The notes under the pieces: model-generated
Databases searched by the model: none
Told to the model about the DNA's origin: nothing
The model's input: only the letters and a program-made list of their open reading frames with translations
In this document: positions 1-64,000 of the stretch, piece after piece
Layout: each line of letters begins with the position of its first letter
Position numbering within the stretch: position 1 is the stretch's first letter
NCBI GenBank assembly: GCA_963697165.1
Contig: CAVOMX010000012.1
Location: 64,001-128,000, forward strand
Source of the DNA: Candidatus Bathyarchaeota archaeon
GTDB taxonomy: Archaea; Thermoproteota; Bathyarchaeia; Bathyarchaeales; Bathyarchaeaceae
Length of the DNA: 64,000 bases
Direction: 5' to 3'
Program-made: the position numbers and the translations under genes

Positions 1-1062
1 CCCATCATTCCTGGAATAGTATTGTATTTGTCTTGGTAGGCAGCCACGTAGTCATCCATTGCCGACAGATAGAAGGGTGGTCCAGCGTAGGAAGCAAATT
101 TTGATTCTAGTAGTTGGCGATCACCCCATTCTCCGAGTGCAGTGTAAAACTCTGGCTCTTCACAGCATTCGACTGCTATGTAAATACTGTTTAATCCAAC
201 ATCGTTTTGTCCTTGTTTATAAATTGTGGCGGTGTTTCCTGTAAAGTCTACGACATAAACTGCGTCAGGTTTAGCTGCTTTAACGTTTGTTAGTTCTGCT
301 TGGAAGGTTGTTGTGGTTATAGGATAGCTTTGTTCGGCAACAATATCTATTGGCAGGTTGTCCGCTTCGATGAAGTGTTTGGTTGCATCCCAAACTCCTT
401 TTCCAAAAGCGTCGTCACGGTAAAGAACCGCAAGCCTAAGATTCCTTGTAATACCGTATTCACTTGCAAGCAAAGGTTTCATGGCTTCAGCAAAGAAATG
501 AGCAACTGTTTCTGAATAGTGATATGTGGTGGTACAATAGTGGAACATGTAACTCATTCCATCCGCATCGGTTATTCGCAACGGAGAGTCTGCTGGAAGA
601 CCACCATAGTTAGCCTGTGGACCTCTTCTTGTAACAAGATGACTTGAAGCACCTGTTATAATGTAGGGAACACGAGCTTCGATGGCTGGAACTTGACCTG
701 CAAGGGTAGCTCCACTTCCGAATCCTCCGATGAGGAGATCAACTTCTTCCTGTGAAATTAGCCGCGTGACTTCGTTTACTGCAGCATCTGGATTAGCGTT
801 TTCTGTGTCTCCAGTTACCAACTGAATAGTAAGGTTCTTACCCAGAGAGGACACGTAAACGCCACCCATAGCGTTGATTTCTTCAACGGCCATTCTGGCT
901 GCACGATCCATGTCTTGTCCGACGGGTATTTGGTATGGCGCAACTAGACCTATTTTGATTGTTGACTCTGATGTCGGATGATGTTAGTTGCCAAGCAGCA
1001 ACGGATCCAGCGACAACTACGATCACAATGACAATTGCAGCAAGTAGTTTCTTGTTTATCAT
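1..1062 (-). CDS. Branched-chain amino acid (LivJ/K-type) ABC transporter substrate-binding protein; runs off window start; one apparent frameshift near 965
   Basis: Manual translation: N-terminal anchor MINKKLLAAIVIVIVVVAG, then after a frame change TIKIGLVAPY...ARMAVEEINAMGGV...VDLLIGGFGSG...YRDDAFGKG, typical of Liv-family binding proteins; livF/livG nearby. Confidence 0.85.
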
Positions 1063-1111
1063 CTTAGTTTCCTCTAACTTCGTTAGTATTGCATTTAAAT
1101 TGTTAATAAAA

Positions 1112-1702
1112 TTAACCCACGTTTACTTGTTCTCTGCCGATTTTGAAGGCTTCAAGATTAAGCGCTACGTATTTTTCTTTGAGCCTACCTGCGATAGCCT
1201 TCTCCAGTGACTCTTTTGTAACTGGATTCTCGGGGATGCCTGAGAGGGCTCCAAGAAGGACTGTGTTAACCACCAGAATGTTTCCAAGCCTGTTGGCGAT
1301 GCCGATTCCATCGACTTCATACACTTTGTGTGCCCTACCTTTTATTATGCCTAAAATCTTTTCATGATTCAAAACAGATGAACCCCCAACAGATGTGCTT
1401 GGCGGTATATACTTGGTATTCACTATAACTGTCCCATTTTTGTTCAACATCGGGAGAACCCTTGCAGCTTCAAGCATTTCAAACCCTAAGATTATGTCAG
1501 CTTTTCCAGACTCTATCAACGGAGCTTGAACCTTTTCGCCAACCCTAACATGCGCAACTATTGAGCCACCTCTTTGAGCCATTCCATGAACTTCCGCCTT
1601 TGCAACATCCCAGCCGTCAATGAGAGCCGCCTCACAAAAAATGTCACTAGCAACAACGATGCCCTGTCCGCCTACACCAGAAAAAACAATGTTCAACACC
1701 AT
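1112..1702 (-). CDS. iorB: Indolepyruvate:ferredoxin oxidoreductase beta subunit
   Basis: GVGGQG, EVHGMAQRGGS and N-x-V-LLG motifs; directly downstream of iorA. Confidence 0.93.
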   Translation of the reverse strand: MVLNIVFSGVGGQGIVVASDIFCEAALIDGWDVAKAEVHGMAQRGGSIVAHVRVGEKVQAPLIESGKADIILGFEMLEAARVLPMLNKNGTVIVNTKYIPPSTSVGGSSVLNHEKILGIIKGRAHKVYEVDGIGIANRLGNILVVNTVLLGALSGIPENPVTKESLEKAIAGRLKEKYVALNLEAFKIGREQVNVG

Positions 1703-3894
1703 CTACTTTTTGCTCCTTATCACATCAAAAGGACAAATCTCTTCACAGACTCCACAACCATAACAGAGGGTCGGATCAATCTCAGCACGTTCAGAAGTGA
1801 GAGAAATCGCAGGACAACCAAACTGTTCAACGCACACACCACACGCGTTGCATTCTTCCAAAACCTCCCTCTTTGGACCCTTTTTAACCAAAAGAGGGCA
1901 AGGTCTTCGAGATATTATAACAGAGGGACCGCGGTAATCTAAAATTTCACGTATAACTTTCCTTGCGTTTTCAACATCGTACGGGTCAACGATCTCTACT
2001 TTCTCGATTCCCAAGCTTCTTGCAACATCTGCCAACTCTATTACTTTTGTTTGTTCGCCTAAAGCATTCTTTCCAGAACCCGGTGTCGGCTGATGCCCCG
2101 TCATTGCCACAGGTACGATTATCCAATATTACTACACAGACGTTTGATTTGTTGTATGCGATGTTTAGTAAACCCGGCATTCCGCCATGAAAGAACGTTG
2201 AATCGCCTATTACCGCAAAAACTTTGTCTTTGACTCCCGCGTGAATCATGCCTGCAGCCTGCGAAATTCCGGCACCCATACAGAGGCAGGTTTGAACAGT
2301 ATTCACGGGTGCCATGAATCCTAGAGTGTAGCAGCCTATGTCGCCTGTGACAATTTTGTCTGTTGTTTTGCCTTTAAGGCTCAGTGCACTTTCGGGGCAC
2401 CATTGAATGCACACAGGCTCGCCATCACATGTGTCACATATTAGCGCTTTCCGTGTGCTGGGATGCAGGGTTATTGCCCCGTATTTGCATGCTTGGATGC
2501 ACCAGCCGCATCCATTGCATTTTTCTTCATCAACTGTTATTGTCTTATCATCGGTTGACTGAAGTAAAGCATCTTTTGGGCAGGATGTAACACATGGAGC
2601 TTCTTCGCAGGTTCTGCAAGTTACAGCAATATTGGATAACGTATCAAGTCGTACAGCTCTTATTCTGGACTTAACTGGATTGAAGGTTGCCTCCTTCTCA
2701 AATGAGCAAACATACTCGCATACGACGCAGCCATTACACTTTTTGGGGTTACAGTCAACAAATTGGTTAACCGTATTCAGGGCATAATAGAATGCTCTAT
2801 GTGGACATCCTGGACAGAGCACAGGAGGACGAGATGGCAAATCCAAGCTGTTTTGCAGTTCCGTCTTCTCGCATAACCCCAAACCCACAAAAGCGGCTTT
2901 AACTATATCGGGAGTAAACTCGCCAATTTCCTCTAGTGCTGTATTGTTTTTTCCCAAAATGTGCAGGATGCAAGCATTTAATTCTATTTTCAATGTATGG
3001 TCGTAATTCTTCAACAACAATTATTTTTTTGACTTTGGACGCAAACTTCTTGAAAACTTGCTTAGGAAACGGATACACAAAACCCAGTTTCAGCCAAGAA
3101 AACTGGTTTGAATCCAACACCGACCTTGCATAGTAATAGCCTATGCCGCTACCTACAATCCCAATTTCTTTTCCATTATCCTCAATAACATTGAACTTTG
3201 AGCGGTCAACAAGCTCGGTTGCCTCTTCCAGTTTTTCCTTGAGGATTCTGTGCCGTTTAATCGCGTTCGAGGGCACCATAACCCATCTTGAGGCATCCTT
3301 GTCAAACTCGGCTTTTCGAGGACTCCTGGCAATCTCCTTAATTTTGACGCGCCCTTTTCCGTGAGCCACACGAGTAGTTAAACGAACAATCACAGGCAAT
3401 TGCAGTCTTTCACTTATTTTGAATGCTTCGCGGGTCATATCTAATGCTTCTTGAGGATTACCTGCATCAAAAAGAGGAATATCTGAGTGAACCGCAAAAT
3501 ATCGTGTATCCTGCTCATTTTGGCTGCTGTGCATTGCCGGATCGTCGCAGACGGCAATGACCAAACCGCCTTTAACTCCAGTATAAGCAAGAGTCATGGC
3601 AGCGTCAGCAGCGACGTTCAACCCAACATGCTTCATAGAAACGATGGCTCGTACACCCGCCATTGATGCACCAGCAGCCACTTCCAAGGCAACTATTTCG
3701 TTTATGCTCCATTCAGCGTATATTCCAAAGTTTTTGGCTGCATCAGCGATTGTTTCAAGAATTTCCGTTGAAGGCGTTCCAGGGTATGCGGTTGCCACTT
3801 GTACTCCAGCTTCTACAGCGCCCCTTGCGACTGCTTCGTCGCCATTGAGCAACAGGAAACTGCCAGGTTTGTCAACAGCTATCTTTGCGTTCAT
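1703..3894 (-). CDS. iorA: Indolepyruvate:ferredoxin oxidoreductase alpha subunit with an inserted 4x[4Fe-4S] domain; split into three ORFs by frameshifts (~2988, ~2110)
   Basis: AYPGTPSTE, MKHVGLNVAAD, SSQNEQD, RPPVLCPGCPHR, GDIGC, GDSTFFH, AMTGHQP and a C-terminal 2x[4Fe-4S] domain. Confidence 0.92.
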
Positions 3895-3907
3895 TCCGAT
3901 TAAGCCT

Positions 3908-5224
3908 TCAAATCTTGCCTGAGCGCATATCTAAGACCCGTTTTGCTTTTCCCTCGGTCCTAGGGAGATCTCCAGGTTTTACAAGTTCGATAAGCGGTGA
4001 AAGCCCAGTGATGTTGTTTACTTTCTGGTTGATTTTAAGCTTCAATGCTGTCAACTCTTCTGGGGTGCTCTTTACGCTTTTTTCTGTCAGTTCTGCTTTT
4101 ATTGTGAAAACATCCAGTGCGCCTGGTCTTTCAAGAATTATTTGATACTGTGCCGCCAATTCAGGAAGTCCCATTATTGCATATTCTATCTGTGACGGAA
4201 ACACGTTGACGCCTCGTATGATCATCATGTCGTCTGATCTTCCTCTGATTCTCATCATTCTGGAGTGGCTTCGTCCACATTCACATTGTTCTGTTTCAAT
4301 AACTGAAATGTCTCTTGTTCTGAACCGCAGAATGGGGAGACCCGTTTTTGTGAGTGTCGTAAAAACCAGTTCGCCTTCTTCTCCTGCGGGTAATACGTCG
4401 CCCGTTTTTGGGTCAATAGTTTCAATGAGGAAGTGATCCTCCCAGATGTGCAAACCGCTATGTTCACGGCATTCCACTGAAACTCCTGGACCACACAATT
4501 CAGTCAATCCATATATGTCGAAAGCTTCAATTTCTAGTTCGTTCTCGATTCTTTCTCTTATTCTCTCCGACCAAGGTTCTGCCCCAAAGAGACCCATTCT
4601 AAGTTTAAGGTCAGTTCCGGGGTTGATTCCTTCTTTAGCCAATGCTTCAGCAAGGTAGATTGCATAACTGGGCGTGCAACACAGGACTGTTGAACCTAAA
4701 TCGTTCATGAGTTTTATTTGTCTCTGTGTCATTCCGCCGCTGATGGGAATGATTGTTGTTCCGATTTTTTGAGCACCATAATGAAAGCCGAGACCGCCTG
4801 TAAATAGGCCATAGCCATAAGCGTTGTGCATTACATCCTGTCTTCTAACACCCGTGGCATATAGTGATCTTGCCATTAATTCTGCCCAAACATCCATGTC
4901 ATTTGTGGTGTATGCTCCAACCACCGGATTCCCTGTTGTTCCACTCGATGCATGTATTTCAACAATGTCATCAAGATGAACGGAAACCATTCCAAATGGA
5001 TAATTATCTCTTAAATCATTCTTTGAAGTGAAAGGAATTTTTTGTGCATCCTCTAGCGTCTTTATGTCATCGGGTGTTATTCCGTGACTTTTGAATTTGT
5101 TACGGTAAAATGCCGAGTTTTCGTAACAATACTTCACTTGCTTTTTGAGGAGTTTAAGTTGATGTTTCCTTAGTTCGTCTCTGGTTGCGGTTTCGACTTT
5201 TTTGTTCCAGTATACGTCAGCCAT
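3908..5224 (-). CDS. paaK: Phenylacetate-CoA ligase family protein
   Basis: HASSGTTGNP, YGYGLFTGGLG, GAEPWS, DIYGLTE, GRSDDM..IRGVNVFPSQIE, GKAKRV. Confidence 0.93.
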   Translation of the reverse strand: MADVYWNKKVETATRDELRKHQLKLLKKQVKYCYENSAFYRNKFKSHGITPDDIKTLEDAQKIPFTSKNDLRDNYPFGMVSVHLDDIVEIHASSGTTGNPVVGAYTTNDMDVWAELMARSLYATGVRRQDVMHNAYGYGLFTGGLGFHYGAQKIGTTIIPISGGMTQRQIKLMNDLGSTVLCCTPSYAIYLAEALAKEGINPGTDLKLRMGLFGAEPWSERIRERIENELEIEAFDIYGLTELCGPGVSVECREHSGLHIWEDHFLIETIDPKTGDVLPAGEEGELVFTTLTKTGLPILRFRTRDISVIETEQCECGRSHSRMMRIRGRSDDMMIIRGVNVFPSQIEYAIMGLPELAAQYQIILERPGALDVFTIKAELTEKSVKSTPEELTALKLKINQKVNNITGLSPLIELVKPGDLPRTEGKAKRVLDMRSGKI

Positions 5225-5238
5225 AACGAAATCTCCAA

Positions 5239-5943
5239 TTAAATGCCCAAATATAATTCTTTGATATGATCATTAGACAGCAGTTTTCTCCCTTCGCCTT
5301 CTATTATAATCTTGCCTTCTTCAAGAACGTAGCCTCTATCGGCGATATTCAACGAATCGCGGATGTTTTGCTCAACCAGAAGGATGGCAACCCCTTCGTC
5401 GTTTATTTGCCGTAACGTATCCAATACTTTGGCTACGATTATGGGGGCTAAACCCAGCGATGGCTCATCAAGTATTAAGAGTTCAGGATTTGACATCATG
5501 CTTCTGCCTATGACCAGCATCTGCTGTTCTCCTCCGCTGAGATTCTGAGCCAGGGTTTTCTCTTTTTTTCGTAGAACAGGAAAAATTTGGTAAATACGTT
5601 CCTTTGATGCCATAACTTGGTGTTTATCCTTTATCGTGTAAGCGCCCAAAAGCATGTTCTCTTCAACAGTCATTCTTGGAAAAATTTCTCTGCCTTCAGG
5701 AATCATAGTTACTCCTTTCTTAACAATTTCATATGGCGGCAAGTTTTCGATGTTTTCGCCTTTAAAACGGATAGCTCCACTTTTTGCGGGCAACAACCCC
5801 ATAATAGTTTTGACTAGTGATGTTTTGCCTGCACCATTAGGACCAATTATGCTAACTATCTCTTTTTCTTTAATCTTGAATGAGACATCCCACAGGATTT
5901 GAATCATACCATATGCTGCAGAAACATTTTCGATTTCTAACAT
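5239..5943 (-). CDS. livF: Branched-chain amino acid ABC transporter ATP-binding protein
   Basis: GPNGAGKT, LSGGEQQM, LDEPSLGLAP, LVEQN. Confidence 0.9.
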   Translation of the reverse strand: MLEIENVSAAYGMIQILWDVSFKIKEKEIVSIIGPNGAGKTSLVKTIMGLLPAKSGAIRFKGENIENLPPYEIVKKGVTMIPEGREIFPRMTVEENMLLGAYTIKDKHQVMASKERIYQIFPVLRKKEKTLAQNLSGGEQQMLVIGRSMMSNPELLILDEPSLGLAPIIVAKVLDTLRQINDEGVAILLVEQNIRDSLNIADRGYVLEEGKIIIEGEGRKLLSNDHIKELYLGI

Positions 5944-6698
5944 TGTTGTTCCTCATCAAAAGAAATTTTTTTGCCCAAGTACACTTTGATTACGTTCTCA
6001 TCATTGCATACTTCTTCAGGTTTTCCTTCACATATTTTCTCGCCATGATGGAGAACGGTTACTCGGTCACATAGCCCCATAATTACTCTCATAACATGTT
6101 CCACTATGAGTAAAGTTACTCCTTGTTTGTTGATGCGTTTTATCAAAGCAATTGCTTCGTTGCTTTCTTTTGGCGTCAAACCGGTTAGAAGCTCGTCCAA
6201 TAGAAGCAATTTAGGTGATGTAGCCAAAGCTCTTGCAAGCTGGACACGCCTCAATTCTATAACATTCAAATTTCTAGCAGGAATATTGAACTTTTCTTTG
6301 CCTAAACCTACAAAATCCAAAAGTTCTTTAGCTTTGTCCGATGAATCTTGTTCATTTTCTTCTTCTTTTCTGCCAAAAAGCACCCCAATGTACACATTTT
6401 CGAGCGTAGTCATATCAGGAAAAGATTGGACCGTTTGAGACGTTTTTGTTATCCCTTTAGAACAGATTAGATGTGAAGGAAGTTTTGAAATGTCTTCATT
6501 CAAAAACATAACTTTACCAGAGTCCGGTTTGTAAATTCCACTAATTACGTTCAGTAGAGTTGATTTCCCGGAACCATTAGGTCCCACAAGCCCAGTGATT
6601 TCATTTTCATTAACTGTGAAATTCACCTGTTTTAATGCTTTGAGACCTCCAAACTCTTTTGAGACTTCAATACATCGAAGCAAGTCTATGATCTCCAA
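5937..6698 (-). CDS. livG: Branched-chain amino acid ABC transporter ATP-binding protein
   Basis: FGGLKAL, GPNGSGKST, LARALA, LLDE, VEHVM, VIKVYLG. Confidence 0.88.
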   Translation of the reverse strand: MEIIDLLRCIEVSKEFGGLKALKQVNFTVNENEITGLVGPNGSGKSTLLNVISGIYKPDSGKVMFLNEDISKLPSHLICSKGITKTSQTVQSFPDMTTLENVYIGVLFGRKEEENEQDSSDKAKELLDFVGLGKEKFNIPARNLNVIELRRVQLARALATSPKLLLLDELLTGLTPKESNEAIALIKRINKQGVTLLIVEHVMRVIMGLCDRVTVLHHGEKICEGKPEEVCNDENVIKVYLGKKISFDEEQQC

Positions 6699-6769
6699 AG
6701 TATAGAATGAAATGTTAGCTATGTGAAAATATAAATATTCTTTATGCCTCCTTGAATTGGGGAGAGACG

Positions 6770-7225
6770 ATGATAATAAAACAAGTAAGTGTCTTCTTAG
6801 ATAACAGGCCTGGTTCGTTATCGGAAGTAATTGAGCATATTGACAAGTTTCAAATTAAGATATTTGCGTTGTCAATCGCTGATGCTGGCGAATTTGGGTT
6901 AATTAGAATGATAACTGAAGACCCTGAAAGAGCTAAAAAACATTTGGAAGACGCAGATTTCATTCTCGCAAAATCAAAAAAGAATACAGAAATAATAGTT
7001 ATTCTGATAACCGAAAACGGTAAGGTCTCCAAAATCGCAAAGATTCTAGGCGATGATAATTTGAACATCGAGTATGCTTATTCATCTGCGGTGCTAATAG
7101 ATGGAAAACTTGCGGTTGTTCTAAGAGTTAAGGATTTGAATAAAGCTGAAAAAATTCTTAGAGAAAATAATATACCCATTCTTTCCTTGGATGAAATAAA
7201 AAAAAGCTTTGAAAAAAGCAGTTGA
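6770..7225 (+). CDS. ACT-domain (amino acid-binding) protein
   Basis: KQVSVFLDNRPGSL...SIAD..FG..R, second ACT repeat NIEYAY; family commonly found beside paaK/ior. Confidence 0.85.
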   Translation: MIIKQVSVFLDNRPGSLSEVIEHIDKFQIKIFALSIADAGEFGLIRMITEDPERAKKHLEDADFILAKSKKNTEIIVILITENGKVSKIAKILGDDNLNIEYAYSSAVLIDGKLAVVLRVKDLNKAEKILRENNIPILSLDEIKKSFEKSS

Positions 7226-7506
7226 CAAACATGTTAGATTATTTCACTAGCTGATTAAAATTCCACAACGCCAATTTTTGATAATAAAATTCCGATAAAA
7301 TTTATGTTACTTCTAGAATTATCTTTCATAGGACTTTTTTTAACCTAGTTTAACTTTTTAATAAATGGAGAATGTAGCGATCATCGCAGCTGTTGCAGTA
7401 GGGATGCTGATTCTTCGAACTAGAAACCTCACTAACTTTTATTATCTTCAAAACAACACCCTCACAAATATCAAAGTCGTAAAGCCACTTTTTAGAATAG
7501 CCATTA

Positions 7507-8476
7507 CTATGTCGCCAGTATCTGTGCGAGTTTCATTAGGTTTAGGTCTAGTAGTTTTTCGTTTGTGCATACTTTTTCTAGACTTATGCTGGTCACTTTT
7601 CCATTCTCTAGCCCAACCATCCTGTTTCTTTGCTTGTTTAGTAGGAGTTCTATGGCTTTGTTTCCGAACAGGTTGGCTAGGAGCCTGCTTCTTGCTGTTG
7701 GGTTTCCTCCTCTCTGTGCATAACCTGTAATGCTCAACCGCACCTCTACCCCAGCCTTCTTCGCAATATCTTTCAGCAGTTTGCGGGTGTCACCGATTCC
7801 CTCCGCAGCCACAATAATGCCTGACTTCTTGCCCTTAGCACCATTAACCTCTAACGTGTGAACAATAGCTCTCTACGCTATACTCAACTTCAGGAACTAG
7901 AATCACCTCGGCCCCAACAGTTAACCCAATCATGAGCGCAAGAAAGCCCCGTTTCCGTCCCATAACCTCAACAACAAAGATTCTCTCATGAGAATTTGCG
8001 GTATCCCTGATCTTGTCGATCTCCCCAATCGCCGTATTCAATGCAGTGTCAAAGCCTATCGTCTCGTCAGTCCCAAACACGTCATTATCAATCGTTGCGG
8101 GAACCCCAACAATAACCGCATCAGACACCTTACTCAACTCTAAGGCTCCACGCAACGAACCATCACCGCCAACCACAACCAGTCCATCAACCCCATTCAA
8201 GGCAAGAGCGTCCGCAGCTCTCCGTACGCCCTCAGGCTTTCGGAACTCTGGACTCCTTGACGTCCGAAGAATCGTACCGCCAACATGAAGAATGCCGCCA
8301 ACATTACGCGGAGTCAACTCCCTAAACCTGTTAGAGATTAAGCCATCCCATCCCCGCTCAAAACCCACAACCTCCAAACTCTTAGAATAAGCAACACGAG
8401 TAACCGCCCGTATCGCAGCATTCATTCCGGGAGCATCTCCCCCGCTTGTCACCAAACCAATCCTCTTCAACAACAT
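7507..8476 (-). CDS. pfkA: ATP-dependent 6-phosphofructokinase, PfkA family; frameshift ~7870
   Basis: TSGGDAPGMNAAIR, GGTILRTSR, GGDGS, PATIDND, VEVMGR, AEG, QRGG. Confidence 0.92.
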
Positions 8477-8602
8477 CTCCCCATTCTGTAACTGTTCAAT
8501 ATGAAACAGTAGTTCTAACCAAAATAATAAACTTGAGGACTACTTGTCCGCAAACCTCGCTTTTACAATTAACTTTAATAGCTTCTTTCAGGACATTATC
8601 CA

Positions 8603-9238
8603 ATGAAAACGGAGGAACAGCATTTGAGTGACGAAGCACAAGGTCGATATTACATGCCCGGAGCCACCACAATAGGCCTAGTTTTTGATGGCGGCGTAAT
8701 CTTAGCATCAGAAAAAAGAGTCACATACGGCTCCATGATAATGAGCAAAACAGGAAAAAAGGTCTTCAGAATCGCCGACCAAGTCGGCGCAGCATGCGCA
8801 GGACTAGTCTCCGACATGCAAATTTTGACGCGAGAAATTGAAGCCCAAGCAAAACTGTTTGTATTAGACACAAAGAGATCCATGCCCGTAAATGCAGCCG
8901 CCAAACTCATGTCAAATGTTCTCTTCAACAGACGCATGATTCCTTTAATCACCCAAACAATCGTAGGCGGAATGGACGATGACGGACCAGCACTATACGT
9001 GCTTGACGTTCTCGGATCTCTATTGCCTGACACCTACGCTGCCGTGGGTTCAGGAGCCCAAATGGCAACAGGAGTCCTCGAAGAAGGGTACAAAGACAAC
9101 ATGTCCATGAAAGACGCAAAAACGCTGGTTCTAACAGCCATAAAATCTGCTATACGCCGAGACGTAATGAGCGGCGATGGTGTAGACTTGATGATCATTA
9201 CAAAGGGTGGAATCCAAGAAGAAAGCACCAACTTCTGA
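8603..9238 (+). CDS. psmB: 20S proteasome beta subunit, probably non-catalytic (Thr1 position is Ala); start uncertain
   Basis: GATTIGL...LASEKRVT...[24 protein letters not shown]. Confidence 0.92.
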
Positions 9239-9341
9239 TCCGTCCCAAACCTATTTTTTATGCCCCTGTTGCGGGCATCTTTTATTCAGAAACTTTAATA
9301 CCATTAGGGTTGCCTTTCCAGTATGTCAGGGGCAAAACAAC

Positions 9342-9959
9342 ATGACGTTTCATTTGACACTCGTAGAAGGCAAATTTCTCGTAAAATTGGCAAGACAATC
9401 AGTAACAGATTATCTAACAAACGGGAAAGTCTTGCAGGTTCCTGAGAACATTTCACCTAAACTGATGGAGCCTTGTGGCGTCTTTGTCACATTAAACCGC
9501 GTCCATGAAGAAACAAAAATGTTGAGGGGCTGTATTGGTCTTCCTTATCCCACAACTCCTTTCGCTCAGGCTATTATAGAGGCTGCAGTCAGCGCCGCAA
9601 CCCAAGACCCACGTTTCCCGCCAGTTGTCCTAAAAGAACTTGACCAGATAATCTTTGAGGTTAGCGTCTTGACTCCCCCTGAACTTGTTAAAGCCGAAAA
9701 ACCAACAGATTACCCGTCAAAAATAGAAGTTGGACGCGACGGACTCATAATCGAAAACGGCTACCATAAAGGTCTGTTGTTGCCGCAGGTGCCTGTTGAA
9801 CTAGACTGGAACAAAGAAGAGTTCCTCTGCCAAACCTCCATGAAGGCAGGGCTTCCGCCCGATGCTTGGCTGTTGAAGAATACAAAAATATACAGGTTCC
9901 AAGCAATCATCTTTGAAGAAGAAACCCCAAAAGGCGAAATTAAACTAAAAAAAATCTAA
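9342..9959 (+). CDS. AMMECR1-domain protein
   Basis: GVFVTL, LRGCIG, DPRFPPV, EVSVLT, GLLLPQV, KAGL. Confidence 0.9.
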
Positions 9960-9974
9960 AGGAAACTGCATATT

Positions 9975-11156
9975 ATGCGTGTTCTGTTCACTCCTTCTGG
10001 TGTGGGATTGGGTCATGTTGGTCGATGCATCCCCATAGCCAGAAGGCTTGAACTGGACGGAGCCCAGATTCTATTTTCTACTTACCGCGAAGGCTTAAAG
10101 TATGTTCAACAGGAAGGCTTCCAAGCTGTTGAGGCACCAGACATCGGAGTTGCAGTTAAGCCCGACGGAAGCATAGACTTCAGGTTAACAACAGTAAATC
10201 CTGGACCATTCTTGTCCGTTTACACCATCATGAAGCAGGTTGACGCTGAAATCAATTTTATACAAGCCTTCAAGCCAGACATTGTGGTTTCGGATTCGCG
10301 AGCATCCTCTCTTGTTGCTGCAAAACTGCTGGACATACCCAGAATATGTATTCTAAACCAATTTCAGGTATTTATTCCTCGACGACAAAGGTTCCTGAAG
10401 CTTGCCAGAATAGCAGACGCCACCACTTTGACTCTTGTCGGAAGAGTATGGGCAGATGTAATTCAGGTCTTGATTCCAGACTTTCCTCCACCCTACACTA
10501 TTTCAACCAGAAATCTGTATATTCCAAAGGCTTACCACAAAAAAACGAAGTTCATAGGTCCAATTCTTCCTGTAATCCCAAAAGATTTGGCTGAAAAAAA
10601 GCAGCTTCGAAAGAAACTTGGTTTAGCAGATGATAAACCTATTGTCTTTGCGCCCATCAGCGGACCCGCAAAGGAGCGCGCCTACTTCACGGGACTCCTC
10701 AGGCAAATATTCAGCAAGTTTCCAGATGATTATCAGATAGTCATGTCTCTTGGCTACCCGAAATCTTCAACAGAACCCGTCAATGGCGAAAATCTGATTA
10801 TCCACGGGTGGATTCCGAACCGTTTCGAGTATCTGAAAGCTTGTGATGTTGTGGTTTCTAGGGGTGGTCATGGAACGTTGTCACAGTCGGTCTGTTATGG
10901 GAAGCCAATAATTCTTGTTCCTACGCCCAGTCACACCGAACAACTCAACAACGCCAAAAAGGCAGTTGACTTAGGAGTTGCAGAGCTTATCCTGCAAGAA
11001 GACCTTAATTTGGATGTTCTGTTGAAAGCTGTAAAAAAACTTTTGGAAACCAGTTTTCAGCAAAAGTCAGAGAATCTCCAGAAAGAAGTTATGCAGTGGA
11101 ACGGATTGGAAGCCGCCGTAAAAATAATCGCAGATAATGCACAAAAGAAACTATGA
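9975..11156 (+). CDS. GT-B glycosyltransferase (MurG-like, family 28)
   Basis: GVGLGHVGR N-terminal motif; VVSRGGHGT; PTPSHTEQ..NA. Confidence 0.8.
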   Translation: MRVLFTPSGVGLGHVGRCIPIARRLELDGAQILFSTYREGLKYVQQEGFQAVEAPDIGVAVKPDGSIDFRLTTVNPGPFLSVYTIMKQVDAEINFIQAFKPDIVVSDSRASSLVAAKLLDIPRICILNQFQVFIPRRQRFLKLARIADATTLTLVGRVWADVIQVLIPDFPPPYTISTRNLYIPKAYHKKTKFIGPILPVIPKDLAEKKQLRKKLGLADDKPIVFAPISGPAKERAYFTGLLRQIFSKFPDDYQIVMSLGYPKSSTEPVNGENLIIHGWIPNRFEYLKACDVVVSRGGHGTLSQSVCYGKPIILVPTPSHTEQLNNAKKAVDLGVAELILQEDLNLDVLLKAVKKLLETSFQQKSENLQKEVMQWNGLEAAVKIIADNAQKKL

Positions 11157-11251
11157 TAGTATTATTTGTTATGCCTGTCTCATTAGATTATCTGACTGTC
11201 TAGATAATAACACAACAGTTACATAAGCCCAACAACAAGCCGCTGAATATG

Positions 11252-11866
11252 TTACTTTTTTTGTTTAAAGTTCATTCCAAGAACGTATAGTTCCGCGCTT
11301 TGTGATCTGCTAGCCTTTGGCTTGACAATCTTCACGAAACTGAAATGATGTCTTGCGTCGTAAACGAACCTGTTTGTTATGCTTCCCTGAAAGACCTTAA
11401 CAAAGAAGTTTCCTCCAGCCCTAAGAATGGATGTTGCTATCCGAAGAGAATTGGTTGCGAGGTCGATTTGCCGAGCGTGATCAAGTTCCCAGATTCCGGA
11501 GACGTTAGGCGAAATGTCCGAGACAACAACATCAGCTGAGTGTGGTAAAAACTTTAAGATATCTTGAACTGTTTTCTGTTCTCTAATGTCGCCGGTGATG
11601 GCTAGAGCGTTGGGGGCATCAAAAGGTTCTATCGGTTTCAGGTCAACCGCTAACACAAAACCTGAATCTTCTACAATTTGTATGGCCGCCTGCGTCCATC
11701 CGCCTGGGGAAGCACCTAAATCCACCACCACATCGCCAGGATTAATGAACTGGTATTTCTTTACTGCCTGAAGAAGCTTATAGGATGCACGGGAACGAAA
11801 GTTTTCCTTTTTTGCTTTCCGGTAATAATATTCTCTTTTTCGTTCATTGACCCATGCACTAGGCAA
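11252..11866 (-). CDS. rlmE: 23S rRNA 2'-O-methyltransferase RlmE/FtsJ
   Basis: FRSRASYKL, DLGASPGGW, SDISPNVSG, KVFQG, KPKASRSQSAE. Confidence 0.93.
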   Translation of the reverse strand: MPSAWVNERKREYYYRKAKKENFRSRASYKLLQAVKKYQFINPGDVVVDLGASPGGWTQAAIQIVEDSGFVLAVDLKPIEPFDAPNALAITGDIREQKTVQDILKFLPHSADVVVSDISPNVSGIWELDHARQIDLATNSLRIATSILRAGGNFFVKVFQGSITNRFVYDARHHFSFVKIVKPKASRSQSAELYVLGMNFKQKK

Positions 11867-11868
11867 AA

Positions 11869-12246
11869 CTAGTTTTCACCAGTAAGTTCCGTTTCCACTT
11901 GGTCTTGTCCTAGAATCCACGCGGTTAACCTTGGGCAGTCGTTTGGACTAATTGGGCTCCAAGCTCCGCATCTTGCATCGTTCGGGCACATCAGACAAGG
12001 AGAATCAATTATGGAATTGAGTGAAGCAGGTTTTCTTTTAGGAAAAAGGCGATAAGTCCATCTTCCCTCATAGAGTTCCTTCTCGCGGAGAATCAGCCCC
12101 TTGGTTTCCAGTTTTAGGGCAATTCTGCTGCCTTCCCTGCTAGTTGCGTCCAGTTCTCGCCAAAGTTCAGATTGAAGTACGCCATCGTTCCCGTTGTTTG
12201 AAATAAAATTTAATGCTTTGTATTCCAGTTCGTTGCGTCTAGGCAT
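11869..12246 (-). CDS. Transcription factor TFE-beta (archaeal RPC34/C39 homologue)
   Basis: Winged helix (GVLQSELWREL...SRIALKLE.KGLI.RE...GRWTY) plus C-terminal PCxxC-x5-C-x11-C..L..W Fe-S motif. Confidence 0.75.
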   Translation of the reverse strand: MPRRNELEYKALNFISNNGNDGVLQSELWRELDATSREGSRIALKLETKGLILREKELYEGRWTYRLFPKRKPASLNSIIDSPCLMCPNDARCGAWSPISPNDCPRLTAWILGQDQVETELTGEN

Positions 12247-12454
12247 CTACTTTCTGTCCTTCACGTATTCAATATTATATAGACACTTTAAGACATAAAA
12301 AGATGTGTGTTTTCTGGCTCCATTTACCTGTGTATTAGCAAAAAAGATTTCTCTCTGTTTAGTTGCTGGATGGATTACAAAACGTTTTAACACTCCCAAT
12401 CCACAATATTTCCTTGTGAACACCAAAAAAGCCGTCACCATCATAAGGTAACGG

Positions 12455-13504
12455 TTGTTGCGAGGAACCCGAAAATTGTCTGCAAATAATTCAGCAGAAT
12501 CTTACTGTTTAGGAATCGAATCCACAGCAGATGATTTCGGTGCTGCAATTGTATCTTTTGAAGGCAATGTTCTATCAAACGCGAACGACACCTACATGCC
12601 AAAGCAAGGTGGAATCCATCCACGGGAGGCTGCTAGGCACCACGCAGAAGTCTCCGAGAAAGTTCTGGCAGAAGCCTTCGAAAAAGCGTCAGTGAAGCCG
12701 CAGGACATCAGTTTAGTGGCGTTTTCTCAGGGACCCGGATTAGGTCCATGTCTCCGAACAGGCGCAACCGCAGCCCGCGCCTTAGCATCATATCTTGATG
12801 TTCCATTGGTTGGGGTCAATCATTGTGTGGGTCACATCGAAATAGGCAAACTGGCAACTGGAGCCACTGACCCCGTTACATTGTATGTTTCTGGAGGAAA
12901 CACTATAGTTTCAGCCTTCGAAGCAGGAAGATACCGAATCTTCGGGGAAACGTTAGACATTGCAATGGGTAACTGTTTGGATGTTTTTGCTCGAGCCGTA
13001 GGCTTACAGCAGAGGCGTGGTGCACCTTTTGGAGCTGTAGTTGAAGAGCTGGCGCGTAAGGGCAAAAACTTTGTTTCTCTTCCGTATGTCGTGAAGGGTA
13101 TGGATCTGTCTTTTAGTGGGCTTCTTACCGCGGCTGTGCAGGCGTTTCAATTAAAGAAGGGCTCATTGGAGGATATCTGTTTCAGTCTTCAGGAGGTTGC
13201 CTTTTCCATGTTGGCTGAGGTTACTGAACGGGCTTTGGCTCACACACAAAAGCCTGAAGTCCTATTAACTGGGGGTGTAGCCGCTAACAAAAAGCTGCAG
13301 TCGATGCTTCAAGTGATTGCGGATGAACATGGTGCCCGTTTCTGTGCTGTTCCCCTGAAGCTTGCCACAGACAACGGCGCTATGATTGCATGGGCAGGTA
13401 TTCTTGCGTATGGGAGCGGGTTGTCTACGCCTGTGGAAAAAAGTTTTGTTAATGTTAAGTGGCGCTTGGAGGACGTTTATGCCCCTTGGGTTGAGGGAAA
13501 ATAG
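12455..13504 (+). CDS. kae1: KEOPS t6A synthase Kae1 (start uncertain)
   Basis: LGIESTAD, GGIHPREAARHH, GPGLGPCL, NHCVGHIE, VSGGNT, DNGAMIA. Confidence 0.95.
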   Translation: MLRGTRKLSANNSAESYCLGIESTADDFGAAIVSFEGNVLSNANDTYMPKQGGIHPREAARHHAEVSEKVLAEAFEKASVKPQDISLVAFSQGPGLGPCLRTGATAARALASYLDVPLVGVNHCVGHIEIGKLATGATDPVTLYVSGGNTIVSAFEAGRYRIFGETLDIAMGNCLDVFARAVGLQQRRGAPFGAVVEELARKGKNFVSLPYVVKGMDLSFSGLLTAAVQAFQLKKGSLEDICFSLQEVAFSMLAEVTERALAHTQKPEVLLTGGVAANKKLQSMLQVIADEHGARFCAVPLKLATDNGAMIAWAGILAYGSGLSTPVEKSFVNVKWRLEDVYAPWVEGK

Positions 13505-13505
13505 T

Positions 13506-14145
13506 ATGGTGCTGATTAAGAAGGGAGCCGAAGCAAGTCTATACTTGGAAACGTGGCATGACCGCAAAGTCATCATGAAGCGGCGGTTGCCCAAGAAGTA
13601 TCGTATTCCAGAATTGGACCTGCTGATTCGTTCTCAGCGGACAATTCATGAGCCTCACCTTATCCACAATGCTAAGGAGGCGGGGGTTCCTACGCCCACA
13701 ATTTTTATGGTTGACGTTGCAGATGCCAACATCATAATGGAGTTTGTGGAAGGAAAACAGGTCAAAGAAGTGCTAGACAACGTTTCTGCGGAAGAACGGC
13801 TAAGCTTGTGTATTCTTATTGGTACGACTGATTGGGCGGCTCCACAAGCACGGAATCATCCACGGTGATCTCACAACCTCAAACATGATTCTGACACCAT
13901 ATCGCAAGGTTGTCTTAGTTGATTTTGGTTTAAGCGAAAGGTCAGTGGAGCTAGAGCCGAAAGGGGTGGATCTTCATCTCATGAAACGGACTCTCCAGAG
14001 CAGCCATTACAAGCACGCAAAAGAGTGCTTCAAAGCAGTCATGAGCGGCTATGCTGAATCTGTGGGAACGGAAGAGGCAAAAAAGGTTATCGCGAAGGTT
14101 CGTGAGATAGAAAAGAGAGGACGCTACGTTGCCGACAGGGAATAA
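13506..14145 (+). CDS. bud32: KEOPS kinase/ATPase Bud32; frameshift ~13825
   Basis: KGAEA, K-x-R-x-x-K-x-YR, IHGDLTTSN, DFGL, IEKRGRY; follows kae1. Confidence 0.92.
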
Positions 14146-14218
14146 TTAAACTTTCACTAAAAGTTGACAAAGGCTCTAAATATGGTGAAGTCGTTACGTT
14201 ACGATTCATTGAGGTGAT

Positions 14219-14506
14219 TTGTTGAGGATTCTGCTTGACGAGATGTTCGCTGGCTTGAAAGAGTATTTTGAGATTCTAGGCTGGGATGTTATAACCGCCC
14301 AAGAGGCGGGGCTAAGAGGAGCAAAAGACAGAGCCGTTGTGGAGTATGCTGTAAAAAATGATTTGCTTCTTGTGACTGAGGACCAGAAGCCTGCGGAGTT
14401 GATGAATCTCAAGGGAGCCAAGTACGTTCTTATCTCTAATGCGATGATCGCCAAAATAGCGGACGAAAAAATCAGAGAAAAATATCCCGACCTCAAACAG
14501 AAATAA
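14219..14506 (+). CDS. PIN-like (DUF5615/Mut7-C type) protein
   Basis: RILLDEM...GWDV...GAKD..V..YA...LLVTED pattern. Confidence 0.7.
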   Translation: MLRILLDEMFAGLKEYFEILGWDVITAQEAGLRGAKDRAVVEYAVKNDLLLVTEDQKPAELMNLKGAKYVLISNAMIAKIADEKIREKYPDLKQK

Positions 14507-14582
14507 GCAGCATAACTATTTGTCCATAAAACATTAAATGGTATGCATACAAAATGTTGCATCAACTCTTTAAATTCAAGGG

Positions 14583-15206
14583 ATGATGGCAATGAAACAA
14601 AAAACATGCTTTCCATCAGAGTTTCCGAGAGGTAAAGTAGCCTATTTTGTAACAAGTAACATTCACAAGTTTCAGGAAGCCCAACTTGTCCTCTCTGAAT
14701 ACAAGATTGCAGTCGCCAAACTCAGAGTAGAGGCAGTTGAGATTCAGGATGACAGTCTAGAAAACATCGCAAAATTCAGCATCCAAGATGCCGTAAAAAA
14801 CTGTGGGCTGCCCGTTTTTGTGGAGGACGCTGGACTCTTTGTTGAGGCTTTAAACGGTTTTCCCGGACCCTACTCCAAGTATGTTTACAACACGGTTGGA
14901 GTCAAGGGCATCCTCAAACTAATGAAAAATATTGAAAACCGCAAGGCCTACTTCATGTCCGTTGTTGCCTTTGGCAGCCCAGATGAGCAACCAACATGTT
15001 TTGTCGGCAAAGTGAATGGAACACTTTCTTTGCAGGAGATGGGCACTTCCGGCTTTGGTTATGACCCCATATTTGTGCCGTCAAAGGGCGATGGCAGAAC
15101 CTTTGCCAAGATGACGACAACAGAAAAAAATGGGTATTCGCATCGGGCTGAGGCTCTAAGAAAGTTTGCTTTATGGTATTCTTCCTTTAACAAACGAAGA
15201 TTTTAA
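14583..15206 (+). CDS. rdgB: XTP/dITP diphosphatase (RdgB/HAM1); true start may be downstream
   Basis: TSNIHKF.E, EDAGL, GFPGPYS, GFGYDPIF, SHRAEA. Confidence 0.93.
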   Translation: MMAMKQKTCFPSEFPRGKVAYFVTSNIHKFQEAQLVLSEYKIAVAKLRVEAVEIQDDSLENIAKFSIQDAVKNCGLPVFVEDAGLFVEALNGFPGPYSKYVYNTVGVKGILKLMKNIENRKAYFMSVVAFGSPDEQPTCFVGKVNGTLSLQEMGTSGFGYDPIFVPSKGDGRTFAKMTTTEKNGYSHRAEALRKFALWYSSFNKRRF

Positions 15207-15254
15207 ATACCCGCGTCCCCTCCGCCTTTAGAGAGCTTCCGGAGAAGAAGAAAC

Positions 15255-15695
15255 ATGCCGAAACAAGAAAAGGGTATATCCCATCAAACAAGACCCGTTA
15301 CCAAGAGACCACCAGCATGGTGCAGATACACAGCTGAAGAAGTGGAGGCTCTTATCCTGAAGTTGTTCAAAGAGGGATTTCCCCCTAGCAAGATAGGAAT
15401 CATTCTTCGTGACCAGCATGGTGTTCCATTAGCGAAACCCATCATCGGAAAATCTGTTACTGAAGTTCTTAAAGAACGGAAAGTGTTCTCGTCTCTTCCA
15501 GAAGATTTAGAAAATCTTCTACGAAAGGCTACTAGCCTTCATGTTCACTACGACAAAAACAAGGCAGATTTACATAACAAAAGGGCGCTCCAGATAGTGG
15601 AAGCAAAAATATACAAACTCTCCAGATACTACAAAAAACGAGGCGTGCTTGCTTCGGACTGGAAATACTCACCAAAGGCAATCGCCCTTTTCTAA
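15255..15695 (+). CDS. rps15: 30S ribosomal protein uS15
   Basis: IGIILRDQHGVP, LPEDL..L, DLHNKRAL...EAKI..L..YYK. Confidence 0.95.
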   Translation: MPKQEKGISHQTRPVTKRPPAWCRYTAEEVEALILKLFKEGFPPSKIGIILRDQHGVPLAKPIIGKSVTEVLKERKVFSSLPEDLENLLRKATSLHVHYDKNKADLHNKRALQIVEAKIYKLSRYYKKRGVLASDWKYSPKAIALF

Positions 15696-16636
15696 TTTGG
15701 GGTTAACTATTGTCTAACAGTTCCCGAATAATCAATAAAATATCGTAAACTGTCAAGTCTAGAAATAAAATTACTACTTTCGGACGTGACTCTCAAAAGT
15801 GCTGTACCCATAATTAGACATGAAATATTACTGGAATTGGATTGCATTTATCTTTAGAATTTAACTGTGATTGTACACTAGATAATTTAATGTTGCTTTT
15901 TTTGATAAGAAACAGAACCTTGAAAGGAACTGTTAATAATATTTTCATGTTCCATTATTTCTTATACTAGTTAATCACAAATTGATATTCCGTTAATCAA
16001 TTGTTACTGATAATAAGTGGAAAGCAGTACCCCAACTAATCTAAAACTAGCTTTATCTCCCCCTGATGGCTCAGTTTTATTTTTTTTATTACAAGTTAGG
16101 TTACTGCATTCCTAGAAAATAGTATAATGAATTATCCGTTGTAAAATCAAAGTTTGCTAATTGAACCAATAAAAGCCTCAATGCCAGAGTAAGCAACTAC
16201 CAACTAGAAAGTATTAAATTAAAGTCTCCTAACAAGCTGAATTATTTTTTTATATTGAGACTTATTCTATAATGAAATTCCAGAAGGCTTATGTACTGTG
16301 ATCTAAGGTTGTAGCATGTAGTAGGGTAAAAATCTTTATTGAGAGATGAAAATTCCTTCCACCTACCACATACTACATTTTGACTTGTTTTATTAATCAT
16401 ATTTCATTCTTGTTAATCTTGAATTAAGTTTACTATACACTGTTTTGTAGAACGGAAATAGAGCAGCACATCTATACGCACCTTCAGATAGACTCCTTAA
16501 CTAAGAGAGTAATAGTCTACAAAAAAGATTTAATATTCTCTGTCTTATCTCAAGTCTGGATGATTACAAATGTCCTTTAGAAGAGCAAAGAAAGTACCGT
16601 TATTACTCTGTGATTTAACTAAAAATGTGAAAAATA

Positions 16637-18091
16637 ATGTCTGTGAGTAAGCAACAGATTGCCGACCTCACAAAAGATTCAGTTGAGGCGGCTAAGCTTA
16701 TTTTAGACCATGTTGAAAAAGGCGACCTTATTCATGTTTCTTCTCATGTTGACGCTGACGGTTTATCCGCAGGGGGCATCATGGGAAAGGCTCTGCTTCG
16801 GGCAGGAGCAAAGTTTCGTTTACGACTAGAACGGTGGATGGACGAGAAGGTTGCCGATAGGATAGCCAACGAAAATGCGGCTTTAACAATTTTTACTGAC
16901 ATGGGAAGCGGCTACCTTGATCTGCTGGGCGAAAGGCTAGCAAACAGGGACGTAATCATTCTTGACCATCATCAGCCCATCACAGAGATTCCTTCAGGAT
17001 TTGTTCAAGTTAATCCACATACTCATGGAATAGATGGAACCCGCGACATCAGCGGCGCCGGTGTCGCCTACTTTGCCGCGAAAGCAATGGATAAAAAGAA
17101 CATTGATTTGGCTTGTCTTGCGGTGGTGGGGGCGTTAGGTGATTTGCAAGACAAGAATAATGAGCGAAAGTTGAGGGGCGCAAACACGGTTATTCTAGAT
17201 GATGCTGTTAAGTCGGGTTGTCTTGAGGTCGAAACTGATCTGCTGTTTTTTGGGCGAGAAACACGTCCTATTCATCAGGCTCTTGCTCGCACAACAAACC
17301 CGTTTATTCCCGAGATAAGCGGAGAAGAGGACCAGAGTCTTGCTTTTCTCGTAAATTTGGGGATTAAGCCTAAGCGGAATGACAAGTGGCGGGCTTTACG
17401 TGACCTTTCTGGTGACGAGAAGAAGACGCTGCTTTCTGCTATTGCGGATCATTTGGTGTCAAAGGGTTTAGCCGGGGACATCGCATTTGATTTGGTGGGC
17501 GATGTTTACACGTTGACTTATGAGGAGCCTTGGACTCCTCTGCGTGATGCTAGAGAATTTTCTGTCCTGCTTAATGCTACGGGACGCATGGACAAGGCTG
17601 GGTTAGGTGCGGCTATCTGTATGGGCGACAGAAAGAAGTGCCTAGAAGAGGCAACTGAGGTGATACAGGCTTATCGGGGCACCATTACCAAGTATCTTCG
17701 TTGGATTACTGAGAATCCGGAACGACTCGAGGAGTTGGACAGCATCTATGTGGTGCGGGGGGACGGCTTTATTGACGAGAAGGTTCTAAGTCCCGTATGC
17801 ACTATCCTATCGACTACTCTTACTAAGCTGGGAAAACCCATCATCGCTTATGCCACTATCTCAGAGGAGGATCAAGTTAAAGTGTCATCTAGAGGGTCAG
17901 AGCCACTAATACAGAAAGGCTTGAATCTTGGAGCCATCATGCAGTTTGCGGCGGAGAAGTATTCTGGCAGAGGTGGAGGACACGACGTTGCCGCTGGAGC
18001 CCAGGTGCCCATCAATGATGTGGAAGCATTCATCAAGCTTGTTAATGAACTAGTTAAGAAGCAGTTGGCGGGAGAAACAATTGGATGCTGA
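16637..18091 (+). CDS. DHH-family phosphoesterase, archaeal RecJ-like
   Basis: HVDADG, TDMGSG, LDHH, SGAG, GALGD, GGGHDVAAG; conserved rps15-recJ-pcc1 order. Confidence 0.88.
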   Translation: MSVSKQQIADLTKDSVEAAKLILDHVEKGDLIHVSSHVDADGLSAGGIMGKALLRAGAKFRLRLERWMDEKVADRIANENAALTIFTDMGSGYLDLLGERLANRDVIILDHHQPITEIPSGFVQVNPHTHGIDGTRDISGAGVAYFAAKAMDKKNIDLACLAVVGALGDLQDKNNERKLRGANTVILDDAVKSGCLEVETDLLFFGRETRPIHQALARTTNPFIPEISGEEDQSLAFLVNLGIKPKRNDKWRALRDLSGDEKKTLLSAIADHLVSKGLAGDIAFDLVGDVYTLTYEEPWTPLRDAREFSVLLNATGRMDKAGLGAAICMGDRKKCLEEATEVIQAYRGTITKYLRWITENPERLEELDSIYVVRGDGFIDEKVLSPVCTILSTTLTKLGKPIIAYATISEEDQVKVSSRGSEPLIQKGLNLGAIMQFAAEKYSGRGGGHDVAAGAQVPINDVEAFIKLVNELVKKQLAGETIGC

Positions 18092-18323
18092 AATTCGCTT
18101 ATCCTACAAGAATGAACGTGAAGCAGAGGCAGTTTCGAAGGCTGTTTCTCCAGATAATGTGGAGATTCCGTTAGGATTGTACATCAAAACAGTGAGAAAC
18201 GGCTCCGAAGTCAATACAAAAATAAAATGCCAAACTAGGCTGGCGACGCTAATAGCCACTATCGACGACCTTTTGGCGTGTGTTTCAGTAGCAGAAAAAA
18301 CATTCAAAGTAGCAAAAAAATAG
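18081..18323 (+). CDS. pcc1: KEOPS subunit Pcc1
   Basis: 80 aa; A..V..AVSPDN...L.AT.DDLL pattern; overlaps the recJ-like stop as in other archaea. Confidence 0.8.
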   Translation: MDAEIRLSYKNEREAEAVSKAVSPDNVEIPLGLYIKTVRNGSEVNTKIKCQTRLATLIATIDDLLACVSVAEKTFKVAKK

Positions 18324-18820
18324 CCACTCTACTGAGTGCCGTTGAAATTAGGAGATAAATTCACAGAATAATACAATATTTGTAATTGCATGTAATTGTT
18401 TTGGAAAAAATGCTAACAATCAAAGCAAGCGTCCCCTACATAAGTTGCCACAGGTGGTTGCAACAATTAAGACCAAAACTAGTTTGCGAATAAAAAGGGA
18501 GTTAACACAAATTCATAATTTATTCGTGTTATTTTCCCATCTTTTGGTCATGTTTCTTCTTTTTTTGTTTGTTCTTTTTTGCTAATGATGGCATATATTT
18601 CACCTGCTAGAAATGCTTTCAATTAATGACAATACTGAAGATGCCTATATACTTTGATAAGCAAAACGAAATGGTTCGTTCAAATCAGCAATCATATTGG
18701 GATACTAATAAAAGCTGATTGTTGAAAACAGTCTTTTTTCAGAAAAACCGCCATAATCTATCCCGTATACTTCAACTTTAATAATCTCCTGCCCATTTTT
18801 TAGCTTCTGAGGCAGCAAAG

Positions 18821-19620
18821 ATGGACAACTGGAGACTACTCAAACTCCAAACAGCAGACGCCTTCACAAACATGGCAGTCGACGAAGCAATAATGAAAGC
18901 AAGAATCGAAGACAGAGTACCCAACACCCTCAGACTCTACCAATGGAGGCCCTCAGCCGTTTCCATAGGACGCTTCCAAACCTTAGCAGACGAAATCCAC
19001 GTAGACAACTGCAAAAAACATGGCGTAGACATTGTAAGAAGAATCACAGGCGGCGGAGCCGTATACCACGACCAAAACGGAGAAATCACCTACAGCATAA
19101 TAGCCAAAACAAGTGACCTAGGACTGCAAAGACCTAGACATGCTCTCTGCATACCAGAAAATATGCAGCGGACTAAACGAAGCAGTCAAAATCCTCGGAA
19201 CCAAAGCCGAATATCGTCCACCAGACCCAAAACGGTGCCCAAACCTCACAATAAGCGGAAAAAAAATTTCCGGAAATGCCCAATCATCCAAAAAAGGCAT
19301 ACTGCTTCAGCATGGAACCTTTCTGTTAGACATAGACCACGAAAAAATGTTCACTTTCCTTAGGGTTCCTTGGGCAAAAACATTAGATGACGTGCTTGCA
19401 GTCTCAAAAAGAAAGTTGACCTCTGCAAGGCAAGAGCTTGATTCAAACTTTTCTAACCAAGAGGCCTACCGAGCATTAGTTAAAGGCTTTGAAAAAGCAC
19501 TAAATGTGCAGTTTGTGGAAGAAGAACTCACAGAATACGAACAAAAACTCGCCGAAAAATATAGAAAAGAAAGGTTTGTGACCGAGGAGTTGGACTTTCC
19601 TCGGTAAAGCATCAGTTTAG
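18821..19620 (+). CDS. Lipoate-protein ligase / octanoyltransferase catalytic domain (LplA/LipM-like); frameshifts ~19120 and ~19590
   Basis: NMAVDEAI, TLRLYQW, RRITGGGAVYHD, KKISGNAQ, LQHGT; no LplB C-terminal domain. Confidence 0.88.
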
Positions 19621-19629
19621 CTGCGTTTT

Positions 19630-21653
19630 CTACAGTAGCGCATATAAGACTATTGTTTCAGCAAACACTGAAGCTACCAGAGACATCACTGTTATCAACG
19701 TGTTCAGTGAAGGTCCTGCAGTGTCTTTGAATGGATCTCCAACAGTGTCACCTACAACAGCAGCTTTGTGAGTCTCTGAACCTTTACCACCAAAAGCTCC
19801 AGCTTCAACATACTTCTTAGCATTGTCCCATAATCCGCCTGCATTAGACATCAACAGAGCAAAGATAAGTCCCGAGAAGATGCTGCCTGCCAAATAGCCA
19901 CCAAGAGCCTGTATGCCGCCAATGAAACCTACCGCCAATGTAACAGTAATAGACATAACGCTTGGAAGGATCAACTCTTTTAGTGCACCTTTCGTGGCTA
20001 TGTCAATACAAGAGTTGTAATCTGGTTTCACGCCTTCTTTGCCTTCTTTCAGACCCGGAATATCTCTGAACTGTCTCCTGATTTCTTCAATCATCCTGAA
20101 CGCATTTTTGCCAACACTGAGCATAACCAAAGCTGAAAACACCGCAGGTATTGCAATACCAATGAGCGCACCAGTCAAAACTAAGGGATCCATCAGGTTG
20201 AAACTGATTACTTTTCCAGTTGCGTTTTGAACTATTTGTTGGAATGCTGCAAGCAACGCAATTACTGTTAATCCTGCTGCTCCAATCGCAAATCCTTTTG
20301 TTATAGCCTTGGAAGTGTTGCCCGCGGCGTCAAGCTTGGCAGTGACATCAAGAACTTCCTCTTCTAATCCTGCCTGCTCGGCAATTCCTCCTGCGTTGTC
20401 TGCGATAGGACCATAAGCGTCTCCAGCTACAATCATTCCAACAATAGATAACATTCCAACTGCTGCCATGCCAATTCCGTAAACACCTGAAACTCCATAT
20501 GCTTCTGCTACTGTATACGCTCCAAAAGACGCCAATGCAATTCCTAGAAGCGGCGGAAACATGCTTAGTAATCCGTAAGAAAAGCCTGTGATTATGTTAA
20601 CCGCAGCGCCAGTTTGTGACGCTTCGGCTGTTTTAAGTACTGGAGTTTTGTCTATTGAAGTGAAGTAGTCTGTTGTTATTCCAATAACAACTCCTGCACC
20701 CAATCCGATAACAGCTGCTGCCCAGATGCCGAAGTTAATGCCCATATACTGTGTCACACCAAATGTTATGGCACCGAACAAGATGCATGTCAAGTATGTT
20801 CCCCAATTGAGAGCTTTTCCAGGATTGCCTTTTTTACCCACACGAACCATGGCAACTCCCAAAATTGAAGCCACAATTCCTAATCCCGCAAATATCAGTG
20901 GAACATTGACCAACATGTTATCGAAGGAAGCTAATCCAGGGATAACACCCAATATCATTACAGCCACAATGCTTGCTACATAGGAGTCAAAAAGGTCCGC
21001 TCCCATTCCTGCAACGTCACCAACGTTGTCGCCAACATTGTCCGCTATTACTCCTGGGTTTCGGGGATCATCTTCTGGTATGTTCATTTCCACTTTGCCT
21101 ACAAGATCTGCTCCAACATCAGCAGTTTTTGTGTAGATTCCTCCACCCACCTTCGCAAATAATGCCATGGCACTTGCTCCAAAGCTGAAGCCCAGAACTA
21201 TTGTTGGGTCAGCAGTGAAGAAGTAAACAGCACTTAGACCAAGGAGGGCTAATCCAACTACCGCTAATCCCATAACTGCTCCTCCACGGAAAGCTATGGG
21301 AAATGCTTTGTTTAGTCCCTGTTTTGCTGCAAAGGCTGATTTGACGTTTGCTTTTAGTGCAACTGTCATTCCCAAGAATCCTGCCAATGCAGAACATATT
21401 GAACCAAAAACGTAAGCTACTGCCATAATTGGGTTTAGAAATATCGCCAAGACGTGGCTACTACTGCAACGAACACTGCAAGATACTTGAACTCCACTTT
21501 CAGGAATGCTTTGGCACCTTCTTGTATGGCGCCCGCAATTTCCTTCATTTTGTCGGTTCCGCTACTTTGTTTGTTTATGTAGAAATAGAGATAGATTGCA
21601 ACTAGTATCGATACTACTGCAGTAATCGGCGCAATTGTCCAATCAATCATCAT
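19630..21653 (-). CDS. hppA: Membrane-bound ion-translocating pyrophosphatase; frameshift ~21445
   Basis: GGGIYTKTADVGADLVGKVE, EDDPRNP, DNVGDNVGD, DAAGNTSKAITKGF, GDTVGDPFKDTAGPS. Confidence 0.95.
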
Positions 21654-21902
21654 CGTAATTTACACATCCTCGTTTTAGAAGTATTACGATCTTAGCTTGT
21701 TTGTTTTAAGTTTTTCGTAGAAGTGTTCAACTGTATTGATTGATTCCTCCCTTTTTGCCATGTGTGCTCAAATTTTGAATCCACATTTCAGACTTTAGTA
21801 TGTTTGTTAGAAAATTTTTACATAAAATCTAAGAAACGCTTTTTAGTAGATTACTTCCACCTTAAACATCTAATCTTCAGCGTCAGTAAACAGGCGGTTG
21901 AA

Positions 21903-24651
21903 ATGAGCTCTGAATGGCATTCGTTAGAAAAAAAGCAACTTTTAGAATCCTTGAAAGCCACCGAAAAAGGATTAAGTACAGAAGAGGCTGAACGTCGACT
22001 CCAAGAGTTCGGACCCAACGAACTAGTTGAGAAAAAGCGTGTAACTCCCCTTCAGATATTCTTTGGTCAATTCAAGGACATCTTTGTAATCATGCTTCTA
22101 ATAGCTATGGCAATATCAATCAGTGATTGCAATCACCCGTGATGCGGGAGAATTCGTGGACGCCGCAACCATAGGCGCCATCATATTCCTCAACGCCATA
22201 GTCGGTTTTGTACAAGAGTATAGATCAGAAAAGGCAATGGAAGCCATGAAAAATCTCACGGCTCCCAAAGCCCGAGTCCTCAGAGACGGAACAGAACAGC
22301 TCATTCCATCAAGAGAGGTCGTGCCCGGAGACATCGTTCTTTTGGAAGCTGGAGATCGCATCCCTGCTGACGCTCGACTCCTCGAAGTTGTGGACCTGAA
22401 GACTGACGAAGCAATTTTGACTGGTGAATCCACAGCAGTCGACAAAAGGGACGATGTTCTTGACAAAAAAACGGCTGTAGCTGACAGAAAAAACTCGATT
22501 TTTATGGCAACTCACATAACTTACGGTAGAGGCAAAGCCGTAATCGCATCAACTGGAATGGAAACAGAATTCGGCAAAGTTGCCGAGATGGTTCAAGCCG
22601 TGGAGCAGACAGAAACTCCACTCAAGCAGAAACTAACAAAGTTTGCCAAAAAATTGGGAATAATAATTATTTTCGTGAGTGCCGCAATATTTCTACTTGA
22701 ACTTTATGAAATTTTTGTTATTGGCGGAGGCGGCAGTTTAGAACACATTATCGACCAGATAATCGGCGCCTTTGAAACTGCAGTCGCCCTTGCCGTCTCA
22801 GCAGTTCCAGAAGGTTTGCCTGCAGTTGTAACTGTGTCCCTTGCATTGGGCGCTAGAGAACTTGCAAAACGTAAAGCTCTAATCCGCAGGCTTTCATCTG
22901 CAGAAACTTTGGGAGCAACAGACATCATCTGCTCCGACAAAACCGGAACCCTGACAAAGGGCGAAATGACCGTGCGCAAAATCTACGTCAACAACAAAAT
23001 GATTGACGTAACAGGCGCCGGCTATGAGCCAACAGGAGATTTCCTCATAAACGGTGTTCCCATAGACCCAAAGGAAGATGCAGACCTTACTTTGTTGTTG
23101 AAAGCTGGCACCTTGTGCTCCAACGCCAGTTACGACGGAAAGAAAGTGATTGGAGACACAACAGAGGGAGCATTGATTGTGGCAGCCGCCAAAGCTGGAA
23201 TTGTAAAGGAAGATCTGGAGACCTGCCATTCCCGTCTGCATGAAGTTCCCTTTACCTCCGAGAGAAAGCGCATGACGACAGTTCACAAGTCACCTGAAGG
23301 AGGAGGGGGATTTGTATACGTTAAAGGAGCCGTCGAAATCCTCTTAGACCGTTCAGGTATACATCCTCAAGGGCAATAAAGCAGTTAAGTTAACCAAGAC
23401 CGATAAAGAACAGATCATAAAGACAAACGAGGAGATGGCAAATCAGGCTCTTCGTGTCCTCGCCATAGCTTACAAAGAGTTGCCAACCATTGGAACAAAG
23501 AAACACGATTCGGAAGAGTTGGAGAGCGACTTAGTTTTCATAGGCTTAACAGGAATGATTGACCCGCCCCGAGATGAAGCAAAAGGCGCCATTGAGCTGT
23601 GCCGAAAAGCAGGCATAAAGACTGTCATGATTACTGGAGACCACAAACTTACAGCAGTTGCCATAGCCAAAGAGTTAGGCATAATGGAAGGCGATTTGGC
23701 TCTAACAGGCGCTGAACTGGACAAAATGAGCGAAGAAGAATTCGATAAAGTAGTGGAGGACGTATCAGTTTACGCTCGGGTTTCTCCTGAACACAAGCTT
23801 CGGATAGTTAGAGCCCTGAAAAAGAAGGGACACATCGTCGCCATGACCGGAGACGGAGTCAACGACGCACCAGCCCTCAAACAGGCAGACATAGGAATAG
23901 CCATGGGCATCACAGGAACCGACGTGACCCGAGAAGCTGCAGACATGGTGCTTGCAGACGACAACTTCGCCACAATCGTCACAGCAGTTGAAGGCGGACG
24001 AGCAATATACGATAACATACGCAAATTCTCTTTCTTCCTGTTGCGTTCCAACTTTGACGAACTATTGGTCATAGGTGTCTTTGCGTTGATGGGACCATTC
24101 TTGGGCGGAGCAGACCTCATATTGCCTTTAACTCCTGCCATGATTTTGTGGATAAATCTGGTTACAGACGGAGGACCTGCATTAGCTTTGAGCATGGACC
24201 CACCACAGGAAGACTTGATGAGTCGACAACCGCGAAACCCTAACGAAGGCATACTACATGGAAGATTCGCTTCAATCTTAGCCAGTTTCGTGACCCAATT
24301 CCTAGGTACTGGTGTACTGTTCGCTATTGCTTACTTCGTATGGGGACGCTCCTTAGCTGAAGCACAAACCATGGCTTTTGTGCAAGCCACTATGCAGGAA
24401 CTGCTAATCGTGTGGAACTGCCGGTCAGAAACAAAGAGCGCATTCAGACTCAGCTTCACTTCAAACAAGTTCCTGCTCTTTGCAGTGGTTGCCTCAGCAA
24501 TACTAACTGTTATAGTGCCTTACACTGGTTTGCTAGGAACAGCACCACTAGACCTGATGGACTGGGCTACTCGTTCTACCCATCTCGTTCTCAGGATCTG
24601 CTGATATTGCCTGAGATCTTCTATGGACGAAAGATTTGGCGCTGGAGATAA
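21903..24651 (+). CDS. P-type ATPase, type IIA (SERCA-like Ca2+ pump); frameshifts ~22120, ~23360, ~24570
   Basis: TGES, PEGLP, DKTGTLT, GDGVNDAPALK, M5 SNFDE, M6 INLVTDG. Confidence 0.92.
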
Positions 24652-24665
24652 GCTAAAGATACTGC

Positions 24666-24706
24666 GGATTTGCTGCCTAGAAATAGGTAGTTCACAATCC
24701 TTTTTT
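24666..24706 (+). terminator. Stem-loop plus T-tract downstream of the ATPase
   Basis: GGATT-TG-CTGCCTA-GAAA-TAGGTAG-TTCAC-AATCC followed by TTTTTT. Confidence 0.45.
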
Positions 24707-24771
24707 CTAATCTTTATTTGCTTTTCATAAGTATGAATAAGGTCTTAGCATAAGCATTTTTTTGAAGAACA

Positions 24772-25002
24772 ATGTTTAAACCGCCACTACGTTTACGATT
24801 CCTGTTCCACAGTTTTGGTCTAGGTTGCGTAAGCAGCGCCATCTTTCTGCAGGCACTAGTATTCTGGGACATATCTCAAACAGGATTCTTCAGAGCCACT
24901 GAACAAAACCAGATGATACTGTCGTTCGAGATTTTTCTAACAATCTTTGCTTTGGTCTATTTTGTTTATATGTACCAACGTTTAGTTCGATCACTGCAAT
25001 AA
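24772..25002 (+). CDS. Small hypothetical membrane protein
   Basis: 76 aa with two hydrophobic segments. Confidence 0.5.
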   Translation: MFKPPLRLRFLFHSFGLGCVSSAIFLQALVFWDISQTGFFRATEQNQMILSFEIFLTIFALVYFVYMYQRLVRSLQ

Positions 25003-25143
25003 AATATGCCTAAACAAATGTTTTGAAAGATTTGTTTCTCTTCGAAAGCAACGTTATGGTGACATTTTCGGAGGAAGTAACAACTGTTAAATAATTTCTC
25101 TACAAGAAAAAGAAGGAACAGTTGGTTTTGAGAGGTAAAAAAA

Positions 25144-25818
25144 GTGAAACTCCAAAAAGTATGCATAATTGCTTTGTGTACACTACTTTTGACGTTAGCT
25201 TTTTCTGAGGTAGGCCACTCAGCCCCTGAAGAAGCACCGAGTGTATATTATCTAGAATATGGCGGTCTCAAAATAGACGTTAGAGCTCCTAGTCAATCAT
25301 ATCCAGGCGAGAACATAACAGTTACCGTGAAAGCAGAAGCGATAACCGAGATTTACGTCAAATACGTCCGCGTAACAATTTATGGTGCATTAAATGCTAC
25401 TGACAAGGTTACCTTACGGGATATCATTCACCTTGAAAATTATTCTTTCACTTCTTCCTCTGAAGTTCATGAAGTCCAGTACAACGTAACAATCCCCGAT
25501 AACATGTCTCCAGGATTAACCTATGGCGTAATAAGCAGTGAATGGGAACTCATGGGTTCGCCCCAAAAGATTCTCCCAGCAGGATTCGCTTTGACATACA
25601 TCAGAAACATGGACTTAGAACAGCTTCAAACAGAATATCAAGAACTAAACGCTACACACCAATCGTTGCTGCAAGAATACACAGAACTGAAATCAGGCAT
25701 AAACGAAGACTTGGATTCTACCCGAAACATGCTATACATCTTCGTTGCAACAACCGTTGTCGCCAGCATCACAGTTATTGTTCTGTTAATGAGAAAACCC
25801 AAAAAGATTTGGATTTAA
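25144..25818 (+). CDS. Hypothetical membrane-anchored surface protein
   Basis: Signal peptide, beta-rich Ig-like region, short coiled coil, C-terminal TM helix with basic tail RKPKK. Confidence 0.7.
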   Translation: MKLQKVCIIALCTLLLTLAFSEVGHSAPEEAPSVYYLEYGGLKIDVRAPSQSYPGENITVTVKAEAITEIYVKYVRVTIYGALNATDKVTLRDIIHLENYSFTSSSEVHEVQYNVTIPDNMSPGLTYGVISSEWELMGSPQKILPAGFALTYIRNMDLEQLQTEYQELNATHQSLLQEYTELKSGINEDLDSTRNMLYIFVATTVVASITVIVLLMRKPKKIWI

Positions 25819-26816
25819 AATCCCAAAACTTTTTTTGCTTCTTCAATCTCTTCAGGTAGCAGTTGCCTTGGATAATTATAGAGCGGACCGCCCGGGCTCT
25901 CGTTATAGTATGGTCTGTTGCATCCTGGACATCCTGAAGTAAGAAACGGCTTGCCTGTGTCTATGTCTTCTAGTAGCATTTCTTTAGAGATTCCAAAGCT
26001 TGTAAGATTCCCGTTCTTATCAAATTCCATGTTTTCGAAGCGTGCTTTTCTGTGGGTTAAAATGTAATGGGCAACTTGTGATCTCCGATAACTGCTTATG
26101 GATGGAGGAGACCTGTTTTCAAGAGCGGTTCCTGGAATTGGCGTAAAGGCGAACAAGCCTGGGTAGACTCCTGAATCAACGCACCATTGAATCTTTTGAC
26201 AAAGCTCCTTTTCTGTTTCTCCCAGACCCACAATAAGATGTGTGCTCACGGAGCCTTCCCCGAAGACATGGACAGCTTCCTTTAACGCTTCATGTTGTTT
26301 CTCCCAGTGGTAAGGTCCGCCAATGTTTTGTCCCTTAACGTTCCCGAATATCTTCTCTGTAGCCGCATCCAAGGCGATGCTTACTCGGTTAACGCCAGCG
26401 TCTACCCATTTCTTCATTTTCTGATTGCTTAGTGGCTTGCACGAAACAGAAATAGGCGCCGCGACTCTGGAGCTGATTTCCTTAACAAGAAACAAAACGT
26501 CATCAAAAGCCTCTGGATAATTTAGTGATTGAATGCAAACCCGCTTTATCGTCCCCGCTTTTACGTTTCTTTCTATTGCATCAACTATTTTTTTTGTCGG
26601 GAATGCTGGCCAAGTGACTCTGGAGAGCCTGTCTGCTCTGCCTTTGCTGTTTCTGGCTTGAGGGCAGAAGCCGCAGTTGGCGGAGCACTTTTCGTTTCGA
26701 CACATGAGCAGATATGCGGTTGTTGGTTTGGCATCTAGCTTGCCTCGTAACAAGCCTAATACAATTGCTGAGCCTGTAGAAACACGGACTCTTTCAGGGA
26801 AGCATGTGTCACTCAT
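25815..26816 (-). CDS. lipS2: Radical SAM lipoyl synthase LipS2 (biotin-synthase-like)
   Basis: CSANCGFC radical SAM motif and C-terminal TSGCPGCNRP matching the LipS2 TxGCPxC(N/D)RP motif. Confidence 0.82.
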   Translation of the reverse strand: MSDTCFPERVRVSTGSAIVLGLLRGKLDAKPTTAYLLMCRNEKCSANCGFCPQARNSKGRADRLSRVTWPAFPTKKIVDAIERNVKAGTIKRVCIQSLNYPEAFDDVLFLVKEISSRVAAPISVSCKPLSNQKMKKWVDAGVNRVSIALDAATEKIFGNVKGQNIGGPYHWEKQHEALKEAVHVFGEGSVSTHLIVGLGETEKELCQKIQWCVDSGVYPGLFAFTPIPGTALENRSPPSISSYRRSQVAHYILTHRKARFENMEFDKNGNLTSFGISKEMLLEDIDTGKPFLTSGCPGCNRPYYNESPGGPLYNYPRQLLPEEIEEAKKVLGF

Positions 26817-26960
26817 TTGACAACACCGAACATTTTTGGATTCTATATTGTAAATATTTGGCGCCTATATTTATCTCTACCAAACCTAAATCTTGGAAAA
26901 CAGAAACTTCTTATGAGCTTTACCCTTCTCTCTATTCTGGTAGTTCTTGGGGAATTGAAA

Positions 26961-27296
26961 ATGGCGGATGGTCCTCGTATAATACGAGAGAAAAAAACTG
27001 TTTCCGCGATGATACACCTTTACTGCCGTAAACATCACGGAACTCATGGCGATGAACTTTGTCCAGAATGTAATGAACTGCATGAGTATGCAATGCTGCG
27101 GCTGTCAAAATGTCCTTTCCAAGAAAACAAGTCAACTTGTGGCAAATGTTTAGTTCATTGCTACAAACCAGACATGAAAACGAAAATAGCTAAGGTTATG
27201 CACTATTCTGGACCCCGAATGTTGTTTCATCATCCTATTCTTGCGTTGCATCATGTCCTTGATGGAAGAAAAAAGCCTAAGCCACTAAAGAAATAG
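26961..27296 (+). CDS. YgbA-like ('nitrous oxide-stimulated promoter' family) Cys-rich protein
   Basis: REKKTV..MI.LYC..HH...LCPEC..L..YA..RL..CPF...K..C..C..HCY...MHYSGPRM. Confidence 0.85.
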   Translation: MADGPRIIREKKTVSAMIHLYCRKHHGTHGDELCPECNELHEYAMLRLSKCPFQENKSTCGKCLVHCYKPDMKTKIAKVMHYSGPRMLFHHPILALHHVLDGRKKPKPLKK

Positions 27297-27352
27297 GTCT
27301 ATTTGATGTTGTATTCAAAAGGTTTTTAGAAACCCAAGATGATTAAGCGAGT

Positions 27353-28343
27353 ATGACGAGCCTAGACGCTGAAAGCATATGGCGGATGCCAAAAAAGGAG
27401 CTAGTTTCATTAATTGAGAGTGGGGCTATTCCAAACAGGACAGGGAAGATTCGGTTCTATGCTCCAAGTTTTGTCTACTACAAAAACAAATATTTTGGTT
27501 CATCTCACGATGCTTTCCCTTCCATCTCAATCACGGGCTCCTCCTGTGCACTGAAATGCAAACACTGCAACGGAAAAGTGTTAGACACGATGGTTCCATC
27601 CCTGACTCCAGAAGGTCTCTTTGAGCTCTGTGCAAAACTGAAAAAAGATGGAGCAGTTGGCTGCCTCATAAGCGGAGGATGCCTTCCAGATGGTTCTGTT
27701 CCCATTGACAAGTTCATAGATGTTATCGCCCAGATAAAGAAGGAGCTGGGTCTAACTGTTGTTGTTCACACAGGGGTAATTGACTTTTCAACTGCAAAAC
27801 GGTTGAAGGCTGCTGGAGTTGACGCTGCGTTAATCGACATAATTGGCTCCGACGAAACTATCCGTGAAGTCTATCGTCTCGATGTTAGCGTTGAAGATTA
27901 TGAACGGTCACTACAAGCTTTTCATGAATCTGGAATTCCCTTTGTTCCACATGTGCTTGTGGGGCTACATTACGGTGAACTGAAGGGCGAACTTGAGGCA
28001 CTGAAAATGATATCGAAATATTCGCCTTCTGCGGTCATAACAATAGCTTTTATGCCTATCCGTGGGACGCCCATGGAAAACGTGAGTCCGCCTGAACCAG
28101 AAGATATTGCAAAAATTACTTGCTTCTGCCAAACTATTGATGCCAGAAACTCCACTTGTTTTGGGGTGCATGAGACCAAAAGGTGAGCATAGAAAAAGAA
28201 CTGACATGCTTGCTGTTAGAGCTGGCGTAAACGCAGTAGCCTTTCCTGTCGAGGAGGCAATCCAGCTTGCAGAATCCCTGAAGCTAGAAATCTCTTTTTC
28301 GCCTCTCTGCTGTTCCCAAATTTTTGAAGACATCAAGCCTTGA
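27353..28343 (+). CDS. lipS1: Radical SAM lipoyl synthase LipS1; frameshift ~28110
   Basis: SITG..CALKCKHC, LISGG, C-terminal LGCMRP and PLCCS matching LipS1 GC(M/A)R and CC motifs. Confidence 0.82.
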
Positions 28344-28398
28344 TTCATTCGAGGCAATCCGATACATTCTGGATTGTTTTAGCTAATGTACGATAACT

Positions 28399-28770
28399 TT
28401 AGGGGCGTACTTTTCTTTGTACAATCTTGTGTTTCTTAATTGCAAACTCTATTGCATGTGCCAAATCTTCTTTTGAAAGTGCCCCCACAATACCATTCAC
28501 GGGTCTTCCTCCACAAAAAAACAGGAATGTAGGCGTTCCCATCACACCATACTTGCCCGCAAGTTTCTCATTTTCGATGCTGTCTACAACATTAAGCTTA
28601 ATGAACTTCAGCTTATCTCCGTATTCTATGGCTAGTTCGTCGTAAACTGGTTTGATTGCCTGACAATGGGGACAAAATGGATGCCAGAACTGCACCACAA
28701 CCAACTGTTTTTCCTCTAAAATTCGTTCTTTCCAGTCTACCGCGTTTGCCTCTTCTATCTGCTCAAACAT
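28399..28770 (-). CDS. Thioredoxin-family protein (C-terminus possibly frameshifted)
   Basis: VVQFWHPFCPHC active site, GVMGTPTF cis-Pro motif. Confidence 0.88.
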   Translation of the reverse strand: MFEQIEEANAVDWKERILEEKQLVVVQFWHPFCPHCQAIKPVYDELAIEYGDKLKFIKLNVVDSIENEKLAGKYGVMGTPTFLFFCGGRPVNGIVGALSKEDLAHAIEFAIKKHKIVQRKVRP

Positions 28771-28935
28771 GACCTGCCGCCTAAATTTCTGTATCCCTTA
28801 TGAGAATAAGTCATTTTTGCTCAAACATTGCTTCTCTTTCATGCTTTACTGTTATGGTTTTTTCCTTGATTCGAATCGTTATGTTTTTAAGATAAACAGT
28901 TATCACAATACGGTAACTGATAGAGGTGGAAAATA

Positions 28936-29353
28936 ATGGTCAAGGTAGAAGACTATGACGTGCCTGAAAATCTGTGTTACCACAAAGAATACCTCTGGGC
29001 TAAAGTAGAAGATGGAAAAGTGAAGATCGGAATGATCGATTTCGCTCAGAAACAACTCCATGACATTGTATATGTTGAACTCCCAAGCATCGGTGACACC
29101 ATAACCCAGAGTGAACCCTTCGGAACTCTAGAATCCGTGAAAGCCGTCTCAGATTTAGTTGCTCCTGTAAGCGGTACCGTTGAAGCTGTAAACGAAGAAC
29201 TAGAATCCAAACCTGAGTTACTCAACGAAGACCCATATGGCGAAGGATGGATACTGATCGTAGCCCCGTCAAATCTAGATGCAGACCTGAAAAAGATCCT
29301 GAACTTCGAATGCAGCTGTAGAATGGCACAAAGAACTCGTAAAAGAGGGTTAA
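28936..29353 (+). CDS. gcvH: Glycine cleavage H-type lipoyl carrier protein; frameshift ~29310
   Basis: IGMIDFAQ, IVYVELP, LESVKAVSD (lipoyl-Lys), PELLNEDPYGEGW. Confidence 0.93.
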
Positions 29354-29448
29354 CTTAGTTTATAGGTAAGCACCTTTTAGGTTTCACTAGAGAAACCGGT
29401 GAGGTCTTAGTAGGGGTTAATCCAAAACACTTTATTTTTTAATAAAAG

Positions 29449-29667
29449 GTGGGCATCGAAGGCGCAGTAGTAACTGGGATAAATTATGTTATTCTCATGA
29501 AAAGCCTCGGCATCAAAGTATTGGGAGTGATATTAAACAAGGTTCACACCAGTTATCTGACCGCTGAAATCAGACAGTATATCAAATCTGCTTTCAGCAA
29601 TCTTGGCGTCGAGTTGCTTGGCATATTGCCTCGTATCCAATTGGATGGGCGAGGAGCAATTCCTTAA
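29449..29667 (+). pseudogene. Probable fragment of a CbiA/CobB-like (P-loop amidase family) gene
   Basis: KVLGVILNKV...LGVELLGILPR resembles the internal CbiA segment; no P-loop or N-terminus present. Confidence 0.4.
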
Positions 29668-29801
29668 ATCTTTAGTTGGCTGGTCATGTTTTCTTGATAA
29701 TGATATACAGTAATAAAATAAAATCACAGTAATTTTATTAGGAAGATTTTTTATCTGCGATGTAGACAATTAATGTGAATACAAATAGGCTGGAATCCAT
29801 A

Positions 29802-29995
29802 ATGGCCAAAATCCATAAACAAATAATTAAGTTACTACAAACCTCAGAAAAGCCATTAACCCTCGTTGAGCTTGCAGAACAACTCGAAACAACAGAAAAA
29901 AAGGTTTTCAATGCTTTAAAGAAACTCTTCTCGACGAAGAAATCAGTTGCGACGCCAAAACTCGTCAGTACTCTCTTGTAAAAAAGCAAAGCTAG
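29802..29995 (+). CDS. Small winged-HTH DNA-binding protein; frameshift ~29932
   Basis: IIKLLQTSEKPLTLVELAEQLETTEKKVFNALKKL helix-turn-helix; alternate frame gives wing EISCDAKTRQYSL. Confidence 0.65.
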
Positions 29996-30091
29996 ACCCT
30001 TTTTGTATCCATTTTTAATTTGAACTATCCGTTGAGAACAAGATTAATATGGAAACCAGTTCTTAGTTTGACAGCCAGAGTTGAGATTTAA

Positions 30092-31432
30092 ATGACCCGA
30101 AAAATCGTAATTATTGGAGCTCACGCTGCAGGTCTTGATGCGGCTTCTGCAGCCAGAAAAACTGATAGAACCGCTGAAATAACTCTTATAACAAAAGAGA
30201 ACAAAGCGGCATACTCCAGATGCGGTCTCCCCTTCGTTTTGGGTGGACACATAAAAACCTTTGATGACCTGGTGGTCTTTCCAGAAAGATTCTACAAAAT
30301 GATGAAACTAAACCTTCTAACAGAAACCACAGTAACAAACGTTGATGCAAAAGCAAAAACTGTCTCGATACAGGACAAAATCGGAAACAAGGACACTCTT
30401 TCATATGACAGTTTAGTGCTAGCCACCGGCGCTGACCCCTTCATGCCACCAATAAAGGGACGAGAAAAGAAGGGAATATTCGTAGTTCGAACAATAGAAG
30501 ACGGAGAAAAAATCAACAAAGCAATTGAAACAGCAAAATCAGCAGTCATTATAGGCGCAGGACTTATTGGTCTTGAAGTTGCCGTAGCATGCCTTGAACG
30601 AGGCCTAAAAACTACGGTTGTTGAATTTCTGCCATATGTTCTTCCAGTTTTGCTGGACAAAGCTATGGCTGATCACGTCCAGAAAGCGCTTGAAGAGAAA
30701 GGCATGAACATCATTGTCGGAAAAGGAGCAGAAGAATTCCTTGGAACCGACAAAGTTACCGGAGTTCTTGTTGCAGGAGAAACAATTCCAGCAGACGTGG
30801 TAGTTGTAGCCACTGGTGTAAGAGCCAACCTTGAATTGGCAAAAAATGCTGGAGTAGAACTTGGAAAACAGGGCATAAAAACCAACGTGAGAATGGAAAC
30901 CAACATCAAAGATGTTTACGCAGCTGGAGACTGCGCCGAGTCAATATACCTCGTCACTCGTAGACCTATGATGAGCCAGCTTGGAACCACTGCTGTGAGA
31001 CAAGCAAAAGTTGCAGGAATCAACGCTGCCGGAGGATACTCCACATTTACTGGAGCTTTAGGTTCGTGGATTACCCGATTATTTGACACTGAAATCGGTG
31101 GAACTGGACTTACAGAGTTCATGGCTGGACGATCCGGAATAGAAACGGTTTCGGCAACCATAGTTTCAAAAACAAGGGCTGACTACTTCCCCGGGGCATT
31201 ACCTGTCAAAGTCAAACTCGTTGCAGACAAGGAAACAGGTAAGCTAATTGGCGGTCAAATCATTGGAGGCGAAGAAGTAACCCAACGCATAAACGTCTTA
31301 TCCTTTGCTATACTAAACGAAATGACTATCCAAGAACTGGCGAAAGCTGAAACATGCTATGCACCTCCACTATCGGAAACTTGGGAGCCTATGATATTAG
31401 CTGCAGAAATGCTCTTGCGAAAACTCAAGTAA
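30092..31432 (+). CDS. FAD-dependent pyridine nucleotide-disulfide oxidoreductase, CoA-disulfide reductase/NADH oxidase family
   Basis: GAHAAG, single redox Cys AYSRCGLPF, GAGLIGLE, YAAGDC, C-terminal CYAPP. Confidence 0.88.
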   Translation: MTRKIVIIGAHAAGLDAASAARKTDRTAEITLITKENKAAYSRCGLPFVLGGHIKTFDDLVVFPERFYKMMKLNLLTETTVTNVDAKAKTVSIQDKIGNKDTLSYDSLVLATGADPFMPPIKGREKKGIFVVRTIEDGEKINKAIETAKSAVIIGAGLIGLEVAVACLERGLKTTVVEFLPYVLPVLLDKAMADHVQKALEEKGMNIIVGKGAEEFLGTDKVTGVLVAGETIPADVVVVATGVRANLELAKNAGVELGKQGIKTNVRMETNIKDVYAAGDCAESIYLVTRRPMMSQLGTTAVRQAKVAGINAAGGYSTFTGALGSWITRLFDTEIGGTGLTEFMAGRSGIETVSATIVSKTRADYFPGALPVKVKLVADKETGKLIGGQIIGGEEVTQRINVLSFAILNEMTIQELAKAETCYAPPLSETWEPMILAAEMLLRKLK

Positions 31433-31592
31433 CATCTCTGTGTGAGACGTTCTAAAACTGTAAGCCTAGCCTTTTAATTGACTAGGCACACCATCATCTC
31501 TTCTTTGATAAAACTTCAAATTTTTTGGCTGAAAAGAAAAGCTTTATTTGTCCGCTATACTTTAATCGAGTTTCTTGTAAACGGTGGTTCCT

Positions 31593-32537
31593 ATGGGAAA
31601 GGAAAAACTAAAGATCGCTTTTTATTGGGCGGCTAGTTGTGGAGGCTGCGAAGTAGCTGTTCTTGACGTCAACGAAAAAATCTTAGACGTCGTTGCAGCT
31701 GCTGACATTGTATTCTGGCCTGTAGCGATTGACATCAAATACAAAGATGTCGAAGCTATGCCAGACAAAAGCATAGACGCATGCTTCTTTAACGGCGCAA
31801 TAAGAACCGAAGAAAATGAAAAGATGGCGAAACTCCTAAGACAGAAATCAAAGATTCTTGTGGCCTTCGGCTCATGCGCCAACGATGGATGCGTAAAAGG
31901 TCTCGCGAATCTTTGGACCAAAGATGATGTCTTTGAGCGAGCATATCTTGAAACTCAATCAACTGTGAACCCTGAATCTGTTTTGCCTAAAACACGTGTC
32001 AACGTAAAAGAAGGCGAGCTTGAACTCCCTGAAATATATGACACTGTGAAAACCTTGCCCCAAACCGTGGATGTTGATTACACAATTTCTGGTTGTCCAC
32101 CTCCTATTCCTGCTATCCTAAACATGTTTACTGCATTCATAAGCGGAAACATTCCTCCAAAAGGTTCAAGCTTCTTGCCAAACAAGTCAGTTTGTGACGA
32201 GTGTCCGCGGGAGAAGAAGAACCGTGAACTAACTGAAATAAAAAGAATTTACGAAATTGATGACGATGGTGTAACTTGTTTCTGGGATCAAGGCGTAATT
32301 TGTATGGGTCCAGCTACTCGTGCAGGTTGCGGTTCCCAGTGCCCACTTGTTAACAAACCTTGCACTGGTTGTGGTGGTCCAGGTCCTCGGGTTATCGATC
32401 AAGGTGCTGCTGCAATTAGCGCTCTTGCTTCAATCGCTACCAATCCAGATGTTGTTAAACAGGTTGCGGATCCAATAGGAACTTTCTACACGTATTCGTT
32501 AGCTCACTCTATTCTTAGGAGGAAAGTAAAGAAATGA
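31593..32537 (+). CDS. mvhG: F420-non-reducing [NiFe] hydrogenase small subunit
   Basis: ASCGGCE, FGSCA, SGCPP, VCDECPR, CMGPATRAGC, PCTGC. Confidence 0.92.
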   Translation: MGKEKLKIAFYWAASCGGCEVAVLDVNEKILDVVAAADIVFWPVAIDIKYKDVEAMPDKSIDACFFNGAIRTEENEKMAKLLRQKSKILVAFGSCANDGCVKGLANLWTKDDVFERAYLETQSTVNPESVLPKTRVNVKEGELELPEIYDTVKTLPQTVDVDYTISGCPPPIPAILNMFTAFISGNIPPKGSSFLPNKSVCDECPREKKNRELTEIKRIYEIDDDGVTCFWDQGVICMGPATRAGCGSQCPLVNKPCTGCGGPGPRVIDQGAAAISALASIATNPDVVKQVADPIGTFYTYSLAHSILRRKVKK

Positions 32538-33988
32538 GAGAAATAGTAATAGATCCAGTAACACGACTAGAAGGACACGGAAAAATAACCATATTCCTAA
32601 ACGATGCTGGAAACGTTGAAAACGCATACTTCCAAGTTCCGGAACTACGCGGCTTTGAACGTTTCTGTGAAGGAAGAAAAGCTGAAGACCTGCCCATAAT
32701 AACAACCAGAATCTGTGGAGTCTGCCCAGTTGCTCACCATATGGCAGGAGCAAAAGCTGTAGACGCCGCATTCAATGCAGAACTAACAGAGCCAGCAAAA
32801 AACTGCGAGAACTCGAGTATTGTGGTTATTACATTTACGATCACATACTGCACTTCTACTTCTTGGGTGGCCCAGACTTTGTGGTAGGCCCAGACCGCTC
32901 CCGCCGCTAAACGTAACATTCTTGGAGTAATCGAAAAAGTCGGTTTGGACATTGCAGGAGAAGTCATAAAACACCGAGCTTATGGACAAAGGATTACTGG
33001 CATCATTGGAGGACGACCAACTCATCCTGTGAGTGCTCTTCCAGGAGGAATGGCTAAGGCAATAAACGAGGAAGAACGTCAAGATATCGAAGATATGCTC
33101 AAAAGCTGCCACGAATTCGCCAAGTTCAGCCTGAAAATCTTTGATGACATTGTTCTAAAAAATGCTGATTACGTGAACTTGATTACAAGTGACCCCTACA
33201 ACTTGGAGACCTACTACATGGGTACGGTTGACAAAAACAACAAGGTAAACTTCTACGACGGCAAAGTTCGTGTGGTCGATACACAAGGAAAAGAGTTCGT
33301 GAAATTTGGTCCTTCAGAATATTTGGACGTTATCGAAGAACATGTTGAACCTTGGACTTATGTAAAAATGCCTTACTTGAAGAAACTTGGTTGGAGAGGT
33401 CTTGTTGATGGACCTGAAACAAGTCTGTATCGGGTCGGTCCACTTGGAAGACTCAATGCCTCTGACGGTATGGCAACACCAGTCGCCCAAGCAGAATACG
33501 AGCGGATGTACAAGACTCTTGGCGGAAAACCTGTTCACGCTACTTTAGCTTTCCACTGGGCCAGATTGATTGAGCTTATGTATGCAACCGAAAGAGGTCT
33601 AGAATTGATCAAAGACAAAGACATAACTAGTAAAGACCTCAGAAGCGAACTTGGAAAACCTGGTGAAGGTGTTGGAATTGTTGAAGCTGCAAGAGGCACT
33701 CTTATTCACCATTACCAGTTGGATGAGAATGCTTTGGCAAAGAAAGTCAACCTCATAGTGGCTACAACCCATAACGCACCAGGCATCTGCATGTCCATAA
33801 AGAATGCTGCACAAGGCATTATCAAAAATGGCGTAATCAACGATGGCTTGCTAAACATGGTTGAGATGGCCTTCAGAGCCTACGACCCATGCTGGGCTTG
33901 CGCTACACACTTCGCCATCGGTGAGATGCCTCTAGAGGTTAACATCTTCAATAGCAACCAAAAACTGCTAAAGACCATCAGAAGATGA
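32534..33988 (+). CDS. mvhA: Group 3c [NiFe] hydrogenase large subunit; two frameshifts (~32800, ~32896)
   Basis: [11 protein letters not shown]1 [22 protein letters not shown]2 [12 protein letters not shown] with C-terminal extension. Confidence 0.93.
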
Positions 33989-33999
33989 GCGAATGAACC

Positions 34000-36425
34000 A
34001 TGGAACAACCTAAAGTCGGAGTATTCTTATCTGACTGCGGAAATCAACTCTCTGATATCCTAGACTTCGATGCTCTTACAAACTTCGTGAGGGTCTGTCC
34101 CGAACGTAGCTCTCATAGCAAAAGGCAGCGAGTTCTGGCGAGGCAACGGATTACAGGTTATCGTGGATGCAGTAAAAAGCGGAAAGATCAATCGTGTCGT
34201 TGTTGCTGAGAATCTTCCGAAACTGAGTGAAGTAAACATAGCTCAGGCAGTTGAAGACGCAGGTTTAAATTCATACTTGGTTGAGGTAATTGATCTTAAG
34301 GACCACTGTGCGTGGCCCCACAGGGCAACACCTAACGAAGCCACTGAAAAAGCTAAAGCCATGCTTTTGTCTGCAATTGAACGTGCCAAACTTCTTGAGC
34401 CTATCGAGAAACTTGAGTTTCCAACTCTAAAATCTGCCTTGATTATCGGCGGTGGCATCGCTGGTATGCAAGCTGCTGTGGATTTGGCAGATTTAGGTTT
34501 TGAAGTGAATCTGCTTGAGAAAGCGCCATTTCTTGGCGGTTTGGCTGCTCGAGCTGGACGGTTCTTCCCAACAGACGACTGTGCCATCTGTATTCAGTCT
34601 CCCTCTTCTGACGTTGAAGACTATTACTCATACTTCTAGAAAGTGTGTATATCGTTCTGGTTTCAGCGAAATTTCAAACCTAAACATATTAACAAACTCT
34701 AAAGTTGTGAGTGTTGAGGGCGTTCCCGGAAACTATAAGGTTACAATCGAAAAGAAGCCACGGTATGTTAAAGCGGATAAATGTGTAGTCTGTGACAAAT
34801 GTGCGACTGTTTGTCCTGTGGAAACTCCTGACGAATACAATGCGAACCTGAATAACCGCAAAGCAATTTACTTGAACGTTCCCACTGTTCACCCACAAGT
34901 CTACGTTATTGACGAGGATGCCTGCAAGTTCCACGAATGCGCCAAATGTGTTGAAGTTTGTCCAACAAACGCTATTGATTTGGATCAGAAAACTGAGCAG
35001 ATAACCTCTGAATGTGGGCAGCATCGTTGTTGCTACGGGATTCAAGGAATTTGATTCCAGCGCCATAAAAGAGTATCATTACGACGATTACCCTGACGTT
35101 GTAACTAACCTTGAATTAGCTAGAATGATTGACGGTTTTGGTCCAACAGGCGGCGCTATTGTCCGACCTTCAGACGGCAAACCTGCCAAGAAAATCGTTT
35201 TTATTCAATGTGCTGGTTCGCGAGACAGGCGATATAATCCGTATTGTTCAAGCATCTGCTGTATGATTTCTTTGAAAAACGCGTCTTTGGTTAAAGAGGC
35301 TAATCCCGACGTAGACAGTTTCTATCTGTTACATTGACATCCGAACCACCGGAAGAGAACACGAATACTACTATGAACGAGCCAGAGATATGGGCATTAA
35401 GTTCGTTAAAGGACGTCCAACTGAAATCTATAACGACGAAGAAAAAGGCAAATTAATTGTCGATGTTGAGGATGCACTTCTTAAACGATTCTTGGATTTA
35501 GAAGCTGATTTAGTTGTGTTAGCTACTGCTATGGTGCCTGCTGAAGGAACTAAAGAACTTGCCGAAATGCTAGATCTTGACTTAGAACAGGATTGTTTTT
35601 TCAAGGAATACAACGCCAAACTTAGACCTACCGAAACTAAGCAAAAGGGAATTTACCTCTGTGGAGGAGCAACTTTCCCGAAAGATGCACCAACAGCTTC
35701 TTTGCATGCTCACTCTGCAGCTTTGAAAGCTGCAAAGTTTCTAACTAATGGCAAACTAGTGAAAGACCTCAGGACTGCTGAAATCAATGAAGAATATTGT
35801 GGTGATTGTGAATTCTGTCCAGTAACCTGTCCATATGGTGCCATAAGTTTGGAACCTACAACAGGAGACCACTTTGTTGCCCGCGTAAACGACATAAAAT
35901 GTGAAGGATGTGGTGTTTGTGTTGGGACTTGTCCATTGAATGCTATCGAGCTTAGGCACTCAAGACCAAGCCAGATGGCAGCACAGATGAATGCACTCCT
36001 ATCAATTAATGGAACCTCAAAACCTCTTGTTCTAGCAATCTGCTGCCAAGAATGTGGACACACAGCTGTTGACTCTTCTGGTATGGCTAAACTGCAGTAT
36101 CCCGCCAACGTGCGAATCATCAAGGTTCCATGTGCTGGAATTGTGCGCGTTAACCAGATTCTGGAAGCCTTCAAAGCTGGCGCCCAAGGCGTTATGATTG
36201 TGGGCTGCAAGACTGATGGCTGTCACTATGAGGTTGGTAGTGATAAGGCTGAAAAGAAGATGGATCTTGCCAAGATATTGCTCAAGGAATACGGTATAGA
36301 GCCAGAACGGTTAGAGATGTTCAAGATGGTGTTCATTGAAGGTGCTCAATTCGCAGAAGCTGCTAAGATGATGACCGAACGTGTAACTAAACTGGGTCCA
36401 ATGAAACTATTGGAAGGCATTCTGA
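34000..36425 (+). CDS. hdrA: Heterodisulfide reductase subunit A fused to C-terminal MvhD; several frameshifts
   Basis: IGGGIAG, FPTDDCAIC, inserted ferredoxin domain, QCAGSRD..YCSSICCM..LK, C-terminal ferredoxin, then MvhD motifs CCQEC, VPCAG, GC..DGCHY, GIEPERL. Confidence 0.9.
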
Positions 36426-36439
36426 GGAGGCTAATTGTA

Positions 36440-36957
36440 ATGACACATCATAATATGAAAAGAACTGCAAACATGTCATTCTCTGATGAGGTTACAAGCC
36501 GTCATGGCGGCGAAACCTTGACTGCATGCTACCAATGTGGAACATGCGCTAGCAGCTGTCCAGTAGCCAGACTTGATTCTAGCTTCAATCCACGAGAAAT
36601 CATTAAACTATCTCTCTTAGGCAAAAAAGAAGAAGTGATTTCAGGAGACTCCATTTGGTTGTGCACTTCATGCTTCAACTGCCAAGAACGATGCCCCCAA
36701 GACGTTGAGATAGCCGACGTAATCTATGCACTAAGGAACATTGCTCTGGAAGCCGGTACATTCACCAAACATCTATTCCGATTTTGCATCTGCACTCATT
36801 GCTGACGGACGAATTGTTGCGATTTCCAAGTTCGTCGAAAAGAAACGCGAAGAATACGGTTTACCTGCCCCTTAAAACGCTGGACATTGCAGCAATCAAT
36901 ACGATTCTTTCTTCAACGGACTTTACTAAACCAGAAAAGACGGAGGTAGTCACAATG
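36440..36957 (+). CDS. hdrC: Heterodisulfide reductase subunit C; frameshifted, 3' end uncertain
   Basis: CYQCGTCASSCP, WLCTSCFNCQERCPQ; GAGGAGG upstream of ATG 36440. Confidence 0.88.
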
Positions 36958-37830
36958 AAAAGCTACGCAATATTTCTTGGATGCACTATACCTGCACGTC
37001 AACCAAACTATGAATTGTCAGCACGAAAAACTCTTGCTAAGCTAGGAGTAAACCTTGTAGACTTGGATGGTTTTACTTGTTGTTGTCCTCCACCCATACA
37101 ATCGATAAATCTGGAAAGCAGCCAAGCCATAGCTGCCTACAACATCTGCTTAGCTGAAGAAGCTGGTCTGGATATTGTTGCATTGTGTAATGGGTGCTTC
37201 GAATCTCTTGCAATGGTTAACGCTGCTCTCAAGAAAGACAAGAAACTAAAGGCAGAGATTAACGACACCTTAGCTAAAGTCGGTAAAGAGTTCAAGGGCA
37301 CTATCAAAGTGAAACATTTCCTGCAGGTCTTGATGGACGATATTGGACTTGAAAAAATCAAAGAAAACGTCGTTAAGCCATTAAGCAACCTGAAAGTAGC
37401 ACCATTCTATGGCTGCCACTCTCTTAGACCGAGCAAACTGCTACAGTTAGACGATCCTGAGCGACCACAAATCTTCGAAAACTTGTTAGAGGCTCTGGGC
37501 GCAGAAAGTGTTGAGTACCGAAACAAGTTGAAGTGCTGTGGTGGTCTGCTGAAAGGCATTTCTGATGATACCGCACTTAGCCTAGCTAGAGAAAAATTAG
37601 TAAACACAAGCAAGGCAGGCGCTGACTGCATCAGTACTCTTTGTCCATTCTGCTTCGTTGCCTTGGATATAGGACAAATCCAAGTGAAATCGAAATTCAA
37701 TGAAGTCTACGATATGCCAATACTTCACTACTCAGAACTTCTTGCTTTGGCTCTGGGTGTAGATCCAGAGGAGTTGGCACTTAGAAGCCACAAGGTAAAG
37801 ACCGACAAGATTCTCGAAAAAATCGCATAA
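36955..37830 (+). CDS. hdrB: Heterodisulfide reductase subunit B
   Basis: FLGC, TCCCP, LCNGC, YGCH..RP, KCCGG, LCPFC (two CCG domains); GGAGGT upstream. Confidence 0.92.
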   Translation: MKSYAIFLGCTIPARQPNYELSARKTLAKLGVNLVDLDGFTCCCPPPIQSINLESSQAIAAYNICLAEEAGLDIVALCNGCFESLAMVNAALKKDKKLKAEINDTLAKVGKEFKGTIKVKHFLQVLMDDIGLEKIKENVVKPLSNLKVAPFYGCHSLRPSKLLQLDDPERPQIFENLLEALGAESVEYRNKLKCCGGLLKGISDDTALSLAREKLVNTSKAGADCISTLCPFCFVALDIGQIQVKSKFNEVYDMPILHYSELLALALGVDPEELALRSHKVKTDKILEKIA

Positions 37831-37957
37831 TCAACTAGCCTTTATGCGGGTTTTTTTTGGCGCCCGCCATGTTCTTTTTTCATTGCATTTAAAGCTGCAA
37901 TAAAGTTAATATTTTGAAACTCGGTACACTTCCAAGCTTGAATATAGGTGATCGAAA

Positions 37958-38968
37958 ATGGTGAACGCAGCAATAAATGGTTTTGGAAGAATAGGGAGGC
38001 TCCTTTACAGGGCAGCCCTTGAGGAAAACGCAGACATAAACTTTGTAGCAGTGAACGACCTAACCGATGCAAAAACCTTGGCGCACATGCTCAAAAACGA
38101 TACAGTCCACGGCAAATTCCCCTTTGACGTAAAAGCCAAAGATTCGTCTCTCATGGTTGATGGAAAAGAACTAAAGATTATTGCAGAACCAGACCCCGCT
38201 AAACTACCTTGGAAAGACATGGATGTTTACGTTGCAGTTGAATCAACAGGAAGATTCAGAACAAAAGACGCAGCAGGAAAACACATAACCGCTGGCGCAA
38301 AGAAGGTTCTTGTTTCCGCCCCCATGAGTCCAGCAGCAAGCGCTGACCTAACCATAGTTTATGGCGTAAACGACAACCTGTATGACCCTAAAAAACATAG
38401 TATAATGTCCTTGGCTTCATGCACTACTAACTGTTTAGCACCCGTCGCTAAAGTTCTCAACGAGAATTTTGGCATTGAGAAAGGTCTAATGACCACAGTT
38501 CACGCTGTAACAAACGACCAGAGACTTCTTGACATGCAACACAGCGACCTCCGAAGAGCTAGGGCAGCACCCTTTAACATGATTCCTACATCAACTGGTG
38601 CAGCCTCAGCAGTTGGTTTGGCACTTCCAATGCTTAACGGAAAACTGAATGGTGTATCACTACGTGTTCCACTACCTGACGTCTCCATAGTTGACTTGGT
38701 GGCAATACTGAAGAAAGAGGCTACCGCGGAAGAAATCAATGCAGCTCTCAAGAAGGCAGCTAACGGAAAACTGAAAGGCGTCTTAGCCTACAGCGAAGAG
38801 CCTCTTGTCTCATCAGATATTATCCACAACAATAACTCTGCTATAATCGACGGACAGTTAACCATGACCATAGGCAACTTGGTCAAAGTCTTCGCATGGT
38901 ATGACAACGAGTGGGGCTACTCCGTTAAGATGGCACGAATGATCGAAAAGATCTGCAAGATGGCCTAA
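37958..38968 (+). CDS. gap: Class I (bacterial/eukaryotic-type) glyceraldehyde-3-phosphate dehydrogenase
   Basis: AINGFGRIGR, ESTGRF, ASCTTNCLAP, RARAA..NMIPTSTGAA, WYDNEWGYS. Confidence 0.95.
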   Translation: MVNAAINGFGRIGRLLYRAALEENADINFVAVNDLTDAKTLAHMLKNDTVHGKFPFDVKAKDSSLMVDGKELKIIAEPDPAKLPWKDMDVYVAVESTGRFRTKDAAGKHITAGAKKVLVSAPMSPAASADLTIVYGVNDNLYDPKKHSIMSLASCTTNCLAPVAKVLNENFGIEKGLMTTVHAVTNDQRLLDMQHSDLRRARAAPFNMIPTSTGAASAVGLALPMLNGKLNGVSLRVPLPDVSIVDLVAILKKEATAEEINAALKKAANGKLKGVLAYSEEPLVSSDIIHNNNSAIIDGQLTMTIGNLVKVFAWYDNEWGYSVKMARMIEKICKMA

Positions 38969-38991
38969 ACTGAGACTACAAAAACCTCAAA

Positions 38992-39012
38992 TCCCCCCTT
39001 TTCCTTTTTTTT
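38992..39012 (+). terminator. Putative archaeal oligo-T terminator after gap
   Basis: CCCCCCTTTTCCTTTTTTTT shortly after the stop codon. Confidence 0.4.
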
Positions 39013-39029
39013 AAATTAAGGTGAATAAT

Positions 39030-40256
39030 ATGCCAAAATTCTTGACAATAGACGATTTCGACCTAAAAAACAAGACAGTCCTTGTTAGAGTGGACTTTAA
39101 CTCTCCTATTGACCCGAATACCAAAAAAATACTTGATGATACAAGAATCCGTGCCCACGCAGACGCAACAATTAAAGAGCTTGTCCAAAAAGGCGCAAAA
39201 ACCGTGATCTTAGCTCACCAGGGAAGACCTGGAGACGCAGACTTTATTGGTCTTGATCAGCACGCAGCGCTTCTCGGCAAAGCACTAAACATGCCTGTCC
39301 AGTACGTGGATGATGTTGTGGGAAAACAGGCTCAGAACGTCATCAAGGCGTTGAAGAGTGGCGAAGTTCTGGTCTTAGGAAACGTTCGAGGTCTCCCTTA
39401 CGAGCAAAGTAAGGGAACTCCTGAGGAGCATTCTAAAACCGAGTTCGTGAAGAACCTAGCTCCTTTGACTGACGTTTTCATTAATGATGCCTTCGCTGCG
39501 GCTCACAGGGCTCACGCGTCGATGGTTGGCTTCACGGCTGTTTTGCCCAGTGCTGCTGGTAGAATAATGGAACGAGAACTCAAAGCTTTGGGAAAAGTTC
39601 TAGAAGCTCCTGAAAAGCCGTCCGTATTCGTGATTGGTGGAGCGAAAGGCGACGATTCACTGGACATATCCACGTATGTGCTGAAGAACAAAATAGCTGA
39701 TTATGTTTTAACTGGTGGAGTAATTGGACACGTCTTTCTGGTAGCAAAGGGTGTAGACCTAGGCGAAGCCAACATGAAGTTCTTGGAAAAGAAGGAGTTG
39801 ATGGGTCTAGTTCCGGGAATAAAGGAACTCATGAATCAGTATCCTGGCGCTATCATTGTTCCCGTTGACTTAGCCATGGAAGTAAACAAGAAACGAAAAG
39901 AGATAGCTGTTGACGACCTTCCAACGGACAATCCAATCTTTGATATCGGAACAAAAACTGCAAACAAGTTCGCTGACATAATACTGAAAGCCAAAACAAT
40001 AGTGGTCAGTGGTCCTGTTGGCGTCTTCGAAAATCCAGAATTCAAGAAAGGCTCCCAGATCGTTCTTGAGGCAGTAGCCAATTCTAAAGGTTACTCGCTG
40101 GTTGGCGGAGGACACACAGTCGCTACAGTAGAAAAACTGGGGCTGACCGACAAAATGTCCTACGTAAGCACTGCAGGAGGCGCACTTATAGAGTTCCTTA
40201 TGGGAAAGCAGCTACCCGGAGTTGTAGCTCTGGAAAAGGCAGCCGCCAGAACCTAA
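39030..40256 (+). CDS. pgk: Phosphoglycerate kinase
   Basis: VRVDFNSP, AHQGRPG, NDAFAAAHR, GGAK, GPVGVFE, GGGHT, STAGGA. Confidence 0.95.
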   Translation: MPKFLTIDDFDLKNKTVLVRVDFNSPIDPNTKKILDDTRIRAHADATIKELVQKGAKTVILAHQGRPGDADFIGLDQHAALLGKALNMPVQYVDDVVGKQAQNVIKALKSGEVLVLGNVRGLPYEQSKGTPEEHSKTEFVKNLAPLTDVFINDAFAAAHRAHASMVGFTAVLPSAAGRIMERELKALGKVLEAPEKPSVFVIGGAKGDDSLDISTYVLKNKIADYVLTGGVIGHVFLVAKGVDLGEANMKFLEKKELMGLVPGIKELMNQYPGAIIVPVDLAMEVNKKRKEIAVDDLPTDNPIFDIGTKTANKFADIILKAKTIVVSGPVGVFENPEFKKGSQIVLEAVANSKGYSLVGGGHTVATVEKLGLTDKMSYVSTAGGALIEFLMGKQLPGVVALEKAAART

Positions 40257-40552
40257 TCCTCCTCTTTTTTTGGAGAACCTATTTTTTTCTTATATTTTCT
40301 TGATATTATAGTGTTTTTTGGCTTGGTTGATTTTTTGAAAAAATAGAGGTTACTTCTTAATCCACTATAAACGATTTGAACTTCATAGTAATCACCAATT
40401 TTTTAGTGAACATTGCAAACTTCGCCTCAATATCACTAATTATCTCCCCCGCCTCTAACATTTTTGTCTCCTTGGGTTGCTTCCACTTAATTACTTTCTT
40501 GGTCACTCATGTTTTCAGACGGATATTACCCCCAAAAAAGGGTGTAGTGATG

Positions 40553-43526
40553 TTAATGCCTTGGTTTCCTGTAATAGACAATAACACCAAAGTCTATAAT
40601 GCCAATTACCAGTAGAACGGCGCTCACCCATGTTGATAAGGAAGCGGCTTGAGGTTCAAGCTGGCTTGGACCAATTATTGTCCTGGTGTTATATTCCTTG
40701 ATGTAAGCCATGTGCTCTGCGTCATATGGGTAACTTTCTGCTTCGGTGTATGGGAAGCCCGTCATGTTCCTGAAGGGAAGTGGGTCTACTGTGAAATCAA
40801 ATCCATAACCCCAATTCCAAGGCGGATCTTTGAACCAGCAAGCTACAAAAAAGAATACACTTCTTTCCTTATCATCTTCAAGCGAAGGTAGATCGACAAT
40901 AGGATACTTGAGAGTAATTTTGTCACCTTGCATTCCGATAACAAAAATATCATCCGCATCCCCAAGTAAAGGTGAAACATCACCGTACCTTGTGAAATTC
41001 CCTGAAACAGTTGACGTTGTAGTGGCAAAATCCAATGGCTCAAGAATAGCGATAGGCGGGATCTCATAAACAGCCATTTCCTCTTGTGGACTTGTATCTA
41101 TTCCAATGTAATCAAACGTTACATTCCAAAAATTAGTTATTCTAATCTTATACTCACTCACATCTGTGGGAAAAAGCCCATTCAAGTCTACACAGAACGT
41201 TCTAGGGATATAATCTGCAGGAACCGGAATTTCCCTATCTTGGGGAACTCTTACCCAATTACCTTGTCGCATCCATGACTTCCATGGTAGGTGGTGAGGT
41301 GATTTGTGTTCCATTTGGTACTACCCCTTCAGCAGATGCCATCTTAAATTGGTCTATCCAATCATAATAAGGCTCAGGCGGTCCCCAATCAACCATACCA
41401 TTGATTAAAAGCTTAATTTCCGGAGCATTGGATAAATCACCCAAGTTCAATATCAACTGATTTACTGTGATGTTGTCCCATGATGGACTAAGAACTCCAT
41501 CTATGCCCGGAGTAAAGATGCCATCAAGTTGAGAGATTTCAAATAAGACATCTATCCCCTTTTTCGTTTGTAGCCGAAACTGGCATTAATAATTCGTCTT
41601 GGTTTACAGTGTAAATTTCCCCGATAAAATCCTCGATTTACATAATTTACCATTGTTGAATAAGCATCGGTACCCTTGGGATGATCAACAACCACCATGT
41701 AAGCTGTATCCAAATAATAGATTTCATCCCATTGTTGAAACAAGACAACATCATAATAATCATAGTTATTATCATTATCAGTCCTTAACTGTAATTGACT
41801 TTTGTCTAATTTGACGTGATCCCATGGATTACCCCCACTAAACACAAAGTCACCCGCTTCATTGATGTAATCCATATATCCTAACCAACCAGCATTTGAG
41901 ACTTCAGTAACATAGCTATACTCGGTTCCGTTCCAAATATACAGCGAAGGACATGACGCATATCCACTAATAATAATGTAATGTGCCAACAATGCTGTAT
42001 ATTTATCCAAGGTGAAAGTTCTTGATCCACTTTCTATACCATCGTTCCAGTGTGAAAATTCTACTATACCTGTTCCAAGATCAACGATTTCGTCTGTGTA
42101 AATGGTGTATTCTCCCACTGGTGAAAATTTAGAGTAAGGTGTTTCGTATGTTTCACCGTTGAGAGTAAATATCATAGGTGTGGTACCTCCACCTGCCCTG
42201 TTAATACTGAGTGTATGGAAGTCGTCAGAGGCAACTTGGAAATATCCAATTAAAGTATTACTTTGGTCACCCATATTCACTAATTCAACTCGATAACCTT
42301 TGGTTCCTATTTCTATAGGTCCACTCCCAGCTGTAACTGAAAATTCAATTGAAACATCAGTTGCACCAGCATCCAAAGAGAAGCTTTTAGTTTCTTCAGC
42401 TACCCCACCAATCAAGAGTCTTACATGAAGCGTACCGGGTTCATTTGCCAAATTGTCGGCTTTGGCTCTAACGTTCACAGTCTCCCCACTCCAAACTTCA
42501 TAGGGATTAACAATCATTCCATGCAATTTTGTGTCTGATGATCCAGGAGCCAGACTTTCAACAGTAAATGATCCGGATTGGTTGTCTATCTCAACGGTGT
42601 GTTTACCCGAGTTTGGCTCGGAGATTTCAAATTCTATAATCTCTGTTGCTTGTCCAACCAATGTAACATCTCTGGTCTCTCTTGTGAATCCATCAATTTG
42701 GAGGTTCACTGAATAACTCCCAGTAGCTTCTCCAACATTAGTCACCTTAATCGATATTTCCACAACTTCATCAGCTAGGACAGAGGAAGGATTAACCGCT
42801 AAATCGGTTACTTGAAATTCTGCAGGTTTAACTGGTTGAGCCTCAGAAGTAATTTTAAAGGAGGTGGTCAAAGTCCCCAACGTTAACAACATAGTCGCCT
42901 TCAGCATTTTCAACAATTTCAAACTGGACAGATTTGCTTTTGCCACCATCCAACTGAATGCTTTTAGTTTCTCTTTTTTGGTTGTTTACGAAAAGTTCCA
43001 GCAAGAATTCGCCAGTTTCGTCGCCTATGTTGGTTGCCGTAACTGAAACAGTTATAGGGTCTCCAATTTCAGCCTCTTTTCGACTGGATACCAGATTAGT
43101 TAATTGTAGTTCAGCCTGTTTGGTTGGAATTTCCGAAGTGACTTTGAATGATCCCGTTACACTCCCTATTGTAATTGTGTGGTTGCCTTCAGTTTGTTCT
43201 GTTGCTGTGAATACTACTGTTGTAATTTCTCCTCCTGAAAGCTGAACAGTTTTTGTCCATATCGGAATATCATCTATTGTTAGGGTTACTGTGTGGTTAC
43301 CTGTCTTGTCTCCAATGTTAGTTACGGTAACCGATATTTGCACAGGTTCCCCAACTTGTACCCAATCAGAATCAATAATCAAATGAGTTACTTGAAAATT
43401 GGCGGGTTTTAAAATCTGTGAATCAACATAGAGGAAAGTGGGAAATATAACAGCTAGAATTACCAAGTCAGTCAATAAAGCTATCTTTAATTTAGTTGAG
43501 CGAGAGACCAAGAAAATTCCACTCAT
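40553..43526 (-). CDS. Large cell-surface protein with CARDB/Ig-like repeats and an uncharacterised C-terminal domain; split by at least three frameshifts
   Basis: N-terminal TM; repeated 'F.VT.L...V..GE.V.ISV.VTN.G..G' units; SCPSLYIWNG domain; C-terminal TM plus RKPRH. Confidence 0.75.
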
Positions 43527-43743
43527 AGTAACGATAAACTACAGGTTATATTTAAGAAACTAATTTCAATATTTCGGTTTTTAGCATTTGGTAGTGCCCA
43601 AAAGATATGGAAATAGTTTTTTTTGATCTTGATTTTATGCTGTTTCATGCATATCCTGCAACAGGTTTTTAATACCAACAACTAAAACAAATGTTTCATG
43701 ATTACAGACAACACCAATATTTCGTCTAGGATCATTCAATTTC

Positions 43744-44724
43744 TCAATCAACTTCTGACGGTTCCAACCAGTTTCGAGACTTGAAAACGGTTTTTCTTCC
43801 CAAATTTACTTTCAAGCAACCTTCGTAAGGACACATTTCAACACATCGGAAACATAGCATGCACATTGAAGTCATTATTTTTCCCCCTTTCTGATCGTAC
43901 ACTTCAGTGACCTGCACCGGACAAACTCTCTTGCAAATTCCACATTTAGTACATTTTTTTTCGTTCTTGTTAAGATGAAGCACAGGAGCCCACCTAAAAC
44001 CCTTAAACCTATTCAGAATAGCAATCGATGATCCTGTTGGACAGAAGCGACACCAAACTCGTTTTATAAATAATGACCCTAAAATTGTCAATGCCAAGAA
44101 AATTAATGCAGTGCTTTCACTATAAAATTCGCCGGAGTATTTGATTACTTCTTGAACGTAGGGATAACTAAAAAACAATCCACTAATTTCTATTGGTCCC
44201 TTCCAGGGCACAATCAGAGGCACCGTAGGAGCCAGTAGGATTCCTAGAAGTTCAAAAGGACCCGCAAAAAGCGAGGCCATTAGAGTGAGAAGATTCAAGG
44301 ATCCGGGTGGTTCCATTAGAATCAGAAAAAAAGGTAGAATTAGAAAGAAGAGTAACAACATGTATCTGAAATTATGTAAGAACTTGTTAAGTTTATTGGG
44401 GAGGATTTGGTGACGTATTTTGAAAGCCTTTCGGATTAGAGTAAGCACGTCCATGTATAGCCCAAACGGGCAAATCCAACCGCAAAAGAATCGTCCCAAA
44501 ACAATAGGCATTATCAAAATAACTGCTAGTATAATAAGTGGCCTTATAGGATACGTAAATAAGTAAAAAAACGCAGCCAATGATGCTACTTGAGTAACAA
44601 ACTTGATATAAGTTATTTTTGTTGTCCGATTCTTTTTCCATATAATGATAACTAATATTCCTGCTATAGTCAGTCCTGCAAGTGCCGCTAACTTCAAAAA
44701 TTCTCCTATAAGTTCTATGTTCAT
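43744..44724 (-). CDS. Membrane 4Fe-4S binding protein (NapH/MauN/YccM-like)
   Basis: GRFFCGWICPFG, WCRFCPTG, CTKCGICKRVCP, CMLCFRCVEMCP with TM helices. Confidence 0.85.
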   Translation of the reverse strand: MNIELIGEFLKLAALAGLTIAGILVIIIWKKNRTTKITYIKFVTQVASLAAFFYLFTYPIRPLIILAVILIMPIVLGRFFCGWICPFGLYMDVLTLIRKAFKIRHQILPNKLNKFLHNFRYMLLLFFLILPFFLILMEPPGSLNLLTLMASLFAGPFELLGILLAPTVPLIVPWKGPIEISGLFFSYPYVQEVIKYSGEFYSESTALIFLALTILGSLFIKRVWCRFCPTGSSIAILNRFKGFRWAPVLHLNKNEKKCTKCGICKRVCPVQVTEVYDQKGGKIMTSMCMLCFRCVEMCPYEGCLKVNLGRKTVFKSRNWLEPSEVD

Positions 44725-45261
44725 GTTTATTTCGCCTTCACAATATCTGGGTAGCAAGCTGTTGTACAAAATCCTAATTGATATAATAATAGTTCAGTAA
44801 TGAACGCTTCAAAACATTGATGTGAACTTTCAGTAATCAACGGCATGTGGAGTTCTCGTGAAATTTTTAATTAAGTGAATACTAGAAGAGACCTTTTAAA
44901 TCTTAGCAATTTTTGGTGGTGTCTGCTATCGGTTAACTTTTGAGCATAACCAAATCAATTCACAAGTTACTAGAAGAGAATGAGGGTTAAACCCAATCAT
45001 CTCAATCCAAAACAAAATTTTAGATATATCAAGAATCGAGTTGCAGGTCTGTCCCTAGACCGGAATGAATCTAACATTCTGCCAAGAGATTCCTAGGTTG
45101 TGCTTGATAATGCAGCCGTCAGACCCTATTGTCAATCCATTTTTGAACAACCTTGACTCTTAGGTTTTTTTGTGTGGATGTTCCTGTTTTGTGATCCTGA
45201 ATTGTTTTTGTTGGCAAACCATATGTAACTCCCGGTAACAGATTAATTTAGGTTTAATCTA

Positions 45262-46197
45262 ATGCTTGATGATCTACTAGTCCAACTGTTAATCCTTGGT
45301 GCGTCATTGGTTATTTTGGCTTTGTCTAGTCACTACACAATAAATGCAATAGAGAAGCTTATAGCGCTTACAGGATTAAGCGATATGTCTGCAGGATTTA
45401 TTCTTCTAGCCACCTTGACTTCAGTGCCTGAAATAATTGTAGCCCTCTTTTCTGTTCTTCAAGGAGAACCTGGAATAAGTGTAGGTGATATTCTTGGCTC
45501 AAATGTTTTTAACGTCGGAGCAGTTTTGGGAATACTGGCAATGTTTGGTTACCTTAAAACCTGCTGTACAGACTTGCTGCTGGACTTGACAGACATTCTT
45601 TTTCTTACATCTTTAATTCCTTTGCTTCTTGTAATATTCAATGTGTCAAGTCCAATAGTCGGAGCACTTCTTTTGGGAACTTTTGTGGCGAACACCTATT
45701 TTATGGTAAAAAAGAGAACACCTACAGTAGAAGTTAACGGCAACTCTGAAATGGTCAAAAAGGAAGGCAAAACAAAAGTAATTGGACTGTTGAGTGTTGG
45801 TTTAGTTGGCATTATTGTTTCTGCTCGCCTAGTTGTTTCATCTGGAGTTAACCTCGCCGCTATATTAGGTGCTCCGCCAATATTGCTTGGAGCAAAAATT
45901 ATTGCTATAGGCACATCTCTTCCCGAATTTACTACTACTCTTGCAGCTGTTCGACGAAGACGCGTTCACTTGGCTATTGGAGGAATAATTGGCTCTAACT
46001 TGACAAATCTGACTCTTGTTTTGGGTTTGGTTCTTATAGCTTCTCCATCTGTTGACATAACACTCTTAACAGAAATTCTCCCGTTCCTACTGATCACAAC
46101 AGTAATCTTCTGGCGCTTTCTCACAAGAGGCGGAATCTCTAAAATCGGCGGAACACTCCTTTTGGTAACATACTTGCTGTTTCAAATCGTCATATGA
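45262..46197 (+). CDS. Na+/Ca2+ (CaCA, YrbG-like) antiporter
   Basis: Alpha repeats TSVPE...GSNVFN and GTSLPE...GSNLTN. Confidence 0.88.
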   Translation: MLDDLLVQLLILGASLVILALSSHYTINAIEKLIALTGLSDMSAGFILLATLTSVPEIIVALFSVLQGEPGISVGDILGSNVFNVGAVLGILAMFGYLKTCCTDLLLDLTDILFLTSLIPLLLVIFNVSSPIVGALLLGTFVANTYFMVKKRTPTVEVNGNSEMVKKEGKTKVIGLLSVGLVGIIVSARLVVSSGVNLAAILGAPPILLGAKIIAIGTSLPEFTTTLAAVRRRRVHLAIGGIIGSNLTNLTLVLGLVLIASPSVDITLLTEILPFLLITTVIFWRFLTRGGISKIGGTLLLVTYLLFQIVI

Positions 46198-46322
46198 TCT
46201 GTTAGAATCACCTTCTTATTATATAGAACAAGCTGATGATGTCGCCAAAAGCTATATTTATTAACTGAAGAACGAGACTATTCGCTGATTCGAAACCCTT
46301 TCTTTTGAGGGGAAAATTTAGT

Positions 46323-47531
46323 ATGTCCAAGCCTTTCGTAATGATTACGGCAACCGGAAAAGACAAACCGGGTTTGACAACAGAGATAACCGAGTTGATT
46401 GCTGAAGCAGACGGGAACATCATTGACATCGAAGCTTTCAGCATGAGGGGACTCTTCGCTATCTTTATGATAGTTGACTGTCGTGTAATATCAGTGTCTC
46501 TTGAGACTCTTAGAAGTCAGCTTATGGAAGTAGGAAATAAGATAGGTTTGGACGTTAACATAGAGCCTCTTCCATCTGGACGACGTAAGAGCGGCAAAAA
46601 ACTTGTGCTCTTGACAACCCTTGGAAAAGACAGGCCAGGCATAGTGGCAAAGGTTTCACGTTTTCTTTCTCAGAACAACGCAAACATTGAACGGATAAAG
46701 ATGATTGCTTATGGCGAATTAAATGCCATGGAGATACTCATTGACATTAATGACCTCACGATTTCAATCGAAGACTTCAAAGAAGCCTTGGGTAAAGAAT
46801 GTAAACTGGTTGGGCAGGATGTTGTCTTTCAGAAGGACACTGTCTTTCGGAGACCAAAACGGCTGATTGTCTTCGACGTGGACGGCACACTAATTGATGC
46901 TGAGATGATAGATGAGCTGGCGAAGGCTGCTGGAGTAGGCGGAAAAGTCAGCGAAATCACTTCAAGAGCCATGAATGGAGAGATAGAGTTCAAGCAGGCA
47001 CTCAAGGAAAGAGTTCAGTTGTTGAAGGGCTTACCTGTGGGAGTCCTCAATTCTATAGTTGAAAACTTGGATGTAACCCCGGGCGCTGAAGAACTGATAA
47101 CTGCCCTCAAAGCCCTAGGCTATAAGATAGCCCTTATTTCTGGAGGTTTCACCCAGTTTGTTGAAAAGATTAAGGAAAAACTTGGAATCGACTATGTTTA
47201 TGCCAACAAGCTTGTGATTGAAGATGGGAAGCTGACTGGCGAGGTTGTGGAGCCGATAATTGATGCGGAGCGAAAGGCTGAGTTGATGCGGGAGATAGCT
47301 GAGAAAGAGAATCTTTTGATGGAGCAGGTGGTTGCGGTGGGTGATGGGGCAAACGACAGGTTTATGCTCCAGAATTCTGGGTTAGGGATTGCTCTCTATC
47401 CTAAAGCTGTTCTTCAGAAAGTGGCGTCTGGCGTCATAACCAAGGACAACCTTGCTGGGATTCTTTACTGTCTGGGTGCACCAGAAGACAAGCTCAAAGA
47501 ATTAATTCCAGACAAGAAGCCTCATTCTTAA
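46323..47531 (+). CDS. serB: Phosphoserine phosphatase with two N-terminal ACT domains
   Basis: TG.DKPG and GKDRPG ACT starts; HAD motifs FDVDGTL, ISGGF, GDGAND. Confidence 0.9.
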   Translation: MSKPFVMITATGKDKPGLTTEITELIAEADGNIIDIEAFSMRGLFAIFMIVDCRVISVSLETLRSQLMEVGNKIGLDVNIEPLPSGRRKSGKKLVLLTTLGKDRPGIVAKVSRFLSQNNANIERIKMIAYGELNAMEILIDINDLTISIEDFKEALGKECKLVGQDVVFQKDTVFRRPKRLIVFDVDGTLIDAEMIDELAKAAGVGGKVSEITSRAMNGEIEFKQALKERVQLLKGLPVGVLNSIVENLDVTPGAEELITALKALGYKIALISGGFTQFVEKIKEKLGIDYVYANKLVIEDGKLTGEVVEPIIDAERKAELMREIAEKENLLMEQVVAVGDGANDRFMLQNSGLGIALYPKAVLQKVASGVITKDNLAGILYCLGAPEDKLKELIPDKKPHS

Positions 47532-47565
47532 CTATAACCTGTTGTCAAAAGCAGGTTAAAGTTTG

Positions 47566-47916
47566 TCAAGTTCTGAAGTGCCTGATTTTCAGTATGTCAT
47601 TGTTCACGTCTTGGAACGTTTTGTAGACGTCTTCCACATGCAGTGTCGACTTTTTGATTCTGTTTTGAACAAGTCCAGCTACTAGGACGGCTGCGCCCAC
47701 AGTTTCACTTATAGGAGTGGGTTCCGGAAACGTTATCAAAGTTAAGGCGATTTTGATGAGCTTAGATTTTTGTTCGCCTCTCCATAATTTTTTGGCATTG
47801 TTTGCGTCTTTAGCCATTTCATTTATAACTTCAAGAGTCTCTGTGTAGCTTAGCCCCAATTCTTGTAGCACAGTTGCCATTCTTTTCAATTCTTTTGTTT
47901 CCACGATGAACCCCAT
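47566..47916 (-). CDS. Hypothetical protein
   Basis: 116-aa ORF with plausible composition, FPEPT.ISE.VG hydrophobic segment. Confidence 0.55.
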   Translation of the reverse strand: MGFIVETKELKRMATVLQELGLSYTETLEVINEMAKDANNAKKLWRGEQKSKLIKIALTLITFPEPTPISETVGAAVLVAGLVQNRIKKSTLHVEDVYKTFQDVNNDILKIRHFRT

Positions 47917-48316
47917 TTTTTAATAGTTTTGTTAAGATGACTGTTAGTTCCTTCTAGCACAAAAGCTTTAACACCTATAACGACTCACAAAAGCCATTTC
48001 TACACGATTCTGACCACAAAAAGTTTCAGTAAACTATGCAAAAACTGTTCCATCAAACCTCATTTTTTAACTAAAAACGCCAATTTTCTACTGAAAATTT
48101 CAGCAATTACTGAAATCTTTCATGCCTTTTTATTTTTTGTGCCAAATTTATGGGATACCCTTATTGAGCGCGCCTGAATTTGCTTTCATTTCGTAAAATT
48201 TCCGTGCATTTTAGGTGTTTCCTGGAATATTTTTCTTTTTGATGTTCAAATTTATTTAATTTTTCCTGTTTACGCACGTTTATCTGGATTTTTAACTCTT
48301 TGTTTCCATATTTTTT

Positions 48317-48949
48317 ATGGCGGCTTTTGATTCTTCGTTATTTTGTATCCATAGTGTTAATATTCATGAAGCATCAAACATACAGAAGTTCTCAGGAGAT
48401 AGACTATTGGCGGGGAAACCTATTAGTGAAGAGGTTCGGCGCAGATTTCCTCGATTAACGATGAGTTTAGTGATGGCTGTTATCTTCTATCTGATAAACA
48501 CCTTTGTTCCGAGCACGATGGAAGGTCTTAACATTCCTGGGCTCAATATAAATGCCGGCACACTAATTGGAACTATTGCTCTGCTCTTTACTGCTATCTT
48601 TCTGATACGAGCATTATCTGATGCCTTGGTGCTGAGCGACATCCTAACTGACATATTCATTAAACGTTTGGGTATCAAAGAGGAGCGGTCTCCGAAGAGG
48701 GCTGCGAGAGACCTAATATATATTATTGTCATTATTCTGGTGACAACAGCTCTTCAGCCTCTAATATCAACCCTAGAGTCGGGTGCTAGGGAACTGTTGA
48801 CAAACGTTACTATCTATATTGCTCTTGGAGTAATTCTCATCCTTATCTATGATATTGGGCGAATTCTCTATCGTATAGTCGAACGGAAAGCCGAATCTGT
48901 GGCAGATAGTCTCGCAAAAATGGCTGACAGAAACAAAAACAGTGAGTAA
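48317..48949 (+). CDS. Hypothetical membrane protein (real start probably near 48408)
   Basis: Four hydrophobic segments; overlaps next gene start. Confidence 0.65.
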   Translation: MAAFDSSLFCIHSVNIHEASNIQKFSGDRLLAGKPISEEVRRRFPRLTMSLVMAVIFYLINTFVPSTMEGLNIPGLNINAGTLIGTIALLFTAIFLIRALSDALVLSDILTDIFIKRLGIKEERSPKRAARDLIYIIVIILVTTALQPLISTLESGARELLTNVTIYIALGVILILIYDIGRILYRIVERKAESVADSLAKMADRNKNSE

Positions 48950-50224
48950 AATGGACGAAGTTCAGATAATCTTCATTCTCGTCTACCTGCTAACCATTCT
49001 TCTCTCAGCTACCAAAATCGTTCCCATGTCAGTCGCTGCCATGATCGGAGCTTTGCTTACCGCATGGTTCGGTCTCCTCTACGGCGTCTTCGAATATAAT
49101 GAAGCTATGGGCTTCATCGACATTCGGCTAATCTTTCTATTGCTGGGTGTCATGATTGTTGTGGAAGTGGCTGAACGTAGCGGTCTCTTTCGTTTCGGAG
49201 CCTTATATGCCGTCAAAGTTTCGGGCGGAAACCCCCAGATACTCTTTGTTTCTATCTGTCTAATCTCTGCAGCTGTTTCAGTGTTTCTCAGCGACCCAAC
49301 AGCGATGCTGCTTATCGCCGCTGCCATGGCAACCATAACCAAGCTGTTACGTTACGATCCTGTGCCCTACTTCATTTCTGCAATGATAATGATTAATCTT
49401 GGAGGAACAAGCACCCTGATCGGCTCTGTTTCTAACATGATAATCGGTCTTCAAGCAGGACTAAGTTTTACATCATTCATTGGGTACCTAGCCGTTTGTG
49501 AACTTGCCCTCTGGGGGCTGACCATCTTCGCTTTATATATGATCTTCAGAATCAAGACTTGGCGAGAAAAAACAGTTGCCGGACTATAATCCTTGGGAGA
49601 GCGTAGAAAACAAGAAACTGTTTTACCGTTCCATTTTTATCCTCATTCTTCTTAGTCGCTCTTTTTTTGACTCTGGAAAACCTTGGAGTTGGAGCAGAAG
49701 CTGTTGCCTTGGGCTGTGCTGTCCTTGCTTTGGCTCTGAGCGGTTCTGATCCCACAGAGATTTTCAAAAAACTGGACTGGGAAACAATCTTCTTTATTGC
49801 AGGCTTCATGTTTGTGGTTGGTGGTCTAGAAAGCTCATTAATCTTGAGGGACATATCAACGCAGCTTTTCCAAACGTTTGGACAAACCCAGTTAGGAGCA
49901 AGTATGGCAACTTTGTGGTTTAGTGGTCTTGCAAGCACCACAGTAAGTAATATCGCGATTGCACTAACTTTTTCCCCGATAATCGGCGGAGTTGCCGGAT
50001 TAGGCACACCAGCCGTGTGGTCAGCGTTGATTCTCGGAACGAATCTGGGAGGCGCCACTACACCTTTGAGTGGTGCTGTAACCATGATGGGTGTAGGCGC
50101 ACTCAAACGTGAAGGGATATCTTTGAGTTTTACTGAGTTCACAAAAGTGGGTATAATCACGTCTCTTATTCAACTAGGCTTTGCAAGCTTTTATTTAGTT
50201 ATACGCTTTAATTTAGGTGCGTGA
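48942..50224 (+). CDS. ArsB/NhaD/SLC13-family permease; frameshift ~49555
   Basis: NLGGTSTLIGSVSN, DWETIFFIAGFMFVVGGL, GTNLGG.TTP. Confidence 0.85.
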
Positions 50225-50478
50225 ATAATTTGGTTAAAAAGTGGATTGAATCTAGAGAAATAAAACCAGAATCTGAGTATGAAGAAGCTAAAAGACAATT
50301 TGAGATGGCTATGGGAAATCCCTTTATTACGCTGATATTGGAGATTCCGACAGGATTCGAAGGATTCAACAATGAATTCCTAATGCTGGAAAAGGACGCT
50401 CAGTTCCATGAAGAAGTTCAGGACCTGATTAAAAAGCGACTCCTGTTTGATTCGCGCCGAAAAAAGATTTCTAGCTAG
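50221..50478 (+). CDS. Hypothetical protein, translationally coupled to the permease
   Basis: 85-aa ORF with GTGA start/stop overlap. Confidence 0.55.
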   Translation: MNNLVKKWIESREIKPESEYEEAKRQFEMAMGNPFITLILEIPTGFEGFNNEFLMLEKDAQFHEEVQDLIKKRLLFDSRRKKISS

Positions 50479-50617
50479 ACTCTGTTGTCGCCATCGATTT
50501 CTGGTTTGTTGCTCTTTTGTAAAGAGAGTAACCTGTCTTCTTTTTGTTGAACTTTAAAACCTTTTAGCTAATAGAATCTGTCCAACGGAATTTCAACTGG
50601 GCTTCTTTTCTGTGTTT

Positions 50618-51031
50618 TTATTCGTCTTCGACTAGCATTTTCTTCAGAGATTCTACTTCCTCTCGAAGAGACGATATTTCTTCCTCCAGAGTGCTGGCTT
50701 TTGTTTCTCCTGTTCTCTTGAGTTCCTCTATTTCTTCCAGAAGTTCAGCTCTTTCGTTTTTCAGTTTCTCAATTTTTTCTTTCAAGTCTCCCATCATATG
50801 TACAAGCCCTCTTTCAATTCCTTTAATTTCTTCAACCGCGCCTTTAAGATTTCCTTCCTCTTTCTCTTTTCCCAAAACCTTCAGGAACCTTTTTTCGCAT
50901 TCAGGACACATGAAAAACCCTAACGTGAGCTTGAACTGTTCGCTAGTTTTGTTGGGGCTGCCAATCATGGACCACGTTTTGATTTGGTTGATTACCTCTG
51001 TTCCACATCTGGGGCAAACTGACAACTGCAA
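50618..51031 (-). CDS. Cren7-like zinc-ribbon domain fused to a coiled coil
   Basis: CPRCGTEV...KTWSM...LTLGFFMCPECEKRF followed by heptad-rich acidic helix. Confidence 0.6.
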   Translation of the reverse strand: MQLSVCPRCGTEVINQIKTWSMIGSPNKTSEQFKLTLGFFMCPECEKRFLKVLGKEKEEGNLKGAVEEIKGIERGLVHMMGDLKEKIEKLKNERAELLEEIEELKRTGETKASTLEEEISSLREEVESLKKMLVEDE

Positions 51032-51129
51032 ACCTCAATATGAGTTGAGGTTATAAGTTAAAAATTTTTTTCATATTCTACAGTGCATCCGCTAATCCCA
51101 TTGACAATCAAAACAAAAACAGTTGAATA

Positions 51130-52065
51130 TTAGAGATAGATGACAAACTGTAGACGTTCAACCAGTTCTTTATAGCGGTTCCTTATGGTTACTTCCGTCA
51201 CCTGAGCAATCTCCGCAATCTCTCTTTGCGTTTTTCTTTCTCCAGTCAAAACTGATGCAATGTAGCTGGCTGCCGCGGCTATGCCTGTCGGACCCCTTCC
51301 TGATGTGAGCTTCAGTTCCTTGGCTGTAGCAAGAATCTTGTGGGCAATCTCCTCAACCTTTCCCTGCATTGTCAACTGGTTAGAAAACTTGGTTATATAC
51401 TGGCTCGGCTTTAGCGGCGGAATGAAATAGTTTAGTTCCTTTATTAGAAAACGGTAGCTTCGTCCAACCTCTTTCTTGTTTACAGTAGACGCTTGAGCAA
51501 TCTCATCTAACGTTCTAGCCACTCCACACTGTCGGCAAGCTACGTAAATAGCGGCAGCAGTTACGCCCTGAATAGACCTTCCCCTGATGAGACGCTCTTT
51601 AACCGCTTTACGATAGATGACTGAAGCAGTTTCAAGAATGTTTTTGGGCAAATTGAGATTGTTCGCTATCTTGGATATCTCAGAAAGGGCAAAAGCAAGA
51701 TTCCTTTCTGTGGCGTCGGAGACCCTAATACGCCGTTGCCACTTCCGCAACCGGTAAATCTGAGCCTTCTGACCCGGAGCAAGTCTCTTGCCGTAAACGT
51801 CTCTGTCGTGCCAGTCGATCATGGTTGAGAGACCCTTATCATGAATTGTGAATGTAAGGGGAGCGCCTGCTCTGGCACGTTTAGCACGTTGCTCATCGTC
51901 AAATGCTCGCCACTCTGGTCCTTGATCTGCGAGTTTGGCGGCAACGACGAAGCCACAGTTCATGCAGACTATTTCAGCGCAGTCGTAGTCTCGCATGAGG
52001 CGGTTGCTTCCACATTCTGGGCAACTTCGAATTTTCGGAGGGTGCGGAATGTTTTCTTCTGTCAT
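51130..52065 (-). CDS. tfb: Transcription initiation factor IIB
   Basis: CPECGS Zn ribbon, [40 protein letters not shown]. Confidence 0.97.
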
Positions 52066-52337
52066 CTTCTATTCCTCTTTTTTCTCCCGTCTTGGGCGGG
52101 GGCTACATAAAGAACTTGGTTTACAAGTTTCTCTGGGCTCTGGATGTTGGGTTTCACGGCCACATAGGGGGAGGATATAGGACCAAAAACATCAAAAACT
52201 GTTCCCACTGGCTTGAGTTTTTCGTTTGTGACTTCATCGCCGATGCGGGGGATGTTTTCTGCTTTAAGAATTATGTTTTTTGTGTTGCTTACGTGAAGGA
52301 CGTAACCGATTCTGTGCAAAATCCCTTTTCCCCTCAC
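52062..52337 (-). CDS. gar1: H/ACA RNP protein Gar1/Naf1
   Basis: [20 protein letters not shown]; conserved gar1-tfb order. Confidence 0.88.
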
Positions 52338-52617
52338 AAAACCTATGTTTCACACGGCTCGTTTTATTTAAACGTTTCTGAGCATATCTTTCAGTTTGCA
52401 CAACCGATTCCTATGTTTGTAGTTTTTATTCTAAATGAAAGAATTTAAGTAAAATTAATTATGATAAAATGTTTATTTGTTTACATTTTTAACAAATAAT
52501 TTCTGTATGTCTATGGGAGAAGCCATTTTAATTTAACTGCACCAAAAATTCCTCGAAACCAAAAAGTGACTACCGTAACTAATAAAACGCTCTAAGCCAA
52601 TAGCAAACCAGATAGAG

Positions 52618-52902
52618 ATGCGCAAACAAAACAAAATTTTTCTTTGGTCCGTTTACTTTGATGCAAGCAAGTCTCGAACTGATGGACGGAGGGTTCCAAA
52701 AAAGCTTGCCATATCTGCACCAAAACTGGAGGAGCTTCAGATAGCCGCAAAAAGGTTGGGTCTGCAACCTGAGATTGTATCTGGTGCTACGTATCCCAGT
52801 TGTCCATGGCAAAAAACTGGGTTAGTCATACTTCCAAAAACTGAATCGAAAGGTAAAATTTTGAAGAATATTGCAAAAGAACTTTGTAGCCTACGCCGAT
52901 AG
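52618..52902 (+). CDS. srp19: Signal recognition particle protein Srp19
   Basis: W..YFD..KSR..GRRVPK..A...P...YP..PW...G. Confidence 0.9.
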   Translation: MRKQNKIFLWSVYFDASKSRTDGRRVPKKLAISAPKLEELQIAAKRLGLQPEIVSGATYPSCPWQKTGLVILPKTESKGKILKNIAKELCSLRR

Positions 52903-52915
52903 AAATGTTTGTTAG

Positions 52916-53305
52916 TCACCCTTTTTGGCTACTAGAATCGCGTTTACGATTCCGTCTTGTCCCAGGGCGGGATGTTACGCGTGCTGTTCCCAATGACGTT
53001 GCAATCATTGTTCCTTTTGTGATTACACCTCGGCGGTCGTAGTCCACGTTTGCTGGGTTCTCCATTACGCGAAGTATATCTACTTTTGAGGTTTTTCCAG
53101 AAGCGTCAGAGATGTTTGCCTCGTTCACTTTTAGCAGTCGAACCTTTTCGTTACCTCCATGCTTTCGCATGATTTTGCTCTTGTTTTTACCCAATGCAGT
53201 TTCTGCTGGGAAGAAGCCTTTTTCATATCTTCTTTTCTTGCGGTTTAGTATTTTCTTGCCGCCAGAATTTTTGCGTTTATGTTGATCTCCGTGCCATACT
53301 GACAA
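52916..53305 (-). CDS. rps8e: 30S ribosomal protein eS8; frameshift near 3' end
   Basis: HKRK.SGG, GGNEKVRL, ENPAN..Y.RRGVITKG, ARVTSRPG (expected QDG..NA lies in another frame). Confidence 0.95.
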   Translation of the reverse strand: MSVWHGDQHKRKNSGGKKILNRKKRRYEKGFFPAETALGKNKSKIMRKHGGNEKVRLLKVNEANISDASGKTSKVDILRVMENPANVDYDRRGVITKGTMIATSLGTARVTSRPGTRRNRKRDSSSQKG

Positions 53306-53371
53306 ACTTACATCATCTCATTGATATCGATGAGACTAGCAAAACTTGACATATAAGCTTATCTTCGCAGA

Positions 53372-53968
53372 CTATGTTTCCTGATTTGTTTCTGCCTTTT
53401 CTTCGGGCTTTTCTACCTCTTTGAATAAGATTTTAAGCTGACGTTTCATGGTTCGCAGTTCTAGGCTTAATCCGAAGAAGTCAGCGAAAAACTGTGTTGT
53501 TTTTATCATCCTTTTTTTTCCGACGCCTTCGCGGTTGATCAGTTCCATGGCTTCTAGTTGTTTAAGGTGACCATAGGAGTGGTGTCCTCTAACGTCGACG
53601 ACTTGTGTTTGAAGGATTGGTTGTCTAAATGCAATATATGATAAAGTTTTTAGTGGACCTGCAGACAGGAGCGGTCTTGTGGATAACTTTCTAACTTTGC
53701 CTGTGTACTCGGCTTTCAGTTGCATAACGAATCGTTCCCCTTCAAGTTCAAGGATTTCAAGGGCTGTGTTACGGTTCTTGTAGTTCTCCGCTAAAGTTTT
53801 TGCGAGTTTTCTTACCCTTTTTTTCGAGTTGGTCCCTGCTACACTTGCCAATGTCTTAAGGTCAAGGGGGCGTCCTGCCACGTAGAGGCCTGCTTCCATT
53901 AAGGCTAATTGATGAGCGATTTTTTCTTTTTTTTCTGTTTCAGATTGGTTCTGTTCGTTTTCCATCAA
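53372..53968 (-). CDS. scpB: SMC-Scp complex subunit ScpB
   Basis: EAGLYVAGRPL, LKTLSYIAFRQPI, VRG, TTQFFADFFGL. Confidence 0.9.
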   Translation of the reverse strand: MMENEQNQSETEKKEKIAHQLALMEAGLYVAGRPLDLKTLASVAGTNSKKRVRKLAKTLAENYKNRNTALEILELEGERFVMQLKAEYTGKVRKLSTRPLLSAGPLKTLSYIAFRQPILQTQVVDVRGHHSYGHLKQLEAMELINREGVGKKRMIKTTQFFADFFGLSLELRTMKRQLKILFKEVEKPEEKAETNQET

Positions 53969-54632
53969 AGACAGGGTCTCCTATGACTGTTATGTACAAT
54001 TCTTCCATTTCTTCCTCTTGCCATAACCCTATCTTTCCTCTTTGGGCAAGAAACAAGAGAATTATGAATGTTTTAACTGCTTCAATATTTTCTAATCCCG
54101 CAACGAGTTTTGAGAATGCTACCAGTTCTCCCGTGCCTATGAGTTGGCAGAGTTGATCGTAAAGGGTCTTCATGTGGTCTTCGATTTGAAGCAAATACAT
54201 GTCAAGTGGTGGAAGTATTTCTGGGGCGGGCAAGATTGGTTCTGACAGTTTTGGAGGGCGTATGCTCTCGCCTTTTAGTACCTCATCTAGTACATTCAAC
54301 AGGTTGTCTATGGTGGTTGAGGATAACTCGTAACGAAGAGGAAGGAACATGGGCGGAGGAATAAAATCTGGTAGCGCTTTGGGTGTTGGCGGGGGCTCCT
54401 CCAGTTTTAGTAACAGTTTGGTTTTTCTGAGGTATATTGTGCTGGAGGACTCTAATGCCATGCCTGATGCTCTAAAGTCTACTTCGCCTTGCTGTTCCAT
54501 CTCCTTCAAGAACATTGTTAGGAGATAAGAAATGTTGACTTCCCACGGCATTACCTTCTCTAATCTGTGAATCTCAAAGAGTATACTCAATGGAGGATGG
54601 AAATAGAACGGTTTTTTCATGGTTTTTGGCAT
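53940..54632 (-). CDS. scpA: SMC-Scp complex kleisin ScpA
   Basis: PWEVNI..L, DFRASG, C-terminal FI.LLFLAQ.GKI.LWQEE; lies between smc and scpB. Confidence 0.85.
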   Translation of the reverse strand: MPKTMKKPFYFHPPLSILFEIHRLEKVMPWEVNISYLLTMFLKEMEQQGEVDFRASGMALESSSTIYLRKTKLLLKLEEPPPTPKALPDFIPPPMFLPLRYELSSTTIDNLLNVLDEVLKGESIRPPKLSEPILPAPEILPPLDMYLLQIEDHMKTLYDQLCQLIGTGELVAFSKLVAGLENIEAVKTFIILLFLAQRGKIGLWQEEEMEELYITVIGDPVFDGKRTEPI

Positions 54633-57600
54633 CAGGCAGTCACCTTTAGTTTAGCTGATACCACATGAGAATATCCATTGCGTTCATAGATTCCCCAGAC
54701 TTTCTTGGCTTTGCTAACCATCTCTGGCTTCAAAGTGATAACCACAAACTGGGACTTCATGGATTCTTCAGAGAATAGGTCTCCCAATCTTGATACGTGG
54801 AAGGGATCAAGGTGCGCGTCGATTTCGTCGAACACGTAAAATGCGGTGGGCATGAAGTCCTGCAGAGCAAAAATGAAGGCAACCGCAGACACGGATCTTT
54901 CTCCGCTGCTGGCTCCGCTTACAAGGATAGATGCTTTGTTTCGGAATTGAACATTCATATCCATTCCTCCAGCGAAGGGGTCTTCCTGATTCTCAAGTAT
55001 CAGAGCAGCTTCTCCGCCGCCTGTTAACTTTGAGAAATATTTTCTAAAGCTGTTATCAATCTTTTCAAACGCTTCCATGAAGACTGCCCGCTTTTTTCTC
55101 TCAATCTCGTCCATGAAAGCAAGGATGGCTTGTTTTTCTTTCTCCAGTTCATTCATGCGTATGGACAGTTCTTTGTAACGCGAAGCCTGCTCCGCGTAGT
55201 GATCAAGAGACAGCTGATTTACGGCGCCGAGTCGACTCATCTCAAGGCGTAGCAGTTTGAGAGATGTTTCAGCCGTTTCTAGTTGTTGCTGCGATATCGG
55301 CAAGGGTTCATCATAGCCAAGTTGAGCTAATCGTTGAGTGTGCTGTTCCCGTTTCATTTGATTTGTTTGGAGGCTGAATTGCAGCTCGTTATAAAGCCTG
55401 TCTGAACGTTCATACACGGAATCTAATTGACGTAGCTTCTTGTCTATGTCATCAATCTGGACCGTGTATTTTCTGGACTCTTGTTTTGCGTTCAAAACAG
55501 TTCGAGATAACTCTTCTTTAGTGTTTTCCAGTTCCAGAAGTTTCTTTTCCAGAACCTCTTTTTCTTTGGTAGCTTCTTTTACCTCGGTTTCTACCGTTAT
55601 AATTTGCCCCTTCATTTTTCGCAGCTGGATTCTAATATTGTCCGCGCCTATTTTGAGGATGTTCCCAAACTTGGATTCGAGAGTTGCAAGATTAGTTTCT
55701 ATGCTACCCATGCTTTGACGCGACTTGATACCCTCTTCTCCTAACTTTTCTCGTTGAATTTCCATCTCCTGAATCTTGGATGTGTCCGTTTTCAGACGTA
55801 ATTCATCTAATTCCTCGCGGAGCTTTTCCATCTCTTTGTCAAGCTCGTTACGATGTAATCTTAAATTCTCTAAGTTCGTCTTTTCTTCTTCTCTTTTTTC
55901 TTTGATTCTAAATAAATGCTTCTCGATGCGCTTGACATTTTGTCTTGTAATCTTAACATTTTGACGTACTCTTCCAATCTCTCCCCCAAGAGTCGACAAT
56001 AGTTTCAGCCATGCTGGAGATTTCTAGCCTGGTTGTTTCAATTTCTTCTTCAAAACCATTTATGTCAATCTCCCTTTTTGACAAATGCCGCTTAAGAGCT
56101 CCCACGGCTTCGTCAAGGCTCTTTACAGCTGACTCGCTAGGAATAATCGAAGAATAGTCAACTGGCGATCGATAATAACCACTTTCGAAGCCGCCCTGTG
56201 ACTCGTAAAGGTCCCCATTAACAGTGACTGTTCTGTTACCATTTCGCGAAGCGGCAAAGGCAGTTTTTTCGTCGTTTGTTACAAGTGTATCTCCGAAGAC
56301 AAAGCTTACAGCAGGCTCAAACCTTTTGGAGCAGCTAACAAAATTGGAAGCAGTGCCGCTAATTCCTCTAATCGCCGGGGTGGTGACGGAATCAATTTCA
56401 GACATTTCGTCAAGGGGAATTATCTTGATTCTACCCAGTTTCATACGTTTTAGAGTTTCAGCACACATGAATGCTGCATCAAAGTTCTGAACAACCATGG
56501 CGTCAAGCCATCCGACTGCGGCTGCTTCTACTGCTCGTTTATATCCCTTTTCTACTTTGATCAGTTTTTTGAGGCGCCCGTGAACTCCTTTAATTACGCC
56601 CAAATCTGCCATCTCTTCGATGTTCCTGAGTGCGTTTTCTTCTGTTGCAACTTTTTCAGCCATTTCTCTTTGAGCTACAAACTCCACTACTGCTTCTCGC
56701 GCGGATTCGGCAATCTTCTCTGCTTGGACAATCTCTAACTTTACAGCTTCTTCTTGCGCAAATCTTCTCTCTATTGTTCTTTCAAGATTTGTGGAGCGGT
56801 TTACCTGTTCTCTTTGAACCGTCTTGAGGTCTGCATAAGATTTTTTGAGTGCAGTAAGGTTGGATTCTAAACTATCCTTTCGTTTTACTAGTTCATTTAG
56901 TTGCCGCGTAAGAACCTTTAATGATGTTCTGCTCTGTATAACATCGCTGCGACGATTAACAAGTTCTTGTGTGTAGCTGTCTAGCTTCTGCTCAATTTCT
57001 CTTATTTTTGTGTTGTTTTCTCCCAAACTGGCTCGCAGTTTGGATGCCTCATTTGAGACCGCATCATAATCTGCCTGTTTCTGGGCAATTTCAGTTAGGA
57101 AACGTTCTCGTTCTCGCTTTAATCTTCGAATTTCATTTCGGTTGTCAGTAACCTCATGTTGCATAGATCCTAGTTTCTGTATGTTGCTCTCCATCACTTT
57201 TTTGAGTCCATCAACGCTTGCGGTTCCGGCTCCAATCTTTGTCGTTAATTCGCTTATTCTGGACCGAACTTCACCTATATTGTATTGAACCTCAAGAAGC
57301 CGCGTTCCACGCTCTTCAATCATTTCTGAACCAAGTTTTCTCCATTCTGAATCAACTTCATACCGCTGAGACCTAAGCTGTTCCCTTTGCTGTCTTGAGT
57401 TCTCAACCTTACTATGAACCGCTTCAATCTTTGTGGTTACATCATCTATCTTTCTTTGAACTTCCAAGATTTCACCGAAAATCTTCATAGCCTCAAACCG
57501 TTTGATCTCTTTTTGAAGAAACATGTAACGAAGCAGTTCGTTGCGTTCTCTTTCCAGATCATCTACCCTCTTCTGTACCTCATCTATTCTGCCCATAGCT

Positions 57601-58181
57601 GTTCGTATAGAAATATCAGCCGCCCGAAGTTTCTCTTCAGCCTCTGCCTTCTCTACATCATATTGGGCTATGCCAACCAAGTCAGAAATCATTTTTCTAC
57701 GATCTGGAGAAGAAATCTCGGCAATACGCGTGATACTTCCCTGCAAAACAACATTGTGTCCAGTTGGGCTGATGCCTGCCATAGATAGGATGTTGAGAAT
57801 GTAGGTTCTTGAAATTCTTCTTCCATTGAGACGGTAGATGCTCTGGCCCGCCCTGTTGAGTTCACGAGAAATAGTTACCGTGTTTGTGTCTACGGGTAAA
57901 CGGTTGTCAGAGTTGTCAAACTGGATAACAACTTTGGCACTATTCGCTTTTTTAACCTGTAAGTCGGGGTAACCGTGATAAATTAGTTTAGAGAAGCTTG
58001 CAGCGCGCATTCTTCTAGCGCTGAGTTCGCCTAAGCCAAAGAGGACGGCGTCTGCAATGTTTGTTTTTCCGCTTCCGTTCGGTCCCGTAATAGCTGTGAA
58101 GCCCTTATCTAACGTAACGGTGGCGGTTTTCGGACCGAAGGACTTGAAGCCTTTTAGCTCAATTTTCTTAATGTAAGGCAT
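54632..58181 (-). CDS. smc: Chromosome segregation protein SMC; frameshift ~55985
   Basis: LKGFKSF, GPNGSGKTN, Q-loop VLQG, hinge GVHG.L..LI and VTVNGD...G...G, LGAVN, FDEIDAHLD. Confidence 0.95.
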
Positions 58182-58326
58182 CTTTCTCTAATTCGCCCTC
58201 GGTTTTTTTGCATATGCGGGAATTAACCTAACGTTTTTCACAACTTTTCTGTAATACCTTCTATAAATAAGCTGTGTTTAGAAAAAGAGGTTTAAACTAA
58301 CTGATACAAAAGTTTAGATGCCTTCT

Positions 58327-58869
58327 TCACCTGTTTCTGGAGCCGCGGAACTGTTCCGCCATACTTTTAACAAATGATTTAATGTTGTCTCTGTTGCCGT
58401 AAACAATCATGTACCCTTTTTCCTGCTTTTTGTAAGAAAGTTTGCTTTTTGTCACAAGTTTTTTTACGGCTTCGAGGGGTGTATCTTCTGAAATTTGGAT
58501 TCGCACCCAATTCTTGTCTCGGGGAAAGCCGTGGATAAATCTGGAAGACGCCTCCCGTTTTTCCTTCTTTTCCACTCTTATTGGATCTTCGAGTTTTTTG
58601 AGCCACTCTTCTGCAATTTCTGTTTCCAGCTTTTCTGCGGCGAAGATGGCGTACGATTCAACACTTCTCAGGTATGTTTCAATTCTAGAGATGCTTTCTG
58701 TGTGTGTTGGGTCAGCTTTTAGAATTTGGATTATTGTCTTGGCTGAGCGCAGGTCATCCATGATTTCTACAGGAGTCTTCTTGCCCCTTTCTTGCAGTTC
58801 TATCAGGAAGTCAGCCAAAATTTTCCATTTTTCTTCATAACTCATTTTGTATTTCATCTCTCTATTCAC
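58327..58869 (-). CDS. DUF2096-like protein
   Basis: W..L..L..EL......P..I..DLRSAK..I, F..G.PR...WVR, ..VYG pattern. Confidence 0.6.
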   Translation of the reverse strand: MNREMKYKMSYEEKWKILADFLIELQERGKKTPVEIMDDLRSAKTIIQILKADPTHTESISRIETYLRSVESYAIFAAEKLETEIAEEWLKKLEDPIRVEKKEKREASSRFIHGFPRDKNWVRIQISEDTPLEAVKKLVTKSKLSYKKQEKGYMIVYGNRDNIKSFVKSMAEQFRGSRNR

Positions 58870-59186
58870 TATGGTTTCTGGTGCATATTGCTGACTAAAA
58901 AGCCGTTAAGCCTCAGATAAAATAAACCTTTTTGAGGCGTTTGCCTTGTTTTTTGGGTGGAAGAATAAAATAATCAATAACAATCTGTCATCAATTGTTA
59001 TTCATTACCCAACTCCATTATGCAGTCTGCTAAATTCGTAGTCTTGTTTCTCCTCAAATTTTAATTCTAGCCTAGATTACAATTTTTTAGATTATTTTGC
59101 TCTATTACTTGCGCTGGTGAAACCATCACACCAAAAAATGTCTGAAACAGGATTTTTTAGACAAAAAACCACAACCCAGTGTTAGT

Positions 59187-59264
59187 TGGTAGCGGGGAGT
59201 TGATTTGAACAACCGATCTCTGGGTTATGAGCCCAGCGGGTTCACCTGGCTACCCCACCCCGCT
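59187..59264 (-). tRNA. Initiator tRNA-Met (CAT), CCA encoded, no intron
   Basis: AGCGGGG acceptor with A1-U72, anticodon arm CTGGG-CTCATAA-CCCAG (three G-C pairs), TTCAAAT T-loop, 3' ACCA. Confidence 0.95.
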
Positions 59265-59458
59265 ACATTCAGGCTATGAGCTTTTGCCAGACTAACTTTC
59301 TAGCCCGATGGATACCTTTGTCGCACTCTTTCTTAAGCTTTACTTTATACAATGTTTAATTTCAACTTAAAGGTGGTCATAGAGACAATAATGTAGTTAA
59401 AGTAGTGACGAAAATCCTTTAACAAGCCTTAAATCCCATAACTCTAAAACCAGAATAC

Positions 59459-60817
59459 ATGACCAAAAAATTAACCGTAGACGAACTTCTTGAAAAAGCA
59501 AAGAAACCCGCCAAATTGGCGTTAGCTTATCATCCTTTCTACGAGGGAAAAGTTCAGGTTATGCCCAAATGTGTTATACGTAATTCACAAGACTTCGCAA
59601 TATGGTACACTCCAGGTGTGGCTGCCTCCTGCAAAGCCATACAAGATGACCCCGAACAGGTTTTCACTCAAACGAGCCGCGGGAACTACGTGGCAATAGT
59701 AAGCGACGGAACACGGGTCCTCGGATTGGGCGACATAGGTCCAGAAGCTGCACTGCCTGTTATGGAGGGAAAAGCTTTGCTCTTCAAATATCTGGGCGGA
59801 GTAGATGCCTTTCCCATATGTTTGGCAACCAAAAACCCAGACGATATAGTTACTGCATGTAAGTGGCTGGAGCCCACCTTCGGAGGCATAAACTTGGAAG
59901 ACATATCCAAACCCAAATGCTTCCATGTTCTAAACAATGCCCGCGAAGAACTCAACATTCCCGTCTGGCACGACGACCAGCAGGGAACCGCCACGGTCAT
60001 CTTGGCTGGTCTCATCAACGCCCTCAAGCTGGTGGGAAAAAGTATGAGCCAAGCAAAAATTGCTATGCTGGGAGTGGGCGCAGCTAATACACGAACTGCT
60101 CTGGTTCTAATGAGGGCGGGAGTTAAAGCCGGCAACATTGTAATGGTGGATCGGAACGGTATTCTTCATCCAAACCGAAAGGATGTGGAAGCTAAAAAGG
60201 AAGAGAATCCTTGGAAGTGGCAGTTTTGTCTAGAAACCAACAGTGAAGGAAAAACTGGTGATGCTGCTGAGGCACTAAAGGGTGCAGACGTCTGTATAGC
60301 TGCGGCTAAGCCGGGTCCGGGCACAATCAAGAAGCCTTGGGTAGCTGAAATGGCGACTGATTCAATAGTTTTTGCGTGCGCGAATCCTATTCCCGAGATT
60401 TGGCCTTGGGAAGCAAAGGATGCAGGAGCAAAGATTGTAGCCACGGGGCGTTCGGACTTTGATAATCAGATAAACAATTCGTTGGGTTTTCCCGCTATCT
60501 TCAGGGGAGTTCTTGACGTGAAGGCAAAGACTGTTACTGACGCTATGTGTATTGCCGCGGCGAATGAGTTGGCTTGTTTTGCGGAGGAGCGGGGAATCAA
60601 CGAGACTGACATAGTTCCGCGGATGGATGAGTGGGAGGTCTTTCCCCGAGAGGCTGTGGCTTGTGCTTTGGAGTCTATTAAGGAGGGTGTTGCCCGAGTT
60701 AAACCAAGCAGGCAAGAACTTTGGGAAAGGGCGACCCGTATCATTAAGAATGCTCGGGACTCAACTGAAATGCTGATGAAGAAGGGGCTTATTCCGCCTC
60801 CCCCAGAGGATATTTGA
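59459..60817 (+). CDS. NAD(P)-dependent malic enzyme (stand-alone, no Pta domain)
   Basis: YTPGVA, DGTRVLGLGDIG, PVMEGKA.LFK, INLEDI, HDDQQGTA, ANP.PEI, TGRSD..NQINN. Confidence 0.93.
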   Translation: MTKKLTVDELLEKAKKPAKLALAYHPFYEGKVQVMPKCVIRNSQDFAIWYTPGVAASCKAIQDDPEQVFTQTSRGNYVAIVSDGTRVLGLGDIGPEAALPVMEGKALLFKYLGGVDAFPICLATKNPDDIVTACKWLEPTFGGINLEDISKPKCFHVLNNAREELNIPVWHDDQQGTATVILAGLINALKLVGKSMSQAKIAMLGVGAANTRTALVLMRAGVKAGNIVMVDRNGILHPNRKDVEAKKEENPWKWQFCLETNSEGKTGDAAEALKGADVCIAAAKPGPGTIKKPWVAEMATDSIVFACANPIPEIWPWEAKDAGAKIVATGRSDFDNQINNSLGFPAIFRGVLDVKAKTVTDAMCIAAANELACFAEERGINETDIVPRMDEWEVFPREAVACALESIKEGVARVKPSRQELWERATRIIKNARDSTEMLMKKGLIPPPPEDI

Positions 60818-61092
60818 GAATAAGCTTGTTGTTGGGTCTGTTGGGGGCACCCACAATTCTTTCTTTATGTTTTGTTTCTTCAGTAAAGTGTATAACATAG
60901 TTATAATTAATTATCTGAGTTTAGTATAAGATTTTTTATAATGCCAACGTAGGCTAATTTAACAAAGCACAGCTAAATCAATAGTATCAACGTTTTCATG
61001 AAAAAAGCAAAAAACCAAAGATACAGAGTTAAATTTTTGGGGTTAAAATTTAGCCCCAAACCCAAAAACATGTTTCGTCATTTGCTCATTGG

Positions 61093-61575
61093 TTATGCTG
61101 GAATGTTTATTGGTGATTTTATTATATTGTTTGCTTCTATGATCCATTTTGAGATTTGTGTTATCGGGATTCCAGTTTTTTCTGAAAGATGTTTGGGGGA
61201 ACGTTTTGCCAAATCAGAAGTTGTTTTTACTCCTGCCATTTCTAACTCTTTTGCCCTTTTTGAGCCTATTCCTTTTATTTCAGTTAAATTTGATATGTCT
61301 GGAGTTACTTGAGCGTGGTCTAGTTTTTTTTGGGATTCACCAACAGCGTTTGAAGTCTTGATTAGAGGTTCTTCGCATGGATTTTTGTTATAACCAAATA
61401 TAAGTTTAGTTTTAATAATTATTTTTTCCCACTTTTTCTGAAGCATATTGTATCTGAAAATGTGTTCGTTATGATTTTCAAGGCAGCCATAATAGAGGAG
61501 GTTATCAGTGTTTTCGGTTAGAGCCATTTTGCCTCTGCAGTTTTTTTCTGCACAAGGTAATGTTTGTATTACCAT
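61093..61575 (-). CDS. Helix-hairpin-helix domain protein with Cys/His-rich N-terminus
   Basis: LTEIKGIGSKRAKELEMAGV.T..DLA....LSEKTGI HhH motif; N-terminal C-x4-C...C-x3-H. Confidence 0.7.
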   Translation of the reverse strand: MVIQTLPCAEKNCRGKMALTENTDNLLYYGCLENHNEHIFRYNMLQKKWEKIIIKTKLIFGYNKNPCEEPLIKTSNAVGESQKKLDHAQVTPDISNLTEIKGIGSKRAKELEMAGVKTTSDLAKRSPKHLSEKTGIPITQISKWIIEANNIIKSPINIPA

Positions 61576-61978
61576 GAGATATCACATTTATTAATATTCC
61601 ATATACACATAAAAATATTATTGTTTAGAAATCTACTCTTAAAGACGTCATAGATAGGACAGAATTAGTGACTAAACGTTAGTTAAAAAGAACAAGCCTG
61701 ACACTATAAAAATGCAATATTTAACCTAACTACCCTTTTTGTTATTTATGTGAGAGAGCTAAGCGCAGGCGGGCGGAAGAGCAGGGGTAAACAGTAAATG
61801 TACACAGGTTCGAATATACACACATTTGAACACGACCGCGCATGGGTTTGGATGGGAGGTTAAAATTTAACAACCAACCAACCATTGCTTATGATAGTTG
61901 ACGCCTCAAACTGAGAATAGAAAGCAGCTATATATCTAAACATTCATCCGATAAATTAGAAATAATGAGGTTAGCTTA

Positions 61979-62707
61979 ATGTACTATGAGGATCTTTTAA
62001 TTGGGCATAAAGCATTCTGGAAAATAGAACGAAGCGCTAAGCATTACGATATTTACATGAGAGAACTAAAAAATTGGGAAAAATGGCCAGATTCCGTGTC
62101 AATAGATGAAATAGAGAAGCTTTTACAATTTATTTCCAAATGGGACAGACAATTTAAAGGCAAAAATCCAACAAAATTCGCTGAGATATTCAAACAAATT
62201 CTCCCAACTATCAAGGAGTTAAAAAATGAGAAACTGGAAAATGCAAAATTTACTTCCGAATTTTTACAAAAAATCAGAGCTATTTTTGATAAAGTGACTA
62301 AAGGTCAAGGTCATTACGAGTCCACAGACTGTTCAAAAATTTTACATACAATTCTTCCTCATCTGATTGTAATGTGGGACAGAAAAATCCGTCTAGGAAT
62401 TCTAGGGAACGAAAACAAAAAAAGGGGCTCAATGTATGCTTTAGATTTTCTGCCAAAAATGCAAAATGAATTGTTCGAAGCTATTAATACCTGTATGGAG
62501 GAAAAGAAATTAGAACGAGAAGAAGCCATCAAATACATTCGACAAGAATGCGGTAATGAAACTCTTCCAAAACTTATTGATGAACACAATTATGTGACCC
62601 ATACTGAAACCATCGAGTTCAAATATTATCTAGAAAAAAATAAGGAGGATGGTAAAATATCCGCCAATGACTTTAAAAGATTGGTTCAAAAATTGCCATC
62701 ACATTAA
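61979..62707 (+). CDS. Hypothetical protein, AT-rich
   Basis: 242-aa ORF; SKILH..LPHL..MWD motif. Confidence 0.7.
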   Translation: MYYEDLLIGHKAFWKIERSAKHYDIYMRELKNWEKWPDSVSIDEIEKLLQFISKWDRQFKGKNPTKFAEIFKQILPTIKELKNEKLENAKFTSEFLQKIRAIFDKVTKGQGHYESTDCSKILHTILPHLIVMWDRKIRLGILGNENKKRGSMYALDFLPKMQNELFEAINTCMEEKKLEREEAIKYIRQECGNETLPKLIDEHNYVTHTETIEFKYYLEKNKEDGKISANDFKRLVQKLPSH

Positions 62708-62817
62708 TATTGGTTTTTCTTTTCATAATCAGACGACAAGGGTATTCCAAAACCTTATTCAAGCCACTTGGCGTGAGTTTTTTTGGTTAAATTTTAATTT
62801 CCAAACCCAAACTGATT

Positions 62818-63165
62818 TTGTTAAGGTCTGTGGAAAAAAATTTAAGCGTGATAATACAAAGTACACTTGTGAGTTCTCAAGCTTCTCGTGCATATGTTCT
62901 AGTGGAACTTTATCCTGGAAAGGAGAAAGAGTTCTGCGAAGAAATCATAGATAAAGGACTTATTTTGGACTCTAAAGTGGAACGAACAGATTTTGTTCAC
63001 GGATCTTACGACTTCATCTGTGTATTAAATGGAAATATATCAGACATTGACAGAAGAATCATTGAATTAAGAAGATCCCTGTATATACGCAAAACTGTAA
63101 CTCTCATTTGCTTTGACATGTTCACGTGGGATGAATTAAAAAAGAAAGTAGACGAAGAAAAATAG
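62818..63165 (+). CDS. Lrp/AsnC ligand-binding-domain protein (start probably further downstream)
   Basis: RAYVLV...PGKE...VHGSYDFI...IRKTVTLI. Confidence 0.7.
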   Translation: MLRSVEKNLSVIIQSTLVSSQASRAYVLVELYPGKEKEFCEEIIDKGLILDSKVERTDFVHGSYDFICVLNGNISDIDRRIIELRRSLYIRKTVTLICFDMFTWDELKKKVDEEK

Positions 63166-63522
63166 AAAACTTTTTACAAAAACTTAAACTTTTTCAAATA
63201 TCAAATTAAAAAGTGAGGTTTTGTAGATCATCGAATATCCCTTCTAAGAAATGGCTAAAGCCCTTCCTCTCGCCTTATTTTTTCTGATAAAAATCGAGAA
63301 TGCTCAAAAAGCTGGAATGTAGAAGTTTTTGTGCCTCTGCTCTTTAGCTTAAGATATTCCCATATCTATGTTTCAAATATGCTTTCAAAAAGTATTTTAG
63401 ACATCAACTGATCAATATTATGTCATAATTATAAACTTTTATATGATCAACTTAGATAAAATTAAATAGAGAGCAAACTATTTAGGTTATATATGAAATT
63501 TTTGTCTGTTGGAGGTTTGTAA

Positions 63523-63765
63523 TTGGGTAACCAAACTAAACCTGACCGAAACCTTGACTGCATAGGTCTTTACTGTCCTGAACCCGTATTTAGGACCCGT
63601 CAGGAAATCGACAAACTGGATGTAGGCGAAGTTCTGGAGGTAATCGCAGACGACCCAGCTGCTGAGGAAGACATACCCCGTCTGGTCAAGAGGCTTGGTC
63701 TTGAAATCGTTGAGATGCGTAAAGAAAAAGACCAACTTCATTTTGTCATCAAAAAAATAAAATAG
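63523..63765 (+). CDS. tusA: TusA/SirA-family sulfur carrier
   Basis: LDCIGLYCPEPV, GEVLEVIADDP. Confidence 0.88.
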   Translation: MGNQTKPDRNLDCIGLYCPEPVFRTRQEIDKLDVGEVLEVIADDPAAEEDIPRLVKRLGLEIVEMRKEKDQLHFVIKKIK

Positions 63766-63780
63766 GAAGTATTTTAGAAG

Positions 63781-64000
63781 TTGCGAAAAGTGTATATGGA
63801 TAACGGGGCTGGGATGCCCTTAGATTCTAGGGTATTCGAAGCCATGAACCAGTATTTAATGGAGGATTACGGAAATCCTTCATCATCCCATTCTTTTGGA
63901 AACAGCGCCAAAGAAGCTTTAGCTACTTCAAGAGAGCAGGTTGCCCAGCTGGTGGCTGCAGAGACTTGTCGAGAAATCATCTTTACTTCAGGAGGCACAG
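63781..64000 (+). CDS. iscS: Cysteine desulfurase (IscS/NifS), truncated by window end
   Basis: Manual translation from TTG: RKVYMDNGA..P...YGNPSS.HSFG...REQVA...EIIFTSGGT. Confidence 0.88.
   Translation, partial: MRKVYMDNGAGMPLDSRVFEAMNQYLMEDYGNPSSSHSFGNSAKEALATSREQVAQLVAAETCREIIFTSGGT

What the first reader, a model, noticed from the sequence alone, without database searches (positions are those of the whole stretch)
25815..37830. Lipoyl-carrier assembly genes next to a hydrogenase-heterodisulfide reductase: candidate lipoate-linked Mvh/Hdr system
Seen: lipS2, lipS1, thioredoxin, gcvH (intact lipoyl Lys), a CoADR-like flavoprotein, then mvhG-mvhA-hdrA/mvhD-hdrC-hdrB within 12 kb. A lipoate ligase lies at 18.8 kb, and no gcvP/gcvT/lpd, 2-oxoacid dehydrogenase or mcr genes are in the window. 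Established: LipS1/LipS2 lipoylate GcvH-type proteins in Thermococcus kodakarensis. In sulfur oxidisers the same assembly genes and GcvH-like LbpA cluster with the sHdr complex. Canonical MvhAGD-HdrABC reduces CoM-S-S-CoB. Inference: in this probably non-methanogenic archaeon the disulfide handled by HdrB could be protein-bound lipoamide. H2 would then yield dihydrolipoyl-GcvH for reductive glycine synthesis or NAD(P)H exchange, or the reverse. I know of no description of this for a true Mvh-coupled Hdr.
Basis: partly seen in the sequence, partly recalled or inferred. Interest (0 to 1): 0.75.

Follow-up and report, generated by a model that had tools for sequence, protein, structure and literature searches.

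The report
Lipoyl-protein genes beside hydrogenase-Hdr operon
An uncultured Bathyarchaeon that has lost glycine cleavage still keeps a lipoic-acid carrier protein and a partner flavoenzyme, and these genes lie next to a hydrogenase/heterodisulfide-reductase operon, so the carrier is a plausible but unproven substrate of that enzyme.

Summary
The genes are there as described. About ten single-base insertions split lplA, lipS1, the gcvH tail, mvhA, hdrA and hdrC. Relatives and short-read contigs lack these bases, so they look like assembly errors.

The organism is a Bathyarchaeon. Its genus has no GcvP or GcvT (0 of 25 genomes each). The genome shows no E2, McrA, ComA or other lipoyl domain. GcvH is therefore an orphan lipoyl protein.

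The conserved unit is a tight gcvH–CoADR-like pair: 20 of 23 informative Bathyarchaeia loci, usually followed by gap-pgk. The mvhGA-hdrA/mvhD-hdrCB operon is a variable insertion specific to this genus. Outside the genus it was linked to the pair in 0 of 33 sampled genomes; one further record has it divergently adjacent (L053).

A paralogous CoADR2–GcvH2 pair sits inside another Hdr supercluster in three genera.

So a lipoyl-GcvH/NAD(P)H couple is well supported by synteny (about 0.7). Electron flow to HdrB is plausible (about 0.4) but unproven.

The idea was printed in 2022 for Culexarchaeia (PMC9723716), and this scan has noted the theme in at least 13 other genomes.

The parts
18821..19607 (+). 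Lipoate-protein ligase large subunit (LplA type), split by one frameshift (ORFs 18821-19363 and 19140-19607)
   Evidence: Pfam LplA-B_cat, 88 and 62 bits. NCBIfam NF053750, 112 and 69.5 bits, below the cut-off of 480. The lplA...gcvH block is conserved in relatives.
25815..26816 (-). LipS2 radical-SAM lipoyl synthase subunit
   Evidence: NCBIfam NF053743, 361.4 bits against a cut-off of 270. Pfam Radical_SAM.
26817..27296 (+). YgbA_NO family small cysteine-rich protein, between lipS2 and lipS1. Present in only some genus members.
   Evidence: Pfam PF11756, 146 bits. NF007714, 132.9 against 88. Found in L005, L009, L036, L038 and L041; no match in L003 or L010.
27353..28343 (+). LipS1 radical-SAM lipoyl synthase subunit; the 3' end is frameshifted in this assembly
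   Evidence: The ORF 27353-28186 ends early. The intact 329-aa G001 orthologue scores 249.7 against 230 on NF053742.
28399..28770 (-). Thioredoxin-fold protein (CPHC), divergent from gcvH; present in some genus members only
   Evidence: Pfam Thioredoxin, 84 bits. TIGR01068, 73.7 bits, below the cut-off of 96.8. Seen in L009, L036, L038 and L041; no match in L003, L005 or L010.
28936..29353 (+). GcvH1: GcvH-type lipoyl carrier with the lipoyl lysine in an E-S-V-K-A loop. One extra base at 29309 shifts the last ~18 codons.
   Evidence: TIGR00527, 130.8 against 115.85. Alignment A2. The true C-terminus is read in another frame. Short-read contigs leave out one base at 29309.
29802..29978 (+). 59-codon ORF with a weak winged-helix (PF0610-like_N) match. 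It lies in a ~350-nt stretch conserved directly upstream of the CoADR-like gene within the genus. Candidate regulator.
   Evidence: Pfam, 28 bits, below the cut-off of 33. blastn conservation in 11 relatives' loci, including L004 where gcvH is 51 kb away. Coordinates.
30092..31432 (+). CoADR/Nox-family FAD-dependent pyridine-nucleotide disulfide oxidoreductase (CoADR1) with invariant Cys44. Candidate NAD(P)H:lipoyl-GcvH oxidoreductase.
   Evidence: Pfam. TIGR03385, 368 bits, below the cut-off of 578.8. Best solved relatives are NADH oxidases and CoA-disulfide reductases. Invariant C44 in A1. gcvH lies directly upstream in 20 of 23 informative Bathyarchaeia loci.
31584..32537 (+). MvhG/VhuG-type [NiFe]-hydrogenase small subunit
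   Evidence: Pfam Oxidored_q6. NF045875 VhuG, 221 bits, below the cut-off of 450.
32534..33988 (+). MvhA/VhuA-type [NiFe]-hydrogenase large subunit. A one-base deletion at 32796 and a one-base insertion at 32895 put ~33 codons out of frame in this assembly.
   Evidence: Pfam NiFeSe_Hases on both pieces. The intact 485-aa G001 orthologue scores 411.8 bits on VhuA, below the cut-off of 800. Indels. One base is left out at 32895 in contigs. The R-x-C-G-x-C and D-P-C-x-x-C motifs are read.
34000..36424 (+). HdrA fused to MvhD (HdrA2-type architecture). Four single-base insertions in this assembly (34091, 34614, 35008, 35316). No stop before hdrC in the window, although G001 has one.
   Evidence: Pfam FAD/Fer4 pieces and FlpD, 137.6 bits. 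The intact 806-aa G001 protein scores 789.5 bits on NF040770 HdrA2, below the cut-off of 1100. Indels. Junction.
36440..36950 (+). HdrC (two [4Fe-4S] motifs); insertions at 36757 and 36867 in this assembly
   Evidence: Pfam Fer4_8 and Fer4_17. The G001 171-aa HdrC scores 115.4 bits on TIGR03290, below the cut-off of 160. Indels.
36955..37830 (+). HdrB with two complete CCG motifs (10 invariant cysteines). It is the only HdrB locus found in this assembly.
   Evidence: Pfam CCG x2. TIGR03288, 344.0 against a cut-off of 345.15. E = 5e-84 to HdrB of solved Mvh-Hdr complexes. Invariant cysteines in A3.
37958..40256 (+). gap (GAPDH, 37958-38968) and pgk (39021-40256). They are the ancestral downstream neighbours of the gcvH-CoADR pair.
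   Evidence: Pfam. The order gcvH-CoADR-gap-pgk is seen in other families.

Best explanation
The locus is a composite built around a protein-bound lipoate redox carrier.

Shown by sequence and family scores:
- LplA, LipS1 and LipS2 can make lipoyl-GcvH1.
- GcvH1 is the only lipoylatable protein detected in this genome.

Inferred from conserved gene pairing (my odds about 0.7):
- The CoADR/Nox-family flavoprotein next to gcvH exchanges electrons between NAD(P)H and the lipoyl disulfide of GcvH1. That makes it a non-canonical 'L protein'.
- In sister lineages this H/L pair probably still serves glycine cleavage.
- In this genus the P and T proteins are gone and the pair has been kept.

Inferred from neighbourhood only (my odds about 0.4):
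- In this genus the mvhGA-hdrA/mvhD-hdrC-hdrB operon, inserted right behind the CoADR-like gene, uses lipoyl-GcvH1 as the disulfide handled at HdrB, in place of CoM-S-S-CoB.
- The chain would be H2 <-> MvhAG -> MvhD/HdrA (flavin-based bifurcation with ferredoxin) -> HdrC -> HdrB <-> lipoyl-GcvH1 <-> CoADR-like (or the class-I Lpd-type enzyme on contig C11) <-> NAD(P)H.
- The lipoamide couple is at -290 mV (Cao 2018 passage). That is near NAD(P)H and far below CoM-S-S-CoB, about -140 mV by my recall. The net reaction would therefore resemble that of NAD- and ferredoxin-dependent bifurcating or confurcating hydrogenases. It would run easily toward H2 formation at low H2.
- The co-directional gap-pgk genes could use or supply the NAD(P)H.
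For: Lipoate assembly and carrier:
- LipS2, LipS1 and GcvH pass their NCBIfam cut-offs. The lipoyl lysine is present.

Orphan status:
- No GcvP, GcvT, E2 or Biotin_lipoyl domain in the genome.
- GcvP over cut-off and GcvT are each found in 0 of 25 genomes of the genus, against 14 of 16 and 13 of 16 in the other families of the order. GcvT is found in 4 of 5 genomes of sister genera.
- GcvH1 is nevertheless kept at 73-86% identity in 21 of 25 genus genomes.

The pair:
- gcvH1 lies directly upstream of the CoADR-like gene in 9 of 12 loci of other families and in 20 of 23 informative Bathyarchaeia loci.
- Only 2 of the 56 loci with more distant CoADR homologues have a GcvH-like neighbour.
- A paralogous pair in the reverse order, CoADR2-GcvH2, is adjacent in G112, G156, G232 and G408.
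- In G030-G033, G035, G037 and G038 the best TIGR01350 hit is this CoADR-like gene.
- G032 and G039 have P and T but only GcvH1 as H protein.

Link to Hdr:
- Eight of the 14 genus genomes that hold both GcvH1 and the HdrB orthologue have them 7-10 kb apart.
- A different family has mvhG-mvhA-hdrA/D-hdrC-hdrB divergently adjacent to gcvH1-CoADR, about 260 nt apart (L053).
- G013 and G018 carry CoADR2-GcvH2 and HdrB2-HdrC2 directly in front of mvhG.
- CoADR2-GcvH2 lies between an FrhB/HdrA/MvhD operon and HdrB2C2 in G112 and G408.
- G035 has hdrC-hdrB-gcvH-like-osmC-lipS2-lipS1-lpl(AB)-GG-reductase-like as one co-directional string beside hdrA/mvhD and mvhA.
- No McrA or ComA was found, and there is only one HdrB locus in the genome.
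- Loh et al. 2021 state that the disulfide of the Hdr in a non-methanogenic Bathyarchaeon 'remains unclear'.
- Cao et al. 2018 note a dihydrolipoamide dehydrogenase gene tightly linked to hdr clusters in sulfur-oxidising archaea.
Against: - The linkage is not conserved. Outside the genus the Mvh-type HdrB orthologue and the CoADR gene were on different contigs in 25 genomes and 311-657 kb apart in 3. CoADR2 was unlinked to it in 5 of 5. That is 0 of 33.
- Within the genus, 7 genomes lack the hdr genes at this site. G005, G010, G014, G016, G019 and G024 keep gcvH1-CoADR-mvhGA. G006 keeps only gcvH1-CoADR-gap-pgk.
- In G003 gcvH1 is 51 kb from CoADR-mvh-hdr.
- gcvH1 is not in the mvh-hdr operon. 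It is 734 nt and a small ORF away from the CoADR-like gene, which is a further 152 nt from mvhG.
- GcvH1 is of the ordinary GcvH type. It does not have the E-T-G-K-W loop of the copies embedded in Hdr clusters. It also lacks the conserved cysteines that Cao 2018 describe for LbpA.
- HdrB is close to methanogen HdrB. Nothing here shows an altered pocket.
- With a -290 mV acceptor, H2-driven ferredoxin reduction is barely exergonic (my calculation from textbook potentials).
- Four GcvT-positive relatives (G025, G026, G028, G036) show neither a TIGR01350 hit at E<=1e-30 nor, for the three that were sampled, the CoADR gene. The 'L protein' reading is therefore not universal.
- Related genomes are not independent samples.
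Confidence: 0.4

Rival explanations
1. There are two unrelated modules that merely lie side by side. gcvH1, the CoADR-like gene and the lipoate assembly genes form an NAD(P)H-driven lipoyl redox couple. Ancestrally these were the H and L proteins of glycine cleavage. In this genus the couple is kept for another job, such as a thiol/peroxide relay through thioredoxin-, AhpD- or OsmC-type proteins, or NADH/NADPH exchange together with the class-I Lpd-type enzyme. Mvh-HdrA/D-HdrCB, inserted between the CoADR-like gene and gap in this genus, reduces some other, still unknown disulfide.
For: - The pair is near-universal in the order without any Hdr beside it, and is usually followed by gap-pgk.
- The mvh-hdr content at the site varies: full, mvhGA only, or none.
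- Linkage outside the genus was seen in 0 of 33 genomes.
- The transcription units are separate.
- HdrB is close to the canonical type.
- OsmC-like and AhpD-like (CMD) genes sit next to GcvH-like genes in relatives (L018, L019), and a thioredoxin sits next to gcvH1 here.
- Lipoyl-dependent peroxidase systems are an established kind (Lpd-DlaT-AhpD-AhpC of mycobacteria; Ohr/OsmC). I recall these; I did not read them here.
- A class-I Lpd-type gene is present in 22 of 25 genus genomes, against 3 of 16 elsewhere.
Against: - Three independent juxtapositions of a CoADR/GcvH pair with Mvh-Hdr or HdrBC genes (this genus; L053; the CoADR2-GcvH2 supercluster in three genera) are more than I would expect from random placement in 1.5-2 Mb genomes.
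- No alternative disulfide is known.
- The thioredoxin and ygbA genes are not conserved at the locus.
Confidence: 0.35
2. The CoADR-like flavoprotein is itself the NAD(P)H module of the hydrogenase. A CoADR-MvhGA unit would be an NAD(P)-linked hydrogenase, or would feed Hdr directly. GcvH1 would be a bystander inherited from the older gcvH-CoADR gene pair.
For: - CoADR-mvhG-mvhA stay together in every genus genome that has mvh. This includes G003, where gcvH1 is 51 kb away, and the six genomes without hdr at the site.
- The conserved upstream stretch with the small ORF travels with the CoADR-like gene.
Against: - Across the class the CoADR-like gene occurs without any adjacent hydrogenase but with gcvH1.
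- There is no iron-sulfur domain in the CoADR-like protein that could wire it to MvhG (Pfam).
- A 152-nt gap separates it from mvhG.
Confidence: 0.1
3. It is an sHdr-like sulfur system. GcvH1 carries sulfane sulfur, the Hdr oxidises or reduces it, and the CoADR-like enzyme acts as a CoA-persulfide or polysulfide reductase.
For: - sHdr-LbpA with LipS1/LipS2 and a dedicated ligase is the established precedent (PMC6067878 and PMC10332631; passages read).
- Solved relatives of the flavoprotein include a CoA-persulfide reductase (8a56).
Against: - No second HdrCB pair, no LbpA-type cysteines, and no rhodanese domain on the flavoprotein. I did not search the window specifically for DsrE, TusA or rhodanese families. 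None appeared among the 25 ORFs scanned.
- The Hdr carries MvhD and a hydrogenase.
- Elemental sulfur inhibits the cultured relative Ca. Bathyarchaeum tardum.
Confidence: 0.05
4. GcvH1 and the lipoylation genes are a decaying remnant of the lost glycine cleavage system and have no present function. The frameshifts would be real.
For: P and T were lost in the genus. This assembly shows many frameshifts.
Against: - The same genes are intact in relatives.
- The extra bases are absent from short-read contigs of four runs.
- GcvH1 is kept in 21 of 25 genus genomes together with lipS1 and lipS2.
- Unrelated genes in the window (a P-type ATPase, the H+-PPase N-terminus) are split too.
Confidence: 0.05

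Closest known systems
sHdr-LbpA sulfur-oxidising heterodisulfide-reductase-like system, with its sLpl(AB)/LipS1/LipS2 lipoate assembly (Cao et al. 2018, PMC6067878; Tanabe et al. 2023, PMC10332631; passages read)
   Same: - A GcvH-family lipoyl protein and LipS1/LipS2-type lipoyl synthases encoded near HdrB, HdrC and HdrA homologues in an organism without CoM-S-S-CoB.
- A disulfide-reductase flavoprotein gene nearby. Cao et al. note an Lpd gene linked to hdr clusters in sulfur-oxidising archaea.
   Different: - The carrier here is GcvH-type, not LbpA-type.
- There is one HdrCB pair, not two.
- HdrA is fused to MvhD and sits behind a [NiFe] hydrogenase.
- The organism is an anaerobe. No sulfur-transferase genes were seen among the ORFs scanned.
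- The genes are neighbours, not one cluster.
MvhAGD-HdrABC of hydrogenotrophic methanogens (solved complexes 5ODC, 7BKB, 8RVU)
   Same: - All subunit types are present.
- HdrB has both CCG motifs and matches solved HdrB at E = 5e-84.
- MvhA has both [NiFe] cysteine motifs.
   Different: - No Mcr or ComA in the genome.
- MvhD is fused to HdrA (HdrA2-like).
- All subunits score below the NCBIfam equivalog cut-offs. HdrB misses by only 1 bit.
Ehe hydrogenase-HdrBC-GcvH cluster of Culexarchaeia (Kohtz et al. 2022, PMC9723716; passages read)
   Same: A published proposal that GcvH supplies the disulfide for HdrB in a non-methanogenic archaeon that lacks CoM and CoB, beside a [NiFe] hydrogenase.
   Different: - There the hydrogenase is membrane-bound (group 4) and gcvH lies inside the cluster.
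- Here it is a soluble Mvh type, and gcvH is paired with a CoADR-like flavoprotein.
- A relative (G037, L019) has an arrangement like the Culexarchaeia one.
Glycine cleavage H and L proteins
   Same: - GcvH1 passes the GcvH equivalog model.
- In relatives with P and T it is the only H protein (G032, G039).
- A pyridine-nucleotide disulfide oxidoreductase is encoded next to it.
   Different: - P and T are missing from the whole genus.
- The neighbouring flavoprotein belongs to the single-cysteine CoADR/Nox group, not to class-I Lpd (TIGR01350, 134 bits against a cut-off of 408.8).
HdrA2B2C2 of Methanosarcina acetivorans (NCBIfam NF040770; Yan et al. 2017, seen only as a reference)
   Same: HdrA carrying a C-terminal MvhD domain. 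This is the best NCBIfam match of the HdrA here (789.5 bits).
   Different: The score is below the cut-off of 1100. Here the genes follow mvhGA. The electron donor of the Methanosarcina enzyme is F420H2, not H2 (recalled).

Membership tests
LipS1/LipS2 lipoyl synthase pair | Both radical-SAM subunits score above the NCBIfam equivalog cut-offs | tested here: met
   LipS2 from the window scores 361.4 against 270. LipS1 was scored on the intact G001 orthologue (85% identical) at 249.7 against 230, because the window copy is truncated by a frameshift.
Glycine cleavage system | H protein with a lipoyl lysine | tested here: met
   TIGR00527, 130.8 against 115.85. The lysine is in the E-S-V-K-A loop.
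Glycine cleavage system | P protein (GDC-P) and T protein (GCV_T) present in the genome | tested here: not met
   No match in the 81%-complete genome. P over cut-off and T are each found in 0 of 25 genus genomes, two of them single-contig.
Glycine cleavage system | L protein (dihydrolipoyl dehydrogenase) | tested here: inconclusive
   A class-I gene on contig C11 is split by a frameshift. Its two pieces score 497 and 232 bits on NF004947 (cut-off 592), but 222 bits on TIGR01350 (cut-off 408.8).
sHdr-LbpA system | LbpA-type carrier: two conserved cysteines that GcvH lacks (Cao et al. 2018) | tested here: not met
   GcvH1 orthologues have no conserved cysteine (A2, A5). The window copy has one non-conserved Cys14. 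Cao et al. exempt some archaeal LbpAs from this rule. The label 'LbpA-like' for the E-[ST]-G-K-W loop comes from an earlier scan note and was not checked against true LbpA sequences.
sHdr-LbpA system | Two HdrC/HdrB pairs and an sHdrA without MvhD or a hydrogenase (as I recall the shdrC1B1AHC2B2 order) | tested here: not met
   There is one HdrB locus in the genome. HdrA is fused to MvhD and follows mvhGA.
sHdr-LbpA system | Dedicated ligase and LipT-type FAD oxidoreductase in the cluster | tested here: inconclusive
   LplA lies 9 kb upstream of gcvH. No GG-reductase-like gene is among the 25 window ORFs scanned. Relatives L017 and L018 have an Lpl(AB)-DUF116 fusion plus a GG-reductase-like gene.
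Methanogenic MvhAGD-HdrABC | All six subunit types; HdrB with two CX31-39CCX35-36CXXC motifs | tested here: met
   Pfam and NCBIfam matches for MvhG, MvhA, HdrA, MvhD (fused), HdrC and HdrB. Ten invariant cysteines at C10, C42, C43, C78, C81, C154, C194, C195, C230 and C233.
Methanogenic MvhAGD-HdrABC | Scores above the equivalog cut-offs for the CoB-CoM enzyme | tested here: not met
   HdrB 344.0 against 345.15; HdrC 115.4 against 160; HdrA2 789.5 against 1100; VhuA 411.8 against 800; VhuG 221.3 against 450.
Methanogenic MvhAGD-HdrABC | Substrate context: Mcr and CoM biosynthesis present | tested here: not met
   McrA (PF02249) and ComA (PF02679) were not found. CoB biosynthesis was not searched. 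The genome is 81% complete.
Methanogenic MvhAGD-HdrABC | HdrB residues that bind CoM and CoB | not tested
   I did not have the list of pocket residues from a source I could read. Only overall similarity was measured.
CoA-disulfide reductase | Equivalog score and active-site cysteine | tested here: not met
   TIGR03385, 368 against 578.8; NF007123, 335 against 458. The single N-terminal cysteine (C44) is invariant. The protein is therefore a member of the CoADR/Nox/Npx group but not a CoADR by score.

The most novel reading that the evidence does not exclude
A soluble hydrogenase that bifurcates or confurcates electrons, in which protein-bound lipoate replaces CoM-S-S-CoB.

- MvhAG-HdrA/MvhD-HdrCB would couple H2 and ferredoxin to the lipoyl disulfide of an orphan GcvH.
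- A CoADR-family flavoprotein, a new kind of 'L protein', would pass those electrons to or from NAD(P).
- This would be an archaeal analogue of the NAD- and ferredoxin-dependent HydABC-type hydrogenases, built from methanogen and glycine-cleavage parts.
- It would be wired next to the NAD(P)H-using gap-pgk genes.
- A paralogous CoADR2-GcvH2 pair would do the same for an F420-linked Hdr.
Probability: 0.3. Interest if true: 0.85.

Novelty: new variant of a known kind. Interest (0 to 1): 0.5.

Why it matters
- Many non-methanogenic archaea (Bathyarchaeia, Asgard and others) encode Mvh-Hdr but cannot make CoM or CoB, and the disulfide they use is an open question (PMC7886697). A protein-bound lipoate would give a concrete candidate that can be purified.
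- This genus is a clean test case. It has lost every known lipoate-dependent enzyme but keeps the carrier, its assembly genes and two candidate reductases. It also has a cultured relative.
- The conserved gcvH–CoADR-like pair is a testable candidate for a non-canonical L protein in Bathyarchaeia. I found no paper on this in my searches.
- The general idea is not new. It is published for Culexarchaeia, established for sHdr-LbpA, and noted repeatedly by this scan.

Tried and rejected
- Complex prediction of HdrB with GcvH1 (alignments A3 and A5) gave no verdict (score 0.00 in both runs; controls not run). It says nothing either way.
- Rfam scan of 24000-41000 found no family.
- The sigma-70 promoter and terminator scan of 28300-32000 found no more than shuffles give, and it is not suited to archaeal promoters.
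- Earlier notes near this place: none.
- Selenocysteine or another genetic code as the cause of the in-frame stop in mvhA: rejected. The stop lies in a stretch put out of frame by a one-base deletion at 32796 and a one-base insertion at 32895 relative to G001.
- hdrA and mvhA as pseudogenes: rejected in favour of assembly errors.
- RNA run X18: its contigs (88-95% alike) lie on gcvH, the CoADR-like gene, mvhG, mvhA and hdrC/B. Contigs of relatives in an RNA library show neither transcription of this locus nor co-transcription.
- The sequencing-run shares were all 0.23 or less. I draw no habitat or strain conclusion from them.
- The second GcvH-like gene (contig C6) as another lipoyl carrier: rejected, because it has no lysine.
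- Co-occurrence of the HdrB orthologue with the CoADR gene across the class: not informative, since both are concentrated in the same order.
- The B. tardum paper and its one held supplement have no word on Hdr, Mvh, glycine cleavage or lipoate.
- HdrB pocket comparison: not done, for lack of a readable residue list.

Full report
WHAT IS IN THE WINDOW

| Gene | Place | Evidence |
|---|---|---|
| lplA, large-subunit type | 18821-19607 | |
| lipS2 | 25815-26816(-) | NF053743, 361 against 270 |
| ygbA-family gene | 26817-27296 | |
| lipS1 | 27353-~28343 | intact G001 orthologue, 250 against 230 |
| thioredoxin | 28399-28770(-) | |
| gcvH | 28936-~29353 | TIGR00527, 130.8 against 115.85 |
| CoADR/Nox-family flavoprotein | 30092-31432 | TIGR03385, 368, below 578.8, so not a CoADR by score |
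| mvhG | 31584-32537 | |
| mvhA | 32534-33988 | |
| hdrA fused to mvhD | 34000-~36424 | |
| hdrC | ~36440-36950 | |
| hdrB | 36955-37830 | |
| gap | 37958-38968 | |
| pgk | 39021-40256 | |

HdrB has ten invariant cysteines in two CCG motifs. It matches HdrB of solved Mvh-Hdr complexes at E = 5e-84. Its score on the CoB-CoM HdrB equivalog is 344.0 against a cut-off of 345.15.

FRAMESHIFTS

Many genes are split here. A base-by-base comparison with the intact locus of a genus member (G001, L003) shows:
- a single-base deletion at 32796;
- single-base insertions at 32895, 34091, 34614, 35008, 35316, 36757 and 36867;
- none of these lies in a homopolymer.

Short-read contigs from four public runs, 88-99% alike, leave out one base at 29309, 32895, 34614, 35008, 35318, 36757 and 36947. 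Unrelated genes in the window (a P-type ATPase, lplA) are split as well. I read these as consensus errors of this assembly, not as gene decay. The six-frame family searches used below do not depend on intact frames.

WHOSE GENOME

A scan of named genomes with an alignment of the flavoprotein (A1) returned Bathyarchaeia MAGs as the closest records. Among them is the complete genome of Ca. Bathyarchaeum tardum (CP122380.1, locus L042; flavoprotein 72% identical). By gene order the window belongs with that group.

IS GcvH EXPLAINED BY GLYCINE CLEAVAGE?

No.
- The 81%-complete genome has no GcvP, GcvT, E2, Biotin_lipoyl domain, McrA or ComA.
- GcvP over cut-off and GcvT are each found in 0 of 25 genomes of the genus. 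Two of those genomes are single-contig and more than ten are at least 92% complete.
- In the other families of the order they are found in 14 of 16 and 13 of 16 genomes. GcvT is found in 4 of 5 genomes of sister genera.
- GcvH1 is kept in 21 of 25 genus genomes at 73-86% identity, with lipS1, lipS2 and lplA beside it.
- The only other GcvH-like gene of this genome lacks the lysine and heads a NuoE/F/G-like operon.

GcvH1 is therefore the only lipoylatable protein I could find.

A class-I dihydrolipoyl-dehydrogenase-type gene exists on contig C11. It is present in 22 of 25 genus genomes but in only 3 of 16 genomes of other families.

WHAT GcvH1 TRAVELS WITH

The conserved partner is the CoADR-like gene.
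- In other families of the order, gcvH1 is directly followed by it in 9 of 12 fetched loci, often with fewer than 15 nt between them.
- Among 80 loci from named genomes, 24 had the flavoprotein at 57% identity or more. One of these starts at a contig end. Of the other 23:
  - 20 have gcvH1 directly upstream;
  - 1 has a weaker GcvH-like gene;
  - 2 have none.
- Of the 56 loci with more distant homologues (methanogen Nox types, bacteria), only 2 have a GcvH-like neighbour.
- gap-pgk usually follows the pair. gap-pgk-CoADR-like also occurs in a Hodarchaeaceae, a Hadesarchaea and an unnamed archaeal MAG (L062, L064, L089).
- A second, paralogous pair in the reverse order (CoADR2, 52% identical; GcvH2, 42%) is adjacent in G112, G156, G232 and G408.
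- In several relatives that have P and T, the best hit to the Lpd model is this CoADR-like gene. In G032 and G039 GcvH1 is the only H protein.

My reading is that the pair is ancestrally the H protein plus a non-canonical L protein. Four GcvT-positive genomes have neither enzyme type at my thresholds, so this is not proven.

HOW Mvh-Hdr RELATES TO THE PAIR

Within the genus, the mvh-hdr block sits between the CoADR-like gene and gap. Its content varies.
- Eight of the 14 genomes that hold both GcvH1 and the HdrB orthologue have them 7-10 kb apart (G000, G001, G002, G009, G011, G017, G020, G023).
- In G003, CoADR-mvh-hdr stays together but gcvH1 is 51 kb away.
- G004, G015 and G021 are too fragmented to tell.
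- G013 and G018 have gcvH1 elsewhere. In front of mvhG they carry CoADR2-GcvH2 and, convergent on them, HdrB2-HdrC2.
- Seven genomes lack the HdrB orthologue:
  - five have gcvH1-CoADR-mvhG-mvhA-gap-pgk;
  - one has the same with 5 kb inserted;
  - one (G006) has no mvh at all.

In a 401-genome sample of the class, the flavoprotein is found in 192 genomes and the HdrB orthologue in 52. Outside the genus:
- 25 genomes have the two on different contigs;
- 3 have them 311-657 kb apart;
- CoADR2 is unlinked to it in 5 of 5.

That is 0 of 33 linked. One named MAG of another lineage (L053) has the whole mvhG-to-hdrB operon divergently adjacent to gcvH1-CoADR.

INDEPENDENT HINTS FROM RELATIVES

- CoADR2-GcvH2 lies between an FrhB/HdrA/MvhD operon and HdrB2-HdrC2 in G112 and G408, and also in G013 and G018. 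That covers three genera.
- G035 has hdrC-hdrB-gcvH-like-osmC-like-lipS2-lipS1-lpl(AB)-GG-reductase-like in one direction, beside hdrA/mvhD and mvhA.
- G025 has a similar set with two HdrCB pairs.
- G037 has a group-4 hydrogenase with an embedded CCG protein, GcvH-like genes, an AhpD-like gene and Hdr-Mvh. This resembles the Culexarchaeia Ehe cluster.
- The GcvH copies embedded in Hdr clusters have an E-T-G-K-W loop or lack the lysine. GcvH1 has the ordinary E-S-V-K-A loop.

MECHANISM AND ODDS

Shown:
- the parts lists;
- the loss of P and T;
- the conserved pairing;
- the variable insertion.

Inferred:
- Electron exchange between NAD(P)H and lipoyl-GcvH1 through the CoADR-like enzyme, about 0.7.
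- Use of lipoyl-GcvH1 by HdrB, about 0.4.

For the second inference speak the orphan status of GcvH1, the single HdrB in the genome, the absence of CoM/CoB markers, and at least three separate juxtapositions of CoADR/GcvH pairs with Hdr genes. Random placement in 1.5-2 Mb genomes would rarely give that. This is my rough estimate, and related genomes are not independent samples.

Against it speak the lack of conserved linkage, the genus members without hdr at the site, the separate transcription units, the ordinary type of both GcvH1 and HdrB, and thermodynamics. With lipoamide at -290 mV, H2-driven ferredoxin reduction is nearly isoenergetic, so the chain would work more readily toward H2. That fits the report that H2 is not used by, and inhibits, Ca. 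B. tardum. However, that organism's locus lacks hdr (L042).

The main rival, at 0.35, is that the two modules are only neighbours.

WHAT IS KNOWN

- sHdr-LbpA with LipS1/LipS2 is established in sulfur oxidisers (PMC6067878 and PMC10332631; passages read).
- Kohtz et al. 2022 proposed GcvH as the disulfide carrier for HdrB in Culexarchaeia (PMC9723716; passages read).
- Loh et al. 2021 call the disulfide of the Hdr in a non-methanogenic Bathyarchaeon unclear (PMC7886697; passages read).
- The B. tardum paper and its one held supplement do not mention Hdr, Mvh, glycine cleavage or lipoate.
- Searches for GcvH with Bathyarchaeia, with HdrB, or with CoADR/NADH oxidase found no paper that describes the gcvH-CoADR pair or its link to Mvh-Hdr. 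The library holds open-access papers and preprints only.
- This scan has already noted GcvH/LbpA-like genes beside Hdr or hydrogenase genes 14 times in at least 13 genomes.

VERDICT

New here:
- the class-wide gcvH-CoADR-like pair;
- the loss of P and T across the genus while the carrier is retained;
- the paralogous pair inside an Hdr supercluster.

Interest 0.5.

Noticed in passing
G000 contig C6, locus L121:9560-10096 (+), with the genes after it to ~14214: A GcvH-like protein of 179 aa without the lipoyl lysine. It has a two-cysteine insertion and an N-terminal extension. It heads a NuoE-like/NuoF-like/ferredoxin/NuoG-like operon, and a PhoU/MazE-domain gene lies divergent from it. It resembles the lysine-less GcvH-like regulators noted earlier in the scan.
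   Followed up: partly
window 26817-27296 (+): A YgbA_NO ('nitrous oxide-stimulated promoter') family cysteine-rich protein sits between lipS2 and lipS1. It is present there in some genus members only. Its function is unknown.
   Followed up: partly
L018 (G035:C72) 4053-11624: One co-directional string: hdrC, hdrB, a 78-aa ORF, a GcvH-like gene with an E-T-G-K-W loop, an OsmC-like gene, lipS2, lipS1, an Lpl(AB)-DUF116 fusion and a geranylgeranyl-reductase-like FAD protein. It lies next to hdrA/mvhD and a [NiFe] large subunit. This is the tightest Hdr-lipoate cluster I saw.
   Followed up: partly
L019 (G037:C4) 193-17819: A group-4 [NiFe] hydrogenase module with a CCG (HdrB-like) protein between its subunits. 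It is followed by two lysine-less GcvH-like genes with N-terminal extensions, an AhpD-like (CMD) gene, a GltD/NfnB-like flavoprotein, MvhD, a 1009-aa HdrA, MvhD, HdrC, HdrB, MvhG and MvhA.
   Followed up: partly
L122 (G112:C13) 4978-19671 and L123 (G408:C1): A supercluster. An FrhB-like gene, three HdrA-like genes, two MvhD genes, ferredoxins and an NAD-binding/DHODB-type protein lie on one strand. The CoADR2-GcvH2 pair is next to them, with HdrB2-HdrC2 convergent on it. gcvH1/lipS1/lipS2 lie about 12 kb away. In G408 gap-pgk is adjacent.
   Followed up: partly
L062, L064, L089 (named MAGs of Hodarchaeaceae, Hadesarchaea and an unnamed archaeon): gap-pgk is directly followed by a CoADR-like gene (42-46% identical), with no gcvH. 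The association of this flavoprotein with gap-pgk therefore reaches beyond Bathyarchaeia.
   Followed up: no
window 21762-24604 (+), 19630-21653 (-) and elsewhere: Genes unrelated to the finding (a P-type ATPase, the N-terminus of the H+-pyrophosphatase) are also split. Roughly one single-base error per 1-2 kb would explain this. It may also depress the 81% completeness estimate.
   Followed up: partly
window ~36417-36440: In this assembly no stop codon separates the MvhD domain of HdrA from HdrC. G001 has a TGA there. This is either a real three-way fusion or another local indel error.
   Followed up: partly
G000 contig C11, locus L124:1095-2591 (+): A tetraether lipid synthase Tes (NF045702, 506.7 against a cut-off of 450) lies next to the class-I Lpd-type gene.
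   Followed up: no
L033 (G040:C1) ~8986-10752: gcvH1 and the CoADR-like gene lie in one frame, separated by a single TGA. One search reports an open frame of 606 aa with 1 TGA.
   Followed up: no
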